Source of the DNA: Candidatus Nomurabacteria bacterium
GTDB taxonomy: Bacteria; Patescibacteriota; Minisyncoccia; Phycocordibacterales; UBA9973
Assembly: GCA_023267435.1 (NCBI GenBank)
Contig: JAHFNH010000005.1
Location: 1 to 51,604, forward strand
Length of the DNA stretch: 51,604 bases
Direction of reading: 5' to 3'
This document shows positions 1 to 51,604 of this stretch, one piece after another (positions within the stretch are counted from its first letter, which is position 1; each line of letters opens with the position of its first letter). The notes beneath the pieces are model-generated. The model made no database searches and was not told where the DNA came from. It worked only from the letters and a program-made list of their open reading frames with translations. A program made the translations under genes and the position numbers.

Positions 1-79
1 AGCCAGCAAAAATCACTTGAATAAGCTTATTCACCTACGTGGTTAGAAATTTACTACAAGAGTCATTCTGCTGAATGAG

Positions 80-802
80 GTGATTTTTTGTTACCATATT
101 TTTTATGGTATATTATTTTATAATTCAAAAGTGAAAAATTATAATACTGCGATTAAAACTCTAAATGAAATATTAAAAAGAGAACAGCCTAAAACATTTA
201 GTAGCTCTTGGATACTCAAAAATGCTCAGCCTGTTTACCATTATGTTCGATTGAATTTTAGAACAGAAAATGATGATATAGATTGGGATTTAATTACTCA
301 ATCTTTACCTCGTTCATTTCAAAAACGTTGGGTAAGATATAAAAGAAAGAATATAAAACTATATGAACGTCAGTCTGAGGTTGATGTAATTTTAAACAAA
401 CATAAAGATAAGCTTTACGTATTATTTACTCCTGTTGATGAATATGATAAAAAAATACAGCATAGAATAATAATTAGTTTGGTAAGAATAGGACAAAAAG
501 GAAATATTTGTGCTCAACAGGAACTTGTAAAATGGGTTACTTTTATAACTGATGATTGGATAGATCGTTATCCTCAAATGTATCGATGGAAAGGGTATAC
601 AGACGAGGTAGAAGGTAAAATAAAAGGTTGTATACGTCTTTATCGTTATACAGGATCTTTTCTTGGTTATTTGTTTAAGACTCTTGAATATTCAGCCAGA
701 GGAAAGCCTCCGTTAGTGTCTTTAAATGATGCTATTTTTGATGGTAATAAAACTAGGGAAGAATATGCTGTAGTGCAAGAGGATTGGCAAATTTATAAAT
801 GA
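80..802 (+). CDS. hypothetical protein (240 aa as tracked; start uncertain)
   Basis: Intact ORF ending at TGA 800-802. No in-frame ATG near the 5' end. Candidate GTG starts at 80 or 131; GTG 131 lies 6 nt after TATAAT 119-124. No nameable motif. Residues ~130-200 only vaguely recall sigma-70 region 2 (not asserted). Confidence 0.5.
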   Translation: MIFCYHIFYGILFYNSKVKNYNTAIKTLNEILKREQPKTFSSSWILKNAQPVYHYVRLNFRTENDDIDWDLITQSLPRSFQKRWVRYKRKNIKLYERQSEVDVILNKHKDKLYVLFTPVDEYDKKIQHRIIISLVRIGQKGNICAQQELVKWVTFITDDWIDRYPQMYRWKGYTDEVEGKIKGCIRLYRYTGSFLGYLFKTLEYSARGKPPLVSLNDAIFDGNKTREEYAVVQEDWQIYK

Positions 803-810
803 GATGCAAT

Positions 811-838
811 AATTCAATTATTATTCAATAATTGAATT
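811..838. terminator. AT-rich 12-bp perfect palindrome between convergent genes (possible weak bidirectional terminator)
   Basis: aattcaattatt (811-822) pairs with aataattgaatt (827-838) around a 4-nt loop. It overlaps the Fic stop codon. Only one G:C pair, so it is weak. Confidence 0.3.
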
Positions 839-1708
839 TGCAGATATTTTCCAAACTCCTTTTTCTCGGAAAGCTGGAATTGTCTGACGACGGGCGGCAT
901 TTGCAAGAGATGAAGCAGTTTTCCTATGTTGTTTTGCAAATTCAGATAACTTTATAATCGAGATACCTTCTAGGTATGCAATGCGTTTATGAAGTGATTC
1001 CATAAGGCCAAGTGCCAGGATCTTTGCCGTTGGTTTTAAATTTTTTTTATCTCGATAAATAGCAAATGAATCATAGTAATCAGACTTTTCTTTATTGCGA
1101 ATAATAATAGGGGGAAAACCAAGGCGAATTAATTGCCAATTAATAAGTACTCGTCCAATACGACCGTTGCCATCATTGAATGGATGTACATTTTCAAATT
1201 CTAAATGAAACTTGGCAATTTTTTCTATGAAATAGGATTCATGATTGTTGTTGTATTCTGTAATAATTCCATTAATCATAAGATCAACGTGCTCTGGTGC
1301 CGGAGCAACATGACTTCCTACTCGAACATATTCTCCCACAGTACGAAAACGACCAGCAATCTCATCTCGAATTGCTGTTATAAGCATTTTATGTAGAAAT
1401 AAAATAATTTCTTTATTTATATCAGTAGTCTTTGCTTTTTCTCTAATATACTCCGCGACATGGGCGAGATTTTTTGCTTCAAAAATTTCACGAGAAGAAA
1501 CCTGGCGTGCAACTTCAAGTTCTAAAAGGATTCGTTCGGTTTCTTGAAGTGTTAAGGTTGAATTTTCAATAGCATTTGAGTTGTAAACTGATTCTGCTAC
1601 TTCTGCTTCTTCAATCAACTTTAAAAGATCATCTTTACCAACTTTTAGGGAATTATAGCGATCCTTAAGTTCTTTTAGGCGACTTTTGATTTGTTGTTGT
1701 ATTACCAT
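821..1708 (-). CDS. fic: Fic/DOC family AMPylase, class-II-like, with C-terminal HTH
   Basis: Canonical Fic motif HPFNDGNGRIGR (nt 1151-1186). Upstream SNAIEN (nt 1562-1579) fits the inhibitory-helix motif [ST]xxxE[GN]. The C-terminal LSEFAKQ..RRQTIPAFREKGVWKI resembles an excisionase-type HTH. Confidence 0.9.
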   Translation of the reverse strand: MVIQQQIKSRLKELKDRYNSLKVGKDDLLKLIEEAEVAESVYNSNAIENSTLTLQETERILLELEVARQVSSREIFEAKNLAHVAEYIREKAKTTDINKEIILFLHKMLITAIRDEIAGRFRTVGEYVRVGSHVAPAPEHVDLMINGIITEYNNNHESYFIEKIAKFHLEFENVHPFNDGNGRIGRVLINWQLIRLGFPPIIIRNKEKSDYYDSFAIYRDKKNLKPTAKILALGLMESLHKRIAYLEGISIIKLSEFAKQHRKTASSLANAARRQTIPAFREKGVWKISANSIIE

Positions 1709-1714
1709 ACTTTA

Positions 1715-1742
1715 ATTATAGTAATTCACGATTTTTTGTCAA
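1715..1742 (-). promoter_or_regulatory. sigma70-type promoter of fic (TTGACA-N16-TATAAT), leaderless spacing
   Basis: On the minus strand, TTGACA is at 1742-1737 and TATAAT at 1720-1715. The ATG at 1708 starts 6 nt after the -10 box. Confidence 0.65.
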
Positions 1743-1788
1743 ATTACCGTGAATTATACACTCAAATAACAAAAATTCACGGTATTTT
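1723..1788. promoter_or_regulatory. three operator-like AATTCACG(G)TA(A/T)TTT repeats over the fic promoter
   Basis: AATTCACG at 1723-1730, its inverted copy CGTGAATT at 1748-1755, and a direct copy at 1774-1781. The extended 15-mers at 1741-1755 (reverse complement) and 1774-1788 match 14/15. Confidence 0.55.
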
Positions 1789-1955
1789 TCTATTTTCCCT
1801 CCATAATACTTATTCGAACCCCACAAAGGAACTGCAATTTTAACAAGTCGAATACGACTTAAAAAATTGGGAGCCCTAAAGGATTGCAATTTGTACAATC
1901 CTTTCGGATTAACAAATTGGGAACATCATTCCAAGTTCGGAGTGAGTTAAGACAA

Positions 1956-1986
1956 AGCACCACGGAAATGGTGTTTTGTTTTTTCG
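1956..1986 (+). terminator. orphan intrinsic-terminator-like hairpin in a divergent intergenic region
   Basis: Stem cacca/tggtg (1958-1962 / 1969-1973), extendable by A:T and G:T pairs, followed by ttttgtttttt. No tracked plus-strand ORF lies upstream. Confidence 0.4.
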
Positions 1987-2011
1987 GGTAATTTTTTTGA
2001 GTTATATATAG

Positions 2012-2020
2012 TGGTATAAT
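2012..2020 (+). promoter_or_regulatory. extended -10 promoter (TGgTATAAT) of the 574-aa gene
   Basis: TGGTATAAT at 2012-2020. The ATG at 2029 is 8 nt downstream of the -10 box. Confidence 0.55.
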
Positions 2021-2028
2021 ATCGTTAT

Positions 2029-3753
2029 ATGAAAAACCTAATAAAAATTTTTGTATTTTTTGCCTTAACAATTTCATTTACAGGCAGTGCTTATGCTCTT
2101 ACTATGGATGAATATTTTCAACAAATGGACCGCGACCAAGCAGCTCTTGATTCGTGTGTCGCCGGGATTCCTAAAGCAGTGTCTCCCAGCGCAGCGTGCC
2201 AATGGTGGAGAAGCTATGACGCTTGCCACCTAGATAGTTATCTAATCCAACGTGCAAGCAGTGAAAAACTAATTGAATCAGAATCAGGTGATGATTGTAC
2301 TATAATACCAACTGAAGGTGGTGGACCACCACAACATTATTATTATTCTGGAAATCAATTTTGTATCGAAAGGGGTATTGGAACTCCCAGTTATACTAAA
2401 ACATGTGTACCACGCACCGACATCGTACAACCAACTCCAATACCGAAACTTGCGCCCGCACCGGGATTTCAGCCGTTACTCGAAAAATCAGAAACACAAT
2501 TGGAAATCGAGCGAAAAAATAAACAACTTCAACAAGAATTAAAACAGGCGGAGAAAGAATTAACTCAAAAAGTACAGGAAGGATATCAGAAAGACCGAGC
2601 GGCTGGGCGGATCATAGGCGAAGAAACACATTATGGAACCGTAGAAATTTTGAGAGATGGAAAAATTACCTCTCTCGATTCATACATCAAGGCGAATGCC
2701 GGTGACATTATAAAAACCGGAAATGACGGATTCATGGAATATGGTCTTAATAATAGCAGAACCAAACTTGGTCCCGATACGCTTGGTGTGATGCTCGGAC
2801 TTGATAAATCGAATAAAAAAGTGATTACTCCGCTTGATTGGGATAAAGATCCAAGCTACCGACCGGAATTAAATCACTGGGAATTTTTTGAGAATACTGC
2901 TATTGATTTAATGGATTTCATCAATCAAAATCGTCCAAGCTATTTAAAATCTTGCGCAATAGGAAATGTTTACGAGTGCTCTTGGGGTACAGTACAATTC
3001 ATTCATGGAGGAGTAGGATGGTTTAATGAGAAAATAGAAAAAGATTTCCCAAAAAATATGATAGTAACTCCTACTGTAGCTATGGTTCCAATTGGAACCG
3101 AGTATAGTGTGGCAGTAGGTCAAGATGGTGCAACTACCGTGACGACACTAGATGGAGAGGTTGTCGTGATGGATTTAAACAGCAGAAAACTTGCGATTGT
3201 AGGGGCGTATCAGACAATCACAATACCAAAAACTGACAAAGGATTGACGACGGCCGAATTACAGCAGGGTCTAACTAAAGTAGACCCGGGTTCAATCGAT
3301 AAGTGGTGGGAGAAAAAAACTCAGGAACAAATCAGCCCGGAAATGGTAAAGAAAATATTTATAGGAGGCTGGGTGGTTCTGTTTATAATCATACTCTTTG
3401 TGAAGCGAAAACAAATTTGGCCAAATAAATTTCTGAAAACTCAAACCGATATAGAGAAAGAAAAAATAGTAAATGAAAAATTAGAAAAGAATCGCAAATG
3501 GCTTGTTAATAATTCATTTTGGACCGGAGTTTTTTCCACAATTATTTCTTTATATGTGACTTTAGCTCCGCAATCATCTCAATTCATACTTCTTGTAAAG
3601 AATTACTGGCTGATTTTCTTAATGCTCACAATTCTTGGTTTTATCTTTAGTCTACTTAGCATGAAATCTCCAAGAAAAGCTTTTGTTGTTATTGGAATGT
3701 GTTTTAACATATTTGCAATTATGTTATGGCTTAGAATTGGTTTGATATTTTAA
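2029..3753 (+). CDS. secreted/membrane protein with Cys-rich N-domain, coiled coil, FecR-like beta domain and C-terminal TM helices
   Basis: Signal peptide MKNLIKIFVFFALTISFTGSAYA. EIERKNKQLQQELKQAEKEL coiled coil. GTVEILRDGK..AGDIIKTGNDGFMEY has a FecR-like pattern. Several hydrophobic helices lie in the last ~150 aa. Confidence 0.8.
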   Translation: MKNLIKIFVFFALTISFTGSAYALTMDEYFQQMDRDQAALDSCVAGIPKAVSPSAACQWWRSYDACHLDSYLIQRASSEKLIESESGDDCTIIPTEGGGPPQHYYYSGNQFCIERGIGTPSYTKTCVPRTDIVQPTPIPKLAPAPGFQPLLEKSETQLEIERKNKQLQQELKQAEKELTQKVQEGYQKDRAAGRIIGEETHYGTVEILRDGKITSLDSYIKANAGDIIKTGNDGFMEYGLNNSRTKLGPDTLGVMLGLDKSNKKVITPLDWDKDPSYRPELNHWEFFENTAIDLMDFINQNRPSYLKSCAIGNVYECSWGTVQFIHGGVGWFNEKIEKDFPKNMIVTPTVAMVPIGTEYSVAVGQDGATTVTTLDGEVVVMDLNSRKLAIVGAYQTITIPKTDKGLTTAELQQGLTKVDPGSIDKWWEKKTQEQISPEMVKKIFIGGWVVLFIIILFVKRKQIWPNKFLKTQTDIEKEKIVNEKLEKNRKWLVNNSFWTGVFSTIISLYVTLAPQSSQFILLVKNYWLIFLMLTILGFIFSLLSMKSPRKAFVVIGMCFNIFAIMLWLRIGLIF

Positions 3754-3813
3754 TTTTTACGTAGTTGTATATCCATGATTTACGGATTCTATTTTCATTG
3801 TTATACTAAAACT

Positions 3814-4020
3814 ATGCAAAAAACAGCTACACGTGTTTTTATTTATTCATCAATCACTTTTGGTGTTATAGGAATTTTACTAATCTTAGTCGGAGGACCA
3901 GATGGAAATAACTCTACATTATTAAACCAGAGATTACACCAACTTCTACTAATAACTGTTTGTATTATATTACCTTCATTTGCGTTAAGTGTTGCCAGTA
4001 AGTATCTAAACGATAAATAA
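3814..4020 (+). CDS. small membrane protein (68 aa from ATG 3814; tracked ORF starts at 3775)
   Basis: Two predicted TM helices. Extended -10 TGTTATACT at 3799-3807 lies 6 nt before ATG 3814, which favours this internal start. Confidence 0.55.
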   Translation: MQKTATRVFIYSSITFGVIGILLILVGGPDGNNSTLLNQRLHQLLLITVCIILPSFALSVASKYLNDK

Positions 4021-4030
4021 AGTTAAAACA

Positions 4031-4059
4031 AAAAACCACTTCGATCGAAGTGGTTTTTA
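4031..4059. terminator. bidirectional intrinsic terminator
   Basis: Perfect palindrome aaccacttcga/tcgaagtggtt flanked by an A-run and a T-run, between convergent genes. Confidence 0.8.
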
Positions 4060-4070
4060 AAATTTTCTTG

Positions 4071-4448
4071 CTAATTTTCTTTTAACTTTTTAAATACATC
4101 TTCACCAAGCTTCAGTACGTCATTTACGATTACTGGCTTTAATGTTTCTCCAGGATAAAATCTAATAAGTTCTTCTTTAAGAATGGTATAAGTAACTTCT
4201 TCAGAATTATTGAATTTGTGCCCTTTAAGTTCTTTTACACAAAAATCAATAAGACTCAATTTTTCATCTTTAATTTCAACTTTAGCTGAAATTATTTTTT
4301 TGGGTTTTGGCGGAATATTTGATCTTTTTAATAATCTTCTCATTCCAAAATAGAAAAGCAAGACTATAACAATTCCAATTAAGAAAAAGATAACAAACAA
4401 CCAATCAGGCAGTCCTGTGATGTTGGACAAGAGGACGAAATTTTTCAT
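4071..4448 (-). CDS. membrane-anchored hypothetical protein
   Basis: ORF with one N-terminal TM helix (DWLFVIFFLIGIVIVLLFYFG). ATG at 4448 is preferred over the tracked TTG at 4472. Confidence 0.6.
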   Translation of the reverse strand: MKNFVLLSNITGLPDWLFVIFFLIGIVIVLLFYFGMRRLLKRSNIPPKPKKIISAKVEIKDEKLSLIDFCVKELKGHKFNNSEEVTYTILKEELIRFYPGETLKPVIVNDVLKLGEDVFKKLKEN

Positions 4449-4493
4449 ATTTTCAGTTTTTAGGTTTAACAAACAACAAAATTATTTTTCTAA

Positions 4494-4522
4494 ACAATAT
4501 CACACATCGATTGACAAGTCAA
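4494..4522 (-). promoter_or_regulatory. minus-strand promoter TTGACT-N17-TATTGT
   Basis: Reverse complement of 4517-4522 is TTGACT and of 4494-4499 is TATTGT. It shares the palindromic TTGAC-AA-GTCAA core with the plus-strand serpin promoter. Confidence 0.5.
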
Positions 4523-4539
4523 CATAAAAATAATATAAT
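4511..4539 (+). promoter_or_regulatory. consensus sigma70 promoter (TTGACA-N17-TATAAT) of the serpin gene
   Basis: TTGACA at 4511-4516, a 17-nt spacer, and TATAAT at 4534-4539. Confidence 0.75.
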
Positions 4540-4578
4540 AACCAAGTCGCTTTATTAAATTTGTTTAATTATTTTTAT

Positions 4579-5919
4579 ATGAAATACAACAAAGGTCTTT
4601 CAACTATATCAGTTGTTTTAATAGTTATCGCTGCTCTGGGTATTTATTTTTTACAAAAGAATTCAGGCATAGTGTTAAAAAACACAGATCAAAAACAGCA
4701 AGAACAACAAGGTAAAAATACTCCTACACCCAATCCAACAACTGAAGATAAAAAAATAAATGATATCTCCTACACTAAAATTAATTCCGATAATCCTATT
4801 GTCATTGCTAATAATAAATTTACTTTTGATATTTACTCCAAGATCACAGAAAAGGGGAAAAATGTTTTCTTTTCCCCATTAAGTATTTCCAGTGCTTTCG
4901 CAATGGTTTACGAAGGTGCATCAGGTAAAACTGCCGACGAAATTCAATCAGTATTTCATTTTCCAAAAGATATGAATATTCTCAGAACGTCTTTTTCTTC
5001 GATTAATAATGACGTCAATAATGCAAGCAATGACTACAAATTAAGTATTGCTAATGCTCTATGGGTACAGCAAGATTTTAAATTTTTAGATAAATATCTT
5101 TCTGCGGTGGATCAGTACTATGTTGGAAAAGCTACGAATGTAGATTTTGTAAACAAGACAGAGGAAGTGCGTCAAACAATCAATCAATGGGTTGAAGGAA
5201 AAACTAATAATAAAATAAAAGATTTATTAGCACAGGGTACTTTAAGTTCTGGCACTAGACTTGTTTTGACTAATGCTATTTATTTCAAAGGGCAATGGGA
5301 AAAAGCATTTGATAAAAAATTAACCTCAGAACAGAACTTTAATGTAGATAATAATACAAAGGTTAAAGTTCAGATGATGAAAAAAACAGATAAAGACGCT
5401 GTGTTTAAATATGGGGAGAATGGGAATTTACAAATACTTGATCTGCCATATAAGGGAAATAAAATATCAATGATGGTTTTACTTCCAAAAGACAATAATA
5501 TTGCATCTCTTGAAAAATCATTTTCTTTTGTGAAGTTAAACGAATGGAAAAAGCTTCTTAGTGAGAAGCGTGTAGACGTATTTTTACCAAAGTTTAAAAT
5601 TGAAACACAATATTATCTTGCTGATACATTGAGTGGTATGGGTATGCCTACAGCTTTTACTGGTAATGCAGATTTTTCAGGCATGGATGGTAAAACAGAT
5701 CTTTCAATTACTAAAGTAATTCACAAGGCTTTTGTTGATGTAAATGAAGAAGGCACTGAAGCTGCTGCTGCTACTGCCATCATAGTGGGAGTTACATCAG
5801 CTGGACCAGATTTTTCTATACCAGTATTTCGAGCAGATCATCCATTTTTATTTATAATTCAAGATACGACTAACGGCAATATATTGTTTATAGGTAAGAT
5901 AGAAAATCCTACAATCTAA
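4579..5919 (+). CDS. serpin family protease inhibitor with N-terminal membrane anchor
   Basis: FFSPLSISSAFAMVYEGASGKTADEI is a serpin signature. Inhibitory-type hinge EEGTEAAAATA (nt ~5746-5780). FRADHPFLFII C-terminal motif. ATG 4579 gives MKYNKGLSTISVVLIVIAALGIYF; the tracked TTG start is at 4561. Confidence 0.9.
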   Translation: MKYNKGLSTISVVLIVIAALGIYFLQKNSGIVLKNTDQKQQEQQGKNTPTPNPTTEDKKINDISYTKINSDNPIVIANNKFTFDIYSKITEKGKNVFFSPLSISSAFAMVYEGASGKTADEIQSVFHFPKDMNILRTSFSSINNDVNNASNDYKLSIANALWVQQDFKFLDKYLSAVDQYYVGKATNVDFVNKTEEVRQTINQWVEGKTNNKIKDLLAQGTLSSGTRLVLTNAIYFKGQWEKAFDKKLTSEQNFNVDNNTKVKVQMMKKTDKDAVFKYGENGNLQILDLPYKGNKISMMVLLPKDNNIASLEKSFSFVKLNEWKKLLSEKRVDVFLPKFKIETQYYLADTLSGMGMPTAFTGNADFSGMDGKTDLSITKVIHKAFVDVNEEGTEAAAATAIIVGVTSAGPDFSIPVFRADHPFLFIIQDTTNGNILFIGKIENPTI

Positions 5920-5949
5920 CTGGTATTTATTAAGGTAATAGGGGAAATA

Positions 5950-5978
5950 AAAAAAGTTCTCAATTTGAGAACTTTTTA
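5950..5978 (+). terminator. intrinsic terminator after the serpin gene
   Basis: agttctca/tgagaact stem followed by a T-run. Confidence 0.75.
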
Positions 5979-6010
5979 CCGTTTTTATAATAGGTATATA
6001 TTTCTATTAC

Positions 6011-6019
6011 TGATATACT
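6011..6019 (+). promoter_or_regulatory. extended -10 (TGaTATACT), leaderless spacing
   Basis: TATACT at 6014-6019. ATG 6027 starts 7 nt downstream. Confidence 0.55.
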
Positions 6020-6026
6020 TCGTCAC

Positions 6027-6470
6027 ATGAATTTAATTACATGGCGTGGCTCAAAAAATCCTATCTTACGTTATTTAATAGCTGTGCCTTTAACATGGTT
6101 AATGCTAATTCCTATCATCATTGCGGATATTTTTGTTGAAATTTATCATCGAGTAGCTTTTCCTATCTACGGAATACAATACGTCAAACGTTCTCAATAT
6201 ATTCGTATAATGGATCGTGAAAAACTCCCTTATCTTTTATGGTATGAAAAGATCGGATGTGCTTATTGTGGATATATTAACGGATGGTTACACTATGCTT
6301 CCACAATTGCAGGGAGAACTGAAAGTTATTTTTGTGCAATATCTCATTTAGAAATACGAGGATATATTCCTTCAGAACATGAAAAGTCATTTTTAAAATA
6401 TGGTGACGAAGCTGCACTCAAAAAGCGTTATTTCATGCACGATTTGAAATATGGTAAAGAAGTGAAGTAA
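6027..6470 (+). CDS. hypothetical membrane protein with CxxC
   Basis: One TM helix (LIAVPLTWLMLIPIIIADIFV) plus a CAYCGY motif. No family named. Confidence 0.7.
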   Translation: MNLITWRGSKNPILRYLIAVPLTWLMLIPIIIADIFVEIYHRVAFPIYGIQYVKRSQYIRIMDREKLPYLLWYEKIGCAYCGYINGWLHYASTIAGRTESYFCAISHLEIRGYIPSEHEKSFLKYGDEAALKKRYFMHDLKYGKEVK

Positions 6471-6532
6471 TTGTTTGGAATTAAGGAGCTTTTTAACAGA
6501 GGCTCTTTTTTTATTTTAAAGAATTAAGATAC

Positions 6533-6561
6533 TTGCCATTTTGGGGTTTTTGAGCGATACT
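6533..6561 (+). promoter_or_regulatory. promoter TTGCCA-N17-GATACT, leaderless spacing
   Basis: TTGCCA at 6533-6538 and GATACT at 6556-6561. ATG 6568 starts 6 nt downstream. Confidence 0.45.
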
Positions 6562-6567
6562 CATTTT

Positions 6568-7218
6568 ATGAAAAAAATATTTTATGTTTTTACTTTTTTA
6601 ATTATCAGTATTTTTATTGCACCTCATATTTCAATGGCTTCTTCGAAAGCGTTGCCCAATCTGGAAGTCACCGCTAAAAAGCTTCCTTTCGGCAAGATTA
6701 CAGTTATAAATACCGGATCGGACGGACTTTTTGCTTTTAGCGATCTAGAAGCAGGGAATTATGAATTGTTTATAAATGGTGAATCAACTTCACTTGGAAT
6801 TTTTCCGGTGGCAAATGGCAAAATTTCTGGAAAGGTTTTGATTAATATTAATGATGAGGAAACACCTACTCCAACTCCAACTCCTGCACCTGCACCTGCA
6901 CCTGCACCTGCACCTGCACCTGCACCTGCACCTGCAAACACAAACGTAAACACGAATTCTACTGACAATATTACAACAAATTTTCAGTTTGAGGAAAAAA
7001 ATTGGGAGAAAAATTCCACTGCTGATTATGTTGCAAAATTAAAAGATCTTTTAAAGAAAGAAAATATTTTACCAGCTAGTTTTAAAGAAGGGGATGCAAA
7101 AACACTAAAAAATTCTATCAAGAAATTCCAAGTAAAATACGGCATTCGAAGTACCGGAAATGTCGGTCCATCTACCGCTCAGAAGTTGAACGAACTTTTG
7201 AAAGCTAACAAGAATTAA
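6568..7218 (+). CDS. secreted protein: CarboxypepD_reg-like domain, (TP)3(PA)9 linker, peptidoglycan-binding-like C-terminus
   Basis: Signal peptide MKKIFYVFTFLIISIFIAPHISMA. GKITVINTGSDGLFAFSDLEAGNYELF. C-terminal LKNSIKKFQVKYGIRSTGNVGPSTAQKLNELL resembles PG_binding_1. The tracked start at 6541 is TTG. Confidence 0.75.
   Translation: MKKIFYVFTFLIISIFIAPHISMASSKALPNLEVTAKKLPFGKITVINTGSDGLFAFSDLEAGNYELFINGESTSLGIFPVANGKISGKVLININDEETPTPTPTPAPAPAPAPAPAPAPAPANTNVNTNSTDNITTNFQFEEKNWEKNSTADYVAKLKDLLKKENILPASFKEGDAKTLKNSIKKFQVKYGIRSTGNVGPSTAQKLNELLKANKN
6883..6936 (+). repeat. perfect hexanucleotide microsatellite (CCTGCA)x9 encoding (PA)9
   Basis: Nine uninterrupted cctgca units counted directly, in frame. 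Confidence 0.95.
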
Positions 7219-7326
7219 ATAAGAAAACACATTTCATTTGTCTAAAATATTACCTTTGTACTTAGGTAATATTTTTGCTATAGTATACATAGGTCTTATT
7301 ATTAATAGAATTATTAACTAAATTAT

Positions 7327-8052
7327 ATGAAACAAAAAATATCTTATCTTATCGCAGCTGTACTCGTATTATCAGGTTTTGCTTTTTTTAGTCTAGCTAA
7401 AGCTGACAACAACAGCAATGACAATATGGGTCATGCTAAAGAAGTTCGTAACACAGGTTCTTCTTTAGAAGTTCATTTTTATGATAATGGTAGTGTTCTA
7501 GTACGAGGTGCTAAAGTTACAGCAATTTCAGGAAATGTTGTAAATGCTTCTATGTCTTGGGGATCATCTGTTTTAAATTGGACAGTCAATCTTAGTGCTA
7601 GTTCAAAAGTTGTTAGAAAATTCGGTGGAGTAGCTTCTGTTTCGGAAATTGCTGTCGGAGACATTCTTAGTTTCCAAGGAAATTTAGATACGACAAATAC
7701 TTCTCCTTTTACTGTAAATGCTAGTACAGTAAAAAATTGGTCCATTCAGAAAAAAATGGCTTCTTTTAATGGCACAGTCAAGAGTGTTGATTCTACTGGT
7801 ATGAAATTTGTTTTAACATCTGGAAATAGAGGAGATGTTACAGTGGTGGTAGCAAGCTCAACTCAGTTCAAAAAAGAAGAAGGCAATAGTACAGCATTAA
7901 CATTTGCTAATATTATTGTCGGTGCTCAGGTTACAGCTCGAGGAGTTTTGGATACAGTTTCTAATCAGCTTACCGCTAATGATATTAGAATAAAACAATC
8001 TAATTCTGGCGGTGATTCAAATTCTAATCAAGGAAACGACAACAATCACTAG
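7327..8052 (+). CDS. secreted hypothetical protein (two repeated beta-rich modules, N/S/G-rich tail)
   Basis: Signal peptide MKQKISYLIAAVLVLSGFAFFSLAKA. Internal repeat VRGAKVTAISGN.. / VTARGVLDTVSN... Confidence 0.75.
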   Translation: MKQKISYLIAAVLVLSGFAFFSLAKADNNSNDNMGHAKEVRNTGSSLEVHFYDNGSVLVRGAKVTAISGNVVNASMSWGSSVLNWTVNLSASSKVVRKFGGVASVSEIAVGDILSFQGNLDTTNTSPFTVNASTVKNWSIQKKMASFNGTVKSVDSTGMKFVLTSGNRGDVTVVVASSTQFKKEEGNSTALTFANIIVGAQVTARGVLDTVSNQLTANDIRIKQSNSGGDSNSNQGNDNNH

Positions 8053-8059
8053 TTTATTT

Positions 8060-8665
8060 TTAGGAAAAATAAAAAGCCACGATCCTTTTTGGATTGTGGC
8101 TTTTTGATAATGTGAACGATTTTGTTTTCTTTGTAAAAGTTAATTTCAGGCCGAGCATTATGTTGCAGTTTGTGCTCGCATCTTTGTAAACATTTTCTCC
8201 TTGCGTTAGCACACCAGCTAGTCCTTCTACTTTTACAAAACCAGTGAGAGTAGAATGATCAGATAACCTTAAACTTTCACCAATTTGTAAAAAGACTCCA
8301 AAAAAATATGGATATTCCAAGAGATTGTAAAGTTCTTGGTCGCTTTTTTTTGACATGCCCAGTCCGGCAATAACACCAGCAGCTGGATCAACCAACCATT
8401 TGGTTTTTTTAGGTTCAGGTTCGCGGAAACAATATTGGAACGACATCGTTCTAAGCGTGGTTGATTTGTTAACTTCAGAAAAGATGTTCCATATTTCATT
8501 GTTTTTAAACTGCAAGCCAATGGTATTAGTGTTATTGGGTAAGTCATAAGAAACACCCACTCCTTCTCCAATTTTATGTTTATTTAAAAAGGAAAAAGTT
8601 GTAATGCTAATTTGTCCAAAGGACGCGGTTGCAATAAAGATTGCAAAAAGAGCTAGCTTCTTCAT
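8060..8665 (-). CDS. secreted beta-rich protein, possibly beta-barrel-like
   Basis: Signal peptide MKKLALFAIFIATASFGQ. Alternating hydrophobic pattern. An LGLKLTF motif lies 24 aa before the stop codon. Confidence 0.6.
   Translation of the reverse strand: MKKLALFAIFIATASFGQISITTFSFLNKHKIGEGVGVSYDLPNNTNTIGLQFKNNEIWNIFSEVNKSTTLRTMSFQYCFREPEPKKTKWLVDPAAGVIAGLGMSKKSDQELYNLLEYPYFFGVFLQIGESLRLSDHSTLTGFVKVEGLAGVLTQGENVYKDASTNCNIMLGLKLTFTKKTKSFTLSKSHNPKRIVAFYFS
8071..8106. terminator. bidirectional intrinsic terminator
   Basis: agccacgatcc/ggattgtggct stem (8075-8101) with an A-run before and a T-run after. It sits inside the last 15 codons of the minus-strand ORF 8060-8665. Confidence 0.75.
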
Positions 8666-8736
8666 AGTGTCTTAAGTTTTTAAGGTTCAATTATATAGGG
8701 TTTCAGGTCGGAAAGATGTTCAGTAATTCTCTAGCT

Positions 8737-8765
8737 ATCATACAATATATTGATTGACAAGTCAA
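8737..8765 (-). promoter_or_regulatory. minus-strand promoter TTGACT-N17-TATGAT
   Basis: Reverse complement of 8760-8765 is TTGACT and of 8737-8742 is TATGAT. It contains the same 18-mer as the element at 4509-4526. Confidence 0.6.
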
Positions 8766-8792
8766 CATAGAAATTAACTTAATGCAATAAAT

Positions 8793-9611
8793 CTAGAACG
8801 AACTTAATTTCTTATATTCGTCAGCTTCTTTGTAAACGCCACCTAGATTTGTCAGACGGGCAAATGCTAAAAAGATGAAAGATAAAGCACCGTAAAATAG
8901 GAAATGGCTGATATACACTATTTGAAGCATAGGCATTCCTGTTTTTTGGAGAACATCATAAAATACATACTGGAGTGCTGACAAAGCTATCAAAATAAAA
9001 GAGGCAATAAAGTAATCCACAAAGCCGGACATAATAGGCACTTCACGCTTAATTTTGGACAAATAATTTATGCTGAAAAAAAGAGTGACCAAAACTATTG
9101 CTCCATAGACATAGACGATAGCTTCATTGGGTTCGAGAGAGACAGATATTTTTTTTAAGAAGATAGACAAGGTCAGAAAAAAGAACGCGACGATTCCGGT
9201 GATTAAAACACTGATTGTTGTGATAGGATTTCTTTTCAAGGCGTGAATAAAATATTCAGCGCCGACGGTGACCACGAGCATGCTTATTACATAAAAATTT
9301 ACGACATTTATAAAAATCGCATCTTCATATGTCTTGAATACCACGTATCCTAAAAACTCAACGATATGAGATAAAGATAAAATTACCAGAGCGACGGATC
9401 CTCCTATGATTAACAATTTGAGAAAACGATCATAAACATCATAATGGACAAAAATTCTTGAGATCGCCAAAACTACAAACAAAATAGCTATCAGATGTAT
9501 TATTCCGGTCTCTTGAAAAAAACTCCCGCTTAATTCTGTGGCAATAATAATAAGCACATTTAATGATAAAAGGACCCAAGGGTTTAAAATCTTCTCAAGC
9601 TTTATTTTCAT
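8793..9611 (-). CDS. polytopic integral membrane protein (about 8 TM helices)
   Basis: 272-aa ORF that is almost entirely hydrophobic helices. Confidence 0.8.
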   Translation of the reverse strand: MKIKLEKILNPWVLLSLNVLIIIATELSGSFFQETGIIHLIAILFVVLAISRIFVHYDVYDRFLKLLIIGGSVALVILSLSHIVEFLGYVVFKTYEDAIFINVVNFYVISMLVVTVGAEYFIHALKRNPITTISVLITGIVAFFFLTLSIFLKKISVSLEPNEAIVYVYGAIVLVTLFFSINYLSKIKREVPIMSGFVDYFIASFILIALSALQYVFYDVLQKTGMPMLQIVYISHFLFYGALSFIFLAFARLTNLGGVYKEADEYKKLSSF

Positions 9612-9617
9612 AAGTAA

Positions 9618-9626
9618 ATTATAACA
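9618..9626 (-). promoter_or_regulatory. extended -10 (TGTTATAAT), leaderless spacing
   Basis: Reverse complement of 9618-9626 is TGTTATAAT. ATG at 9611 starts 6 nt downstream. Confidence 0.55.
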
Positions 9627-9666
9627 AAGATTTTATTTTCCACTAGCGTAAAAATAAAAGAGTTAG

Positions 9667-9672
9667 TATAAT
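9667..9672 (+). promoter_or_regulatory. -10 box TATAAT, leaderless spacing
   Basis: TATAAT at 9667-9672. ATG 9679 starts 6 nt downstream. Confidence 0.5.
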
Positions 9673-9678
9673 AATGGA

Positions 9679-10200
9679 ATGGAAGATTTTGAACAATTAG
9701 AAAATAAAGAAGAGTTTAGAAGAATGCTTTTTATTATTGGCGGGATCGTTCTCGTTTGTGTGATTGTTACAGCTTTTTTATTGTTTAGAAAAACATCAAA
9801 AGTTGCTGTTAGTCCTGATGCATCAAACACTGTTGCTTCATCGACAACTTCTGCTAAACCAAAACCTCTTTTTTCTCCAGACCTTTCAACTTGGAAAAAT
9901 TATTACTGGCCTGGAAAAATCAATACGCACTATCCGAGTGATTGGCAGTTGAAAGAAGATACAAATAAAGATGGATTGATTGTAGGGTTGGAAATAACAC
10001 CACCGACGGGCATTGCAGACGACATGATTTTTATCGGCGGAGATTCAGCTAAATGCTCTAGCGTTTTAAAGTATTCAAAAAATGAATGTTTGAAAAATAA
10101 AATTCAAGTGCCTTTTTACACCAACAGCAAGAACGCAGAAGTTTCAACTGCTCTTGATTTGATTTTTCAAAACACAATCCTAACTGAAGGACAAAAATAA
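9679..10200 (+). CDS. membrane-anchored hypothetical protein
   Basis: 173-aa ORF with a single TM helix (MLFIIGGIVLVCVIVTAFLLF) and an extracytoplasmic domain. Confidence 0.75.
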   Translation: MEDFEQLENKEEFRRMLFIIGGIVLVCVIVTAFLLFRKTSKVAVSPDASNTVASSTTSAKPKPLFSPDLSTWKNYYWPGKINTHYPSDWQLKEDTNKDGLIVGLEITPPTGIADDMIFIGGDSAKCSSVLKYSKNECLKNKIQVPFYTNSKNAEVSTALDLIFQNTILTEGQK

Positions 10201-10453
10201 TAAGTTGATTTTTTATAAAAAAGTGTATTGTTAAGAGCAGTATGTTCTTTCTAGTATTAAAACACCAACTGCTTCGGACGATCATTGGTTAGAAGTATGT
10301 GACCAACAATTTTTTCATTTTGTTAGTAATTAAGTTTTCAGGTCTAAATTTTAAAAACAAGTTTTTTTCGGTTATTAAATTATTTAGTTTTATTTTTTTG
10401 TTTTAAAATTTATTGGTAGTTATTTAACACTTTTAATACTAACGAGAACAAAG

Positions 10454-10486
10454 ACCCAGTTCGACATTCGGCTGGGTTTTTTATTT
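10454..10486 (+). terminator. intrinsic terminator about 250 nt downstream of the preceding stop codon
   Basis: acccag..ctgggt stem with an inner cga/tcg pairing, followed by ttttttatttttt. Confidence 0.65.
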
Positions 10487-10560
10487 TTTAGGATAGAAAT
10501 TGGATTATTTTTTAAATATAAAGTATAATGAACTTATCTTATTAATAATTTTTAAAATAT

Positions 10561-10686
10561 ATGGCAAAAAGAAGCACAACACTTAGTCCAAAAAATAAAT
10601 CAAGACATTCCCACAAAACCAAGAAGCGACTTGCAACCAAGAAACTTACTCTTGCGAAAAAAGCTACCAAGAAGAGATTTAAATAA
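10561..10686 (+). CDS. unannotated small, very basic protein (41 aa)
   Basis: ATG..TAA ORF, hand-translated as MAKRSTTLSPKNKSRHSHKTKKRLATKKLTLAKKATKKRFK. TATAAT at 10524-10529 lies upstream and a strong terminator follows immediately. It is below the ORF-track length cut-off. Confidence 0.5.
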   Translation: MAKRSTTLSPKNKSRHSHKTKKRLATKKLTLAKKATKKRFK

Positions 10687-10695
10687 AAGTTAAGT

Positions 10696-10727
10696 AAAAA
10701 AGCCCTGATGTTTATCAGGGCTTTTTT
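10696..10727. terminator. bidirectional intrinsic terminator
   Basis: agccctgat/atcagggct 9-bp stem flanked by an A-run and a T-run. Confidence 0.8.
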
Positions 10728-10732
10728 GAATT

Positions 10733-11086
10733 TCAGTCTATTTTCCTTTTGGAAAAGAGAATCCACAATGCTTCTAAAATATAAACAAATGCTCCAAATG
10801 AAAGAATTAAACCCATGACATAAAACCATTTCTCCGCTTTTATGGGATGATTTTGTTCAATTCCACTAGACACTTTTTCTAAAATAACTTTTGTGTCTAT
10901 ATGTGAACTGAAAGTGAAGCATGTCATAGCCATGGCTGAAAAGACAAAAATAATTCCAAGTTTTGAAATTAAAGATGTGACTTTAACATTCATTTTGGGA
11001 TGAAATTTTTGTCCGTAATTCATCATGACTATTCCTGAGCAAAAAAGTGCAGCTGAAACAATGAGTAAGCAAATTTTTAGTACCAT
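10733..11086 (-). CDS. small membrane protein (4 TM helices)
   Basis: 117-aa hydrophobic ORF. Promoter at 11163-11191. Confidence 0.7.
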   Translation of the reverse strand: MVLKICLLIVSAALFCSGIVMMNYGQKFHPKMNVKVTSLISKLGIIFVFSAMAMTCFTFSSHIDTKVILEKVSSGIEQNHPIKAEKWFYVMGLILSFGAFVYILEALWILFSKRKID

Positions 11087-11162
11087 TTTTTATTTTTTTA
11101 AAGATTAAATATTAAGTCGTATTTTCATTTTTTAAAATTTAAATCTCAACAAATCTATTTTG

Positions 11163-11191
11163 ATAATATCAAAATAACTAGCTTTTGTCAA
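11163..11191 (-). promoter_or_regulatory. minus-strand promoter TTGACA-N17-TATTAT
   Basis: Reverse complement of 11186-11191 is TTGACA and of 11163-11168 is TATTAT. Confidence 0.55.
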
Positions 11192-11286
11192 ATTAATTTA
11201 TTATTATTTTTAATAAAAAAGAAAAGGGAAGTGTCGTGTGAGTTATCCACTTTCTGTATATAAATATTACTTTTCTTTGCATTATT

Positions 11287-11295
11287 TGGTATAAT
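11287..11295 (+). promoter_or_regulatory. extended -10 (TGgTATAAT) of the giant gene
   Basis: TGGTATAAT at 11287-11295. GTG 11302 is 6 nt downstream and ATG 11320 is 24 nt downstream. Confidence 0.55.
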
Positions 11296-11301
11296 TTAAT
11301 T

Positions 11302-14300
11302 GTGTACTCTACAAAATATATGAAAAAAATATTTCCGTATATTTTCAGCATATTTATTTTTTCCCTAAGTTTTTTTAATGGGTCGTCTTTTCTCTTGGCT
11401 GCTTATCCAGCGACCCCTTACGCTCCGGGTGAAACCTTGGCTCCGACTTGTGCGCCGGGAAGTTCTAATTGTACTGTTGATGCGCCTATTACTTCTTTAA
11501 ATGGCTTAACTGGTCTATCTCAAACATTTGCTATCGGTACTTCCGGTACTGATTTTAATATTGATTCTACAGGAACCATTCATACTTTTAATATTCCTGA
11601 TTCTTCTGCGACAAACAGGGGACTTTTAACCTCATCTGATTGGACAAATTTCAATAGCAAACTAGCTGCTGCTAGTAATTTGGCTGATCTGACTAGCGTA
11701 GTGGCAGCGAGAGGAAATCTTGGTTTGGGAAATGTTGAAGACACTGCGCTTTCTACTTGGGCAGGATCAACAGTTTTGACGACATTAGGTGCGATAATTA
11801 CTACAGATGCAAATGCATTAAAGATTTCTCCCAATGGAGTTCTTGCCGGAAATACTGGAGAGTTACGTTTTAATGAACTCGCAGCAAATGGCACAAACTA
11901 TACCGGCTTCAAGGCTCCGGATTCGCTGGCGGCAAATGTGATTTATACTTTGCCATCAGCTGATGGTACTGGTGGACAAGTTTTAAAAACAAATGGAACA
12001 GGTGGTTTAAGTTTTGGTGATTTGAGTACTGATAATTTAATTTATCCAAATATAAATAACGCAGAAGGGTTCACTCATATATTTAGTGACGTAGCTTCTT
12101 CTGGTTGGATTTCTGGTGGTGAAATAACGGATGTTGGTGGCGGAGATGTGGATGTCGCTGCAGGAGAAGGCTTGATTCGATCTTTAAATGATCCTGAAGC
12201 TCAACTCTTGTATATTTCTTGGCCAGTAGCTACAAGTTTAAATGTCCCTTTAAATACTACTAGATATTTTGTCGTCAATTATAATGCCGGAAGCCCAGTT
12301 GTTAATATTTTAACTTCAGAACCATCGGATTTACAAACAAATATATTTTTAGGAGAAGTTCATAATGTTGGCGGAGTTCTCGATGTTCATAGCGCTCCTA
12401 GAGCAATTAATGATTTTGCAAAAAGAATGACGGATTGGTCTTCTGATATTATTGGTAATAGAGTTGCTTCCGGTGAAGTTGTTACAGATCCAACTTTCCC
12501 ATCTAGAAAAATTGCGGTTTCATCTGGAGTTGTCTGGACAAAAAATTTAAGTAACATAACCACACCAGCTTTTAATTCTAACGCTAGTGATACTTTTGTA
12601 AATTATTACAGAGATAGTTTTGGTGGATGGATTAGAGAAACAGGTCAGACTGATTGGGAAAATACAAAATGGGATAATAATTCTGGAACACTTCAGACAA
12701 TGACTCCTGGGTACTATGCCAATAGATGGGTAGTAAGAGGTATTAATGGACAGATTTCCATACTTTATGGACAAGCAGAATATTCTACACAACTTGCAGC
12801 ACAAAATGAATCTGCTCCAACTCAAAGACCAGAAGAATTTAACGAAGATGGTTATTATATTAGTCAGTTGGTTTTCCAGAAAAGTGCCGCTTCTTCTGAT
12901 TTAACAATTTCAATTAAGCCCATAATCGGTGGCATAGCTGGTACTAGTGGATCAAGTAATCACAATGATTTGGGTGGTTTGCAAGGCGGGACAGTAAACG
13001 AATATTATCATCTTACTGCAGCTGAACACGTAATTGCAACACAAGTGGCAACAGCTCTTCAGAGTGGATATTTATCTTCATCTGACTGGACGACATTTAA
13101 TAATAAAGCCGGTAGTGGAGCCAATAATGATATCACAAGTTTGTCTGGACTTACTACTGCTTTGTCTGTTGGTCAGGGAGGTACCGGAGCTACAACTGCC
13201 AATGGAGCATTTAATAATTTAATACCTTCTCAAGCAACAAATTCTGGTAAGTTCCTTACAACTAATGGCACGAATACGAGTTGGGCAACAGCCGTAACAT
13301 CTGAATCTGATCCACTGGCATTAAAAATTTCAAATAATTTATCGGACATTCTCAGCGCTTCTAGTGCTAGAGCAAATCTTAGTGCGGCAGCTAGTGGAGC
13401 TAATACTGATATCACATCACTTAATCCTGCTGGAGCACTTACTGTTGATTCAACAGCAGCGCTTAATTTAGGTACGACAAATGCTACCTCGGTTTCTATT
13501 GGTAATTCTAGTACAACTACAACAGTAAATGGGTCACTAGCAGTTTCTAAGTATATTGATTTTACCCCTACAATTGAACCTTCATATATGGAAGGAAGAG
13601 TTTATTATGATAGTAATGATCACGCTCTTTCTTTTGACACAGACATAAATGGTACCGATATGTCTATTGGTCAGACTGTTATGGCTCGTGTAAAAAATAT
13701 TACCGGAGCAACAATTTTAAAAGGAAAGGTTGTTTATGTTAGTGGTAGTGATGGAGCTGGATTTTCAACGATTGCATTGGCAAAGGCAGACAGCTTTTCT
13801 ACTTCTCAGGTTATTGGAATTGTGGTAACTGATATCACTACTGGATCTTATGGTTATGTGACATTTATTGGTCATGTGCATGATCTAGACACCTCAGCAT
13901 TTTCGGCTGGAGATATTGTTTATCTATCATCAACTACCGCAGGTGGATTGACAACAATTAAACCGTTTTCTCCAAATTACTCAATGCCAGTGGGTATTGT
14001 TCAAATATCAAATGCAATAACAGGTATTATTGAAGCTCATACAACTTCAGTTACTGTTGGAGCATTTACTACAGGTTCAGTAGCATTTGGAAATACAGAT
14101 GGGTTTACAACTCAGGATAATACAAACTTTTTTTGGAATAATACGACCAAGCGTTTAGGTATCGGAGATAATACTCCCTCTAAGACTTTTACCATTGGTA
14201 ATGGTACACCTGGTAGCAATATGTTTGGTGTAGATGGTTCAACTGGTGATGTTGCAACACAAGGAAATATTAATGCAGTGGGTAATATTACATTAACTAC

Positions 14301-17300
14301 TGGAGGTGGCAGTGTTAGCGCTACTGGTGGCGGACTTGCACTTTCTGGTGCAGGCGCTTCTAGCTTGACGACAAGTAGTGGAGGTTTGACTTTGACTGGC
14401 GCAGCTGCTTCAGCCTTGTCGACAACTTCTGGAGCTTTGACTCTTACATCTGCTTCAGGTGCGACATGGGGAACAAGTACAGGGAATCTTTTATTGCAGG
14501 CAGCAAGTGCGGGTGCAGCTAGTGTGATAATCGGTTCTGGTGCAGGCTCTGCTACACCTGATACATTAGTTTTAGATATAAAGAATGATAATGCCACTGA
14601 TCCATCTGGTAGTGCTGGAGCGATGTACTACAATTCTAGTTCTAATAAATTTAGATGTTATGAGAATGGAATTTGGATAGATTGTATTTCTATTGATAAC
14701 GACACCCTTTCATCTTTATTGGCGGCAGCTAGTGGTAGTACTATAAACAACGGTGATAATGCTCAGAATTGGAATTGGGCATTGACGACAGCTGATAAAG
14801 CAGGACTTAACTTTGGAGAAAATACTCCTTCGACTGCTACCGGTTTGTCTGCGGTGCTTAAAGCTTCAACTTTGGTTACATCGACAGCAATGCCACTTTA
14901 TGTTTCAAATCTTGGCGATGGAAATAGTTTCAGAGTTGATGATGAACCAAGTGATATGACTCCGTTTCTTATCGACAAAGATGGCAATGTGGCAATCGGT
15001 GCAGATTCGTTTGATCCGACAAATCCAGAACGTTTGAAAGTTGTGATGCCTTCCGGTAGTACTTCATTTAATGTTATTAGTGGTGAAGGAGATGTAAATA
15101 ATTATCTTCAATTAAATATACATAATGCTAATGCTGGAGACACTGCTTCTTCTGATTTAGTTGCTACCTCTGATCTTGGTAATGAAAATGTCGGATATAT
15201 TGATCTCGGTATTAATTCTTCCAATTACAATGTTCCGGCCCTTTCGATTGTCGGACCAAATGATACATATTTATATGCTAGTGGAGGATTGGCGTCTGGT
15301 GGAAATTTGGCTATTGGAACTGCTGACACTGGAACTGCGCTTAAGTTTCATACTGGTGGTACAACTTCAGCCGATGAAAGAATGAGAATTACAGACGATG
15401 GATTAGGTAATCCGTTAGTGGGGATTGGCACGACAGCTCCAGGATCTGCTCTTGATGTAAAAGGTGAACTTAGATTATCCGGTTCAACTTCTGGTTTTGT
15501 CGGTTTTACTACGAATGTAGCAGCTGGTTCTACGACTTATACACTTCCAAATACTGATGGTGGGATCGGTGATGCTTTAACTACAAATGGTGCAGGAGTT
15601 TTATCTTGGGTCCAGCCGACGGGTGTATGGCAGAGAGTGGCCACAACTGTTTCTCCAACAACTGCGGGGGACAATATTACAACTTCTGGAAATATTTATA
15701 CCAGTGGAACAGGGGCAGTTACTTCAGCTGGATTATTGACAGCAAATGCTGGACTAGCTGTGACTGGTGCTGATGTTAATTTAAATGCAAGTAGCAATAA
15801 TAATACAAATATAAATACAGGTACATCGACTGGTTCAATCAGTATTGGAAATAATTCTGCTGGTGCTATTGGTATTACAAGTGGAACAGGACTTACTTTG
15901 ATCGGCGGTGCAGCATCTAGTTTCTCAACTACGGCTGGTTCCATTACTTTCCAACCAGCTGGCACTGGCATATCTTCAGCTGTTCAAATTGGCACATCAA
16001 CTGCCAAGGCGACTCCCGATATGCTCGTACTTGATGCTGGAAATACTGATCCAGTTTCTGGAACTATTGGTGGAATGTATTACAACACTGTCAGCAATAA
16101 ATATCGCTGTTATATAGGAGCTTCTTGGGCCAACTGTGCTGACAATGGAAGCGGTTTAGATTTGCAAAATGTTTATGGTAATGGTTCATCTATCTCTACT
16201 TCTGGTACGGATATAGCTCTAACTCTAAATACAACTGATCAATTTACTGTCACTGGCGCTGGCGCAGTAAATCTAACTCCAACATCTGCATCTTCATTCA
16301 CTTCTGCTGGCGCTCTTACTTTCACTGCCGGCGCAGCTTCAGATTGGGGAACATCAAATGGTGATTTAGTTTTACATGCAAATGGTTCAGCGACCGGTGG
16401 TGTTCATATTGGTTCCGATGGTGTTCCTTCAGCTACGCCAGATTTGCTTTCTTTGGATATTAAGAGTCTAGCCAGTGGAGTATCAGATCCAGCTGGAGAT
16501 AATGGTGACATGTATTTCAATGAGGCCTTAAGTTCTTTCCGTTGTTATGAGGGTAGCGGTTGGCAAGATTGCGGTGCGTCAGTCGCTAGTGCGACAACTT
16601 TGCAACAAGCATATACAAGCAATCCAACCATTACAACCGCTTCGTCTACTAATCTTGCTTTAATTCTTTCTTCTGGAAATTTCACAGCGTCTGGTACAGG
16701 ATCAGTGCTTCTGACACCAACTGGTGCATCTTCATTCACTTCTGCCGGCGCTCTTACTTTCACTGCCGGTGCAGCTTCAACCTGGTCCACTTCTTCCGGA
16801 GCTTTAACTCTTGATTCAGCAGCTGCGCTTAATTTCGGTACTACAAATGCTACTAGTGTGTCGATAGGAAAGACAGGTGTGACAACAACAAACAACGGTT
16901 CTTTAACTTCAACTCAAACTTTGACAGCATCGAATGGTTTAACACAAACAACTGGCGCCTTAAACTTAACTGCAACATCTGGTGCGTTAAACTTGTCCGG
17001 TTTAGGTGTGAGTGTTATCGATACAGGTGCGAATAGTTTATCTTTGGTTGGCGGTCCGATTAATCTAAATTCAACTGGTACTGGTTCCACAAATATCGGC
17101 AATCTTACTGGTTCTGTAAATCTTACTGGTTCTGTAAATCTTACTGGTTCTGTAAATCTTACTGGTTTAACTGCTTCTAAGGCAGTATTTACTGATGCTT
17201 CTAAAAATCTAACTTCAACCGGTACTGTTGCCATCGCTCAAGGTGGTACAGGACAGACTACTGCTTCGAGTTCATTTAATGCTTTGTCGCCAGTGACAGC

Positions 17301-20300
17301 AAAAGGAGATTTGATTCTAGGTAATGGTGTGAATAGCACTGCAAGATTGCCAGTCGGTGGAACGAATGGAACTGTCTTAACAGTTGATTCAACACAAGCG
17401 ACAGGTGTGAAATGGGCAACAATTGCTTCAAGTTTAGGTAATGTTCTAGATTTTTCAGAACTTAAAGATGCCTTGACTCTTGATGCAAATACTTCCATAG
17501 CATTAGCTGGTAAAAATTTAAGTGTTACAGATACTGGTGCTGGAAATATTAGTCTCACTGCTGGTGGTGCAATAAGTCTCACTGCTGGTGCAGCTTCAGC
17601 TTTCTCAACTACATCCGGTGGTATTTCTCTTCAGCCAGCTGGTGCTGGTACTTCTGTTGTACAAATCGGTGCTGGTGGTGCAGGTTCAACCACACCAGAT
17701 TATTTAGCTCTCGATGTTAAATCATCAACCAGTGATCCGGCAGGAGGCGCAGAAGGATATATGTATTACAATACTTTTGATAATAAATTCCGCTGTTATG
17801 AAAATGCCGGATGGAAAGATTGCGATACGACAGGTGGCACGGTTACTTTGCAATCTGCGTATGACGCCGGCCAATCCATAAATCTAACTAGCGGTGCCTT
17901 AGCAATCTCTGGCGCCGGCGCAGTTAATTTAACTCCAACATCAGCATCATCATTTATTTCAGGCGGAGCATTAACTTTCACTGCAGGCGCAGCTTCAACT
18001 TGGTCTACAAGTTCCGGAGCTTTAACTCTTGATTCAGCTACTGCACTTAATCTCGGTACGACGAATGCAACGAGTGTATCGATTGGTAAGACGGGTACCG
18101 TAGCGACTGTAAACGGTTCACTGACAATTCCAAATTATATTGATTACACCAGTACTAGTTTGCCTGCGTACGCAGAGGGTAGAGTATTTTATGATTCCAC
18201 AGATCATGCTTTAGCGTATTACAACGATGTCAATGGTATTAGAATGAATATTGGCAGACAGTTATGGTTACGCGTAAAAAATACAACTGGAGTAACAATC
18301 TCTGCTGGTAAGGCGGTTTACTTAAATGGTACAGATGGAACATTTCCAACTGTCGCCTTAGCTAAAGCAGATAGCTTATCAACTTCTCAAGTCGCTGGTA
18401 TTACGACAGCCGATATCACAGACGGATCTTATGGATACGCTACACTTAAGGGACTAATTCCTGATTTGGATACTTCATCATTCACGACTGGAGACACTAT
18501 TTATTTGTCAGCAACTACTGCTGGGGCACTCACAATCACAAAACCAGCAGCTCCAAATTATTCAATGCCTTTAGGTATTATTGAAAAAGGTTCAGACGCG
18601 ATAACTGGAAGTATCGAAGCTAATATTGCTGCTCCTACTGCTGGATCATTTACAGCAGGTTCATTATCTTTTGGTGGGACAGATGGCTTAACAACTCAAG
18701 ATAATACAAATCTATTTTGGAATAATAGTAGTAAGAGATTGGGAATAGGAGATAATGCTCCGGGATCAACATTTACTATTGGTAATGGCACACCTGGTAG
18801 TAATAAGTTTTCTGTTGATGGTGCGACAGGAAACGTTGTCACAGCTGGAACTTTGTCTGTGAATGGTGGAATAATTAATACAAACACTGCTTTTACAATT
18901 AATTCATCTGGTGCAAATGCTTTGACTTTGGATTCTACTACTACCGGTACAGTTAATTTAGGTACCAGTAATAATGCTAAGACCATCAACATCGGTACAG
19001 GTACAGCCGGTGATGCGATAAACATTGGAACAAACAATACTACTGCTGATACTATCTCTATCGGTTCTGCATTAGATACATTTTCTCTTTCTTCAACTGG
19101 ATTGAAAGTTTCTTCTGCTGGCGCTCTTACAGGAGTCGCTTCGGTAAACAAAGTTGCTATCACTGCGCCGGCAACAGGTTCGACACTGACCATTGCCGAC
19201 GGTAAAACTCTAACTTCTTCAAATACGCTTACTTTTGCAGGTACAGACGGATCAACACTCAACATCGCTACAGGTGGAACACTGGGAACTGCTGCGTTCA
19301 CTAATACCGGTGCATATGAAGTACCGCTTACTTTTTCTACTGGACTTACAAGATCAGTTAATACTGTCACAGTAAACACAACTCAAAATATCGCTAAGCT
19401 TTCCAATTTGACTTCTAATGGATTTGTAAAAACAAGTGGTGGAGATGGAACTCTTTCTGTTGATACGAGCACATACCTTACCTCTGAAGCTGACACTCTT
19501 GCTTCTGTCACTGGACGAGGTGCGACGACATCAAGTAATATTTCAACCACCGGTACCGGTACTATTACTTCTGCCGGATTGTTGACAGGTAGTGCTGGAC
19601 TTACTATAACTGGTGGAACTGCAAATCTTAACATAACAGGAACTTCGAATACTGCTATCGGTAATTCTACCGGAACATTTAGTTTGATTTCAAGTGGTGG
19701 ATTGAATGTTACAACTGCAGGTGCACTTACTGGTGTTGCTTCAGTTAATGCTAATGCAGTAGATCAGTCGATAACTATTGGAAACGGTACCGGTGTCTCC
19801 GCTCTTACTTTTAATTCTGGTACAGGAGCTATTAATATAGGCACTAATGCTATTGCTCATAATATCAGTATTGGTAATCAAACTGGTACTTCTGCTTTGA
19901 CTCTTGATTCTGGAACAGGAACTATAGCAATAGGAACAGGAGCGCAAGCAAGAACTGTAAACATTGCGAATGGCGGTGCTGTACAGACAGTTACTTTAGG
20001 TTCGACAAATAGTACCAGTGCTTTGACTTTGCAAGCAGGAACAGGAGGATTGAGTATTCAAACCCAAGGTACTGGAGTATTGGGTATTGGTAATAATGCA
20101 GTCGCTCAGACTATTACTATTGGTAATACATCAGGTACAGCAACCGTGACAACTGCGGTAAATATTACAGCTGGTGCTGGTACGACTACTGGAGGCATAA
20201 GAATGACTGGACATATATTAACAGCAGGCACAATACCGACACAACTCCAAAGTGCTGGTACTGCCACGGTTTCAACTGGTTCTACTGATTTTGCTGGTGT

Positions 20301-21531
20301 CGTTACTTCTTCAACTACTTCGCATACTTTTGTGGGTATTACTTTTAGTCATGCTTTTGCTAATGCACCATTTTGTACATTTTCTCCAGAGAATGCTGCA
20401 GCAGCACTTATTTTGCGTACCAGTCCCGGAGCTTACATGACAGAAACAACAACTAATATGAAAATAACCTTTCCAGCAGATATAACCGCCTCTGCTTGGT
20501 CATATCATTGTGTTGGTTATGGCGGAGCGGACTTAGCGGAAATATATTATACAAATGATACCAATGTATCACCTGGCACTGTCGTAACAATGGATTCAAC
20601 TTTGGGTGCCGGAGTAAAGAAATCTACTTCAGCTTATGATCCTAGTTTGATGGGAGTTGTTTCAACAGAACCCGGCTTAGTGCTTGGAGATAAAGCACCA
20701 GTGATTGGTGATGGTCCGACACCTGTGTTCTTAGCTTTGTCTGGACGCGTACCTGTCAATGTATCTGTAGAGAATGGAACGATTGTTGCTGGTGATTATT
20801 TGACTAGTTCATCAACACCTGGAGTAGCAATGAAGGCGACTGGAAACGGTATGATTGTTGGTCAAGCTCTAACTTCATTTGATGGAACCGGTAGCAATCA
20901 AGTTGTGATGTTTATAAAAAATACATATTCACAAGGACAGTTTTCTGTGAATGAACAGCAAGTATTGCTTGGTGACATTTCAACCACTGAAGGTCTCACA
21001 ACTCTTGTCGCTGATGTTCAAGCAGAAGTTGCGCATAATCCTATTGCAATATTAAATGCGAAAGTTACTGCTGGTACAAAAGTTTTGACTGACTTTATTA
21101 CAGCTCGTGTCACAGCTATTCGTGGATACTTTGATGAAATATTCACTAACACTTCTCACCAAAAGACATTATGTGTAGGGGATACAGGTAATGAAACATG
21201 TATTACCAAAGCACAGCTTGATCAGCTTCTACAAAATCAGACAGCTGGTGCTGGAGGTTCAACAGGTAGTGGAAGTACTGGTTCAGGTAGTTCTGGTGGT
21301 ACAGGAACAGGTTTGACAGGTCCAGATGGTACAGGAACGGGAACCACAACTCCTCCTGTGTGTACTTCACCTCAGGTGTTGGATACAACAACAAACACAT
21401 GTGTAGATCCAGCACCAACTCCAGACCCTACTCCAACCCCAGATCCAACCCCAACAGTTACTTGTGCCGATCCTCAAGTGCTTGACTCTGTGACAAACAC
21501 TTGTGTAGACCCAGCACCGGTGGCTCCATAA
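11302..21531 (+). CDS. giant (3409 aa) secreted repetitive fibre/adhesin-like protein with phage-tail-fibre-type motifs
   Basis: Uninterrupted 10.2-kb ORF. N-terminal signal peptide or anchor (MKKIFPYIFSIFIFSLSFFNGSSFLLAA from ATG 11320). Motifs: AARGNLGLG, G(L/Y)LSSSDWTxFNxK x2, HNDLGGLQGG..EYYHLT, QGGTG(A/Q)TTA x2, and Gly/Ala/Thr/Ser-rich beta-helix-like repeats. C-terminal ADLAEIYY...PVFLALSGRVPVNV...GDYLTSSSTPGVAMKA module. Confidence 0.9.
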   Translation: MYSTKYMKKIFPYIFSIFIFSLSFFNGSSFLLAAYPATPYAPGETLAPTCAPGSSNCTVDAPITSLNGLTGLSQTFAIGTSGTDFNIDSTGTIHTFNIPDSSATNRGLLTSSDWTNFNSKLAAASNLADLTSVVAARGNLGLGNVEDTALSTWAGSTVLTTLGAIITTDANALKISPNGVLAGNTGELRFNELAANGTNYTGFKAPDSLAANVIYTLPSADGTGGQVLKTNGTGGLSFGDLSTDNLIYPNINNAEGFTHIFSDVASSGWISGGEITDVGGGDVDVAAGEGLIRSLNDPEAQLLYISWPVATSLNVPLNTTRYFVVNYNAGSPVVNILTSEPSDLQTNIFLGEVHNVGGVLDVHSAPRAINDFAKRMTDWSSDIIGNRVASGEVVTDPTFPSRKIAVSSGVVWTKNLSNITTPAFNSNASDTFVNYYRDSFGGWIRETGQTDWENTKWDNNSGTLQTMTPGYYANRWVVRGINGQISILYGQAEYSTQLAAQNESAPTQRPEEFNEDGYYISQLVFQKSAASSDLTISIKPIIGGIAGTSGSSNHNDLGGLQGGTVNEYYHLTAAEHVIATQVATALQSGYLSSSDWTTFNNKAGSGANNDITSLSGLTTALSVGQGGTGATTANGAFNNLIPSQATNSGKFLTTNGTNTSWATAVTSESDPLALKISNNLSDILSASSARANLSAAASGANTDITSLNPAGALTVDSTAALNLGTTNATSVSIGNSSTTTTVNGSLAVSKYIDFTPTIEPSYMEGRVYYDSNDHALSFDTDINGTDMSIGQTVMARVKNITGATILKGKVVYVSGSDGAGFSTIALAKADSFSTSQVIGIVVTDITTGSYGYVTFIGHVHDLDTSAFSAGDIVYLSSTTAGGLTTIKPFSPNYSMPVGIVQISNAITGIIEAHTTSVTVGAFTTGSVAFGNTDGFTTQDNTNFFWNNTTKRLGIGDNTPSKTFTIGNGTPGSNMFGVDGSTGDVATQGNINAVGNITLTTGGGSVSATGGGLALSGAGASSLTTSSGGLTLTGAAASALSTTSGALTLTSASGATWGTSTGNLLLQAASAGAASVIIGSGAGSATPDTLVLDIKNDNATDPSGSAGAMYYNSSSNKFRCYENGIWIDCISIDNDTLSSLLAAASGSTINNGDNAQNWNWALTTADKAGLNFGENTPSTATGLSAVLKASTLVTSTAMPLYVSNLGDGNSFRVDDEPSDMTPFLIDKDGNVAIGADSFDPTNPERLKVVMPSGSTSFNVISGEGDVNNYLQLNIHNANAGDTASSDLVATSDLGNENVGYIDLGINSSNYNVPALSIVGPNDTYLYASGGLASGGNLAIGTADTGTALKFHTGGTTSADERMRITDDGLGNPLVGIGTTAPGSALDVKGELRLSGSTSGFVGFTTNVAAGSTTYTLPNTDGGIGDALTTNGAGVLSWVQPTGVWQRVATTVSPTTAGDNITTSGNIYTSGTGAVTSAGLLTANAGLAVTGADVNLNASSNNNTNINTGTSTGSISIGNNSAGAIGITSGTGLTLIGGAASSFSTTAGSITFQPAGTGISSAVQIGTSTAKATPDMLVLDAGNTDPVSGTIGGMYYNTVSNKYRCYIGASWANCADNGSGLDLQNVYGNGSSISTSGTDIALTLNTTDQFTVTGAGAVNLTPTSASSFTSAGALTFTAGAASDWGTSNGDLVLHANGSATGGVHIGSDGVPSATPDLLSLDIKSLASGVSDPAGDNGDMYFNEALSSFRCYEGSGWQDCGASVASATTLQQAYTSNPTITTASSTNLALILSSGNFTASGTGSVLLTPTGASSFTSAGALTFTAGAASTWSTSSGALTLDSAAALNFGTTNATSVSIGKTGVTTTNNGSLTSTQTLTASNGLTQTTGALNLTATSGALNLSGLGVSVIDTGANSLSLVGGPINLNSTGTGSTNIGNLTGSVNLTGSVNLTGSVNLTGLTASKAVFTDASKNLTSTGTVAIAQGGTGQTTASSSFNALSPVTAKGDLILGNGVNSTARLPVGGTNGTVLTVDSTQATGVKWATIASSLGNVLDFSELKDALTLDANTSIALAGKNLSVTDTGAGNISLTAGGAISLTAGAASAFSTTSGGISLQPAGAGTSVVQIGAGGAGSTTPDYLALDVKSSTSDPAGGAEGYMYYNTFDNKFRCYENAGWKDCDTTGGTVTLQSAYDAGQSINLTSGALAISGAGAVNLTPTSASSFISGGALTFTAGAASTWSTSSGALTLDSATALNLGTTNATSVSIGKTGTVATVNGSLTIPNYIDYTSTSLPAYAEGRVFYDSTDHALAYYNDVNGIRMNIGRQLWLRVKNTTGVTISAGKAVYLNGTDGTFPTVALAKADSLSTSQVAGITTADITDGSYGYATLKGLIPDLDTSSFTTGDTIYLSATTAGALTITKPAAPNYSMPLGIIEKGSDAITGSIEANIAAPTAGSFTAGSLSFGGTDGLTTQDNTNLFWNNSSKRLGIGDNAPGSTFTIGNGTPGSNKFSVDGATGNVVTAGTLSVNGGIINTNTAFTINSSGANALTLDSTTTGTVNLGTSNNAKTINIGTGTAGDAINIGTNNTTADTISIGSALDTFSLSSTGLKVSSAGALTGVASVNKVAITAPATGSTLTIADGKTLTSSNTLTFAGTDGSTLNIATGGTLGTAAFTNTGAYEVPLTFSTGLTRSVNTVTVNTTQNIAKLSNLTSNGFVKTSGGDGTLSVDTSTYLTSEADTLASVTGRGATTSSNISTTGTGTITSAGLLTGSAGLTITGGTANLNITGTSNTAIGNSTGTFSLISSGGLNVTTAGALTGVASVNANAVDQSITIGNGTGVSALTFNSGTGAINIGTNAIAHNISIGNQTGTSALTLDSGTGTIAIGTGAQARTVNIANGGAVQTVTLGSTNSTSALTLQAGTGGLSIQTQGTGVLGIGNNAVAQTITIGNTSGTATVTTAVNITAGAGTTTGGIRMTGHILTAGTIPTQLQSAGTATVSTGSTDFAGVVTSSTTSHTFVGITFSHAFANAPFCTFSPENAAAALILRTSPGAYMTETTTNMKITFPADITASAWSYHCVGYGGADLAEIYYTNDTNVSPGTVVTMDSTLGAGVKKSTSAYDPSLMGVVSTEPGLVLGDKAPVIGDGPTPVFLALSGRVPVNVSVENGTIVAGDYLTSSSTPGVAMKATGNGMIVGQALTSFDGTGSNQVVMFIKNTYSQGQFSVNEQQVLLGDISTTEGLTTLVADVQAEVAHNPIAILNAKVTAGTKVLTDFITARVTAIRGYFDEIFTNTSHQKTLCVGDTGNETCITKAQLDQLLQNQTAGAGGSTGSGSTGSGSSGGTGTGLTGPDGTGTGTTTPPVCTSPQVLDTTTNTCVDPAPTPDPTPTPDPTPTVTCADPQVLDSVTNTCVDPAPVAP
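13435..14271 (+). repeat. intragenic ~279-aa module, copy 1
   Basis: Collinear with 18019-18855 (ALTxDSxxALNLGTTNATSVSIG ... KRLGIGDNxPxxTFTIGNGTPGSN). Roughly 55-60% amino-acid identity by eye. Confidence 0.85.
17101..17167 (+). repeat. perfect 18-bp tandem repeat x3.7 (NLTGSV)n
   Basis: aatcttactggttctgta is repeated at 17101, 17119 and 17137, with a partial unit at 17155-17167. Confidence 0.95.
18019..18855 (+). repeat. intragenic ~279-aa module, copy 2
   Basis: See copy 1 at 13435-14271. Confidence 0.85.
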
Positions 21532-21577
21532 TTAGAAATATGATAATATTAGTAACATTAAAAATAATTTAAAATAT

Positions 21578-22009
21578 ATGCAATATTTAAACAAAAAAAC
21601 ATTAATAGCATTAGTAGCAGTCATTATTCTTTTAGTTGGTTATGGCGGTGCGTTTTATTATTACCGTCAATATAAACAAGTAACTAGAGATCCTAACGCT
21701 GTTGCAAAAAAAGAAACAGCTGACCTTGTAGCTACAGTTAGTAAATTAATTTTACTTCCAACAGGCGAGTCTCCAGCTGTCGCAACTATTCAAGACAAAG
21801 AAAAGTTATCAGCAGAACCATTTTTTGCTAATGCATTAAATGGTGACAAAGTCCTTATTTATTACGCTGCTAAAAAAGCATTCTTATACCGCCCTTCAAC
21901 AAACAAAATCATAGAAGCTGCACCACTTTCTACCCAGCAAACTGCTAGTACAATAGCTCCTACAATCGAAAGTACAGCTACAACACCAGTAAAACCAGCC
22001 AAGAAATAA
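21578..22009 (+). CDS. small membrane-anchored protein
   Basis: 143-aa ORF with one N-terminal TM helix (LIALVAVIILLVGYGGAFYYY). It starts 46 nt after the giant gene with no intervening terminator. Confidence 0.75.
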   Translation: MQYLNKKTLIALVAVIILLVGYGGAFYYYRQYKQVTRDPNAVAKKETADLVATVSKLILLPTGESPAVATIQDKEKLSAEPFFANALNGDKVLIYYAAKKAFLYRPSTNKIIEAAPLSTQQTASTIAPTIESTATTPVKPAKK

Positions 22010-22041
22010 TTTCTTAGGGTTTGCGGTATAGTTAAGTTTTT

Positions 22042-23502
22042 ATGCCAAAAAATAATTCTTTATTAATTCTAATATGTTTTATTTTTACTTTGGGCATATT
22101 AATACCTAATTATCTTTTTGCTTCTAATACTGATGGAACAATTGATTCCACTTCTAAATATGCCTGGGGCGAGAATATCGGCTGGGTTAATTTTGGTTTG
22201 ATTGCCAACGGAAATGTGCACGTTACAGATGTCGGACTGACAGGTTATGCTTGGAATGAAAGATATGGCTGGATAAATTTAAATGCCAATGGTACCGCTA
22301 CGGGGCATGTGACAAATGACGGAGAGGGAACTTTAGGTGGCAATGCTTGGGGGGAAAAATTAGGCTGGATAAATTTTACTGGAGTAACGATTAATTCTAG
22401 TGGAGATTTTTCAGGTTATGCGACTATTGTTTCTGATAGTAGTAAAATAAGTTTTAATTGTTTGAATACAAGTTCGTGTGGATCTTCTAATTTTAAAATA
22501 AATACAGATTGGCGACCAATCAGCACAAGGGGAGCTGTAACTTGTACTTCTTGGACATACTCCAGTTTTAGTAGTTGTTCAGGTGGTTCGCAATCTAGAA
22601 CCATTATTTCTTCATCTCCATCTGGGTGTACCGGTGGCAGTCCTGTCTTAACTCAAAGCTGTGTTATTGTCGGAGGTGGCGGTGGAGGAGGCGGGGGTGG
22701 TTCTTATACTCCACCAATAATAACACCACCGACTGTTTCAACAAATCCAGTTGGCTGTACTTTAGTTACTTTGTTTAGTCCTATCACAGGTCAAGCTTGT
22801 CAAACTATTACAAATCCAGTTGGTTGTACACTGGTTACATTATTTAGTCCCGTTACTGGCCAGGCTTGTCTAAATCAAAATATTACAACTGGGGGAACAA
22901 CACAAGTTACATCTGGTGGCGGATCGATTGTTTTAAAACCAGCTATCAGTCTTTTAACAAAAACTCTCCGTCTCGGTTCTATCGATAAAGATGTAAATGT
23001 TTTGCAGAAATTTTTAAATCTAAATAATTTTTATGTTGCCAGAGCTGGCGTAGGTTCGTTCGGCAAGGAAACAAATATTTTTGCTGGTCTGACGCAAAAA
23101 GCTTTGATTAGTTTTCAAAATACCTATAGTCTTAAATCAGAACTCGGTTTTGTCAGTACAAAGACCAGAAAATTCATTAATGATTTGTTTGTAAAAAAGC
23201 CAGTGGTGGTTGTACAACCTACAACTCAACCTTCAGTTACTTGTCCTTATTTTACAAAAAATCTTAAGAAAGGTTCTAATGATGTTGAAGTTTTGAAAGT
23301 GCAGGCATTTCTGAAAGATCAAGGTTTATTCAGTGTCACATCAGTCAAATATTTTGGAGTGGCTACAGATAAAGCAGTAAGGGATTTCCAAGCTAAATAT
23401 AAAGCTGAGATTTTAACTCCGGCTAATATTAAAAATCCGACAGGTCTTTGGTATGCTAGTACCATAAAACAAGCTAATAAGTTGATGGGTTGTTCTAATT
23501 AA
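22042..23502 (+). CDS. secreted protein: 3x AWxExxGWINF repeats, Cys-rich modules, two peptidoglycan-binding-like domains
   Basis: Signal peptide. Repeats YAWGENIGWVNF / YAWNERYGWINL / NAWGEKLGWINF. CTSWTYSSFSSCSGGSQSRT..C module. Tandem NPVGCTLVTLFSP(I/V)TGQAC x2. Two LxxGxxxxxVxxLQxFL-type PG_binding_1-like segments. Confidence 0.85.
   Translation: MPKNNSLLILICFIFTLGILIPNYLFASNTDGTIDSTSKYAWGENIGWVNFGLIANGNVHVTDVGLTGYAWNERYGWINLNANGTATGHVTNDGEGTLGGNAWGEKLGWINFTGVTINSSGDFSGYATIVSDSSKISFNCLNTSSCGSSNFKINTDWRPISTRGAVTCTSWTYSSFSSCSGGSQSRTIISSSPSGCTGGSPVLTQSCVIVGGGGGGGGGGSYTPPIITPPTVSTNPVGCTLVTLFSPITGQACQTITNPVGCTLVTLFSPVTGQACLNQNITTGGTTQVTSGGGSIVLKPAISLLTKTLRLGSIDKDVNVLQKFLNLNNFYVARAGVGSFGKETNIFAGLTQKALISFQNTYSLKSELGFVSTKTRKFINDLFVKKPVVVVQPTTQPSVTCPYFTKNLKKGSNDVEVLKVQAFLKDQGLFSVTSVKYFGVATDKAVRDFQAKYKAEILTPANIKNPTGLWYASTIKQANKLMGCSN
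22741..22878 (+). repeat. 69-bp tandem duplication (23-aa Cys-loop unit x2)
   Basis: acaaatccagttgg.. begins at 22741 and again at 22810. Confidence 0.9.
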
Positions 23503-23520
23503 AAGCAGATAGATAAGTTA

Positions 23521-23560
23521 TATCGGACATTATTAAAAAATAATGTCCGATAGTTTTTTA
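23521..23560 (+). terminator. strong intrinsic terminator ending the giant-gene unit
   Basis: 12-bp stem tatcggacatta/taatgtccgata followed by gtttttt. Confidence 0.85.
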
Positions 23561-23576
23561 CAGCAGACTTTATAAT

Positions 23577-23605
23577 TTGACAAATTAAGGTGATTATGCT
23601 ATCAT
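23577..23605 (+). promoter_or_regulatory. promoter TTGACA-N17-TATCAT
   Basis: TTGACA at 23577-23582 and TATCAT at 23600-23605. Confidence 0.6.
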
Positions 23606-23665
23606 TACTTTCATAAGTTCTTTATTTATAGCCCAATAAATGTTTAACACTTAAACTCCAATCTT

Positions 23666-24007
23666 ATGAAAGCAATTATGATCTCCGCGAGCAAATTCCT
23701 GGTAAACACATTAAGTGGACCAGAAGAAAGTAAATTAAGCAATAAAATTATTTCCATAAGTGTAACAAAAACTCATTCATTTCCTAAAAACAGCGGGGGA
23801 ATTATCGAGAATGTCCCTAATTATGAATTTCGTAGTTTAAAAGATTGGAATAATGCATTGAGAGGAGGAAGTGAAGCGTTTAAATTAGAATCTAAGCCAG
23901 TATTGCTTGATTGCTACAACATGCTTCGCGATGCTATTGATGGTGATTCTGAACCTGTGCAACCCCTTATTGAAAACCCCGGACAAATTTCGGAGCATGA
24001 ATGTTAA
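23666..24007 (+). CDS. hypothetical protein (113 aa)
   Basis: ORF bracketed by its own promoter and terminator. No recognisable motif. Confidence 0.6.
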   Translation: MKAIMISASKFLVNTLSGPEESKLSNKIISISVTKTHSFPKNSGGIIENVPNYEFRSLKDWNNALRGGSEAFKLESKPVLLDCYNMLRDAIDGDSEPVQPLIENPGQISEHEC

Positions 24008-24019
24008 ACATTTTATCTA

Positions 24020-24059
24020 AAAGCCCTGCAACTAATATTAAAGTTGCAGGGCTTTTTTG
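24020..24059 (+). terminator. intrinsic terminator
   Basis: 12-bp stem agccctgcaact/agttgcagggct followed by a T-run. Confidence 0.85.
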
Positions 24060-24066
24060 TTTGAAT

Positions 24067-24094
24067 TTGACAAAAGAATCATTTCGAGTATACT
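24067..24094 (+). promoter_or_regulatory. promoter TTGACA-N16-TATACT upstream of rpoB
   Basis: TTGACA at 24067-24072 and TATACT at 24089-24094. Implies a leader of ~170 nt. Confidence 0.6.
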
Positions 24095-24273
24095 GTAGGG
24101 GATTGATCGATTGAGTTTCGGATGTACTCCAATCTGTTTTTATTACAAGAGCCTTATAGGCATTAATAATCAGTGTCCGAACTAAATAAATAATAGGCCA
24201 ACAAATATTATTCCTGTCTTTAAACAGGAAATTTTGGTCCCTTTGTTTTTATTTTTCGGAATTTTATAAACGC

Positions 24274-27200
24274 ATGCAAACAGAAGTGAAGCGTCCGAAG
24301 AAGTATTTCTCAAGACACAAGAAAGCCCTCGTGGACTTTCCTAACTTGATCGAAACACAAGTAAAATCTTTTAAGTGGCTAGTCGAAAACGGAATCAAAG
24401 AAGTTTTCAAGGAATTTTCTCCAATAGCAGATTATTCTGGAAAGAAATTTCAATTGGAATTTTTATCTTTCTCTCTAGGCGAGCCGAAGTGCGATGAAAA
24501 TTATGCGAAAGTAAATAAACTCTCATACGAAGGGCTTCTTAAGGCGCGCGTAAAACTGACAAATAAAGTTTTAGGAACTATCAAGGAACAGGAAATTTTC
24601 ATGTCAGAGCTTCCCTTGATGACAAATCATGGAACTTTCATAATAAATGGAGTCGAACGCGTCATAGTGCCACAGCTTGCGCGTTCTTTCGGCGTTTTCT
24701 TTACAGAATCTGAAAGCAAAGGCAAAAGATATTTTGGTGCAAAAATAATTCCCGCACGCGGAGTTTGGATTGAAATAGAATCTGAAGCTGATGGTGCGAT
24801 TTATATAAGAATGGACAAGAAGAGAAAGTTTCCAGCTACTGCTCTTTTGCGCGCAATGGGTTACCATACCAACGAAGAAATTCTAAAAGCTTTTGGTAAA
24901 AACCAAACCTGGACTGAAGCTATTAATGCATGTTTAGCAAAAGATCCAGCTAAATCTTTAAATGATGCCTATATTGATATATATAAACGCTTGAGAGATG
25001 GTGACATGGCGACAGCTGATAATGCAAAAGAATTTATAAATTCTTTATTTACCTCAGAAAGATACGACCTTTCTCCTGTTGGACGTTTCAGGTTCAATGG
25101 TCGCTTTGAAAAATCAATGGAGGAGACTGAACTTGCTCGCCGAACAATATCTAAAGAAGATTTGGTAACAGTGATTACAAATATCATTGATTTAAATAAT
25201 ACTCCCGGTGCAAAGGCGGACGATATTGACCACTTAGGTCAGAGACGTGTGCGTTTCGTTGGTGAAATGCTTCAACAAAAAATCCGCACTGGTATGATGC
25301 AGATCAAAAGAAATATTCAAGATAGAATGTCTACGATTGATGTTGACACTGCTTTGCCTATTCATATCATCAATCAGCGCCCAATGCAGGCTCGTATAAA
25401 AGAATTCTTTACCACCAACCAATTGTCTCAATTTATGAACCAAGAAAATGTCTTGGCTGAAATGGAACACATACGATTACTTTCCGCTCTCGGTCCTGGA
25501 GGTCTAACTCGTGAACGTGCCGGACTAGAAGTTCGTGATGTGCACCCTTCACACTACGGAAGAATTTGTCCTATTCATACTCCGGAAGGTCCAAACATCG
25601 GTCTTATCGTGCACCTTTCTACTTATTCTAAAATAAATGATTTCGGAATAATTGAAACTCCTTACATAAAAGTTAAGAATGGAAAAATTACTGGTGAAGT
25701 AGTTTATTTAAATGCATTAGATGAAGAAAAATATAACATTGCTCATGCTGGTATTCCTTATGACGAAGCAACTGGAAAAATAACAGAAGAAAAAGTTGAA
25801 GCTCGTCTCAAGACTCAACCAGGTTTGATTGATCGTGACAAGGTAGACTTTATCGATGTAGCGACAAACCAAGCTTTCTCTATTGCGACTTCTATGATTC
25901 CTTTCTTGGAACATAACGATGCTAACAGAGCACTCATGGGATCAAACATGCAGAAACAAGCTGTTCCTTGTGTTTTGCCGGAAGCACCTTTAGTTGCGAC
26001 TGGTATTGAAGAATTAGCTTCACGTGATTCAGGTAGATTAGTTTTGTCTGAAGAAGACGGTGTTGTTACTTATGTTGATTCTAAAAAAGTAATTATTAAG
26101 GGAAAGAATGAAAAGACTTATGAATTAGTAAGCTTTTTGAGAAATAACAACTTTTCCGCATTCCACCAGCGTCCAGCTGTAAATATGGGTGATAAAATAA
26201 AGAAAGGTGATGTCTTAGCAGATACGACAAGTACTGTTGATGGTCAGGTTTCTATCGGGCAAAATATTTTTGTTGCATTCTTGTCTTGGTCTGGAGCTAA
26301 TTACGAAGACGCTATTATTGTTTCAGAAAGATTAGTTAAGAAGAGTAAATTTACCAGTATTTACGTTGAAGAATTCGTTTGTGTAGTTCGCGATACAAAG
26401 CTTGGACCCGAAATTACAACTCGTGATATTCCGAATGTCGGAGAACTTAAACTTAAAGATTTGGACGAAGACGGTATTGTTCGTGTTGGAGCAGAAGTTC
26501 GCGAGAATGATATTTTGGTGGGTAAGATTACTCCAAAAGGAGAGACTGAATTAACTCCAGAAGAGCGTTTGCTTCGTTCGATCTTTGCTGAAAAGGCTCG
26601 TGATGTGAAAGATGCATCTTTAAGAATGGAACACGGAAAGCGTGGACGTATTACTGGCGTGAAAATTTTCTCTCGCGATATGGGTCACTCTCTTGAAGCA
26701 GGAATAATAAAGAAAATTGTTATTGAAGTCGCTCAGGTTAGAAATATTTCAGTCGGTGATAAACTTTCCGGAAGACACGGAAACAAAGGTGTTATCTCGA
26801 CAATTCTTCCAGAAGAAGATATGCCTTACATGGCAGATGGTACTCCTGTGGATATTATTCTTTCTCCACTTGGTGTTCCTTCTCGTATGAACTTGGGACA
26901 GATTTTGGAAATACACTTAGGTATGGCAGCTAATACTTTGGGCTATCAAGCCATTGTTCCGCCTTTCTTGGGAGCAAAAAATGAAGAAGTGAAAGAAGAG
27001 TTGAAGAAAGCTGGATTCCCAGAAACAGGAAAGGTAAAACTTTTTGATGGACGCACTGGAGATGCTTTCGAACAAGATGTTGCGATTGGGTATATGTATA
27101 TGTTGAAACTGCACCACATGGTGGAAGATAAGATACATATGCGTTCGATTGGTCCGTACTCATTGATTACTCAGCAGCCATTGGGAGGAAAGGCTCAAGG

Positions 27201-27462
27201 CGGAGGACAGAGATTCGGAGAAATGGAAGTCTGGGCGTTGGAAGGATACGGTGCCGCTTATGCACTTCGAGAAATGCTTACTATAAAGTCTGACGATATA
27301 CTTGGTCGATCTGCTACTTTTGACTCGATTATTAAGAATGAGACTATTAAACAACCAAATTCTCCCGCATCATTTAATGTGATGCTCAATTATTTGAGAG
27401 GTCTTGCTCTTGATGTGGATTTGAAAAAATATTCAGATAAAGATTTAGAAGGAAAAAATTAA
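24274..27462 (+). CDS. rpoB: DNA-directed RNA polymerase subunit beta
   Basis: Hallmark blocks FMNQENVLAEMEHIRLLSALGPGGLTRERAG, GRHGNKGV and GGQRFGEMEVWALEGYGAAY. Confidence 0.98.
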   Translation: MQTEVKRPKKYFSRHKKALVDFPNLIETQVKSFKWLVENGIKEVFKEFSPIADYSGKKFQLEFLSFSLGEPKCDENYAKVNKLSYEGLLKARVKLTNKVLGTIKEQEIFMSELPLMTNHGTFIINGVERVIVPQLARSFGVFFTESESKGKRYFGAKIIPARGVWIEIESEADGAIYIRMDKKRKFPATALLRAMGYHTNEEILKAFGKNQTWTEAINACLAKDPAKSLNDAYIDIYKRLRDGDMATADNAKEFINSLFTSERYDLSPVGRFRFNGRFEKSMEETELARRTISKEDLVTVITNIIDLNNTPGAKADDIDHLGQRRVRFVGEMLQQKIRTGMMQIKRNIQDRMSTIDVDTALPIHIINQRPMQARIKEFFTTNQLSQFMNQENVLAEMEHIRLLSALGPGGLTRERAGLEVRDVHPSHYGRICPIHTPEGPNIGLIVHLSTYSKINDFGIIETPYIKVKNGKITGEVVYLNALDEEKYNIAHAGIPYDEATGKITEEKVEARLKTQPGLIDRDKVDFIDVATNQAFSIATSMIPFLEHNDANRALMGSNMQKQAVPCVLPEAPLVATGIEELASRDSGRLVLSEEDGVVTYVDSKKVIIKGKNEKTYELVSFLRNNNFSAFHQRPAVNMGDKIKKGDVLADTTSTVDGQVSIGQNIFVAFLSWSGANYEDAIIVSERLVKKSKFTSIYVEEFVCVVRDTKLGPEITTRDIPNVGELKLKDLDEDGIVRVGAEVRENDILVGKITPKGETELTPEERLLRSIFAEKARDVKDASLRMEHGKRGRITGVKIFSRDMGHSLEAGIIKKIVIEVAQVRNISVGDKLSGRHGNKGVISTILPEEDMPYMADGTPVDIILSPLGVPSRMNLGQILEIHLGMAANTLGYQAIVPPFLGAKNEEVKEELKKAGFPETGKVKLFDGRTGDAFEQDVAIGYMYMLKLHHMVEDKIHMRSIGPYSLITQQPLGGKAQGGGQRFGEMEVWALEGYGAAYALREMLTIKSDDILGRSATFDSIIKNETIKQPNSPASFNVMLNYLRGLALDVDLKKYSDKDLEGKN

Positions 27463-27480
27463 TATTTTAAAATAATAATT

Positions 27481-30400
27481 ATGAAAACTTTAAACACAAC
27501 TGAATTTGATCACATTACACTCAAGCTTGCATCTCCTGAGCAAATTAAGGAATGGTCCTATGGAGAAGTCACCAAGCCTGAAACTATAAACTATCGTACA
27601 GGCAGATCTGAACGCGGAGGTCTTTTTGACGAGAAAATATTCGGTCCGGAAAAGGATTATGAATGTTACTGTGGAAAATATCGCCGAATTCGTTACAAAG
27701 ATATTATCTGTGAAAAATGTGGAGTGGAAGTTACTCGCTCCATAGTGCGCCGAGAAAGAATGGGGCATATCGAGCTTTCAACACCTGTTTCTCATATCTG
27801 GTTCTTGCGCGGAGTGCCGTCTAGAATGAGTATACTTCTTAATATACCTGTTTCTGATTTAGAAAAAGTAATTTACTTTGCTGGATATATCATCACTAAA
27901 GTTCATGAAAGTGAAAAAGAAGACATTCTTCAAAATCTAGACAAAGAATATAAGGCTAAATTGAAAAATTCTGCCGATGATGAAACTCGTGAGAAATTGA
28001 AATCTTTGCTTTCTACTACCAAAAAAGAAATTGGAGAAATTTATGAAGGAAAAGTTCTAAATGAAATTTCTTTCCATCATTACTCTTTGAAATACGGTAC
28101 TTGTTTTGAGGCAAATATCGGTGCCGAAGCTATTTATTCTATCTTTAAAAACTTAGATTTAAACAAACTTAAAGTTCACACTGAAGCGATGATTGAAAAG
28201 GCAAGTGCTGTGGAAAAAGAAAAGTTGCAAAAAAGACTTTCTCTTATTCGCGCTATGACTTATGCAAAAGTAAGACCAGAATGGATGTTTCTTACTGTTA
28301 TTCCAATTATTCCACCAGTGCTTCGCCCTATGGTTGCTCTTGATGGAGGAAGACATGCTACTTCTGATTTGAACGATCTTTATCGCCGAGTTATAAACAG
28401 AAACAACCGTCTAAAGAAATTGAAAGAGATCAACGCGCCAGACGTAATTCTTAGAAATGAAAAAAGAATAATTCAGGAAGCAGTCGATGCGCTTATCGAT
28501 AATTCTATCGCAAAGCAAAATGATAGTGTCGCTATGAGTCAATCTCAAAAGAGAGCTCTTAAGTCATTGTCTGATAACTTGAAATCAAAACAAGGTCTTT
28601 TCCGTCAAAACTTGCTTGGTAAGCGCGTGGACTACTCAGGACGTTCTGTTATTGTCGTCGGTCCTCAGCTCAAACTTAATCAATGCGGATTGCCAAAACA
28701 TATGGCATTGGAACTTTTCAGACCATTCGTAATTTCTAAAATTTTACAGGCTGAATTAGCATTCAATATCCGCGGAGCAAACAAGCTTATCGAGGAACGC
28801 ACACCAGAAGTTTGGGCAATGCTTGAAGAAGTTATTCAGGGAAAATATGTTCTCTTGAACCGTGCACCTACTTTGCACCGCTTAGGTATTCAAGCTTTCA
28901 ATCCTATCCTTATTGAAGGAAATGCTATTCAGGTTCATCCACTTGTTTGTCAGGCTTTCAATGCCGACTTCGACGGAGACCAGATGGCTGTTTACGTACC
29001 TCTTTCAGAAGAAGCACAATGGGAAGCAAAAGAATTAATGGCTGCAAACAAAAACTTGTTGAAACCACAGAATGGTGATCCGATCGTGCACCCAAGTAAG
29101 GATATGGTTCTAGGATCTTATTGGATGACCAAAAACGTTGATGGAGAAAAAGGAGAAGGAAAATATTTCTCAAGTCCAAACGCCGCTGTTACAGCTTATG
29201 AATATGGCGTAGTAGGATTCCGTGCAAAGATAAAAGTCTTGGCAACTGATACTCCTAAATATAAAAAATTTGGCGAAGAACTTTTTGACACATCTGTAGG
29301 AAAAATTCTTTTCAATAGTATTTTGCCAAGTGATTTCTCTTATATCAATGATGAAATGACCCAAGGAAGAATATCATCTCTAGTTGATGAACTTATCATG
29401 CATTACGGAATAGATGAGACTCCTTCAATCTTGGACAAGATAAAAGCTTTCGGATTCAAATATTCGACAGTCTCCGGTACAACTTGGGGTTTGGATAATG
29501 TTAAAGTTCCAGTTGAAAAACCAAAAATTATTGCAGCCGGTAAAAAATTAGAAGAAGAAGTTATTTCTCAATGGAGCGATGGTCTTCTTTCTGAAGAAGA
29601 AAAATATCAGAAGATTATTGAAATCTGGACACATGTTAAGAAAGAATTGGAAAAAGTCTTGCCTGGTACTCTTGATAAAAATGGTTCCACTTATGACTTG
29701 TTTACCTCTAAAGCAAGAGGAAACATGACATCTCTCAGTCAGATGACCGGTATGAAGGGACTTATTCAGAACAACCAAGGAAAAACTTTGGAATTCCCAA
29801 TTATTCCTTGTTACCAAGAAGGTCTTTCTCCAATCGAATATTTCGTTACTACGCACGGTGCTCGTAAGGGTGCCTCCGATACTGCCCTAAACACAGCTAA
29901 AGCTGGATACTTAACTCGTAGATTGGTGGATGTTGCTCAGGATGTTGTTATTACCGAAGAGGATTGTGGAACAAAAGATGGAAAAACAGTGACTCGTGAA
30001 AATATTTCCGGAATCGAAATTCCTTTGTCAAAAAATATCCGTGGACGTATTTTGGCGGGAGATTTGAAAGATGCAGATGGAAAAGTTATTTACAAAAAGG
30101 GATTCTTGGTTACCAAAGAAGAAGCATACAACATTGAAGGTGCAGGCTTTACTGAAGTATTCGTACGCTCTCCTTTGACATGTAAAACAGTCCACGGACT
30201 TTGTCAGATGTGTTACGGATTGGATCTAGGAAGAAATCATTTAGTTGATTTAGGAGAAGCTGTCGGTATTATCGCCGCTCAAGCTATCGGTGAGCCGGGT
30301 ACTCAGCTTACACTTCGTACCTTCCATGCCGGAGGTGTCGCAGGAACAGATATCACCACAGGTCTTCCTCGTATTGAAGAAATTTTCGAAAGAAGAATCC

Positions 30401-31092
30401 CAAAGAATCCAGCAATAATTTCAGAAACTGATGGTGAAGTTATTGAAGTTAAGAGCAAGAATGACAAAGAAAAAACAATTAAAGTTCTTTCTGATTCAAA
30501 AGTTGACGGTAAGGCAAATGAAATAGAATATACTGCTCCATTTCGTAGAATACCGATAGTCAAAGCAGGTGATAGAGTTAAGAAAGGTGAGCTTCTGACT
30601 GATGGATCCGCGGATATTGCAGAAATATTTAAATTCGGAAGCAAGGAACAAGTTGAAGAATATATCATCCGGGAAATTAATAAAGTTTATGAACTTCAAA
30701 GTGCCTCAATTTCCAGAAAGCACACTGAAATAATTATTCGCCAGATGTTCTCACGCAGAAAGATAAAAGATGCCGGCGAGACAAATTTCTCAGCGGGTGA
30801 CATAGTAGAAAGCAGTGCATTGATCGAAGAAAATATCAGAATAACCAAAGAGGGAGGAAAAGAAGCCAAGGCAGAAATAGTCGCATTGGGTATTACAGAA
30901 GTTTCTCTACGTACAAAGAGCTGGCTTTCAGCTGCATCTTTCCAAAACACAAACCGTGTTCTTATTGAAAATGCTATCAAAGGCGGAGTTGATTCATTAC
31001 GAGGACTAAAAGAAAACGTTATTATTGGACGATTAATTCCAGCTGGAACTGGCTTCAATAAACAAGCAGTTCTTCCAATCGCAGAAGAATAA
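27481..31092 (+). CDS. rpoC: DNA-directed RNA polymerase subunit beta'
   Basis: Zn finger CYCGKYRRIRYKDIICEKCGVEV, catalytic NADFDGDQMAV, and trigger-loop/bridge-helix blocks. Confidence 0.98.
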   Translation: MKTLNTTEFDHITLKLASPEQIKEWSYGEVTKPETINYRTGRSERGGLFDEKIFGPEKDYECYCGKYRRIRYKDIICEKCGVEVTRSIVRRERMGHIELSTPVSHIWFLRGVPSRMSILLNIPVSDLEKVIYFAGYIITKVHESEKEDILQNLDKEYKAKLKNSADDETREKLKSLLSTTKKEIGEIYEGKVLNEISFHHYSLKYGTCFEANIGAEAIYSIFKNLDLNKLKVHTEAMIEKASAVEKEKLQKRLSLIRAMTYAKVRPEWMFLTVIPIIPPVLRPMVALDGGRHATSDLNDLYRRVINRNNRLKKLKEINAPDVILRNEKRIIQEAVDALIDNSIAKQNDSVAMSQSQKRALKSLSDNLKSKQGLFRQNLLGKRVDYSGRSVIVVGPQLKLNQCGLPKHMALELFRPFVISKILQAELAFNIRGANKLIEERTPEVWAMLEEVIQGKYVLLNRAPTLHRLGIQAFNPILIEGNAIQVHPLVCQAFNADFDGDQMAVYVPLSEEAQWEAKELMAANKNLLKPQNGDPIVHPSKDMVLGSYWMTKNVDGEKGEGKYFSSPNAAVTAYEYGVVGFRAKIKVLATDTPKYKKFGEELFDTSVGKILFNSILPSDFSYINDEMTQGRISSLVDELIMHYGIDETPSILDKIKAFGFKYSTVSGTTWGLDNVKVPVEKPKIIAAGKKLEEEVISQWSDGLLSEEEKYQKIIEIWTHVKKELEKVLPGTLDKNGSTYDLFTSKARGNMTSLSQMTGMKGLIQNNQGKTLEFPIIPCYQEGLSPIEYFVTTHGARKGASDTALNTAKAGYLTRRLVDVAQDVVITEEDCGTKDGKTVTRENISGIEIPLSKNIRGRILAGDLKDADGKVIYKKGFLVTKEEAYNIEGAGFTEVFVRSPLTCKTVHGLCQMCYGLDLGRNHLVDLGEAVGIIAAQAIGEPGTQLTLRTFHAGGVAGTDITTGLPRIEEIFERRIPKNPAIISETDGEVIEVKSKNDKEKTIKVLSDSKVDGKANEIEYTAPFRRIPIVKAGDRVKKGELLTDGSADIAEIFKFGSKEQVEEYIIREINKVYELQSASISRKHTEIIIRQMFSRRKIKDAGETNFSAGDIVESSALIEENIRITKEGGKEAKAEIVALGITEVSLRTKSWLSAASFQNTNRVLIENAIKGGVDSLRGLKENVIIGRLIPAGTGFNKQAVLPIAEE

Positions 31093-31097
31093 AAAAT

Positions 31098-32846
31098 ATG
31101 AACTCTCCCGTTCAAAAAATTAAGGAGAGGCTTTCAATCGAAGAAGTAGTCTCTTCCTATATGACCCTTATTAGGGTAGGCTCGAACTTAAAAGGTAGGT
31201 GTCCTTTTCACAACGAGAAGACACCGTCCTTTTTCGTGTCGACAGACAGGGGAAATTACTATTGTTTCGGTTGTGGTGCAAAAGGGGACATATTTACTTT
31301 CGTGGAAGAATTTGAAGGTTTAGATTTCAAGGGAGCTTTAAAACTTCTTGCAGATCGAGCCGGAGTTCCTCTTGAGAATTACAATCCAAAAGAGGAGAGT
31401 GAGAAAGAAAAATTATACAGAGCGATGGATGAATCGACTAAATATTTTTCGGATAATTTATTGAAAAATAAAGAAGCATTGGAGTATCTAAAGTTGAGAG
31501 GATTGAAAGATGAATCTATAAAAGATTTCAGAATTGGTTTTGCAAAAAATGACTGGCGTGAGCTATATTTTCATCTGCAGAAAAAAGGTTTTACCGATAT
31601 GGAAATAGAGAAAGCTGGTCTCGCTAAAAAATCAGAAAAAGGTTTTTATGACAGATTTAGAGGTCGCATTATGTTTCCTATTTCTGATTCCAGTGGACGC
31701 GTGATTGCTTTTTCAGGCAGATTGTTTATTGATGATGGTAAATCAGCTAAATACTTAAATAGCACTGATACACCAATTTTTAGCAAATCATCCGTGCTTT
31801 ATGGGTTAGACAAAGCAAAGGAATCAATTCGCAAGAATAATTTTTCTATTTTAGTTGAAGGTCAGATGGATTTGGTTTTGTCGCATCAAGCAGGATTCAA
31901 AAATACCATTGCTGCTTCTGGTACAGCATTTTCAGATACGACTGTTACAAAAGAAAATGTTGTATCAAATTTAGGATTAGTGCGTAGATTGTCTGATAAT
32001 ATTGTATTGGCTTTTGATGCTGATAAGGCTGGGCTAAGCGCTTGTGATCGTGCTGGTAAGATTGCTTTATCTTTAGGTATGGATGTGAAGGTTGCTTCTA
32101 TGCCGGAAGGTTTTGATCCGGCAGATTTAATCTCAAAAGAAGGTCCGGATGCGTGGCGTTCCAGTATTAGGAATTCTAAGCATATAGTAGAATTTCTTTT
32201 AGACAAAGTTATAAAAAGTTCTGGGGGTGATACACATAAGGCAGGAAGGGTAATAAAAGAAAAGATCTTGCCTTATGTGGAAGCACTTTCAAGTTCGATT
32301 GAAAAAGCTCATTTTATCAAGAAAATAAGTGATGCATTAGGTATTCCTGAAAATGCATTGAAAGATGACTTAAAAAAAATAGAACAAGAAATAAAGTTTG
32401 AAAAGAAAGAGATAAAAGAGATTAAAAATATAGAGAATAAAGTTTTTAGAAAAGATTATATTGAGCGCAGATTGTTGGGAATTATTCTTTGGCAGAAAAC
32501 TCTTTCAAAACAAGCGATTAATGTCGGAAAAACATTAGAAGAACTTGCTAAAATTTTAAATACAACAGAAGGTGATATTTTAGAAAAAGTAAAAGACAGC
32601 GCAGAAGATTTTATTTTTGAAGCTGAAGTATTTTATGGAGAAGATATAAATTTAGAAAAAGATGTTCGAGAATTGTTGAGTAATTTAAAAGAAGAATATT
32701 TAGAAGAAGAGTTGTTTAAAAAAAGACGTGAATTGCATATAGCGGAAGAGAAAAAAGATTTAGATAAAGCAACTCAAATTTTTAAAGAAATAAATGAAAT
32801 AGTAAATAAAATACAAGATATTAAAAGCGGTCGTTCTAATAAATAA
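31098..32846 (+). CDS. dnaG: DNA primase
   Basis: Zn ribbon CPFHNEKTPSFFVS..YYCFGCGAKGD and a TOPRIM block (EGQMDLV..FDADKAG). Confidence 0.95.
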   Translation: MNSPVQKIKERLSIEEVVSSYMTLIRVGSNLKGRCPFHNEKTPSFFVSTDRGNYYCFGCGAKGDIFTFVEEFEGLDFKGALKLLADRAGVPLENYNPKEESEKEKLYRAMDESTKYFSDNLLKNKEALEYLKLRGLKDESIKDFRIGFAKNDWRELYFHLQKKGFTDMEIEKAGLAKKSEKGFYDRFRGRIMFPISDSSGRVIAFSGRLFIDDGKSAKYLNSTDTPIFSKSSVLYGLDKAKESIRKNNFSILVEGQMDLVLSHQAGFKNTIAASGTAFSDTTVTKENVVSNLGLVRRLSDNIVLAFDADKAGLSACDRAGKIALSLGMDVKVASMPEGFDPADLISKEGPDAWRSSIRNSKHIVEFLLDKVIKSSGGDTHKAGRVIKEKILPYVEALSSSIEKAHFIKKISDALGIPENALKDDLKKIEQEIKFEKKEIKEIKNIENKVFRKDYIERRLLGIILWQKTLSKQAINVGKTLEELAKILNTTEGDILEKVKDSAEDFIFEAEVFYGEDINLEKDVRELLSNLKEEYLEEELFKKRRELHIAEEKKDLDKATQIFKEINEIVNKIQDIKSGRSNK

Positions 32847-32852
32847 AAAAAC

Positions 32853-34112
32853 ATGAAGAAAAAAACAAAAAACAAAAAAATAGATAAGAAAAAGAAAATC
32901 GCCTCAACGGCGATCCGCCGAGGAGGCGGAAAGGCCATCAAAAAAACAGTAAAGAAAGTGGTAAAGAAGATTGCAAAGAAACCAGTAGTGAAAAAAGTAG
33001 AAAAAATAGAAAAGGTAAAAGAAGTTAAATTAACCGCTGCAGAAAAGAAAGCAAAAGAACTTGCTCGTCTTTCCGATGAGCTTTTAGAGAAAGGACGTAA
33101 GAGAGGTTTCATAACATATGACGAGATATTAAAAACTTTTCCTGATATTGAAAACAATATTCTCTTTCTAGATGATCTTTATGAAAAATTAGGAGTTGCC
33201 GGTATTGATGTGTTGGAAGGAGGAAACTTACTCAATCTTGATCTTGATGTCAACGATAAGGATTTAAATAAATCCAGCCTTCATGATTCTATTCAGATGT
33301 ATTTGAAAGAAATAGGCCAGTATCCGCTGATTTATGCGAGTGATGAAAAAGATCTTGCGAAGCGCATTGAAAAAGGTGACTTGGAAGCGAAGAATTTATT
33401 AGCTCGTGCAAACCTTCGTCTTGTTGTTTCTATTGCGAAAAAGTATGTCGGTAGAAGTGCAGACTTAACCTTGCTAGATCTTATTCAGGAAGGAAACTTG
33501 GGACTTTTCAAAGCAGTTGAGAAGTTTGATTGGACTAAGGGTTATAAATTCTCTACTTATGCTACTTGGTGGATTCGCCAGTCTATCACTCGTGCTTTGG
33601 CTGATCAATCTAGAACTATCAGAATTCCAGTGCACATGGTTGAAACTATTTCTAAATACAAGCAGGTGCACCGCAGGCTTAGTCAGGATTTGGGCCGTGA
33701 GCCTCTAGCTGAAGAGATAGCGACAGAAATGGGTATCACTGTCGAAAAGATTCACGTCATTGAAAATATTAGTCAGGAGACCATTTCTCTCGAACAGCCA
33801 GTCGGTGATGACGATGATAAATCAACTCTTGAAAACTTTATTCCGGATGATAAGATTTTGCGTCCCGATCAAGAATCTTCTCGTAGAATTCTTTCTGATC
33901 AGATTCGTGAAGTGCTAGATGAGCTTAATCCAAAAGAAAGAAAAATTCTTGAAATGCGTTATGGTTTGCTCGACGGTATACAGCATACTCTGGAGAGAGT
34001 AGGAGAGGAGTTCAATGTTACTCGTGAACGTATTCGTCAGATCGAAGCAAAAGTGCATGAAAAACTTCGCCAGAATGAAAAGATTTCAAGACTTAAAAAC
34101 TACTTTGATTAA
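32853..34112 (+). CDS. rpoD: primary-type sigma-70 factor with Lys-rich N-terminal extension
   Basis: Regions 1.2-4.2 are recognisable ([40 protein letters not shown]; [20 protein letters not shown]). The first ~70 aa are extremely basic. Confidence 0.95.
32900..32928 (+). other. GC-rich nested hairpin embedded in the Lys-rich 5' part of rpoD
   Basis: cgcctc (32900-32905) pairs with gaggcg (32923-32928), enclosing cggcg (32908-32912) paired with cgccg (32916-32920). It encodes [13 protein letters not shown] inside a poly-Lys tract. Confidence 0.5.
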
Positions 34113-34135
34113 TAAGTTTTAATAAGAAGATTAAT

Positions 34136-34163
34136 AAAAAGCCTTACTTTGTAAGGCTTTTTA
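34136..34163 (+). terminator. intrinsic terminator after rpoD
   Basis: agcctta/taaggct stem followed by a T-run. Confidence 0.8.
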
Positions 34164-34320
34164 TTCTTGACTTTTGCTACAATATATGATACACTTTAGT
34201 AAGTTAATTGGCTCTTCGAAATAAGGTTTTTTTGTTTAAATAGTTGATTGTCTTGAGCCCGCAAATTTTTGTGTGTTCTTAAATAATCAATTATTTTCTA
34301 ACAATTAAAATATAAATAAA

Positions 34321-34488
34321 ATGAAAAATTCTAAGATTCTTATTTTAGTAATGTTGTCAATAGCATTATCCATTAATGGGGTAGAACTATATACTGAGTT
34401 TAGTTCGTTTCATTTGTTTTGCGTTATTTTTGGATTTTTTCTATTCGTTATCATTTTGACAGATTCAATCCTTGATGCAAAGAAATAA
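34321..34488 (+). CDS. possible small membrane protein (55 aa)
   Basis: ATG..TAA ORF, hand-translated as MKNSKILILVMLSIALSINGVELYTEFSSFHLFCVIFGFFLFVIILTDSILDAKK. Two hydrophobic helices. Lies between a TTGACT-N17-TACACT element (34167-34195) and a terminator. Confidence 0.35.
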   Translation: MKNSKILILVMLSIALSINGVELYTEFSSFHLFCVIFGFFLFVIILTDSILDAKK

Positions 34489-34506
34489 TTAAGTATTTAA
34501 TCAAAA

Positions 34507-34545
34507 CAAAAATCCCGAACAAATAAATGTACGGGATTTTTTATT
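34507..34545. terminator. bidirectional intrinsic terminator
   Basis: aatcccg/cgggatt stem flanked by an A-run and a T-run. Confidence 0.7.
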
Positions 34546-34557
34546 TTGTCTATTTGG

Positions 34558-35286
34558 CTATTTCAACAAACTATCAATCTTAGCTGTGACAGATTCGAGA
34601 GGTTCGGCGCCGGGGATAGTGTCTACTATTTTTCCATTTACTAAGATGAAACTGCTTGGTGTGCCGTTGACTCCAGCTTGAGTTCCATCAGCCATATCAG
34701 CTTTAACTTTATCGGAATATTTTCCAGAACTTAGGCATGTGTTAAATTTATTTAAATCAAGTCCGATGTTAGACGCGATTTTTGGAAGTTCTGCGATGTC
34801 GAGTCTGTTGTTGGATTCTGTTCTTGCGAAAATTTGGTCCGCATATTTCCAGAAAGTATTATTACCACCTTGTTCCCAAGCACATTCCATTGCTTCGGAT
34901 TCATGAAATGCTTTAGGGTGAAGTTCAGCAATAGGGAAGTGTCTGTAAACCCAAGCCACTTGTCCATTTTCTTTTGTTAATACTTGGTGCATTGTTGTAT
35001 CGAAAACTTTACAGAAAGGACATTCAGAATCAGAATATTCTACGATTGTTACTTTTGCGTTTGGATTTCCCAAAATATGTTCATCGGTTGAGACAGGTCT
35101 GATTTTTATATTAGCTACGTTTTGTACTGTGCCGTCGGTGGGTGCTACAGCTGTCGGTGTTCCACTTTTAATTAAGATTGCCCCAGCGATTAGGACTCCG
35201 GCTACGATTATTGCTCCAGCTATATTAAACTGGTTTTTATTGTTGCTAACACTACTGCTATTTGTATTTGTTTCGTTGTTTTCCAT
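34558..35286 (-). CDS. membrane-anchored DsbA-like thiol:disulfide oxidoreductase
   Basis: N-terminal TM helix and a thioredoxin-fold motif EYSDSECPFCKVF (CPFC). Confidence 0.85.
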   Translation of the reverse strand: MENNETNTNSSSVSNNKNQFNIAGAIIVAGVLIAGAILIKSGTPTAVAPTDGTVQNVANIKIRPVSTDEHILGNPNAKVTIVEYSDSECPFCKVFDTTMHQVLTKENGQVAWVYRHFPIAELHPKAFHESEAMECAWEQGGNNTFWKYADQIFARTESNNRLDIAELPKIASNIGLDLNKFNTCLSSGKYSDKVKADMADGTQAGVNGTPSSFILVNGKIVDTIPGAEPLESVTAKIDSLLK

Positions 35287-35411
35287 ATTTTTGTATTAAT
35301 TATTAATATCGTTATTGTAGCATTTTTTTTGGGTATGGTATACTTATACTAAATCTACTCGACAAAGTCGTTTGGGTAGAATATTTATAAATTAATTTAT
35401 TAAAAAAAGAT

Positions 35412-35735
35412 ATGCATGCAAATTGTAAAGGAGAATGTGGTAAAGAAGGTTGTGCAAAGAAGGGCTGTGGTATGAAAATAGTCGCTAAGGTTTTAATAAT
35501 CATCGGAGGATTAAACTGGGGTTTGATCGGCTTGGGAATGCTTTTAGGCAAGGCTGATGCATGGAATTTTGTCCATATGATTTTCCGATCTATGCCTTCT
35601 ATTGAGGCGATCATTTATGTGCTTGTAGGTGTTGCAGCAGTTATGAAAGTTTTCGGTTGCAAGTGTCACAAGTGTATGGGTGGTGCTTGTACAGCAGGGG
35701 ATAAAATGGCAGACAAAGGAGAAAGTATGATGTAA
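35412..35735 (+). CDS. DUF378-like membrane protein with Cys-rich N- and C-terminal tails
   Basis: Core IIGGLNWGLIGLGMLL is a typical DUF378 signature. Tails are HANCKGECGKEGCAKKGCG and GCKCHKCMGGAC. Confidence 0.8.
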   Translation: MHANCKGECGKEGCAKKGCGMKIVAKVLIIIGGLNWGLIGLGMLLGKADAWNFVHMIFRSMPSIEAIIYVLVGVAAVMKVFGCKCHKCMGGACTAGDKMADKGESMM

Positions 35736-35744
35736 TTTTTTATA

Positions 35745-35778
35745 AAAATCCCTCCGATTTAGGTCGGAGGGATTTTTG
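35745..35778 (+). terminator. intrinsic terminator
   Basis: 10-bp stem atccctccga/tcggagggat followed by a T-run. Confidence 0.85.
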
Positions 35779-35795
35779 CTTTTTAAGCGCTTTTT

Positions 35796-35804
35796 TGTTA
35801 TAAT
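35796..35804 (+). promoter_or_regulatory. extended -10 (TGTTATAAT)
   Basis: Located at 35796-35804. ATG 35819 is 14 nt downstream. Confidence 0.5.
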
Positions 35805-35818
35805 AAAACAATTAAATT

Positions 35819-37093
35819 ATGAATGTGCTCTCGGGAATAGTCTATGTTTTCACCTTTTTATCTGTATACGTACAGGTTTTTTTTCTTATTACCTTTTTAG
35901 AAAGGAAGAAAAATATTCTCATTCGAACTGGTTCTATAGAGTTAAACGAATATCCTGGAGTTACTGTAATCGTGCCTTGTTACAATGAATCAAAAACAAT
36001 AGAGTCTACCGTTGATTCGCTTATAAATTTAGATTATCCGAAAGATAAGCTGCATTTATTTATTGTCGATGACGGCAGTAAAGATAATACTTGGCAGATA
36101 ATTCAGGAAATCACAAAAAGGGAAGGATATGAAAATATAAAAATTTTTCACAAAGAAAATGGTGGCAAATACACTGCTCTTAATCTAGGTCTTGAAAAAG
36201 TTGAAACTCCCTTTGTTGGGTGTTTAGATGCCGACTCATTCGTTGATTCGCAAGCTTTAAAAAGAATAATGACTTATTTTTCCGACAAGCACACGATGGC
36301 TGTCGCCCCTTCTATTGTCGTAGATAATCCAAAAAATATTTTACAAGGAGCACAAAAAGCAGAATATCACATGGGTGTTTACAATAAAAAAATGCTGGCT
36401 TTCTTGGGCGGAATACATGTTACTCCTGGACCTTTTTCTATTTTTAGAAAAAAGGTTTTCGATGATTTAGGACCTTATCGACATGCTCATAATACCGAAG
36501 ATCAGGAGATAGCTCTCCGTATGCAAGAAAATCATTACAAGATCGAGCATTGCCCAGATGCATATGTTTACACTGTTGCGCCTAATACTGTCAAAAAATT
36601 ATATCGTCAAAGACTGCGATGGATATATGGTTTTATTAGGAATGCGATAGATTACAGGAGACTTATTTTCAAGAAAGAATTTGGCACGCTTGCTTTTTTT
36701 ACTTTACCATCCGGTTTGATTTCAGTTTTGTCGGCTGTTTTTTTGTTTATAATGTTGGCTTATAATTTAATTAATTTTATCCTCCACAAGATAGTGCAAA
36801 TTAACGCAGTTGGTATACATAATACGTTTTCAGGTTCCGGTTTCGATTTCTTTTTTTTCGACACGAAGACCATAGTTTTTGTTTCAATTATTTTGTATAC
36901 TTCAGTCATGATAGCTCTTCTGGTAGGGAAAAGTATGGTAGAAGGTAAACCGCGTATTTCATTTGATATGTTCTACTTTATGATTATTTATAGCGTAATT
37001 GCGCCATTTTGGATCCTTAAGGCACTTTTTAATGCCATAAGGTCTAGAGAGTCGAGTTGGACCCTGGAAAGGGATGTTAAGATGGCTAAATAA
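35819..37093 (+). CDS. processive family-2 glycosyltransferase (PgaC/NodC/chitin-synthase-like), membrane-embedded
   Basis: VTVIVPCYNES, DDGSKDNT, LDADS and the processive-GT2 motif QRLRW (YRQRLRWIYG). Has N- and C-terminal TM helices. Confidence 0.85.
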   Translation: MNVLSGIVYVFTFLSVYVQVFFLITFLERKKNILIRTGSIELNEYPGVTVIVPCYNESKTIESTVDSLINLDYPKDKLHLFIVDDGSKDNTWQIIQEITKREGYENIKIFHKENGGKYTALNLGLEKVETPFVGCLDADSFVDSQALKRIMTYFSDKHTMAVAPSIVVDNPKNILQGAQKAEYHMGVYNKKMLAFLGGIHVTPGPFSIFRKKVFDDLGPYRHAHNTEDQEIALRMQENHYKIEHCPDAYVYTVAPNTVKKLYRQRLRWIYGFIRNAIDYRRLIFKKEFGTLAFFTLPSGLISVLSAVFLFIMLAYNLINFILHKIVQINAVGIHNTFSGSGFDFFFFDTKTIVFVSIILYTSVMIALLVGKSMVEGKPRISFDMFYFMIIYSVIAPFWILKALFNAIRSRESSWTLERDVKMAK

Positions 37094-37787
37094 AAAAATG
37101 CAACAACAATTTGATTGGAAAAGATATGTAATAGTTTTCTTTATAACTCTAGGCTTATTTCTGACGGCTGTTTATGTCAGTAATTATTTCAGTGATAAAA
37201 AATTAAATCAATTGAAATCTATTCAGGATAATATATCTATTGATGTTCTTTCTTCAGAAACTCAATTTTCACTTCTTTCAGAACTTTCTTGTAAGAATGT
37301 TTCTGATTCAGTGCTCTCTAGTGAACTAAATGATCTCGGAAATAAACTTGAATGGAGCCAGCAAAATCTCGGAGCGACAGATGAAGTAAATTATTTAAAA
37401 AAATATTACTCTTTGCTTGAAATAAAAGATTACCTATTAGCCAAAAAGATTTCTTCCACTTGCGGAGTGAAATCAGCTTTCATACTTTATTTTTATACCA
37501 CTGCTCAAAATTGTAGCGAATGTGAGAAGCAGGGAATAGTTCTTTCAACATTACGTGAAAAGTATCCAGAATTAAAAGTTTATTCTTTTGATTTTTCTAC
37601 TGATCTTTCAGCAGTGAAAGCCATGCTTGATATATATAAAATACAAGACACAAAACTCCCAGCAGTAGTGATCAATGACGAGCTTCTAACTAGCTTTCAA
37701 AGCGTAGATGCTCTAGAATCACGCATTAAAGAATCTTTTAAACTTCAAGAACTAAAACCAGTAAAAACCACAAAGACTGCAAAATAA
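37074..37787 (+). CDS. membrane-anchored thioredoxin-fold-like protein (CSEC)
   Basis: TM helix YVIVFFITLGLFLTAVYV. FILYFYTTAQNCSECEKQG and LPAVVINDELL patterns. Alternative ATG at 37098 lies 4 nt after the GT2 stop codon. Confidence 0.7.
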   Translation: MLRWLNKKMQQQFDWKRYVIVFFITLGLFLTAVYVSNYFSDKKLNQLKSIQDNISIDVLSSETQFSLLSELSCKNVSDSVLSSELNDLGNKLEWSQQNLGATDEVNYLKKYYSLLEIKDYLLAKKISSTCGVKSAFILYFYTTAQNCSECEKQGIVLSTLREKYPELKVYSFDFSTDLSAVKAMLDIYKIQDTKLPAVVINDELLTSFQSVDALESRIKESFKLQELKPVKTTKTAK

Positions 37788-37865
37788 GTTTGCTTTTTAT
37801 GGAAATTGTGATATAATTGTCTTAGACAAATTTCTTTATATATTCACACTTAAACTCACATAGCT

Positions 37866-38261
37866 ATGGAAATGGAACTAGAAAACATGTTTTCCGATGA
37901 AACTTTCTTTTTATTTTTTCCTCCGGATAAAGTAAAAGAACTCACTTCAATTTTTGAAACTTTAAAATCAACAGCTGCGAAAGTTAAAATTCTTCAAAAT
38001 AAAAAAGAGCTAGAGGATGTTCTTTATAATAATTTTTCAAGATTAAATCCCAAGCCTGATGCAATTATTTATGACGAAGATTATGCTGGTATTGCTTTGC
38101 CGGTTGAAATGATCGAACGTGAAATCGAGCCGGTTTCAGTAAAATTCTTTTCTAACAAAGAACCTGTAATTTACGCAGAACACAAAAAGACTTTGAGTCT
38201 TTTTGTTCATAATGCTTTGTATTACATAAGATATAAAGTTAAAGAAGAAGAAAAAGTGTAA
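37866..38261 (+). CDS. hypothetical cytoplasmic protein (131 aa)
   Basis: ORF followed by a terminator. No motif recognised. Confidence 0.65.
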   Translation: MEMELENMFSDETFFLFFPPDKVKELTSIFETLKSTAAKVKILQNKKELEDVLYNNFSRLNPKPDAIIYDEDYAGIALPVEMIEREIEPVSVKFFSNKEPVIYAEHKKTLSLFVHNALYYIRYKVKEEEKV

Positions 38262-38277
38262 TATCAAAACAGTAAAC

Positions 38278-38311
38278 AAAAAACCTTCCATAAAAATGGA
38301 AGGTTTTTTTA
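38278..38311. terminator. bidirectional intrinsic terminator
   Basis: accttcca/tggaaggt stem flanked by an A-run and a T-run. It serves the plus-strand ORF and the minus-strand tRNA. Confidence 0.8.
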
Positions 38312-38320
38312 TTTTTCGGG

Positions 38321-38393
38321 AGCCGCCTCTCGGATTCGAACCGAGGACCTTCACTTTACAAAAGTGTTGCTCTACCAACTGAGCTAAGGCGGC
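38321..38393 (-). tRNA. tRNA-Thr (anticodon UGU), CCA not encoded
   Basis: Reverse complement is GCCGCCTTAGCTCAGTTGGTAGAGCAACACTTTTGTAAAGTGAAGGTCCTCGGTTCGAATCCGAGAGGCGGCT. This is a 73-nt cloverleaf with a 7-bp acceptor stem, GCTC/GAGC D stem, CTCGG/CCGAG T stem and anticodon loop TTTGTAA. Confidence 0.93.
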
Positions 38394-38472
38394 ATGTATT
38401 AAAAGGGGACATGAACTAATCTCTAATACTCAAACATACTATCAAATTTATCTTATTCTATCAAGCTTATTT

Positions 38473-38880
38473 TTAAGATTGATTTTTCTCTTCTTCCACT
38501 ATTTTGTGCTTAATTTTACTGATTTTTTGCTTGTAGTCTGATATCATTTTTAGGAATTTTGAAACTTCTTTATGGCTGGTGCTTTTTTCGAATTTATTTC
38601 TCGTAACTATTTTATGTATTTTTCTGGATAACTCATTGATTTTTCTTTTTATAGAATTCGAAACTCTAACATACAACCTAATTATAATAACCAAAAATAT
38701 AAAACCATATTTTTTGATATTTTTAGTGGCAATGTGTTTTACTTCTCGATGGTCTGGTATTTCAAACAGAAAATTATTTTCAGTCGGAACTTGCTGTGTT
38801 TTTGATAGAATTAATTTTCGTCCGATCATGAAGGCGATTCCCGCAAGTGATACGAAGAATAAAATTAATATTATTTGCAT
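38473..38880 (-). CDS. membrane-anchored hypothetical protein
   Basis: 135-aa ORF starting 5 nt downstream of tsf. N-terminal TM helix and a basic coiled C-terminal part. Confidence 0.65.
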   Translation of the reverse strand: MQIILILFFVSLAGIAFMIGRKLILSKTQQVPTENNFLFEIPDHREVKHIATKNIKKYGFIFLVIIIRLYVRVSNSIKRKINELSRKIHKIVTRNKFEKSTSHKEVSKFLKMISDYKQKISKIKHKIVEEEKNQS

Positions 38881-38885
38881 TGTTT

Positions 38886-39665
38886 TTATATAGAATAACG
38901 CTTTACTTCTTTGATTTTTGCTTTTGCACTTTCTAGGAGCTTGCTGATTGTTAGATCAGGGTTTTTAATGAAAGGTTGGTCGAGTAGGGTTTTTTCTTTG
39001 AAATAAGTATTTATTTTACCGTCCAACATTTTCTTTTTTATGTCTTCTGACTTGTCTACGTTTGCAACTTCTTTTTCGAATATTTCAACCATTATCTTCT
39101 TTGCTTCCTCACTGATTTCATCTGATGTAATATATTCTGGTTTCATTGCTGCGATATGCATTGCGATATCCTTGGCGAGCTCTACAGTACCTCCTTCCAA
39201 GCTTACAACGACAGCTGATTTGTTGTTGTGAACATAATTACCGATAACAGGTCCTTCGATTAAATATGAATCACCAAGTTGAATATTTTCTCCAGTTTTC
39301 TGGATGATTGGGTCGATTAAATCTTTTGCTCTTGCTTTCATTTTTTCAATTCCATCTTTTATTGCTATGTCGGCTAGGTTGGATAAAAGGGAAGTAAAGT
39401 CTTCGTTTCTGGAAACGAAGTCTGTCTCACAATGAAGAGCTATCAATACAGCTTTATTGGTATCTGTTTTGACTGTGACTGCGCCGTCTGCAGCTGTACG
39501 GTCTGCTTTTTTAAGCGCAATATCAGAACTAGTCTTTTTTAGAATAGCGAGAGCTTTATTCATATCTCCTTCAGCTTCTTCAAGAGCGCGCTTACATTGC
39601 ATTACAGAGATGCCAGTCGCATCTCTAAGTTCCTTTATTAACTCAGTTGTTATTGGTGATGACAT
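38886..39665 (-). CDS. tsf: translation elongation factor Ts
   Basis: N-terminal UBA-like ELIKELRDATGISVMQCKRALEEAEGDMNKALAILKK. Confidence 0.93.
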   Translation of the reverse strand: MSSPITTELIKELRDATGISVMQCKRALEEAEGDMNKALAILKKTSSDIALKKADRTAADGAVTVKTDTNKAVLIALHCETDFVSRNEDFTSLLSNLADIAIKDGIEKMKARAKDLIDPIIQKTGENIQLGDSYLIEGPVIGNYVHNNKSAVVVSLEGGTVELAKDIAMHIAAMKPEYITSDEISEEAKKIMVEIFEKEVANVDKSEDIKKKMLDGKINTYFKEKTLLDQPFIKNPDLTISKLLESAKAKIKEVKRYSI

Positions 39666-39674
39666 ATTTTTTTA

Positions 39675-40391
39675 TTAGGCTTCCTTGGTAGGCACAGACA
39701 TCTGGCCAGCCTTGTAAGCGTTAACGATAGCAGTAGTAAATAGTTTAATGGATGGTATTGATGCATCGTTTCCAACGATAGGGTAGTCGAGAGTTTTTAT
39801 GTTTGAATCAGAATTTACAAGGGAAACAACAGGAACATTTGATTTTCTAGCTTCAGTCGCGGCAATGTGTTCTGCCTTAGCATCAATGATAAACATTGCA
39901 TCAGGAGCTTTTTTAAGACCGATTAAGCCAGAGTAGTATTTTGAAAGTCTTTCCATTTTCTTGGCCATGACAACTCTTTCTTTTTTTGTATATTTGTCGA
40001 GTCCGCCTTCTACACTTTCTTTGCGGTAATTTTCAAGTTCGTTGATTCTTTTTTTGATTTCTACGAAATTACTTAAAGTACCTCCGATCCAGCGTTCGAT
40101 AACATAAGGCATATTTAATGATTCAGCTGCATTTTTTATTGCTTCGCGAGCTTCTGGTTTTGTACCGACAAAAAGAACAACTTTGTTGCGAGCACCGAGA
40201 CTCTTAATGAACTCAGATGCTTCATTTAACATAACGTTTGTTTTTTCAAGATCTATGATGTCTGTTCTGTTTTTAGTAGCATAAATATAAGAAGAAAGAC
40301 TTGGGTGCCTTCTTGTTTTAGAGTAGCCGTAATGTGCGCCGGCCTGAAACATTTGTTCTATTATTGCCTCATTATTTTCTATTTTTTGCAT
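39675..40391 (-). CDS. rpsB: 30S ribosomal protein S2
   Basis: MFQAGAHYGYSKTRRHPS.. is an S2 signature. ATG 40391 is preferred over the tracked 40436 because TAGAAT (40404-40399) sits 7 nt upstream. Confidence 0.92.
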   Translation of the reverse strand: MQKIENNEAIIEQMFQAGAHYGYSKTRRHPSLSSYIYATKNRTDIIDLEKTNVMLNEASEFIKSLGARNKVVLFVGTKPEAREAIKNAAESLNMPYVIERWIGGTLSNFVEIKKRINELENYRKESVEGGLDKYTKKERVVMAKKMERLSKYYSGLIGLKKAPDAMFIIDAKAEHIAATEARKSNVPVVSLVNSDSNIKTLDYPIVGNDASIPSIKLFTTAIVNAYKAGQMSVPTKEA

Positions 40392-40398
40392 GTCAGAT

Positions 40399-40427
40399 AT
40401 TCTAGCAGAAAGGCCCAATCTTTGCAA
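40399..40427 (-). promoter_or_regulatory. rpsB promoter TTGCAA-N17-TAGAAT, leaderless spacing
   Basis: -35 at 40427-40422 and -10 at 40404-40399. ATG at 40391. Confidence 0.55.
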
Positions 40428-40438
40428 ATTTCCCAACT

Positions 40439-40467
40439 TTGACTAAAAGGCTTTTTTCGGTTAAGAT
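40439..40467 (+). promoter_or_regulatory. proS promoter TTGACT-N17-TAAGAT, leaderless spacing
   Basis: -35 at 40439-40444 and -10 at 40462-40467. ATG 40475 starts 7 nt downstream. Confidence 0.55.
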
Positions 40468-40474
40468 GAGTCCC

Positions 40475-41734
40475 ATGAGACAATCTAAACTTTTCACAAA
40501 AACTAAGAAAGAAAACCCAGCTGATGAGGCTTCCAAGAACGCAGAGCTTTTGATTCGCGGAGGATTTATTCACAAAGAAATGGCTGGAGTTTATACTTAT
40601 TTACCCTTAGGTTTACGAACTCTTAAAAAAATTGAAAAGATAATTCGTGAAGAGATGAATGCTATTGGTGGCCAAGAGGTTTCTATGACAGCACTTCAAG
40701 ATCCAGAAATTTGGAAAAAAACAGGCAGATGGGACGATGATGTGGTGGATGTATGGTTTAAAACAAAATTAAAAAATGATACAGAGCTTGGACTTGGATG
40801 TACTCATGAAGAACCTATTACAAACATGATGACTAATTTTATTTCTTCATATCGAGATCTTCCAATGTTTGCTTATCAATTTCAAACAAAATTTAGAAAT
40901 GAACTTCGAGCAAAAGCAGGAATATTGCGAGGAAGAGAATTTTTAATGAAAGACATGTATTCTTTTTGTAAAGATGAAAAAGAACATGATGAGTTTTATG
41001 AAAAATCAAAAGTAGCGTACATGAATGTTTACAAGAGAGTAGGCTTGGGACACATTACATATATCGTATTTGCGTCTGGTGGAATGTTTTCAAAATATTC
41101 TCATGAGTTTCAAACTATCACTTCTGTCGGTGAGGATTTGATTTATTTAGATGAGAATAAGGGAATAGCTGTAAATAAAGAAGTTCTGAATGATGATGTT
41201 TTAACATCACTTGGATTAAAGCGTGAGAATTTAGTGGAACATAAAGCGATTGAAGTTGGAAATATATTTACATATGGTAAACGTTATTCTGAACCTTTGA
41301 ACCTTAATTTTATGAACGAAACAGGGGAAAGTAACCCTGTATTTATGGGTGCGTATGGTATTGGCGTGAGTCGCCTTATGGGCACTGTTGTTGAGGCATT
41401 GTCTGATGACAAAGGTATAATCTGGCCGGAAGAAATAGCTCCTTTTAAGGTTCATTTATTGGCTTTAGGAGATAGCGAGAAAGTTACAGCACAGGCAAAT
41501 ATGATCTACGAACAATTAAATGAAGCAGGTGTAGAAGTTCTTTTTGATGATCGTTTAGAAAACTCTGCTGGGGAAAAATTTGCTGATGCGGATTTGCTTG
41601 GCATGCCTTATCGAGCCGTTGTTTCTGAAAGAAGTATCACTGCTGGGGGAATAGAATTAAAAAAGCGTACAGAAGAAAAAGGAAAAATTGTTTCTTTAGA
41701 AGAATTGCTAAAAATTGTTTCCGAAAAGAATTAA
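40475..41734 (+). CDS. proS: prolyl-tRNA synthetase, bacterial type lacking the INS editing domain
   Basis: The MRQSKLFTKTKKENPADEASKNAELLIRGGFI start is typical of ProRS. Class II motifs are present (FRNELRAKAGILRGREFLMKD; GAYGIGVSRL). Only ~30 aa lie where the E. coli enzyme has a ~180-aa INS domain. Confidence 0.92.
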   Translation: MRQSKLFTKTKKENPADEASKNAELLIRGGFIHKEMAGVYTYLPLGLRTLKKIEKIIREEMNAIGGQEVSMTALQDPEIWKKTGRWDDDVVDVWFKTKLKNDTELGLGCTHEEPITNMMTNFISSYRDLPMFAYQFQTKFRNELRAKAGILRGREFLMKDMYSFCKDEKEHDEFYEKSKVAYMNVYKRVGLGHITYIVFASGGMFSKYSHEFQTITSVGEDLIYLDENKGIAVNKEVLNDDVLTSLGLKRENLVEHKAIEVGNIFTYGKRYSEPLNLNFMNETGESNPVFMGAYGIGVSRLMGTVVEALSDDKGIIWPEEIAPFKVHLLALGDSEKVTAQANMIYEQLNEAGVEVLFDDRLENSAGEKFADADLLGMPYRAVVSERSITAGGIELKKRTEEKGKIVSLEELLKIVSEKN

Positions 41735-41739
41735 AAAAA

Positions 41740-42786
41740 ATGTTTAAAAAATTTTACAAATTAATTTCAAATGATATCGGTATAGACTTGGGTACTGCTA
41801 ATACTTTAGTGTATTTGAAGGGTCACGGCATTGTGATCAATGAGCCTTCCGTGGTAGCAGTCAACCAAAAGACAAATCAGATTTTAGCTGTCGGTATGCA
41901 AGCGAAAGAAATGCTTGGCCGTACTCCAGGACACATCAAAGCCATTCGTCCGCTTGTCGATGGTGTCATTTCTGATTTCGAAGTTACTGAAGAAATGCTT
42001 TCTTATTTCATAAATAAAGCTGATAAAATTTCTAAGAAAATGGCGCGACCGAGAGTGGTGGTGGGTGTGCCATCCGGCACAACAAATGTCGAGACTCGCG
42101 CTGTGTATGATGCAGCTCGTAGTGCTGGTGCGCGCGAAGTTTATCTTGTCGAAGAACCTATGGCAGCTGCTATCGGTATACGTCTACCTACCAGAGAACC
42201 TGTCGGTTCGATGATTATTGATATCGGGGGAGGAACTACAGATATCGCAGTGATTTCTTTGGGAGGTATCGTAAAATCAAAAAATTTGAAAATAGCGGGA
42301 GATAGATTGAATAATGACATCATCACTTATATGCGTGATGAGTTTAAGATTTTAATCGGTGAGAAAACAGCTGAAGCTGTAAAAATAGCTATTGGTTCAG
42401 TTATTCCGGTTGAATATATGGAAACAGAAGTTCGTGGACGAGATTTACTAACAGGACTTCCAAGAGAAGTTGTGGTGACTGATTCTGATATCCGCGAAGC
42501 TATTTCATTGTCTATTAAAGAATTAGTGGAAGGAGTTAAGGATGTTTTAGAAACAACACCGCCTGAAATCCTTTCGGATGTTATGCATAAAGGTATTACT
42601 CTTTCTGGTGGCGGAGCATTGTTAACTGGTCTCGACCAGCTTCTTCAAGATATTTTGAAAATTCCTGTTTATGTCATCGATGATCCTCTTTCCGCTGTGG
42701 CTCGCGGAACAGGAGTTATATTGGATGATTTAGAATCTTATCGTGAAGCTCTAATCGGTAATCAAGATGAGTTACCTCCTAGATAG
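41740..42786 (+). CDS. mreB: rod-shape-determining actin homologue MreB
   Basis: DIGIDLGTANTLVY, VVGVPSGTTNVETRA and DIGGGTTDIAVISLGG. Confidence 0.95.
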   Translation: MFKKFYKLISNDIGIDLGTANTLVYLKGHGIVINEPSVVAVNQKTNQILAVGMQAKEMLGRTPGHIKAIRPLVDGVISDFEVTEEMLSYFINKADKISKKMARPRVVVGVPSGTTNVETRAVYDAARSAGAREVYLVEEPMAAAIGIRLPTREPVGSMIIDIGGGTTDIAVISLGGIVKSKNLKIAGDRLNNDIITYMRDEFKILIGEKTAEAVKIAIGSVIPVEYMETEVRGRDLLTGLPREVVVTDSDIREAISLSIKELVEGVKDVLETTPPEILSDVMHKGITLSGGGALLTGLDQLLQDILKIPVYVIDDPLSAVARGTGVILDDLESYREALIGNQDELPPR

Positions 42787-43558
42787 AAAAAATAAAAGAA
42801 AGAAATTTTTTGTTACTGCAGTTTTTGTAGTTTTTTTTCTAATTTGTTTTTATTTTAGATCAAATATTTTTAATGGTTTGTCTTACACTGTTAGTTTTAT
42901 TTTTAGGCCGGTGATTGTTTTAGGAAATAATATTGGTGAGAAACTTTCCAGTACCGGTGATTATTTTAAAAATAAAAAAATGCTTGTTATAAAAAATGAA
43001 GAGCTTCAAGCTCAACTCGACGAGATGTTTGCTCGAGTTTCAAATTATGGAATTGTTTTAGATGAGAATAATAAATTAAAAGAAATGATGGGTAGAAAGA
43101 TAGAAAAAATTAATTCAGTTTTAGCTGCAATATTGTCTAAACCAAATCAATCTCCTTACGACACGCTTGTTATCGATACAGGTATAAACCAAGGAGTAAA
43201 AGTAGGAGATACAGTTTTTGCTTTAGGAAATGTTCCCGTTGGACGCATTACTGAAGCTGATACGAATTCATCAAAAGTTATTTTATTCTCGAATCCAGGA
43301 GAAAAAATAGAAGTAGTAATCAAAGGAAAGGATACTTTTATGCAAATTGTTGGACGCGGTGGTGGAAATTTTGAAATGACTTTGCCTAGAGATTTTACTT
43401 TAGATATAGGTACCGAAGTTCATTTGCCGGGTATTACTCCTTATATACTTGGTTATGTTTCGACGATAGTTTCTGATCCTCGTGATGCTTTTCAAAAAGC
43501 TCTACTTGTCAGTCCTGTAAATATTCAAGAGCTTAAGTTTGTGGAGGTACAAATATAA
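42767..43558 (+). CDS. mreC: rod-shape-determining protein MreC
   Basis: Overlaps the mreB end by 20 nt. N-terminal TM helix and coiled coil NEELQAQLDEM. Beta-rich domain with GINQGVKVGDTVF. Confidence 0.85.
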   Translation: MSYLLDRKNKRKKFFVTAVFVVFFLICFYFRSNIFNGLSYTVSFIFRPVIVLGNNIGEKLSSTGDYFKNKKMLVIKNEELQAQLDEMFARVSNYGIVLDENNKLKEMMGRKIEKINSVLAAILSKPNQSPYDTLVIDTGINQGVKVGDTVFALGNVPVGRITEADTNSSKVILFSNPGEKIEVVIKGKDTFMQIVGRGGGNFEMTLPRDFTLDIGTEVHLPGITPYILGYVSTIVSDPRDAFQKALLVSPVNIQELKFVEVQI

Positions 43559-43559
43559 A

Positions 43560-43676
43560 AATTAAATTACAAAAGTAATTTTTAAAATACACGACATAAT
43601 TTTCTGCTGAAAATTTGCTATGCTCGGCCCGCCGGCCTGCGCAATGTATTTTAAAAACAACTTTTGTTACTTAATT
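43560..43676 (+). other. 117-nt nested inverted repeat (31-nt AU-rich arms, two inner hairpins including a GC-rich one)
   Basis: Arm 43560-43590 is complementary to 43646-43676 at 27/31 positions. Inner hairpins are aattttc/gaaaatt (43598-43615) and a GC-rich stem at 43622-43642. Confidence 0.6.
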
Positions 43677-43686
43677 AAAATTAATT

Positions 43687-44901
43687 ATGGAATTCAAAAT
43701 AGAAAAAAAATTAAAGAATAGTTTGGGACGCGTTGGAGTTTTGACCACTCCACACGGAGTTATTTTAACTCCTTCTTTTGTAGCGGTTGGTACCAAGGCG
43801 ACAGTGAAATCTTTGAGTCCTGATCATGTCAGAGAAGCCGGCACTCAAGTCGTGCTCGGAAATACTTATCACTTATTTTTACAACCCGGAGATGAGATAG
43901 TTGCCAAGGCCGGAGGTATTGGGAAGTTTATGAATTGGCAGGGTCCGACGATGACTGACTCGGGGGGTTTTCAAGTTTTTTCTCTTGGTGCTGCTTACGG
44001 AAAAAATATTTCTAAAGTTATTCAAATCACTGATCCATCGCTGATGATTCCTGAAAGATTTGATGATTCAGATGCTCCGCGCCTAGCAAAGATTGGCCAA
44101 GACGGCGTGTCTTTCAAGTCGCACTTGGATGGATCAATTCATTACATTACTCCGGAGAAATCAATTCAAATCCAGCACAATCTCGGCGCGGATATGATTT
44201 TTGCTTTTGATGAATGCACTAGTCCTGCGGAAGATTTAAAATATCAAGAAGAAGCTTTAGCTCGCACGCATGCTTGGGCAAAGAGATGTTTGGAAGAGCA
44301 TATTAAATTAAATACTGAAAATAAAATTAGTTTGTTTGGAATCGTGCAAGGAGGCAGGGAAGAAGAGCTTCGTAAAAGATCTGCGAAAGTTATTTCTGAA
44401 ATGCAGGTAGATGGAAAAAGTTTTGATGGTTTCGGTATCGGTGGATCTTTTGCAAAAGAAGATATGAGTACTGCAGTGAAATGGGTGAATGAAATTTTAC
44501 CGGAAGAAAAACCTCGTCACTTGCTCGGCATCGGAGAGCCGGAAGATTTATTTATGGGCATAGAAAATGGTGTGGATCTTTTTGATTGTGTCTTGCCGAC
44601 ACGCCTAGGAAGAAATGGAACAATATATACAAAGAAAGGAAAGATAATTATTACTAATGCGAAATTTAGAGATGACTTTACTCCCGTCGAAGATGATTGC
44701 GAATGTTATACCTGTAAAAATTATCAGCGCGCTTATATTGCTCATTTATTCCACGGCAAAGAAATGCTCGCAGGAACTCTAGCCTCAATACACAACTTAC
44801 ACTTCATAGTAAACTTAGTTAAAAAAATCCGTCAGAGTATCGTAGACGATACATTCTATCAATTTAAGGAAGAATTCTTGAAAAACTATCAATCCCGTTA
44901 G
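43687..44901 (+). CDS. tgt: queuine tRNA-ribosyltransferase
   Basis: DSGGFQVFSL, FAFDECT, LLGIGEPEDL and the Zn site CECYTCKNY..AHLF. Confidence 0.95.
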   Translation: MEFKIEKKLKNSLGRVGVLTTPHGVILTPSFVAVGTKATVKSLSPDHVREAGTQVVLGNTYHLFLQPGDEIVAKAGGIGKFMNWQGPTMTDSGGFQVFSLGAAYGKNISKVIQITDPSLMIPERFDDSDAPRLAKIGQDGVSFKSHLDGSIHYITPEKSIQIQHNLGADMIFAFDECTSPAEDLKYQEEALARTHAWAKRCLEEHIKLNTENKISLFGIVQGGREEELRKRSAKVISEMQVDGKSFDGFGIGGSFAKEDMSTAVKWVNEILPEEKPRHLLGIGEPEDLFMGIENGVDLFDCVLPTRLGRNGTIYTKKGKIIITNAKFRDDFTPVEDDCECYTCKNYQRAYIAHLFHGKEMLAGTLASIHNLHFIVNLVKKIRQSIVDDTFYQFKEEFLKNYQSR

Positions 44902-44936
44902 AAGTAGGACATTTATGTCCGCGACTTCTAATCGGG
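44894..44936 (+). other. composite hairpin overlapping the tgt stop codon
   Basis: cccgttagaagt (44894-44905) pairs with acttctaa-t-cggg (44924-44936) and encloses ggaca/tgtcc (44907-44920). No T-run follows. Confidence 0.45.
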
Positions 44937-44967
44937 AAGAGATGAGTTTTTAAAAAATTACGAAAAA

Positions 44968-44998
44968 TAAAAAGCTTCAGAATTTCTGAAGCTTTTTA
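44968..44998. terminator. bidirectional intrinsic terminator
   Basis: agcttcag/ctgaagct stem flanked by an A-run and a T-run. Confidence 0.8.
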
Positions 44999-45015
44999 AG
45001 TTTTATTTTATTAAA

Positions 45016-45201
45016 TTAAAGTTTTTGAAAATTTAGAAGAACAAGGGCAGAATTTGCATTTTCTTTTTGCAAATACTGTTGAAGTTTAAGAATATCTTCT
45101 TTTGTTTTAACTTCATTAAATTCAATAAAGTCATTTTTACAAAAGCTTAATGCTGAATTTATCCAGTTTGGACAAAAAAAGGAAACAAAGTATTTTTTCA
45201 T
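45016..45201 (-). CDS. hypothetical small protein (61 aa)
   Basis: ORF with its own consensus promoter (45265-45293) and a terminator. Confidence 0.5.
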   Translation of the reverse strand: MKKYFVSFFCPNWINSALSFCKNDFIEFNEVKTKEDILKLQQYLQKENANSALVLLNFQKL

Positions 45202-45264
45202 ATTATGTAATTTTTCTCAGTTCATTGCTGAACCTACGGGTTTGTACAATTTTTTACTCCATTT

Positions 45265-45293
45265 ATTATATACCTTTTTATTTGATTTGTCAA
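45265..45293 (-). promoter_or_regulatory. minus-strand consensus promoter TTGACA-N17-TATAAT
   Basis: Reverse complement of 45288-45293 is TTGACA and of 45265-45270 is TATAAT. Confidence 0.65.
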
Positions 45294-45313
45294 GAGATAT
45301 AAAACCCTTATTT

Positions 45314-45322
45314 TGTTATACT
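45314..45322 (+). promoter_or_regulatory. extended -10 (TGTTATACT) of uvrB
   Basis: Located at 45314-45322. ATG 45334 is 11 nt downstream, giving a very short leader. Confidence 0.5.
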
Positions 45323-45333
45323 TTTATCTGTAA

Positions 45334-47424
45334 ATGCCAAACAATAAATTCAAACTTCATACTGAATACCAGCCTGCAGGGGATCAGCCAAAGGCTATTA
45401 AAGGTCTTTTAGAAGGTTTGAAAAAAGGTATGCACAAGCAGACCCTTTTGGGTGTGACTGGTTCTGGTAAGACTTTTACTGTGGCGAATGTTATTGCCGA
45501 GATGAATAAACCGACATTAGTTATTGCCCATAACAAAACTCTCGCAGCTCAGCTCGCTCAAGAATATAAAACTTTTTTCCCAGAGAATGCGGTGCATTAT
45601 TTCGTTTCTTATTATGATTATTATCAGCCAGAAGCATACATGCCGACGACAGATACTTATATTGAAAAAGATGCGCAGATAAATAAAGAAATAGATCGTT
45701 TGCGTCACGCTTCGACTCAAGCTCTTTTAACTCGCAAAGATGTGATTATTGTCGCTTCGGTTTCTTGTATTTATGGTTTGGGAAGTCCGGAAGAATACAA
45801 GGAAGAGAATTTAGAGATAGCCATCGGAGATAAAATAACTCGCACAGATTTAATGTCTCGATTGATTGCAATGCATTTCGAAAGGACGAATGCAGATCTG
45901 ACTCCGGGTACTTTTCGCGCGTTGGCAAATAAAATAGAAATCATGCCAGTGTCGGAAAATTTTTTGTATAGTATTGATTTAGAAAAAGAAAAAGTTGAAA
46001 GAATTATTCGCATTGATCCAGTTTCTTCACATATTCTTTCCGAAGAAAATAGTATTTTTATTTTCCCAGCAAAACATTTCATAACCAATAAAACAAAATT
46101 AGCGAAAGCGATAAAAGATATTCAAGCAGAGTTAAAACTGCAATTAAAAAAGTTTGATAAAGAAGGAAAACTGCTAGAAGCAGAGAGAATAAAACGCAGA
46201 ACAAATTATGATATCGCAATGCTTCGTGAAGTAGGATATTGTTCCGGAATAGAAAACTACTCTCGTCTTTTGTCGGGCAAGAAAGCTGGTGAAGCACCTG
46301 AGACTTTGCTCTCTTATTTCGGTAAAGATTTTCTTACTATCATCGACGAATCACATGTCACACTGCCACAGCTTGGTGGTATGTATGCGGGTGATGCTTC
46401 TCGTAAAAATACTTTGATTGAACACGGTTTCAGACTACCAAGTGCGAAAGATAATAGACCTCTTAAATATGATGAATTTGAAAAAAGAATCGGACAGGTT
46501 ATCTATACCACCGCGACTCCGTCTGATGTGGAAAGAAAAGAAAGTGATCAGATTGTAGAGCAAATTATTCGCCCGACAGGGCTTATAGACCCTGAGATTG
46601 AAGTTAGACCTGTTACGAGTTCCTTTCCCCCTTTGCCAAGGGGGAAAATGAAAGGGGGTGATGAATCTATGCACCTCACCCCAGCCCTCTCCTTAGCGAA
46701 GGAGAGGGGGAAGCAGTACCCCGGCCAGGTTCAAGATTTCATCGCAGAAGCAGAGAAAGAAATTAGAAAGGGTGGCCGAGTGATAGCGACAACTTTGACT
46801 AAAAAAATGGCGGAAGATTTGTCTGCGTATTTGAAAGACAAAAAAATAAAATCAGAGTATGTGCACAGTGATATAAAGACGATTGAACGCATAAAAATTT
46901 TGACAGAATTTCGTCGAGGAACTTTTGATATTTTAGTCGGAGTGAACTTACTCCGTGAAGGTTTAGATTTACCAGAGGTGACACTCATTGGTATTTTAGA
47001 TGCGGACAAAGAAGGATTTTTGCGTTCAGAAGTTTCTTTGATTCAGACCATCGGACGTGCTGCCAGAAATGTCGCCGGACGCGTTATTCTTTACGCAGAT
47101 AGAATCACAGGTTCAATGGAACGTGCAATGAAAGAAACAAACCGCAGAAGGGAAATACAAGTTGCCTATAACAAAAAACATAACATTACACCAAAAACAA
47201 TTATCAAAAAGATAAATGATATTACTGAAGCTCTTGATAGTCTGCATGATAAAGCAGTGTCTTCTGAGTTGGCACTTGATACGAAACTTTTTGCGAAAAA
47301 TCCTTCGAAACTTGTAAAATTAAAAGAACGCCAAATGTCTGAAGCTGTGAAGGCTCTTGATTTTGAAACTGCCGCGATTCTACGCGATGAATTGAAAATT
47401 TTAAAAGAAAGATTAGTAAAATAA
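45334..47424 (+). CDS. uvrB: excinuclease ABC subunit B
   Basis: GVTGSGKTF Walker A, DESH, TLTKKMAEDL, LLREGLDLPEV, QTIGRAARN and a C-terminal UVR motif. Confidence 0.97.
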   Translation: MPNNKFKLHTEYQPAGDQPKAIKGLLEGLKKGMHKQTLLGVTGSGKTFTVANVIAEMNKPTLVIAHNKTLAAQLAQEYKTFFPENAVHYFVSYYDYYQPEAYMPTTDTYIEKDAQINKEIDRLRHASTQALLTRKDVIIVASVSCIYGLGSPEEYKEENLEIAIGDKITRTDLMSRLIAMHFERTNADLTPGTFRALANKIEIMPVSENFLYSIDLEKEKVERIIRIDPVSSHILSEENSIFIFPAKHFITNKTKLAKAIKDIQAELKLQLKKFDKEGKLLEAERIKRRTNYDIAMLREVGYCSGIENYSRLLSGKKAGEAPETLLSYFGKDFLTIIDESHVTLPQLGGMYAGDASRKNTLIEHGFRLPSAKDNRPLKYDEFEKRIGQVIYTTATPSDVERKESDQIVEQIIRPTGLIDPEIEVRPVTSSFPPLPRGKMKGGDESMHLTPALSLAKERGKQYPGQVQDFIAEAEKEIRKGGRVIATTLTKKMAEDLSAYLKDKKIKSEYVHSDIKTIERIKILTEFRRGTFDILVGVNLLREGLDLPEVTLIGILDADKEGFLRSEVSLIQTIGRAARNVAGRVILYADRITGSMERAMKETNRRREIQVAYNKKHNITPKTIIKKINDITEALDSLHDKAVSSELALDTKLFAKNPSKLVKLKERQMSEAVKALDFETAAILRDELKILKERLVK
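46618..46725 (+). repeat. in-frame GC-rich triple-hairpin insertion within uvrB (palindromic-element-like)
   Basis: Three hairpins: tttccccctt/aagggggaaa (46624-46647), ggggtga/tcacccc (46655-46682) and ccctctcctt/aaggagaggg (46685-46708). About 57% GC by hand count against AT-rich flanks. Encodes SSFPPLPRGKMKGGDESMHLTPALSLAKERGKQYPG where E. coli UvrB has only VRPVATQVDDL. Confidence 0.7.
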
Positions 47425-47486
47425 AAAGCTTGATTTTTATTTTTGCTGTATTGTATAATTTAATAAACTTTTAAAATCATACAGCC

Positions 47487-47879
47487 ATGAAAAAAATGTT
47501 CTTTTTATTTAGTATTTCTCTTGGCTTGTTTATACAGGCTAAAGGGCAACAGAAATGTCTTTGTGATTCATCGATATATCACATTGAGCAAAATTGGAAG
47601 CCGACACCTTCAAAAGATTCTCTTGTGAATAAAGTTGTTTTGGCTTCAAAAAATAACGAAGAATTTTTGTGCGTTTTATATAAAGATGGAACGATGTTCT
47701 CTAAAGAAATTCCTTTTAAAGGTAAATGGAGAATACATCAGATGACAAATTGTTCTATTACTCTTGAATCTAAAAGAACAAAAATTTTAGTTTTCAATTT
47801 AGTAACCAAACAGTTTTCTGATCCTCAAGTTTATAAAACAAATTCTTCTCTTTACGATCCTCATAATTCTGAGGATTAA
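47487..47879 (+). CDS. secreted hypothetical protein (130 aa)
   Basis: Signal peptide MKKMFFLFSISLGLFIQAKG. No motif recognised. Confidence 0.65.
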   Translation: MKKMFFLFSISLGLFIQAKGQQKCLCDSSIYHIEQNWKPTPSKDSLVNKVVLASKNNEEFLCVLYKDGTMFSKEIPFKGKWRIHQMTNCSITLESKRTKILVFNLVTKQFSDPQVYKTNSSLYDPHNSED

Positions 47880-47883
47880 AAAT

Positions 47884-47916
47884 AAAAAAACGCTGAGAAT
47901 TTATTCAGCGTTTTTA
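47884..47916. terminator. bidirectional intrinsic terminator
   Basis: acgctga/tcagcgt stem flanked by an A-run and a T-run, between convergent ORFs. Confidence 0.75.
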
Positions 47917-47931
47917 TTTTTCAAACTAATT

Positions 47932-48081
47932 TTATCGAACCAGCCGTCTTGCGTAAGCATCTTTACCTTCACCAGGCTTTTTGTTTAAAACTGTTTTGTA
48001 AGTGTTACCATTATTGAATCTTTTGTGTTTGTTGTTGCGCTCACTAAGAGCGCCATGAGTTCGGTTTTTTCTTGTTGACAT
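47932..48081 (-). CDS. unannotated small basic protein (49 aa) with a strong Shine-Dalgarno site
   Basis: Hand-translated as MSTRKNRTHGALSERNNKHKRFNNGNTYKTVLNKKPGEGKDAYARRLVR. AAGGAGGT (reverse complement of 48086-48093) lies 4 nt upstream of the ATG, and a terminator lies downstream. It is below the ORF-track length cut-off. Confidence 0.6.
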   Translation of the reverse strand: MSTRKNRTHGALSERNNKHKRFNNGNTYKTVLNKKPGEGKDAYARRLVR

Positions 48082-48177
48082 TGTTACCTCCTTTATTTAA
48101 TTTCTTCTAAAGAATTTATTTATTCTAAAATAGCATATCAAAGTCAATGTAGTCAAGTATTATAAACAGTTTTTAAT

Positions 48178-48186
48178 TGTTATAAT
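48178..48186 (+). promoter_or_regulatory. extended -10 (TGTTATAAT)
   Basis: Located at 48178-48186. ATG 48201 is 14 nt downstream. Confidence 0.5.
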
Positions 48187-48200
48187 TTTGGCAACAAAAT

Positions 48201-48683
48201 ATGAATAAAATTAATTTAAAACCAAACTATTTTTTAGTTAAATGCATAATTATTTTTCTTATAATTATTGCAGGTTTTATTTTAATTAAAAATTATATTC
48301 CTAAAAAAAATGTTGAAGTAGTTACTAATCATTATCTAAAAATCGCAGGGCAGAAAATCAAAGTCGATTTGGCTCTAACCGCTAAAGAACAAGAACAAGG
48401 ACTTTCGGGGCGAGCCGGTTTGAATGAAAATGAAGGGATGCTTTTTGTTTTTCAAAATTCTTTGCCGAATTTTTTCTGGATGAAGGATATGAATTTCCCG
48501 ATAGATATGATCTGGATTAGTAAAGACATGAAGGTTGTATATATTAAAAAGAACGCGACGCCGGAATCTTACCCAAATGCTTTCGGTCCCAATGTAAACA
48601 CAAAATATGTTTTAGAAGTTGTTTCTGGATTTTCGGATAAGAATAATTTGAAAGAAGGGGACAGTGTAGAACTTTTACCTTAA
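48201..48683 (+). CDS. DUF192 (COG1430-like) protein with N-terminal anchor
   Basis: GLSGRAGLNENEGMLFVF...FWMKDMNFPIDMIWI matches the DUF192 pattern. Confidence 0.8.
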   Translation: MNKINLKPNYFLVKCIIIFLIIIAGFILIKNYIPKKNVEVVTNHYLKIAGQKIKVDLALTAKEQEQGLSGRAGLNENEGMLFVFQNSLPNFFWMKDMNFPIDMIWISKDMKVVYIKKNATPESYPNAFGPNVNTKYVLEVVSGFSDKNNLKEGDSVELLP

Positions 48684-48696
48684 TAAAAATAAAAAC

Positions 48697-48736
48697 AAAA
48701 CAGCCCCGTCGCTCGAGAGCGACGGGGCTGTTTTTA
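48697..48736. terminator. strong bidirectional intrinsic terminator
   Basis: 14-bp GC-rich stem cagccccgtcgctc/gagcgacggggctg flanked by an A-run and a T-run. Confidence 0.9.
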
Positions 48737-48747
48737 ATTAATAATTA

Positions 48748-50739
48748 TTACATAGGCAAGTTATCTACATGATCAGCACTTCCTTTTTGAATAGCTTTTG
48801 TCATATAGTAATCTGCATAGATTTTTCTTCCGACAACTCCAAGTCCTAATAGAACTAGAAGTAATGCGAGCCATCCGAGAAGAGTAGAAGGAAGGAAACT
48901 TGCTCCAAAGAGGGAGTTTGCTTCAAGTCCAGTGCCTGCAGTTACATGATTTGTAACATAAGCGATTTCATCTTTCTCGACGGTTGATCCAGCCAAGTTG
49001 TAAGTCATGACAGCTGTTGTGATGATTACATTCTTACCAGAAGCATTTGAGTTAAGCGCGCCTTTGATAGTCATAGAACCAACTTGATTTGGAACCAATA
49101 TTCCAGCATCTAATGTTACAAGATTGTTTGAATCTACTTTTCCGAAGTTTGAATCTTTGAAGTCTATTTCTTTTGGAAGCTGGACTGAGATTACTGCATT
49201 CTCGATATTCGCTGAATTAGTATTTGTGAATGTAACCAAGTATTCGATATCACCACCTACTGAGATATTGTCTGCAGTGGTTGTGATTTTTAGAACAGAA
49301 CTTTGATCAGTTGTGACAGCTGATGGTGTATTGTTACTTGCAGTATTGTCTGGAACTGTACTTGCTCCTTTTGTTTGGAAGACTAGAACATTTCCTTTCA
49401 AAGTAGAACCTTGATTCACAGCTATTGCTCGGAAGTAATAGATAGTGCCAGGAGCAAGATTACTGATTGTGTCTGAGAAACTTACAGAAGATGAACTGCC
49501 TAGAGCTTTAATGGATGTTAGAGATCCCAAAGATGCAGTACTGCCGTATTCGAAATATCCTTGAGAAGAATTTCCATTTTGATTAATAAAGACTCCGTTC
49601 AATCTTGCTGAAGTACTTGTCTGATTAGTTGCTTGTACTGTAGTTATTGCACTATTCAATGTGCCAGTAGTGAAGCTTGAAATATTTCCTTTTACTGTGC
49701 CATAAGAATTATTTGCAACAGCACGGAAATAATAAGTTGTGTTTGGATTAAGGCCGGTTGTACTTTGCACTAAGGATGAAGATCCGTTTGCTGCACCTTC
49801 GGCGGTATGAGTTGTCTCATTGAAACTTGCTAAAGTGCTTCCAGTTCCGTATTCAAACCATGCAGTAGTAGTGTATCCGTTTGGATTGACTGAACCATTG
49901 AAGACTGCGGAATTGCTTCCGACGTTTGTCGCGCTCTGAGTTGTGACAGAAACAGGATAATTTAATCCAGTTCCGAAAGCACCTGGTGTAGGGTTACTGT
50001 TAGTAACAGTAAATACTGCTCCACTTGAGCTACAACCATTGTTTGCAATTGTGATAGTTTCAGTGCCTGCACTTGCCAAATCAGAGGGTGTTAAAATCAT
50101 AGTGATTTGATTTTGGTAGATACTTCCAAAAATAGATCTAGTGTATCCATTAAAACGTGGTACAGAAGTATTGTCAAAATTGTTTCCACTGATGACGACA
50201 TAAATTGTTCCAGATCCAACGACAGCAGAAGAAGGTGAAAGGGAAGAAATAGTTGGATTCAATCCGCAACCACCACTACCGCCTCCACCACCACTTGGGT
50301 TAGGATTTGGGTTTGGATTAGGGTTGTTAGAAGTAGAAACAGAAGATATTGTACCGTATGTAGAATTCACTGTTCCACCATTCACATTAGATGCGATGGC
50401 TCGGAAATAATAAGTAACTCCAGCTGTGATAGTTGGTGTACTTACAGTACAAGTAAATGATCCAGAACCTGGTGCTGCAGGTTGAAGATTCTGACAGACA
50501 ATCATTCCATTACCAGCTTGATTGTTTGGTAGATCATTTTGGTTGGCGGAATATTCAAACATAGTAGTAGTCTGACTTCCGTTAGCCATAAAGTTTCCAT
50601 TAAATGTAATGGATGAAACTGTCGAGCTTTGTCCTGTTGTTGAAACAGTAGGGGCTGAAGCTGATGCAAAACTAGCTCCAACGCCGAAAAACGCGACTAA
50701 AACGAAAACGAATATTAATTTTTTTGTAATGTTTTTCAT
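48748..50739 (-). CDS. cell-surface protein: Fn3-like repeats, NP/G linker, IPT/TIG-like domain, DUF11-like domain, C-terminal TM anchor
   Basis: Signal peptide. Four repeats, each carrying a (T/I)YYFRA(I/V)A motif. PTISSLSPSSAVVGSGTIYVVISGNNF is IPT-like. GGDIEYLVTFTNTNSANIENAVISVQLP is DUF11-like. C-terminus is FLPSTLLGWLALLLVLLGLGVVGRK. Confidence 0.85.
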   Translation of the reverse strand: MKNITKKLIFVFVLVAFFGVGASFASASAPTVSTTGQSSTVSSITFNGNFMANGSQTTTMFEYSANQNDLPNNQAGNGMIVCQNLQPAAPGSGSFTCTVSTPTITAGVTYYFRAIASNVNGGTVNSTYGTISSVSTSNNPNPNPNPNPSGGGGGSGGCGLNPTISSLSPSSAVVGSGTIYVVISGNNFDNTSVPRFNGYTRSIFGSIYQNQITMILTPSDLASAGTETITIANNGCSSSGAVFTVTNSNPTPGAFGTGLNYPVSVTTQSATNVGSNSAVFNGSVNPNGYTTTAWFEYGTGSTLASFNETTHTAEGAANGSSSLVQSTTGLNPNTTYYFRAVANNSYGTVKGNISSFTTGTLNSAITTVQATNQTSTSARLNGVFINQNGNSSQGYFEYGSTASLGSLTSIKALGSSSSVSFSDTISNLAPGTIYYFRAIAVNQGSTLKGNVLVFQTKGASTVPDNTASNNTPSAVTTDQSSVLKITTTADNISVGGDIEYLVTFTNTNSANIENAVISVQLPKEIDFKDSNFGKVDSNNLVTLDAGILVPNQVGSMTIKGALNSNASGKNVIITTAVMTYNLAGSTVEKDEIAYVTNHVTAGTGLEANSLFGASFLPSTLLGWLALLLVLLGLGVVGRKIYADYYMTKAIQKGSADHVDNLPM

Positions 50740-50918
50740 ATATTTGATTTAACAAAATCACGCTTGGCGCAATTTCGATTATTTATAATTTTTTGACCAA
50801 TTTTTATTACATTCGTATTGTATCATAGCCTAATTTAAAAGTCAAGTGTTGACGGCTACTATTTTAATGTCCTTATATAAGGGTATTATGGCGTATAAAG
50901 GCTCTATTTATAGGATGC

Positions 50919-50947
50919 TTGACATAGGATTTTCTTTAGTATAAACT
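50919..50947 (+). promoter_or_regulatory. candidate rRNA promoter TTGACA-N17-TAAACT
   Basis: TTGACA at 50919-50924 and TAAACT at 50942-50947 (or TATAAA with a 15-nt spacer). About 225 nt upstream of the 16S gene. Confidence 0.35.
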
Positions 50948-50992
50948 CCTCTATGCGTCTAATCCTTTTGGATAAGGCGCTTTTATTTAAGA

Positions 50993-51008
50993 ATCTTTGA
51001 CAACTGAA
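50993..51008 (+). promoter_or_regulatory. boxA-like antitermination element in the rRNA leader
   Basis: atctttgacaactgaa resembles Gram-positive boxA (TTCTTTGAAAACTAA-type). Followed by the hairpin cccagct/agctggg. Confidence 0.35.
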
Positions 51009-51170
51009 TAACTTGAGAACCCCAGCTTAGGAGCTGGGAAGCAAGTCTCAATAGTTTATTAAAAGAAAATAATTTCAAGAGCTAGGAATCTAGTTTGAGT
51101 TAGAAAAATAATTTGAAGAACAATGCAAGTTTTACTTAATGCTGTTTTTTGTTTTGTTTCGTTCCTAACT

Positions 51171-51604
<434 letters not shown>

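What the first reader, a model, noticed from the sequence alone, without database searches (positions are those of the whole stretch)
11287..23560. 12-kb locus: giant tail-fibre-like surface protein plus a small membrane protein and a peptidoglycan-binding protein
One ORF of 3409 aa occupies 20% of the window. It has an N-terminal signal peptide or anchor. It also carries a mosaic of motifs that established knowledge associates with phage tail fibres and spikes:
- AARGNLGLG.
- GANxDITSL..LSVGQGGTGATTA, plus a second copy IAQGGTGQTTA.
- HNDLGGLQGG..EYYHLT.
- G(L/Y)LSSSDWTxFNxK, twice.
- Long Gly/Ala/Thr/Ser beta-helix-like repeats.
- A C-terminal module resembling auto-processing chaperone domains.
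No capsid, terminase, baseplate or integrase genes flank it, so it appears to be a cellular gene rather than a prophage. It is followed after 46 nt by a 143-aa single-TM protein and after a further 32 nt by a 486-aa secreted protein with two PG-binding-like domains. The first convincing terminator is at 23521. My inference is that this is a host- or partner-attachment fibre, with dedicated membrane and cell-wall partners, in an episymbiotic CPR cell. That combination has not been characterised as a system.
Basis: partly seen in the sequence, partly recalled or inferred. Interest (0 to 1): 0.75.

Follow-up and report, generated by a model that had tools for sequence, protein, structure and literature searches.

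The report
Phage-fibre-like surface fibre cassette, CPR
A tiny, probably symbiotic groundwater-type bacterium carries a 3,400-residue secreted protein built from bacteriophage tail-fibre parts. It sits next to two conserved envelope genes, and similar cassettes occur widely across this bacterial radiation without having been described.

Summary
One intact ORF (11302/11320–21531, 3409/3403 aa) is followed after 46 nt and 32 nt by a 143-aa single-pass membrane protein and a 486-aa secreted peptidoglycan-binding protein, and then by a terminator-like hairpin. The host is a Nomurabacteria/Paceibacterota (CPR) chromosome, and no phage genes lie in the window.

Pfam, PHROGs and NCBIfam find nothing in the giant. 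Even so, three of its modules are significantly similar to annotated phage tail fibres. Its C-terminal module is a distant relative of the phi29 gp12 (Peptidase_G2) self-cleaving assembly chaperone, and a near-invariant A-D-L-A-E motif aligns on gp12's cleavage site. This module defines a very large unannotated family (about 24,000 clusters), nearly all from Patescibacteria among the named hits.

The gene order is absent from the same locus in 80 relatives. It recurs elsewhere in at least 12 other CPR contigs. A conserved N-terminal motif (PGETLxPxCxPGxxNC) co-occurs with the third gene, whose N-terminal domain has no match among known folds.

Most likely this is a Sec-exported, trimeric, phage-derived surface fibre docked on envelope partners. 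Attachment to a host or partner cell is inferred, not shown.

The parts
11287..11295 (+). Extended -10-like element TGgTATAAT, 24 nt upstream of the ATG
   Evidence: Read directly from the sequence. No proper -35 is present: the TTGCAT at 11277-11282 is only 7 nt away. The consensus scan did not list this site.
11320..21531 (+). Giant fibre gene. The ATG start gives 3403 aa; the mechanical ORF starts at the GTG at 11302 and gives 3409 aa. Residue numbers in this report count from the GTG.
   Evidence: a third assembly calls 3397 aa
11320..11400 (+). Predicted Sec signal peptide (MKK-hydrophobic-..LLA|A)
   Evidence: Read from the sequence. Homologues have the same layout, with A-x-A directly before the conserved motif. 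The cleavage site is inferred.
11425..11472 (+). Conserved N-terminal motif PGETLAPTCAPGSSNC (residues 42-57), a candidate docking signal
   Evidence: Present at the same position in giants of other CPR loci. It co-occurs with the YAW-domain gene: 6/7 versus 0/27, Fisher 5e-6.
11965..13026 (+). Module A (residues 222-575), globular, ending in HNDLGGLQGG..EYYHLT
   Evidence: 40-49% identical to proteins on phage-like contigs. tblastn hits to annotated tail fibre proteins MW202484 (1e-20) and Stenotrophomonas phage DLP_6, and to unannotated records of huge phages. No solved relative by sequence.
13051..13539 (+). Tail-fibre shaft motifs (residues 584-746): GANxDITSLSGLTTxLSxxQGGTG, SARANL
   Evidence: phmmer hit to 8vbx_R, tail fibre gp47 of Pectobacterium phage PhiM1, E 2.5e-6
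13378..14451 (+). Large internal duplication, copy 1 (residues 693-1050). It includes module B (about 750-940).
   Evidence: 57-67% identical to residues 2224-2589. Module B matches tail fibre proteins of Roseobacter phage CRP-6 (1e-19), Pseudomonas phage Rollin and 'fibritin' of S-CRES1.
17971..19068 (+). Large internal duplication, copy 2 (residues 2224-2589)
   Evidence: the same phage hits, CRP-6 at 3e-25
14338..17853 (+). Region holding four copies of a ~125-aa module that ends in MYYN..KFRCYENGxWxDC (copies at 14338-14715, 15790-16167, 16225-16602 and 17476-17853)
   Evidence: The same module precedes the C-terminal module in short homologues. No solved relative.
17101..17167 (+). Perfect 18-nt tandem repeat x3.7 (NLTGSV units)
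   Evidence: One unit equals 6 aa, which matches the 3403 versus 3397 aa difference between assemblies. That link is inferred.
20524..20931 (+). C-terminal beta-domain (residues 3075-3210) of the intramolecular-chaperone-like module. A-D-L-A-E occupies residues 3076-3080 (20527-20541), and the predicted self-cleavage is before D3077.
   Evidence: 115 homologues. Homologues P0173 and P0191 pass Pfam Peptidase_G2 over this region. A profile hit to phi29 gp12 aligns D/E on D692/E695. AF2 pLDDT is above 93 here. Foldseek finds phage cement proteins and 3suc, pre-mature gp12. Phage versions start with Y[AS]DLAE and end at the stop codon.
20947..21237 (+). Helical extension of the C-terminal module (residues 3216-3312), with a Cys pair
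   Evidence: AF2 helices. The same segment follows Peptidase_S74 domains in P0153 and P0189.
21238..21528 (+). Low-complexity Gly/Ser/Thr/Pro tail with two C..PQVLD..TNTCVDPAP Cys loops
   Evidence: Read from the sequence; no homology found.
21578..22009 (+). 143-aa single-pass membrane protein: N-terminal TM helix plus a conserved ~75-aa outer core (LP..E.P.VAT..D..KL...FF..A.NGDKVLIY)
   Evidence: A homologue lies directly downstream of 38 of 74 giants that carry the C-terminal module. Longer family members add a LytR_C domain (7 of 42, best E 2e-6). No Pfam or PDB match for the core.
22042..23502 (+). 486-aa secreted protein: signal peptide; N-terminal 'YAW' domain (residues 30-165, 22129-22536; three YAWxxxxGWINF repeats); Gly10 run and two Cys-loop repeats; a sub-threshold PG_binding_1-like stretch (22987-23169); PG_binding_1 (23287-23400)
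   Evidence: 779 homologues carry the YAW domain at the N-terminus, fused to PG_binding_1, CarboxypepD_reg, SLH, SH3_3 or Excalibur. AF2 pLDDT 87.6, pTM 0.84. No fold match in PDB or BFVD.
23521..23560 (+). Terminator-like hairpin (14 bp, loop 4) followed by GTTTTTT
   Evidence: A promoter-like site follows at 23577-23605 for the next small ORF.

Best explanation
This is a three-gene cell-surface fibre cassette of a Nomurabacteria/Paceibacterota (CPR) cell, built largely from bacteriophage tail-fibre modules.

Proposed mechanism, all steps inferred:
1. The giant protein is exported by Sec and its signal peptide is removed. This leaves the conserved motif Y-x-PGETLxPxCxPGxxNC near the new N-terminus.
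2. The C-terminal module emerges last from the translocon, close to the membrane. It is a distant relative of the phi29 gp12 / Peptidase_G2 self-cleaving assembly chaperone and shares the fold class of trimeric phage cement proteins. It nucleates folding of three chains into a long fibre and then cuts itself off before Asp3077 (A|DLAE), as in phage fibres and spikes.
3. The 143-aa membrane-tethered protein is the most frequent neighbour of genes with this C-terminal module. It assists or holds this step at the membrane surface.
4. The 486-aa protein is fixed to peptidoglycan by its C-terminal PG-binding domain(s). It presents an N-terminal domain of unknown fold (three YAWxxxxGWINF repeats) that receives the fibre's conserved N-terminal motif, so the fibre stands on the wall with its variable part pointing outwards.
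5. The mosaic, duplicated, phage-like middle and distal parts bind a surface structure on another cell or on a substrate. For an organism of this kind, a host or partner cell is the most plausible target.

Shown: the gene structure, the homologies, the conserved neighbourhood and the motif/partner co-occurrence.
Inferred: export, trimerisation, cleavage, docking and the binding target.
For: Gene structure
- The intact ORF, signal peptide and spacing are confirmed. The sequence is reproduced in other assemblies.

Cellular CPR context
- rpoB/rpoC/dnaG/rpoD lie directly downstream and there are no phage genes.

Phage tail-fibre homology in three modules
- 8vbx gp47, E 2.5e-6.
- MW202484 tail fibre at 1e-20, and CRP-6 tail fibre at 1e-19 and 3e-25.
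- The best homologue lies on a phage-like contig.

C-terminal module
- Homologues P0173 and P0191 pass the Peptidase_G2 threshold.
- Profile A1 hits gp12 (6qz9, 3gqh; E 0.04-0.06), with D3077/E3080 aligned on D692/E695. The 3gqh chain begins exactly at that Asp.
- D, A and E of the motif are at least 90% conserved in 40 sequences.
- The model is confident. It matches trimeric phage cement/decoration proteins and pre-mature gp12, 3suc.
- 105 IMG/VR relatives sit at the extreme C-terminus of 262-2790-aa proteins, with homology starting at ADLAE.

Conserved cassette
- The order giant -> 143-aa homologue -> YAW protein occurs in at least 12 other contigs, from Uhrbacteria, Magasanikiibacteriota, Taylorbacteria, Nomurabacteria and Paceibacterota.
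- Among genes with the C-terminal module, 51% have the small membrane protein downstream and 15% have the YAW protein.
- Neither partner occurs in 80 viral loci.

Docking idea
- The N-terminal motif tracks the YAW gene: 6/7 versus 0/27.
- The motif also heads other large proteins adjacent to YAW genes that lack the C-terminal module.
- YAW domains are always N-terminal and are fused to different wall anchors: PG_binding_1, SLH, SH3_3, and LPNTG-like or TM ends.
Against: - No experiment or structure of the complex exists. No multimer modelling was possible.
- The giant itself gets no Pfam, PHROGs or NCBIfam hit.
- The link to Peptidase_G2 rests on marginal scores (E 0.04; TM-score 0.37) plus a motif alignment.
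- From memory, gp12 maturation was reported to involve ATP, which is not available outside the cell.
- The 143-aa family is broader than the cassette: only 15 of 73 members follow such a giant, and others sit next to carbamoyltransferase or GT39-like genes. It may be a general envelope factor.
- The motif/YAW association is not corrected for shared ancestry.
- The cassette is absent from the syntenic place in 80 relatives, so it is accessory.
- Nothing identifies a binding target.
Confidence: 0.55

Rival explanations
1. The fibre is real and surface-exposed, but it does not bind a host or partner cell. It would form a protective or structural coat (fibrillar layer, biofilm or aggregation matrix), or a decoy that soaks up phages. 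The two downstream genes would be ordinary envelope proteins that help any large secreted protein.
For: - No target is identified.
- The family is enormous, with giants of 1000-5700 aa (other family members also). That would fit a general envelope role.
- The 143-aa family also occurs next to glycan-modification genes.
- YAW domains are fused to many kinds of wall anchors.
Against: - The modules shared with phages are those of receptor-binding fibres.
- The body is mosaic and highly variable between genomes, while both ends are conserved. This is the pattern of recognition proteins rather than structural coats.
- The cassette is accessory and sits in a variable region.
Confidence: 0.2
2. The giant is released rather than anchored. 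It would be a free phage-like receptor-binding or depolymerase protein (bacteriocin-like or envelope-degrading) that acts on other cells, with the neighbours serving export or immunity.
For: - Phage spikes with C-terminal chaperone modules are often polysaccharide depolymerases (established knowledge; phi29 gp12 is one).
- The giant has no recognisable wall-anchor or sortase signal.
Against: - No enzymatic domain was detected in any segment.
- The conserved N-terminal motif linked to a wall-anchored partner argues for retention.
- There is no lysis or export gene beyond Sec dependence.
Confidence: 0.12
3. A decaying prophage remnant, a horizontally acquired passenger with no function, or a mis-assembled repeat ORF. 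The neighbourhood would be coincidental.
For: - The whole 24 kb upstream of rpoB has no counterpart in 80 relatives.
- G+C is higher in the gene (0.38-0.43) than in the flanks.
- The gene contains repeats.
Against: - The gene is a 10.2-kb uninterrupted reading frame with a signal peptide.
- The sequence is identical in an independent assembly.
- No phage genes lie nearby.
- The same cassette occurs in at least 12 other CPR contigs, and about 24,000 protein clusters carry the C-terminal module.
- The higher G+C follows from Gly/Ala/Thr/Ser codons.
Confidence: 0.03

Closest known systems
Bacteriophage phi29 pre-neck appendage (tailspike) gp12 and its C-terminal autochaperone (MEROPS/Pfam Peptidase_G2, PF11962; PDB 3gqh, 3suc, 6qz9)
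   Same: - A C-terminal module begins with Asp-x-x-Glu, aligned on gp12 D692/E695.
- Homologues pass the Pfam model.
- The predicted fold matches pre-mature gp12.
- The module sits at the end of a long repetitive fibre or spike protein.
   Different: - The giant itself does not reach the Pfam threshold.
- The CPR version adds a ~100-residue helical extension and a Cys-rich tail.
- The protein is exported by a cell through Sec rather than assembled in cytoplasm onto a virion.
- No pectin-lyase-like spike body was detected.
- Self-cleavage is untested.
Phage tail fibres and receptor-binding proteins with conserved N-terminal anchor and variable distal part (e.g. PhiM1 gp47, 8vbx; tail fibres of Roseobacter phage CRP-6 and Pseudomonas phage Rollin)
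   Same: - Significant sequence similarity in three modules.
- Mosaic body with conserved ends.
- Characteristic shaft motifs: ARxNLG, GANxDITSL..QGGTG, G(L/Y)LSSSDWxxFNxK.
   Different: - Six or more times longer than the phage proteins listed.
- Carries a signal peptide.
- No virion genes nearby.
- The N-terminus carries a CPR-specific motif linked to a wall-anchored cellular protein, instead of a baseplate- or tail-binding domain.
Endosialidase-type intramolecular chaperone domain (Peptidase_S74, PF13884) in phage spikes and bacterial 'tail fiber domain-containing' proteins
   Same: - Same logic: a C-terminal, self-removing trimerisation module.
- The helical segment 3216-3312 is homologous to the segment that follows S74 domains in P0153 and P0189.
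   Different: No PF13884 match in the giant. The beta-domain is of the G2 / cement-protein type.
Giant surface adhesins of bacteria (trimeric autotransporter adhesins such as YadA; RTX adhesins such as LapA/SiiE) and the large surface proteins reported in CPR predators or symbionts (Vampirococcus lugosii, PMC8080830, from its listing only)
   Same: Very long, repetitive, extracellular fibre proteins that probably mediate contact. Dedicated neighbouring genes.
   Different: - No YadA, RTX, cadherin or Ig domains detected.
- Export by Sec in an organism expected to lack an outer membrane (background knowledge of CPR, not tested here).
- Phage-derived modules and a phage-type C-terminal chaperone.
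Other CPR surface filaments: type IV pili of Saccharibacteria (PMC11623550) and the Pam pili of Ca. Mycosynbacter amalyticus (10.64898/2026.03.03.709456)
   Same: CPR surface appendages proposed or shown to mediate host contact.
   Different: Those are polymers of small pilins (type IV pilins; Ig-like donor-strand exchange). This is a single giant polypeptide of phage-fibre type with different partner genes.

Membership tests
Peptidase_G2 / phi29 gp12-type intramolecular chaperone (PF11962) | Match to the Pfam model above the gathering score | tested here: not met
   The giant, whole or in segments, gets no hit. Its homologues P0173 (25.6 bits) and P0191 (27.8 bits) pass the 25-bit cut-off over the region that aligns to residues 3072-3209.
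Peptidase_G2 / phi29 gp12-type intramolecular chaperone (PF11962) | Asp-x-x-Glu at the N-terminal boundary of the module (gp12 cleavage before D692; E695) | tested here: met
   The profile alignment puts D3077/E3080 on D692/E695, and the 3gqh chain starts at that Asp. D, A and E are at least 90% conserved in 40 homologues and are kept in phage versions.
Peptidase_G2 / phi29 gp12-type intramolecular chaperone (PF11962) | Fold similarity to the gp12 C-terminal domain | tested here: inconclusive
   Foldseek versus 3suc gives E 1.3e-3, 180 columns, rmsd 4.9, TM(query) 0.37. Phage cement proteins score better.
Peptidase_G2 / phi29 gp12-type intramolecular chaperone (PF11962) | Autocatalytic removal after trimer assembly | not testable with these tools
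   Needs protein chemistry.
Peptidase_S74 (endosialidase chaperone, PF13884) | Match to the Pfam model / Ser-Lys cleavage motif | tested here: not met
   No PF13884 hit in the giant. Only the helical segment that follows is shared with S74-bearing proteins.
Bacteriophage tail fibre / receptor-binding protein | Sequence homology to tail fibre proteins | tested here: met
   8vbx_R at E 2.5e-6; 19 and 14 phage records, mostly annotated as tail fibre.
Bacteriophage tail fibre / receptor-binding protein | Encoded within a virion structural module | tested here: not met
   No phage genes in 51.6 kb. The gene lies next to rpoB/rpoC.
Bacteriophage tail fibre / receptor-binding protein | Homotrimeric fibre | not tested
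   No multimer modelling was available. Support is only indirect: the C-terminal domain resembles phage cement proteins and the gp12 chaperone.
Peptidoglycan-binding protein (PG_binding_1, PF01471), for the 486-aa protein | Match to the Pfam model above threshold | tested here: met
   Residues 416-453: 38 bits in the whole protein and 27 bits as a fragment. A second stretch, 316-376, reaches 19.5 bits, below the cut-off of 23.
Trimeric autotransporter / RTX / LPXTG-anchored adhesins | YadA head/stalk/anchor, RTX repeats, or an LPXTG sorting signal in the giant | tested here: not met
   No such Pfam or NCBIfam hit. The C-terminus ends in ..DPAPVAP, with no sorting signal.
LytR_C-containing envelope proteins (PF13399), for the 143-aa protein | LytR_C domain | tested here: not met
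   The window's copy lacks this domain. 7 of 42 longer family members have it (best E 2e-6).

The most novel reading that the evidence does not exclude
CPR bacteria have domesticated phage receptor-binding fibres into a cell-anchored, modular attachment organelle.
- A giant Sec-exported fibre folds through a phage-type self-cleaving C-terminal chaperone, with help from a membrane-tethered co-factor.
- It plugs by a short Cys-containing N-terminal motif into a wall-anchored adaptor of a previously unseen fold (the YAW domain).
- It swaps its distal recognition modules with phages that target the same host cells.
If so, host range in these symbionts would be set in the same way as in phages.
Probability: 0.3. 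Interest if true: 0.85.

Novelty: new variant of a known kind. Interest (0 to 1): 0.66.

Why it matters
How the very small bacteria of the Candidate Phyla Radiation recognise and hold on to other cells is largely unknown beyond pili. This cassette gives a concrete candidate that can be tested.

- The fibre family has about 24,000 protein clusters and is unannotated in Pfam, PHROGs and NCBIfam.
- It has a defined predicted cleavage site (A3076|D3077).
- It has a defined candidate docking motif and two conserved partner families, one of which has a domain with no match among known structures.

If the model is right, three things follow. It would explain why CPR genomes carry so many giant 'hypothetical' genes. 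It would show a route by which cells reuse phage receptor-binding machinery. It would also allow host or partner prediction by comparing fibre modules with phage fibres from the same communities.

If the model is wrong, these are still large, conserved envelope protein families that deserve names.

Tried and rejected
- A full-length search of the giant in the 5.8-billion-protein database timed out. I used the N-terminal 700 aa, the C-terminal 352 aa and the 486-aa protein instead. That tool returned no hit longer than about 1.8 times the query in any of the three searches, so full-length giants only appeared in the representative search and in loci.
- Pfam on the whole protein and on ten 400-aa segments, PHROGs and NCBIfam gave nothing credible for the giant.
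- tblastn of the C-terminal 576 aa against GenBank phages gave no match. The phage relatives appeared only with the profile against IMG/VR.
- Synteny at the same chromosomal place is absent in 80 relatives. I therefore searched by the partner proteins instead.
- Profiles of module A, the MYYN module, the YAW domain and the 143-aa family have no solved relatives by sequence. The Fwd-subunit hit to the MYYN module (E 0.008) is taken as chance.
- Broad alignments of the 143-aa family were too diverse for the pattern scan. A three-sequence core worked.
- My first reading of a -35 box (TTGCAT) is rejected: it lies only 7 nt from the -10.
- No reverse transcriptase, and hence no diversity-generating retroelement, was found in the window.
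- Literature searches for tail-fibre-like or intramolecular-chaperone proteins in Patescibacteria found nothing relevant. The Pam pilus paper describes a different system.

Full report
**1. What is in the sequence**

The window carries one uninterrupted ORF at 11302..21531 (+) of 3409 codons from a GTG. The more plausible start is the ATG at 11320 (3403 aa). It yields MKKIFPYIFSIFIFSLSFFNGSSFLLA|AYP, a textbook Sec signal peptide, and it lies 24 nt after an extended -10-like TGgTATAAT at 11287-11295.

| Motif | Residue |
|---|---|
| LLTSSDWTNFNSK | 108 |
| AARGNLGLG | 135 |
| HNDLGGLQGG..EYYHLT | 554 |
| YLSSSDWTTFNNK | 590 |
| GANNDITSL..SVGQGGTGATTA | about 603-633 |
| IAQGGTGQTTA | 1978 |

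A 143-aa ORF (21578-22009) follows after 46 nt. A 486-aa ORF (22042-23502) follows after a further 32 nt. A 14-bp hairpin with a T run lies at 23521-23552. It is followed by a separate promoter-like site, a 113-aa ORF with its own terminator, and then rpoB.

An independent Logan assembly is 100% identical over 17768-25334. An ENA assembly has the same gene order with a 3397-aa giant. A perfect 18-nt x3.7 tandem repeat at 17101-17167 would account for the 6-residue difference, but that link is inferred.

**2. Where it comes from**

- rpoB is 85-88% identical to Candidatus Nomurabacteria/Paceibacterota MAGs.
- The rest of the window is ordinary chromosome: rpoC, dnaG, rpoD, a DsbA-like protein, a GT2, EF-Ts, S2, a class II tRNA synthetase, MreB, MreC, TGT and UvrB.
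- Upstream genes encode a Fic protein, a serpin, small PG-binding proteins and unknowns. None matches a phage family.
- Nothing in window 1-24000 has a counterpart in the 10 kb upstream of rpoB in 80 relatives, whereas the genes downstream of rpoB are syntenic.

The cassette is therefore cellular but lies in a variable, accessory region.

**3. Anatomy of the giant**

Curated libraries see nothing. Pfam on the whole protein and on ten segments, PHROGs and NCBIfam all give no credible hit. Direct comparisons are informative.

- **Module A (residues 222-575).**
  - It is 40-49% identical to 465-956-aa proteins from metagenomes.
  - The best of these lies on a 55-kb phage-like contig, behind a 1025-aa gene and near a gene with a large-polyvalent-protein domain.
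  - It matches annotated tail fibre proteins in GenBank phages: MW202484 at 1e-20 and Stenotrophomonas phage DLP_6. It also matches unannotated records of huge phages.
- **Shaft motifs (residues 584-746).** These match the solved tail fibre gp47 of Pectobacterium phage PhiM1 (8vbx_R, E 2.5e-6).
- **Duplication (693-1050 and 2224-2589).**
  - The two copies are 57-67% identical.
  - Its core, module B (about 750-940 and 2279-2470), matches tail fibre proteins of Roseobacter phage CRP-6 (1e-19, 3e-25), Pseudomonas phage Rollin, Synechococcus phages and others.
- **MYYN module.** Four copies of a ~125-aa module ending in MYYN..KFRCYENGxWxDC lie between residues 1013 and 2184.
- **Repeats.** The Gly/Ala/Thr/Ser-rich stretches show only weak 11- and 17-residue periodicity. 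Their fold was not tested.

**4. The C-terminal module**

*Extent and conservation.* Residues 3075-3312 have 115 homologues in the first database. Most of the hits that carry a source name are from Patescibacteria, and none had a Pfam domain on this region. An alignment of 40 shows a sharp N-terminal boundary, G-A-D-L-A-E-x-Y. D, A and E are conserved in at least 90% of sequences.

*Three lines connect it to the self-cleaving assembly chaperone of the phi29 tailspike gp12.*
1. Two homologues pass Pfam's Peptidase_G2 ('IMC autoproteolytic cleavage domain') over exactly this region.
2. The profile hits gp12 in the PDB (6qz9_A and 3gqh_A, E 0.04-0.06). D3077 and E3080 align on D692 and E695. The separately crystallised C-terminal fragment 3gqh begins at that Asp.
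3. A confident AlphaFold model (pLDDT above 93 for the beta-domain) matches phage cement/decoration proteins and pre-mature gp12, 3suc (E 1.3e-3). Both kinds are, from memory, trimeric.

Each line is weak on its own. Together they make a distant relationship likely. That gp12 cuts itself before D692 using D692/E695 is my recollection of Xiang et al. 2009 (Mol Cell), not a tool result.

*Distribution.*
- The same beta-domain occurs in 105 IMG/VR loci, always at the extreme C-terminus of 262-2790-aa proteins. It starts with Y-[AS]-D-L-A-E and ends 1-4 residues before the stop.
- The CPR versions add a helical segment (3216-3312). Elsewhere that segment follows Peptidase_S74 domains. In the window's protein a Cys-rich low-complexity tail follows.
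- The giant has no Peptidase_S74 match.
- Searched against 1.84 billion representatives, the profile finds 29,333 clusters at E<=1e-3 and 24,281 at E<=1e-10. Among the best 150, lengths run from 301 to 5766 aa and the domain lies in the C-terminal part of most of them.
- A scan of species-representative genomes finds at least 572 loci. Most listed titles are Patescibacteria; some TPA bins carry other labels, such as Gammaproteobacteria.

**5. The two downstream genes**

*The 143-aa protein.*
- It has an N-terminal transmembrane helix and a conserved ~75-residue outer core. Invariant positions are L60, P61, E64, P66, F83, G89 and D90.
- Neither Pfam nor the PDB matches the core.
- Longer relatives add a LytR_C domain (7 of 42).

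*The 486-aa protein.*
- It has a signal peptide, followed by an N-terminal domain with three YAWxxxxGWINF repeats.
- Next come a Gly10 run and two Cys-loop repeats.
- One sub-threshold and one clear PG_binding_1 domain close the protein.
- Its N-terminal 'YAW' domain defines a family of at least 779 proteins. The domain always starts near residue 30. It is fused to PG_binding_1, CarboxypepD_reg, SLH, SH3_3, Excalibur or Ig-like domains, or to LPNTG-like or transmembrane ends.
- The domain models confidently (pLDDT 87.6, pTM 0.84), yet it has no structural match in the PDB (best E 0.33) or in BFVD.

**6. Is the gene order conserved?**

Not at this locus, but yes elsewhere.
- Seeding with the YAW domain and with the C-terminal module recovers the order giant -> 143-aa homologue -> YAW protein, with gaps of a few to tens of bases. 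This holds in at least 12 other contigs assigned to Uhrbacteria, Magasanikiibacteriota, Taylorbacteria, Nomurabacteria and Paceibacterota, with giants of 750 to 2500 aa.
- Of 74 informative genes carrying the C-terminal module, 38 (51%) are followed directly by a 143-aa homologue, 11 (15%) by a YAW protein, and 8 by both.
- The reverse association is weaker. Only 15 of 73 members of the 143-aa family follow such a giant. Others sit beside carbamoyltransferase or GT39-like genes.
- None of 80 viral loci has either partner.
- The window has exactly one copy of each of the three elements.

**7. A conserved N-terminal motif tied to the third gene**

- All full-length giants of the cassette start with a signal peptide followed directly by Y-x-PGETL[ED]PxCxPGxxNC.
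- Among loci seeded by the C-terminal module that have a complete 5' end, the motif occurs in 6 of 7 with a YAW gene downstream and in 0 of 27 without (Fisher 5e-6).
- The motif also heads large proteins that lack the C-terminal module but lie next to YAW genes (L089, L090, L093 and others).
- Shared ancestry is not corrected for.
- Adjacency on the same strand, in more than one arrangement, points to a functional pair: N-terminal motif with YAW protein, and C-terminal module with the small membrane protein. The window's cassette combines both pairs.

**8. Mechanism proposed**

The proposed sequence is Sec export and signal-peptide removal, then C-terminus-first trimerisation driven by the phage-type chaperone module near the membrane. 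The membrane-tethered 143-aa protein would take part in that step. Self-cleavage before D3077 follows. The conserved N-terminal motif then docks on the wall-anchored YAW protein, and the variable phage-like body is exposed for binding. All steps after 'encoded' are inferences. They rest on homology, domain order and neighbourhood. I put 0.55 on this picture as a whole, and less on the specific roles of the partners. Attachment to a host or partner cell is plausible for this lineage but is not evidenced here.

**9. Rivals**

- A non-recognition coat, matrix or decoy (0.2).
- A released receptor-binding or depolymerase protein (0.12).
- A prophage remnant or assembly artefact (0.03).

The last is contradicted by the intact frame, the independent assembly, the absence of phage genes and the recurrence of the cassette.

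**10. Comparison with what is known, and novelty**

The parts are of known kinds: phage tail-fibre modules, a gp12-like chaperone and PG_binding_1. The following appear undescribed:
- their use in a Sec-exported giant cellular protein;
- the conserved cassette;
- the N-terminal motif;
- the YAW domain;
- the 143-aa family.

I found no paper on them. I rate this as a new variant of a known kind. It is a widespread uncharacterised CPR system rather than a one-off. Interest is 0.66.

Noticed in passing
window 17101-17167: Perfect 18-nt tandem repeat x3.7 inside the giant gene (NLTGSV units). Another assembly of the same locus calls a giant 6 residues shorter (3397 versus 3403 aa), which suggests copy-number variation within the population.
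   Followed up: partly
window 1-24000: The whole region upstream of rpoB has no counterpart at the same place in 80 related genomes, while the genes downstream of rpoB are syntenic. The region holds Fic, serpin, small PG-binding/CarboxypepD_reg and DUF5666 proteins, unknowns and the cassette. It looks like an accessory island of secreted and envelope proteins.
   Followed up: partly
window 4561-5919 (+): A full-length serpin (Pfam E 4e-124) with an N-terminal extension in a CPR genome.
   Followed up: no
window 22672-22870 (within the 486-aa gene): A run of ten glycines, followed by a 69-nt tandem duplication encoding two NPVGCTLVTLFSP(I/V)TGQAC Cys loops. These lie between the YAW domain and the PG-binding part.
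   Followed up: no
window 34558-35286 (-): A DsbA-like thioredoxin-fold protein. It is relevant because the giant and its partner carry conserved Cys pairs (N-terminal motif, MYYN modules, C-terminal tail) that would need extracytoplasmic disulfide formation.
   Followed up: no
window 23666-24007 (+): A 113-aa ORF with its own promoter-like site (23577-23605) and a strong terminator (24019-24056), between the cassette and rpoB. It has no family match and no homologue in 80 relatives.
   Followed up: partly
L083 / L129 1569-9527: In an Uhrbacteria MAG the giant homologue is split into overlapping ORFs of about 2050 and about 510-535 aa. This is either a frameshift or sequencing error, or a real split. 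The tm143 and YAW homologues follow as in the window.
   Followed up: no
L327, L337, L347 (about 7800-9600); L341 8250-9797: Many members of the 143-aa membrane-protein family (often with a LytR_C end) lie directly after a ~570-aa carbamoyltransferase-like gene or a GT39-like membrane glycosyltransferase. The family probably has a wider role in envelope glycan biology.
   Followed up: partly
L144, L146, L147, L153, L162: Weaker YAW-domain matches occur in MAGs labelled Desulfobacterales, Omnitrophota (inside a 2323-aa protein), Contendobacter, Kiritimatiellae and Acidobacteriota. The domain may not be strictly CPR-specific, or the bins may be contaminated.
   Followed up: no
window 6541-7218 (+): A 225-aa protein combines CarboxypepD_reg-like and PG_binding_1 hits, both just under Pfam's cut-offs. 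These are the domains found in the C-terminal parts of many YAW-family proteins, but this protein has no YAW domain.
   Followed up: no

Follow-up and report, generated by a model that had tools for sequence, protein, structure and literature searches.

A GC-rich palindromic repeat inserted in frame in uvrB of a Candidatus Nomurabacteria bacterium resembles the Rickettsia palindromic elements

The uvrB gene located on a 51,604-nt stretch of DNA from a Candidatus Nomurabacteria bacterium (the whole stretch is hereafter called the window) carries an extra GC-rich, hairpin-forming segment. It is probably one copy of a small palindromic repeat, GC-rich and non-autonomous, from CPR bacteria of the Paceibacteria/Nomurabacteria type, inserted in the UvrB linker. 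The insert is best read as resembling the Rickettsia palindromic elements (RPEs), i.e., as a palindromic repeat that occupies a permissive linker and is translated. Judging by sequence comparison, the element belongs to a family dispersed over several genes and genomes, the copies of which are more alike than the genes that host them. It would be translated together with uvrB as a flexible, Pro/Gly/Lys-rich surface loop of ~31 residues that is tolerated by the protein, an interpretation drawn from frame conservation only. An earlier note on this DNA had proposed an RPE-like mobile palindrome that landed in frame, and this reading is supported by the presence of copies elsewhere, the variable occupancy of the site among relatives, and the single orientation of most of the intragenic copies (16 out of 17).

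The product of uvrB matches solved UvrB structures with an E-value of 6e-232, and the region of the insert reads IEVRPVT-SSFPPLPRGKMKGGDESMHLTPALSLAKERGKQYPG-QVQDF. In the alignment to these structures, query residues 429–462 fall in a gap exactly between DVRPIE and GQIDDL of Bacillus UvrB. This is the junction of UvrB domains 1 and 3 (the helicase domains), so that the insert lies at the hinge where it had been placed from the sequence alone; the 108 nt are also in frame and free of stop codons, as claimed, within the uninterrupted ORF. In the AlphaFold2 model, the strand (residues 421–425) and the helix (residues 465–478) that flank the insert are confidently modelled. The insert itself is modelled as a low-confidence loop between the helicase domains, predicted to be compatible with the host fold, in agreement with the surface loop that had been expected. 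The exact UvrB protein is also encoded on a 10-kb contig (ENA sample accession), which may share the source assembly of the window.

The extent of the element had to be revised. The extra stretch of 108 nt is real, but the repeat proper comprises 93 nt only, as its ends were defined by the copies in other genes. The remaining codons at the 3′ side belong to a basal hinge loop of eight residues (SEKGxY(K/P)G or TASKKYPG), which is also present in relatives that have no insert; the AA of the K460 codon overlaps the 3′ end of the 93-nt element. The coordinates of the features are given in Table 1.

Table 1. Features of the uvrB insert and its surroundings (positions in the window).
Feature	Position	Strand	Basis
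uvrB, 696 aa, uninterrupted ORF containing the element	45334–47424	+	ORF list, Pfam UvrB domain set
108 nt (36 codons) extra relative to E. coli and Bacillus UvrB	46618–46725	+	Structure alignment
Repeat element proper, 93 nt (31 codons), TTCCTTTCCCCC...GGGGGAA	46620–46712	+	Ends from copies in other genes
Closing stem, 5′ half, TTCC (pairs with 46709–46712)	46620–46623	+	Computed fold
Hairpin 1, 10-bp stem, TTTCCCCCTT-TGCC-AAGGGGGAAA	46624–46647	+	Fold, pattern search
Residues 432–456, pLDDT <50	46627–46701	+	AlphaFold2 model
Hairpin 2, 7-bp stem, GGGGTGA-N14-TCACCCC, 14-nt loop	46655–46682	+	Fold
Hairpin 3, perfect 10-bp stem, CCCTCTCCTT-AGCG-AAGGAGAGGG	46685–46708	+	Fold, pattern search
Closing stem, 3′ half, GGAA (pairs with 46620–46623)	46709–46712	+	Computed fold
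Codons K460-Q-Y-P-G464, part of the basal hinge loop, outside the element	46711–46725	+	Empty hinges of relatives
Predicted tryptic peptide of the insert, GGDESMHLTPALSLAK (SFPPSLR in relatives)			

The G–C content of the 108-nt stretch is 57.4%, compared with 37.4% in the rest of uvrB and 36.3% in the window, in line with the earlier hand count of ~57%. The insert is both the highest GC peak of the window and its strongest fold per base. A second GC peak, at 42031–42170, was considered as a further insert and rejected, as it corresponds to the conserved core of MreB. The minimum free energy of the insert is −51.5 kcal/mol; since the z-score is only −2.4 against shuffles of equal composition, and 4 out of 200 shuffles were as stable, much of this stability comes from the GC content. 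All of the three consecutive hairpins described in the earlier note were recovered by folding and pattern searches, and the complementary ends form a closing stem. Both 10-bp hairpin patterns (three mismatches allowed) occur once each in the window and in none of 100 dinucleotide shuffles. An extra G at 46654 extends the G run of hairpin 2, adding no base pair. Hairpins 1 and 3 are alike and thus act as terminal inverted repeats, each of which is self-complementary; the 5′ and 3′ ~28 nt of the element are inverted copies of one another, and RNAalifold even favours pairing of these two ends. Two of the six frames of the element are stop-free, namely forward frame 2, which is the one used, and one frame of the reverse strand. 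No Rfam family matched the element near the gathering score or meaningfully at permissive E-values, and no tRNA or tmRNA was found at the insert site.

Across 11 copies, the three-hairpin structure is 84% paired. The closing stem (helix 1) is 75% paired, with three of its four pairs changed on both sides; hairpin 1 (helix 2) is 92.5% paired with three compensatory pairs, and hairpin 2 (helix 3) is 80.5% paired with none. In hairpin 3, a compensatory change distinguishes the window (CCCTCTCCTT/AAGGAGAGGG) from a Candidatus Nomurabacteria genome, L002 (CCCTCCCCTT/AAGGGGAGGG). The covariation of the three-hairpin structure (0.253) exceeds that of a slid-partner control (0.226) modestly.

The search for other copies, which the earlier note had expected to exist, was successful outside the window. 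L002 harbors a uvrA copy (13826–13918) that is 90% identical to the window element over 93 nt, a copy at the uvrB hinge (87–88%), a uvrC copy (86%), and more diverged copies in tgt and upstream of uvrA. Between the window and L002, uvrB shows 72% nucleotide identity and the flanks 71–78%, compared with 87% for the element, whereas between the window and L001 the order is reversed: uvrB is 86% identical, the flanks 84–93%, and the inserts only 60%. A covariance model (R1), which scores the window element at 110 bits over 46614–46718, was applied to 1.0 Mb of CPR loci and detected ~19 distinct copies there, distributed over at least 12 CPR contigs, and none at E ≤ 0.001 in the gut-bacterial or Bacteroidales loci searched. 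In total, 17 of the 19 copies are intragenic (uvrA, uvrB, uvrC, tgt), and the other two occupy intergenic sites. The 16 intragenic copies that share one orientation relative to the host gene encode similar peptides, e.g., SFPPSLRGKMKGGVES.HPTPTLPLAKGRG; for the tgt copy, the best score was obtained in the opposite orientation. In the intergenic copy of L020, TAATAA lies across the hairpin-1 loop and, as read by eye, forms a stop in the coding frame.

Within the 51.6-kb window, neither the hairpin patterns nor the covariance model revealed a second copy. A scan of the whole collection for an exact 21-mer of the element returned a handful of CPR genomes with at most three exact matches per genome, and the subfamily of the window thus appears to be far less abundant than RPEs are in Rickettsia; the 21-mer had no match in viral contigs. 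Matches in ~15 Bacteroidales MAGs were rejected as the same element: these are intergenic double hairpins, alike over ~40 nt only, which were missed by the covariance model at E ≤ 0.001 and match no Rfam family. At the protein level, phmmer, run with the 33-aa insert peptide on 1.84 billion cluster representatives, gave no genuine match, probably because clustering at 50% identity hides the insert-bearing hosts. Its only two matches were low-complexity tandem-repeat proteins with scores summed over several stretches, and were discarded as spurious. When two element peptides were joined into a 63-aa query, a word-indexed search yielded two candidates with shared words, none of which scored.

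The occupancy of the hinge varies strongly among relatives. In a UvrB protein of 94% identity, another subfamily occupies the same codon, a protein of 88% identity has an unrelated 48-nt palindrome at the same hinge, and at 84% identity the hinge loop is empty, with empty sites found at 83–84% identity. The L104 hinge is empty, and those of L105 and L001 carry other palindromes, the one of L105 being perfect, with 20-nt arms, and abutting a host Tyr codon. The hinge of L042 retains a remnant of an L034-type element, and L063 holds another remnant. Inserts are present at the hinge in 80 of the 120 nearest UvrB clusters and in 27 of 57 metagenome loci; many of them are unrelated to one another and reach up to ~60 residues, and UvrB of the nearest relatives ranges from 657 to 762 aa in length. 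The alignment of uvrB orthologues thus revealed filled, otherwise filled and empty hinges among close relatives. A lack of both other copies and indel polymorphism, which had been named as a point against a repeat, is contradicted by the copies found elsewhere and by this variation. All of the 58 CPR uvrB loci gathered using scattered peptide patterns and tblastn were stop-free and had a length that is a multiple of three. Relatives have inserts at two sites of tgt where the gene of the window has none.

GC-rich hairpins occur more generally in CPR loci. In total, 113 GC-rich hairpin islands were counted in 889 kb, of which 91 lie inside long ORFs, and the annotated hosts are MreB, MreC, TGT, UvrA, UvrC, Ddl, PolA and RecJ. 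At least 14 islands were observed in 19 kb of locus L027. Inserts recur at the domain linkers of UvrB, UvrA and PolA. One further family has four copies in one contig (92–97% identity) with sharp ends. In a sister family, which encodes the peptide RRSHSxLEGQ, the outer 11–23 nt of each copy are locus-specific: host codons (for PDFL or YPGQI) make up the 3′ arm, and their reverse complement makes up the 5′ arm.

How the element moves can be proposed only with reserve. No target-site duplication was seen in the comparison of filled and empty sites or around four recent copies of a sister family, and no transposase or autonomous partner was found among the partial genomes compared. The ends of the element copies are sharp. 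A classical cut-and-paste transposase seems less likely as a route, and spread via single-stranded hairpin DNA is weakly favoured, either by template switching (copy-choice or fold-back) at the replication fork, or by an HUH-type enzyme acting in trans. Only insertions that keep the frame, bring in no stop codon and hit a permissive loop would leave lasting copies, and the same linkers (UvrB, UvrA, PolA) would thus be filled repeatedly by unrelated palindromes.

The earlier note had named a structured RNA nested in the coding region as an alternative, and evidence was found on both sides of it. In its general form, the host keeps the GC-rich hairpin cluster as an mRNA or DNA structure, with the peptide as a by-product; possible roles are ribosome pausing at the domain boundary, mRNA protection and protein binding, and a mobile origin would be compatible with any of them. 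We regard this as unlikely, even though orthologous uvrA copies diverge by 2–6% compared with 17–26% at flanking third codon positions, i.e., about four times slower than flanking synonymous sites (Fisher p from 1e-5 to 4e-4), with changes that show no codon-position bias. Pure junk would not diverge as slowly. Compensatory changes in hairpins 1 and 3, the recurrence of inserts at the UvrB, UvrA and PolA linkers, and the sister-family palindromes, in which the 5′ arm agrees with the particular synonymous codons that the host uses in the 3′ arm, are likewise consistent with selection on structure. However, the same codon is occupied by palindromes that are unrelated and differ greatly in length and shape, many close relatives are empty, remnants exist (L042, L063), no Rfam family matches, and the slid-partner controls reach almost the value of the proposed structure. 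Moreover, the slow divergence points to nucleotide-level constraint, to homogenisation between copies or to later replacement, and gene conversion between copies or recent replacement could produce it as well.

Formation of the palindrome on the spot, by template-switch or fold-back synthesis from local sequence, would agree with the locus-specific outer 11–23 nt of the RRSHSxLEGQ family, its arms made of host codons and their reverse complement, and the perfect palindrome with 20-nt arms next to the host Tyr codon in L105. It is nevertheless very unlikely for the window element, which is 86–90% identical over the whole 93 nt to copies in other genes and genomes and was therefore copied from a pre-existing element; complementarity between its arms and the host flank (YPGQ codons) extends over 5 nt, at chance level compared with a cross-locus mean of 4.2. 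Template switching may be the way in which the window copy itself was made. It is extremely improbable that the insert is an ancestral, vertically inherited CPR UvrB loop that has diverged and is no repeat. Extra hinge residues do occur in many Paceibacteria UvrB proteins, all of which share the basal 8-residue loop, but this reading is already contradicted: the same sequence is found in uvrA, uvrC and tgt, the insert is conserved above the gene level between distant hosts and below it between close ones, sites are empty at 83–84% UvrB identity, and the 36 residues are not conserved across UvrB as a loop of that age had been expected to be. Strong hairpins within an ORF are typical of bypass elements (T4 gene 60, mitochondrial byp elements), and by this analogy the 93–108 nt might be untranslated, either cut from the mRNA in an intron-like manner or skipped by the ribosome. 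There is hardly any probability in this, since all 58 uvrB loci keep the frame and remain stop-free through all inserts, and 16 of the 17 copies share one orientation and similar peptides with two of six frames open, a constraint that would be pointless if the bases were skipped. Furthermore, no intron or ribozyme family matches, and an intein or a group I/II intron would be much longer than 31–36 residues.

Thus, a translated, RPE-like repeat in a permissive linker remains the preferred reading. A far-reaching extension of it is doubtful: Paceibacteria-type CPR would hold a large undescribed population of GC-rich palindromes in the linkers of UvrA, UvrB, UvrC, PolA, RecJ, MreB, MreC, TGT and Ddl, which would spread transposase-free by hairpin-primed template switching, in the course of which flanking host codons are copied into the palindrome, and would be constrained at the nucleotide level through an acquired host function, e.g., translational pausing between domains. 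In-frame translated selfish palindromes at high frequency are documented mainly in Rickettsia (PMC10969869). The view of the earlier note that nothing comparable is described for CPR agrees with the searchable full-text literature, in which no publication describing elements of this type from CPR, Patescibacteria or Parcubacteria was found. A second, apparently much more diverse instance in CPR would extend the phenomenon to small AT-rich genomes in general. Palindromic inserts would account for a large part of the variable length of conserved CPR proteins; they can distort alignments, phylogenies and structure predictions of CPR marker genes, and they provide natural maps of insertion-tolerant loops in UvrA, UvrB, UvrC and PolA. 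Sister-family arms copied from host codons, together with the slow divergence of orthologues, could make the origin and persistence of transposase-less palindromes testable.

Among known systems, inteins, group I/II introns and known ribozymes differ from the CPR element in view of its 31–36 residues and the lack of an Rfam match. Bacterial MITEs that can be intragenic (ERIC, BOX, QMITE1, Anabaena MITEs) lie chiefly between genes; target-site duplications are usual for them, and a parent insertion sequence can often be recognised (PMC10969869). The CPR element is similarly small and non-autonomous, has terminal inverted repeats and forms in-frame fusions with host ORFs, which are occasional in MITEs; unlike them, 17 of its 19 copies lie within genes, and the partial genomes showed no duplication and no parent element. 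REPs are extragenic by definition and have GTAG or CGTC heads (PMC3733652). The REP/BIME elements with RAYT (HUH) and the IS200/IS605-derived palindrome-associated elements share GC-rich hairpins and the lack of target-site duplication with the CPR element, for which REP/BIME-type mobilisation as single-stranded DNA is plausible too; however, the CPR copies are mostly intragenic, and neither GTAG nor CGTC is present in 46620–46712. The GC clusters of yeast var1 are a mitochondrial example of GC-rich hairpin elements. Mitochondrial GC clusters, together with double-hairpin elements and repetitive hairpin-forming elements, are GC-rich mobile hairpins (e.g., PMC2800124). Like the CPR element, the mitochondrial clusters are GC-rich hairpins that invade AT-rich compact genomes and are sometimes found in coding sequence and translated, but they are organellar and mostly intergenic, and the likeness does not imply homology.

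The closest likeness is to the RPEs, palindromic repeats of ~100–150 nt that lie inside housekeeping genes without disturbing the frame (Ogata et al. 2000, Science 290:347; summarised in PMC10969869). Both they and the CPR element (72–110 nt) are short dispersed palindromes that lie in frame in unrelated housekeeping genes, mostly in one orientation that results in a similar peptide, with predicted loops compatible with the host fold and no known transposase, in small AT-rich genomes of organisms thought to be host-dependent. Unlike RPEs, the CPR element is strongly GC-rich against an AT-rich background and has three hairpins (compared with one long hairpin in its CPR sister families), a small set of linker codons is contested by many unrelated families, and the copy number of the subfamily per genome appears low. 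Homology to RPE-1 to RPE-10 is unlikely because of the different phylum and the opposite base composition. Nevertheless, the features of an RPE-like class, namely copies dispersed over CPR contigs, a stable hairpin, a consistent in-frame orientation and a predicted loop site, were all found in the CPR element.

Alignment to solved structures (E = 6e-232) revealed that the UvrB of the window carries 34 residues, between residues 428 and 463, which are absent from Bacillus UvrB; in the solved Bacillus chain, DVRPIE is directly joined to GQIDDL. The insertion site is the junction of helicase domains 1 and 3, hereafter the hinge. The G–C content of the segment 46618-46725 (57.4%) exceeds that of the rest of uvrB (37.4%) and of the window (36.3%), and the segment is both the highest G–C peak and the most stable per-base fold of the whole window. 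An earlier note had described a GC-rich, hairpin-forming insert in uvrB, and this observation was confirmed: the positions of its three hairpins were borne out by sequence, fold and pattern searches. In the predicted fold, TTCC (46620-46623) additionally pairs with GGAA (46709-46712), closing the structure into a four-way junction. Both 10-bp hairpin patterns occur once each in the window and in none of 100 shuffles. The fold energy of −51.5 kcal/mol surpasses that of same-composition shuffles by only 2.4 standard deviations, so G–C content accounts for much of the stability. The insert matched no tRNA, tmRNA or Rfam family. In an AlphaFold2 model from a 63-sequence alignment (mean pLDDT 75), residues 432-456 have pLDDT <50, while the adjoining strand (421-425) and helix (465-478) are modelled with confidence, which fits a predicted flexible surface loop.

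Coordinates of the features in the window and in the compared metagenome/MAG loci (L-numbers)
Sequence	Feature	Coordinates	Strand	Description
Window	uvrB	45334-47424	+	696 aa, uninterrupted; full UvrB domain set
Window	Element	46620-46712		93 nt = 31 codons
Window	Covariance model match	46614-46718		110 bits
Window	tgt	43687-44901		404 aa
Window	Inverted repeat	48681-48750		34 nt
Window	Direct repeats	13400-20200		90-190 nt, 65-81% identity
Window	Exact 18-nt tandem	17101-17167		within direct-repeat region
Window	CACCTG/CACCTGCACCTG tandem repeat	6863-6934		
Window	16S rRNA gene	51171-51604		5' 423 positions
L002	uvrA element copy	13826-13918		
L014	uvrA element copy	1082-1174		
L023	uvrA element copy	2206-2298		
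L041	RRSHSxLEGQ family	11020-11130; 6905-7010		
L050	RRSHSxLEGQ family	2103-2207		
L053	RRSHSxLEGQ family	10980-11095		
L069	RRSHSxLEGQ family	785-890		
L034	RRSHSxLEGQ family	11267-11377		
L043	UvrA loop/PolA linker example	9190-9262		
L040	UvrA loop/PolA linker example	7201-7295		
L030	UvrA loop/PolA linker example	6299-6781		
L027	Hairpin-island region	2400-15500		
L008	Bacteroidales double hairpin	4715-4790		

The bounds of the element were set by copy-to-copy comparison, and certain copies are longer, reaching GAGTTCC...GGAACTC. Its first and last ~28 nt are mutual inverted copies and each end is also a hairpin by itself; RNAalifold pairing is therefore possible within or across both ends. 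The covariation of the three hairpins is above that of column shuffles (0/500), yet only slightly above a slid-partner control (0.253 vs. 0.226).

Further copies were found in other genes and genomes. Within a 22-kb stretch of L002, a Candidatus Nomurabacteria MAG, the element occupies the uvrB hinge, uvrA, uvrC (twice, one copy partial) and tgt, with a further copy immediately 5' of the start codon of uvrA; over 93 nt, the window copy is 90%, 88% and 86% identical to those in uvrA, uvrB and uvrC, respectively. A covariance model trained on 11 copies had a sole element match in the window, and in 1.0 Mb of loci it detected ~19 distinct copies, every one in contigs of the Candidate Phyla Radiation (CPR). 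Seventeen are intragenic (uvrA, uvrB, uvrC, tgt). In 16 of these, the orientation is that of the host gene and the encoded peptides are recognisably alike (SFPPSLRGKMKGGVES.HPTPTLPLAKGRG in the closest subfamily); the best score of the tgt copy is in the reverse orientation. Only two of the six frames of the element are free of stops. In the intergenic copy of L020, as read by eye, TAATAA across the loop of hairpin 1 introduces a stop in the frame used by the intragenic copies.

The best non-self match of the model in the window (16 bits) is an inverted repeat whose core, GCCCCGTCGCTC/GAGCGACGGGGC, is GC-rich. Flanked on one side by a convergent DUF192 gene and on the other by a Ser-, Thr-, Asn- and Gly-rich ORF of 663 aa, it resembles a bidirectional terminator. 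The window also harbors long diverged direct repeats, a tandem repeat giving a putative Ala/Pro-rich tract if translated, and a bacterial 16S rRNA gene running off its end.

At the hinge, the 120 nearest UvrB clusters (67-94% identity; 657-762 aa; annotated as Nomurabacteria, Paceibacteria or Minisyncoccia) have in common a basal loop of ~8 residues, e.g., ADKKYPG or SEKGxYKG, which is expanded to 15-67 residues in 80 of them by many unrelated sequence families. In a second, independent set of metagenome loci, collected by scattered peptide patterns and tblastn without reliance on gene calls, 27 of 57 uvrB loci carry a hinge insert, nearly always GC-richer than the gene and strongly folding (−20 to −60 kcal/mol). 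In all 58 CPR loci, the length of uvrB is a multiple of three, with no stops through any insert. Other insertion sites exist in UvrB, and at one of them the relative P0059 has the hinge peptide family of another UvrB, P0002.

Between the window and L002, nucleotide identity is 72% in uvrB, 71-78% in the flanks and 87% in the element; between the window and L001, it is 86% in uvrB, 84-93% in the flanks and 60% in the insert, which belongs to another subfamily. In L105 (UvrB identity, 88%) the hinge holds an unrelated perfect palindrome of 48 nt, and in L104 (84%) the loop is empty (GTG ACA GCT TCT AAA AAG TAT CCG GGT). The tgt gene of the window is empty at two sites that are filled by 18-50 residues in L001 (464 aa), L105 (472 aa) and L002 (436 aa), the L002 insert being a copy of the same family as the window element. 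Remnants of elements are present in L042 and L063. The decoupling of copy and host, the empty or otherwise filled sites and the remnants are signatures of gain, loss and replacement, which a vertically inherited loop does not fit. Together with the copies in other genes and genomes, this pattern supports the interpretation of the earlier note, in which the insert resembled a Rickettsia palindromic element (RPE).

Such elements are not confined to uvrB. GC-rich, strongly folding islands were sought across 889 kb of CPR loci. The scan returned 113, a count that takes in a few rRNA or tRNA genes, with 91 inside long ORFs; the annotated hosts are MreB, MreC, TGT, UvrA, UvrC, Ddl, DNA polymerase I and RecJ. 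Within 19 kb of the metagenome contig L027 lie at least 14 such islands (in mreB, mreC, tgt, uvrA, uvrC and ddl) and in the window only one, so element density differs greatly between CPR genomes. As at the UvrB hinge, the UvrA loop after EALNVFL and the PolA exonuclease-polymerase linker after RLKSFF hold different palindrome families per lineage. Some copies of other families are very recent: in one contig, four copies of a 72-nt element (92-97% identity; uvrB twice, uvrA and uvrC) have sharp ends and no target-site duplication. The most economical interpretation is that insertion is frequent and that an insert survives only if it keeps the frame, brings no stop and lies in a permissive linker.

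A simple reading as "tolerated junk" does not by itself cover two observations, namely slow orthologue divergence and the locus-specific arms of a sister family. Divergence among the uvrA copies of three species (L002, L014 and L023) is 2-6% and unbiased by codon position, compared with 17-26% at third codon positions in the 1.2 kb flanking them (Fisher p, 1e-5 to 4e-4). Such divergence implies nucleotide-level constraint, homogenisation against other copies or replacement after speciation; the pattern points to constraint or concerted evolution. Copies of the sister family, whose peptide is RRSHSxLEGQ, combine a conserved core with outer arms of 11-23 nt that vary by locus. The 3' arm is made up of conserved host codons, those for PDFL at one site and those for YPGQI at the hinge; the 5' arm is the reverse complement of the 3' arm, and both track host synonymous codon usage: some genomes pair CCTGATTTT with AAAATCAGG, and another pairs CCCGACTTC with GAAGT..CGGG. 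This suggests the product that fold-back or template-switch DNA synthesis would be expected to leave. In the window's own element family, the arms lack this host-copied pattern. Spread of the element by a hairpin-dependent, single-strand copying mechanism is proposed only tentatively.

A look-alike occurs in ~15 Bacteroidales species, where an intergenic double hairpin, CCTTCCCCCAnGGGGGAAGG-N10-TTTCCCCCTTGGGGGAAAATGAAAGGGGGTGA (MAG loci within L003-L022), has an exact 21-mer and ~40 nt in common with hairpin 1 of the CPR element. It matches no Rfam family and none of its copies is inside an ORF; this repeat is regarded as a separate resemblance, which may reflect common ancestry, shared machinery or convergence.

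Compared with known systems, the CPR element is intragenic and without the GTAG or CGTC head, and so is not a REP by definition; without a target-site duplication, it is no classical MITE either. It differs from RPEs in being smaller and GC-rich against an AT-rich background, in the many co-existing families competing for the same linkers, and in the low copy number of the window element's subfamily; in a 21-mer scan of 185,579 species genomes, only five CPR genomes matched, with no more than three exact matches each. By behaviour, and from their description in a MITE review (PMC10969869), RPEs are alike in being dispersed palindromes, inserted in frame, with a conserved peptide and compatible with the host fold. 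No account of such elements in CPR bacteria was found in the literature searched, and the evidence supports the element as a variant, to that extent hitherto undescribed in these bacteria, of a known palindromic-element type.
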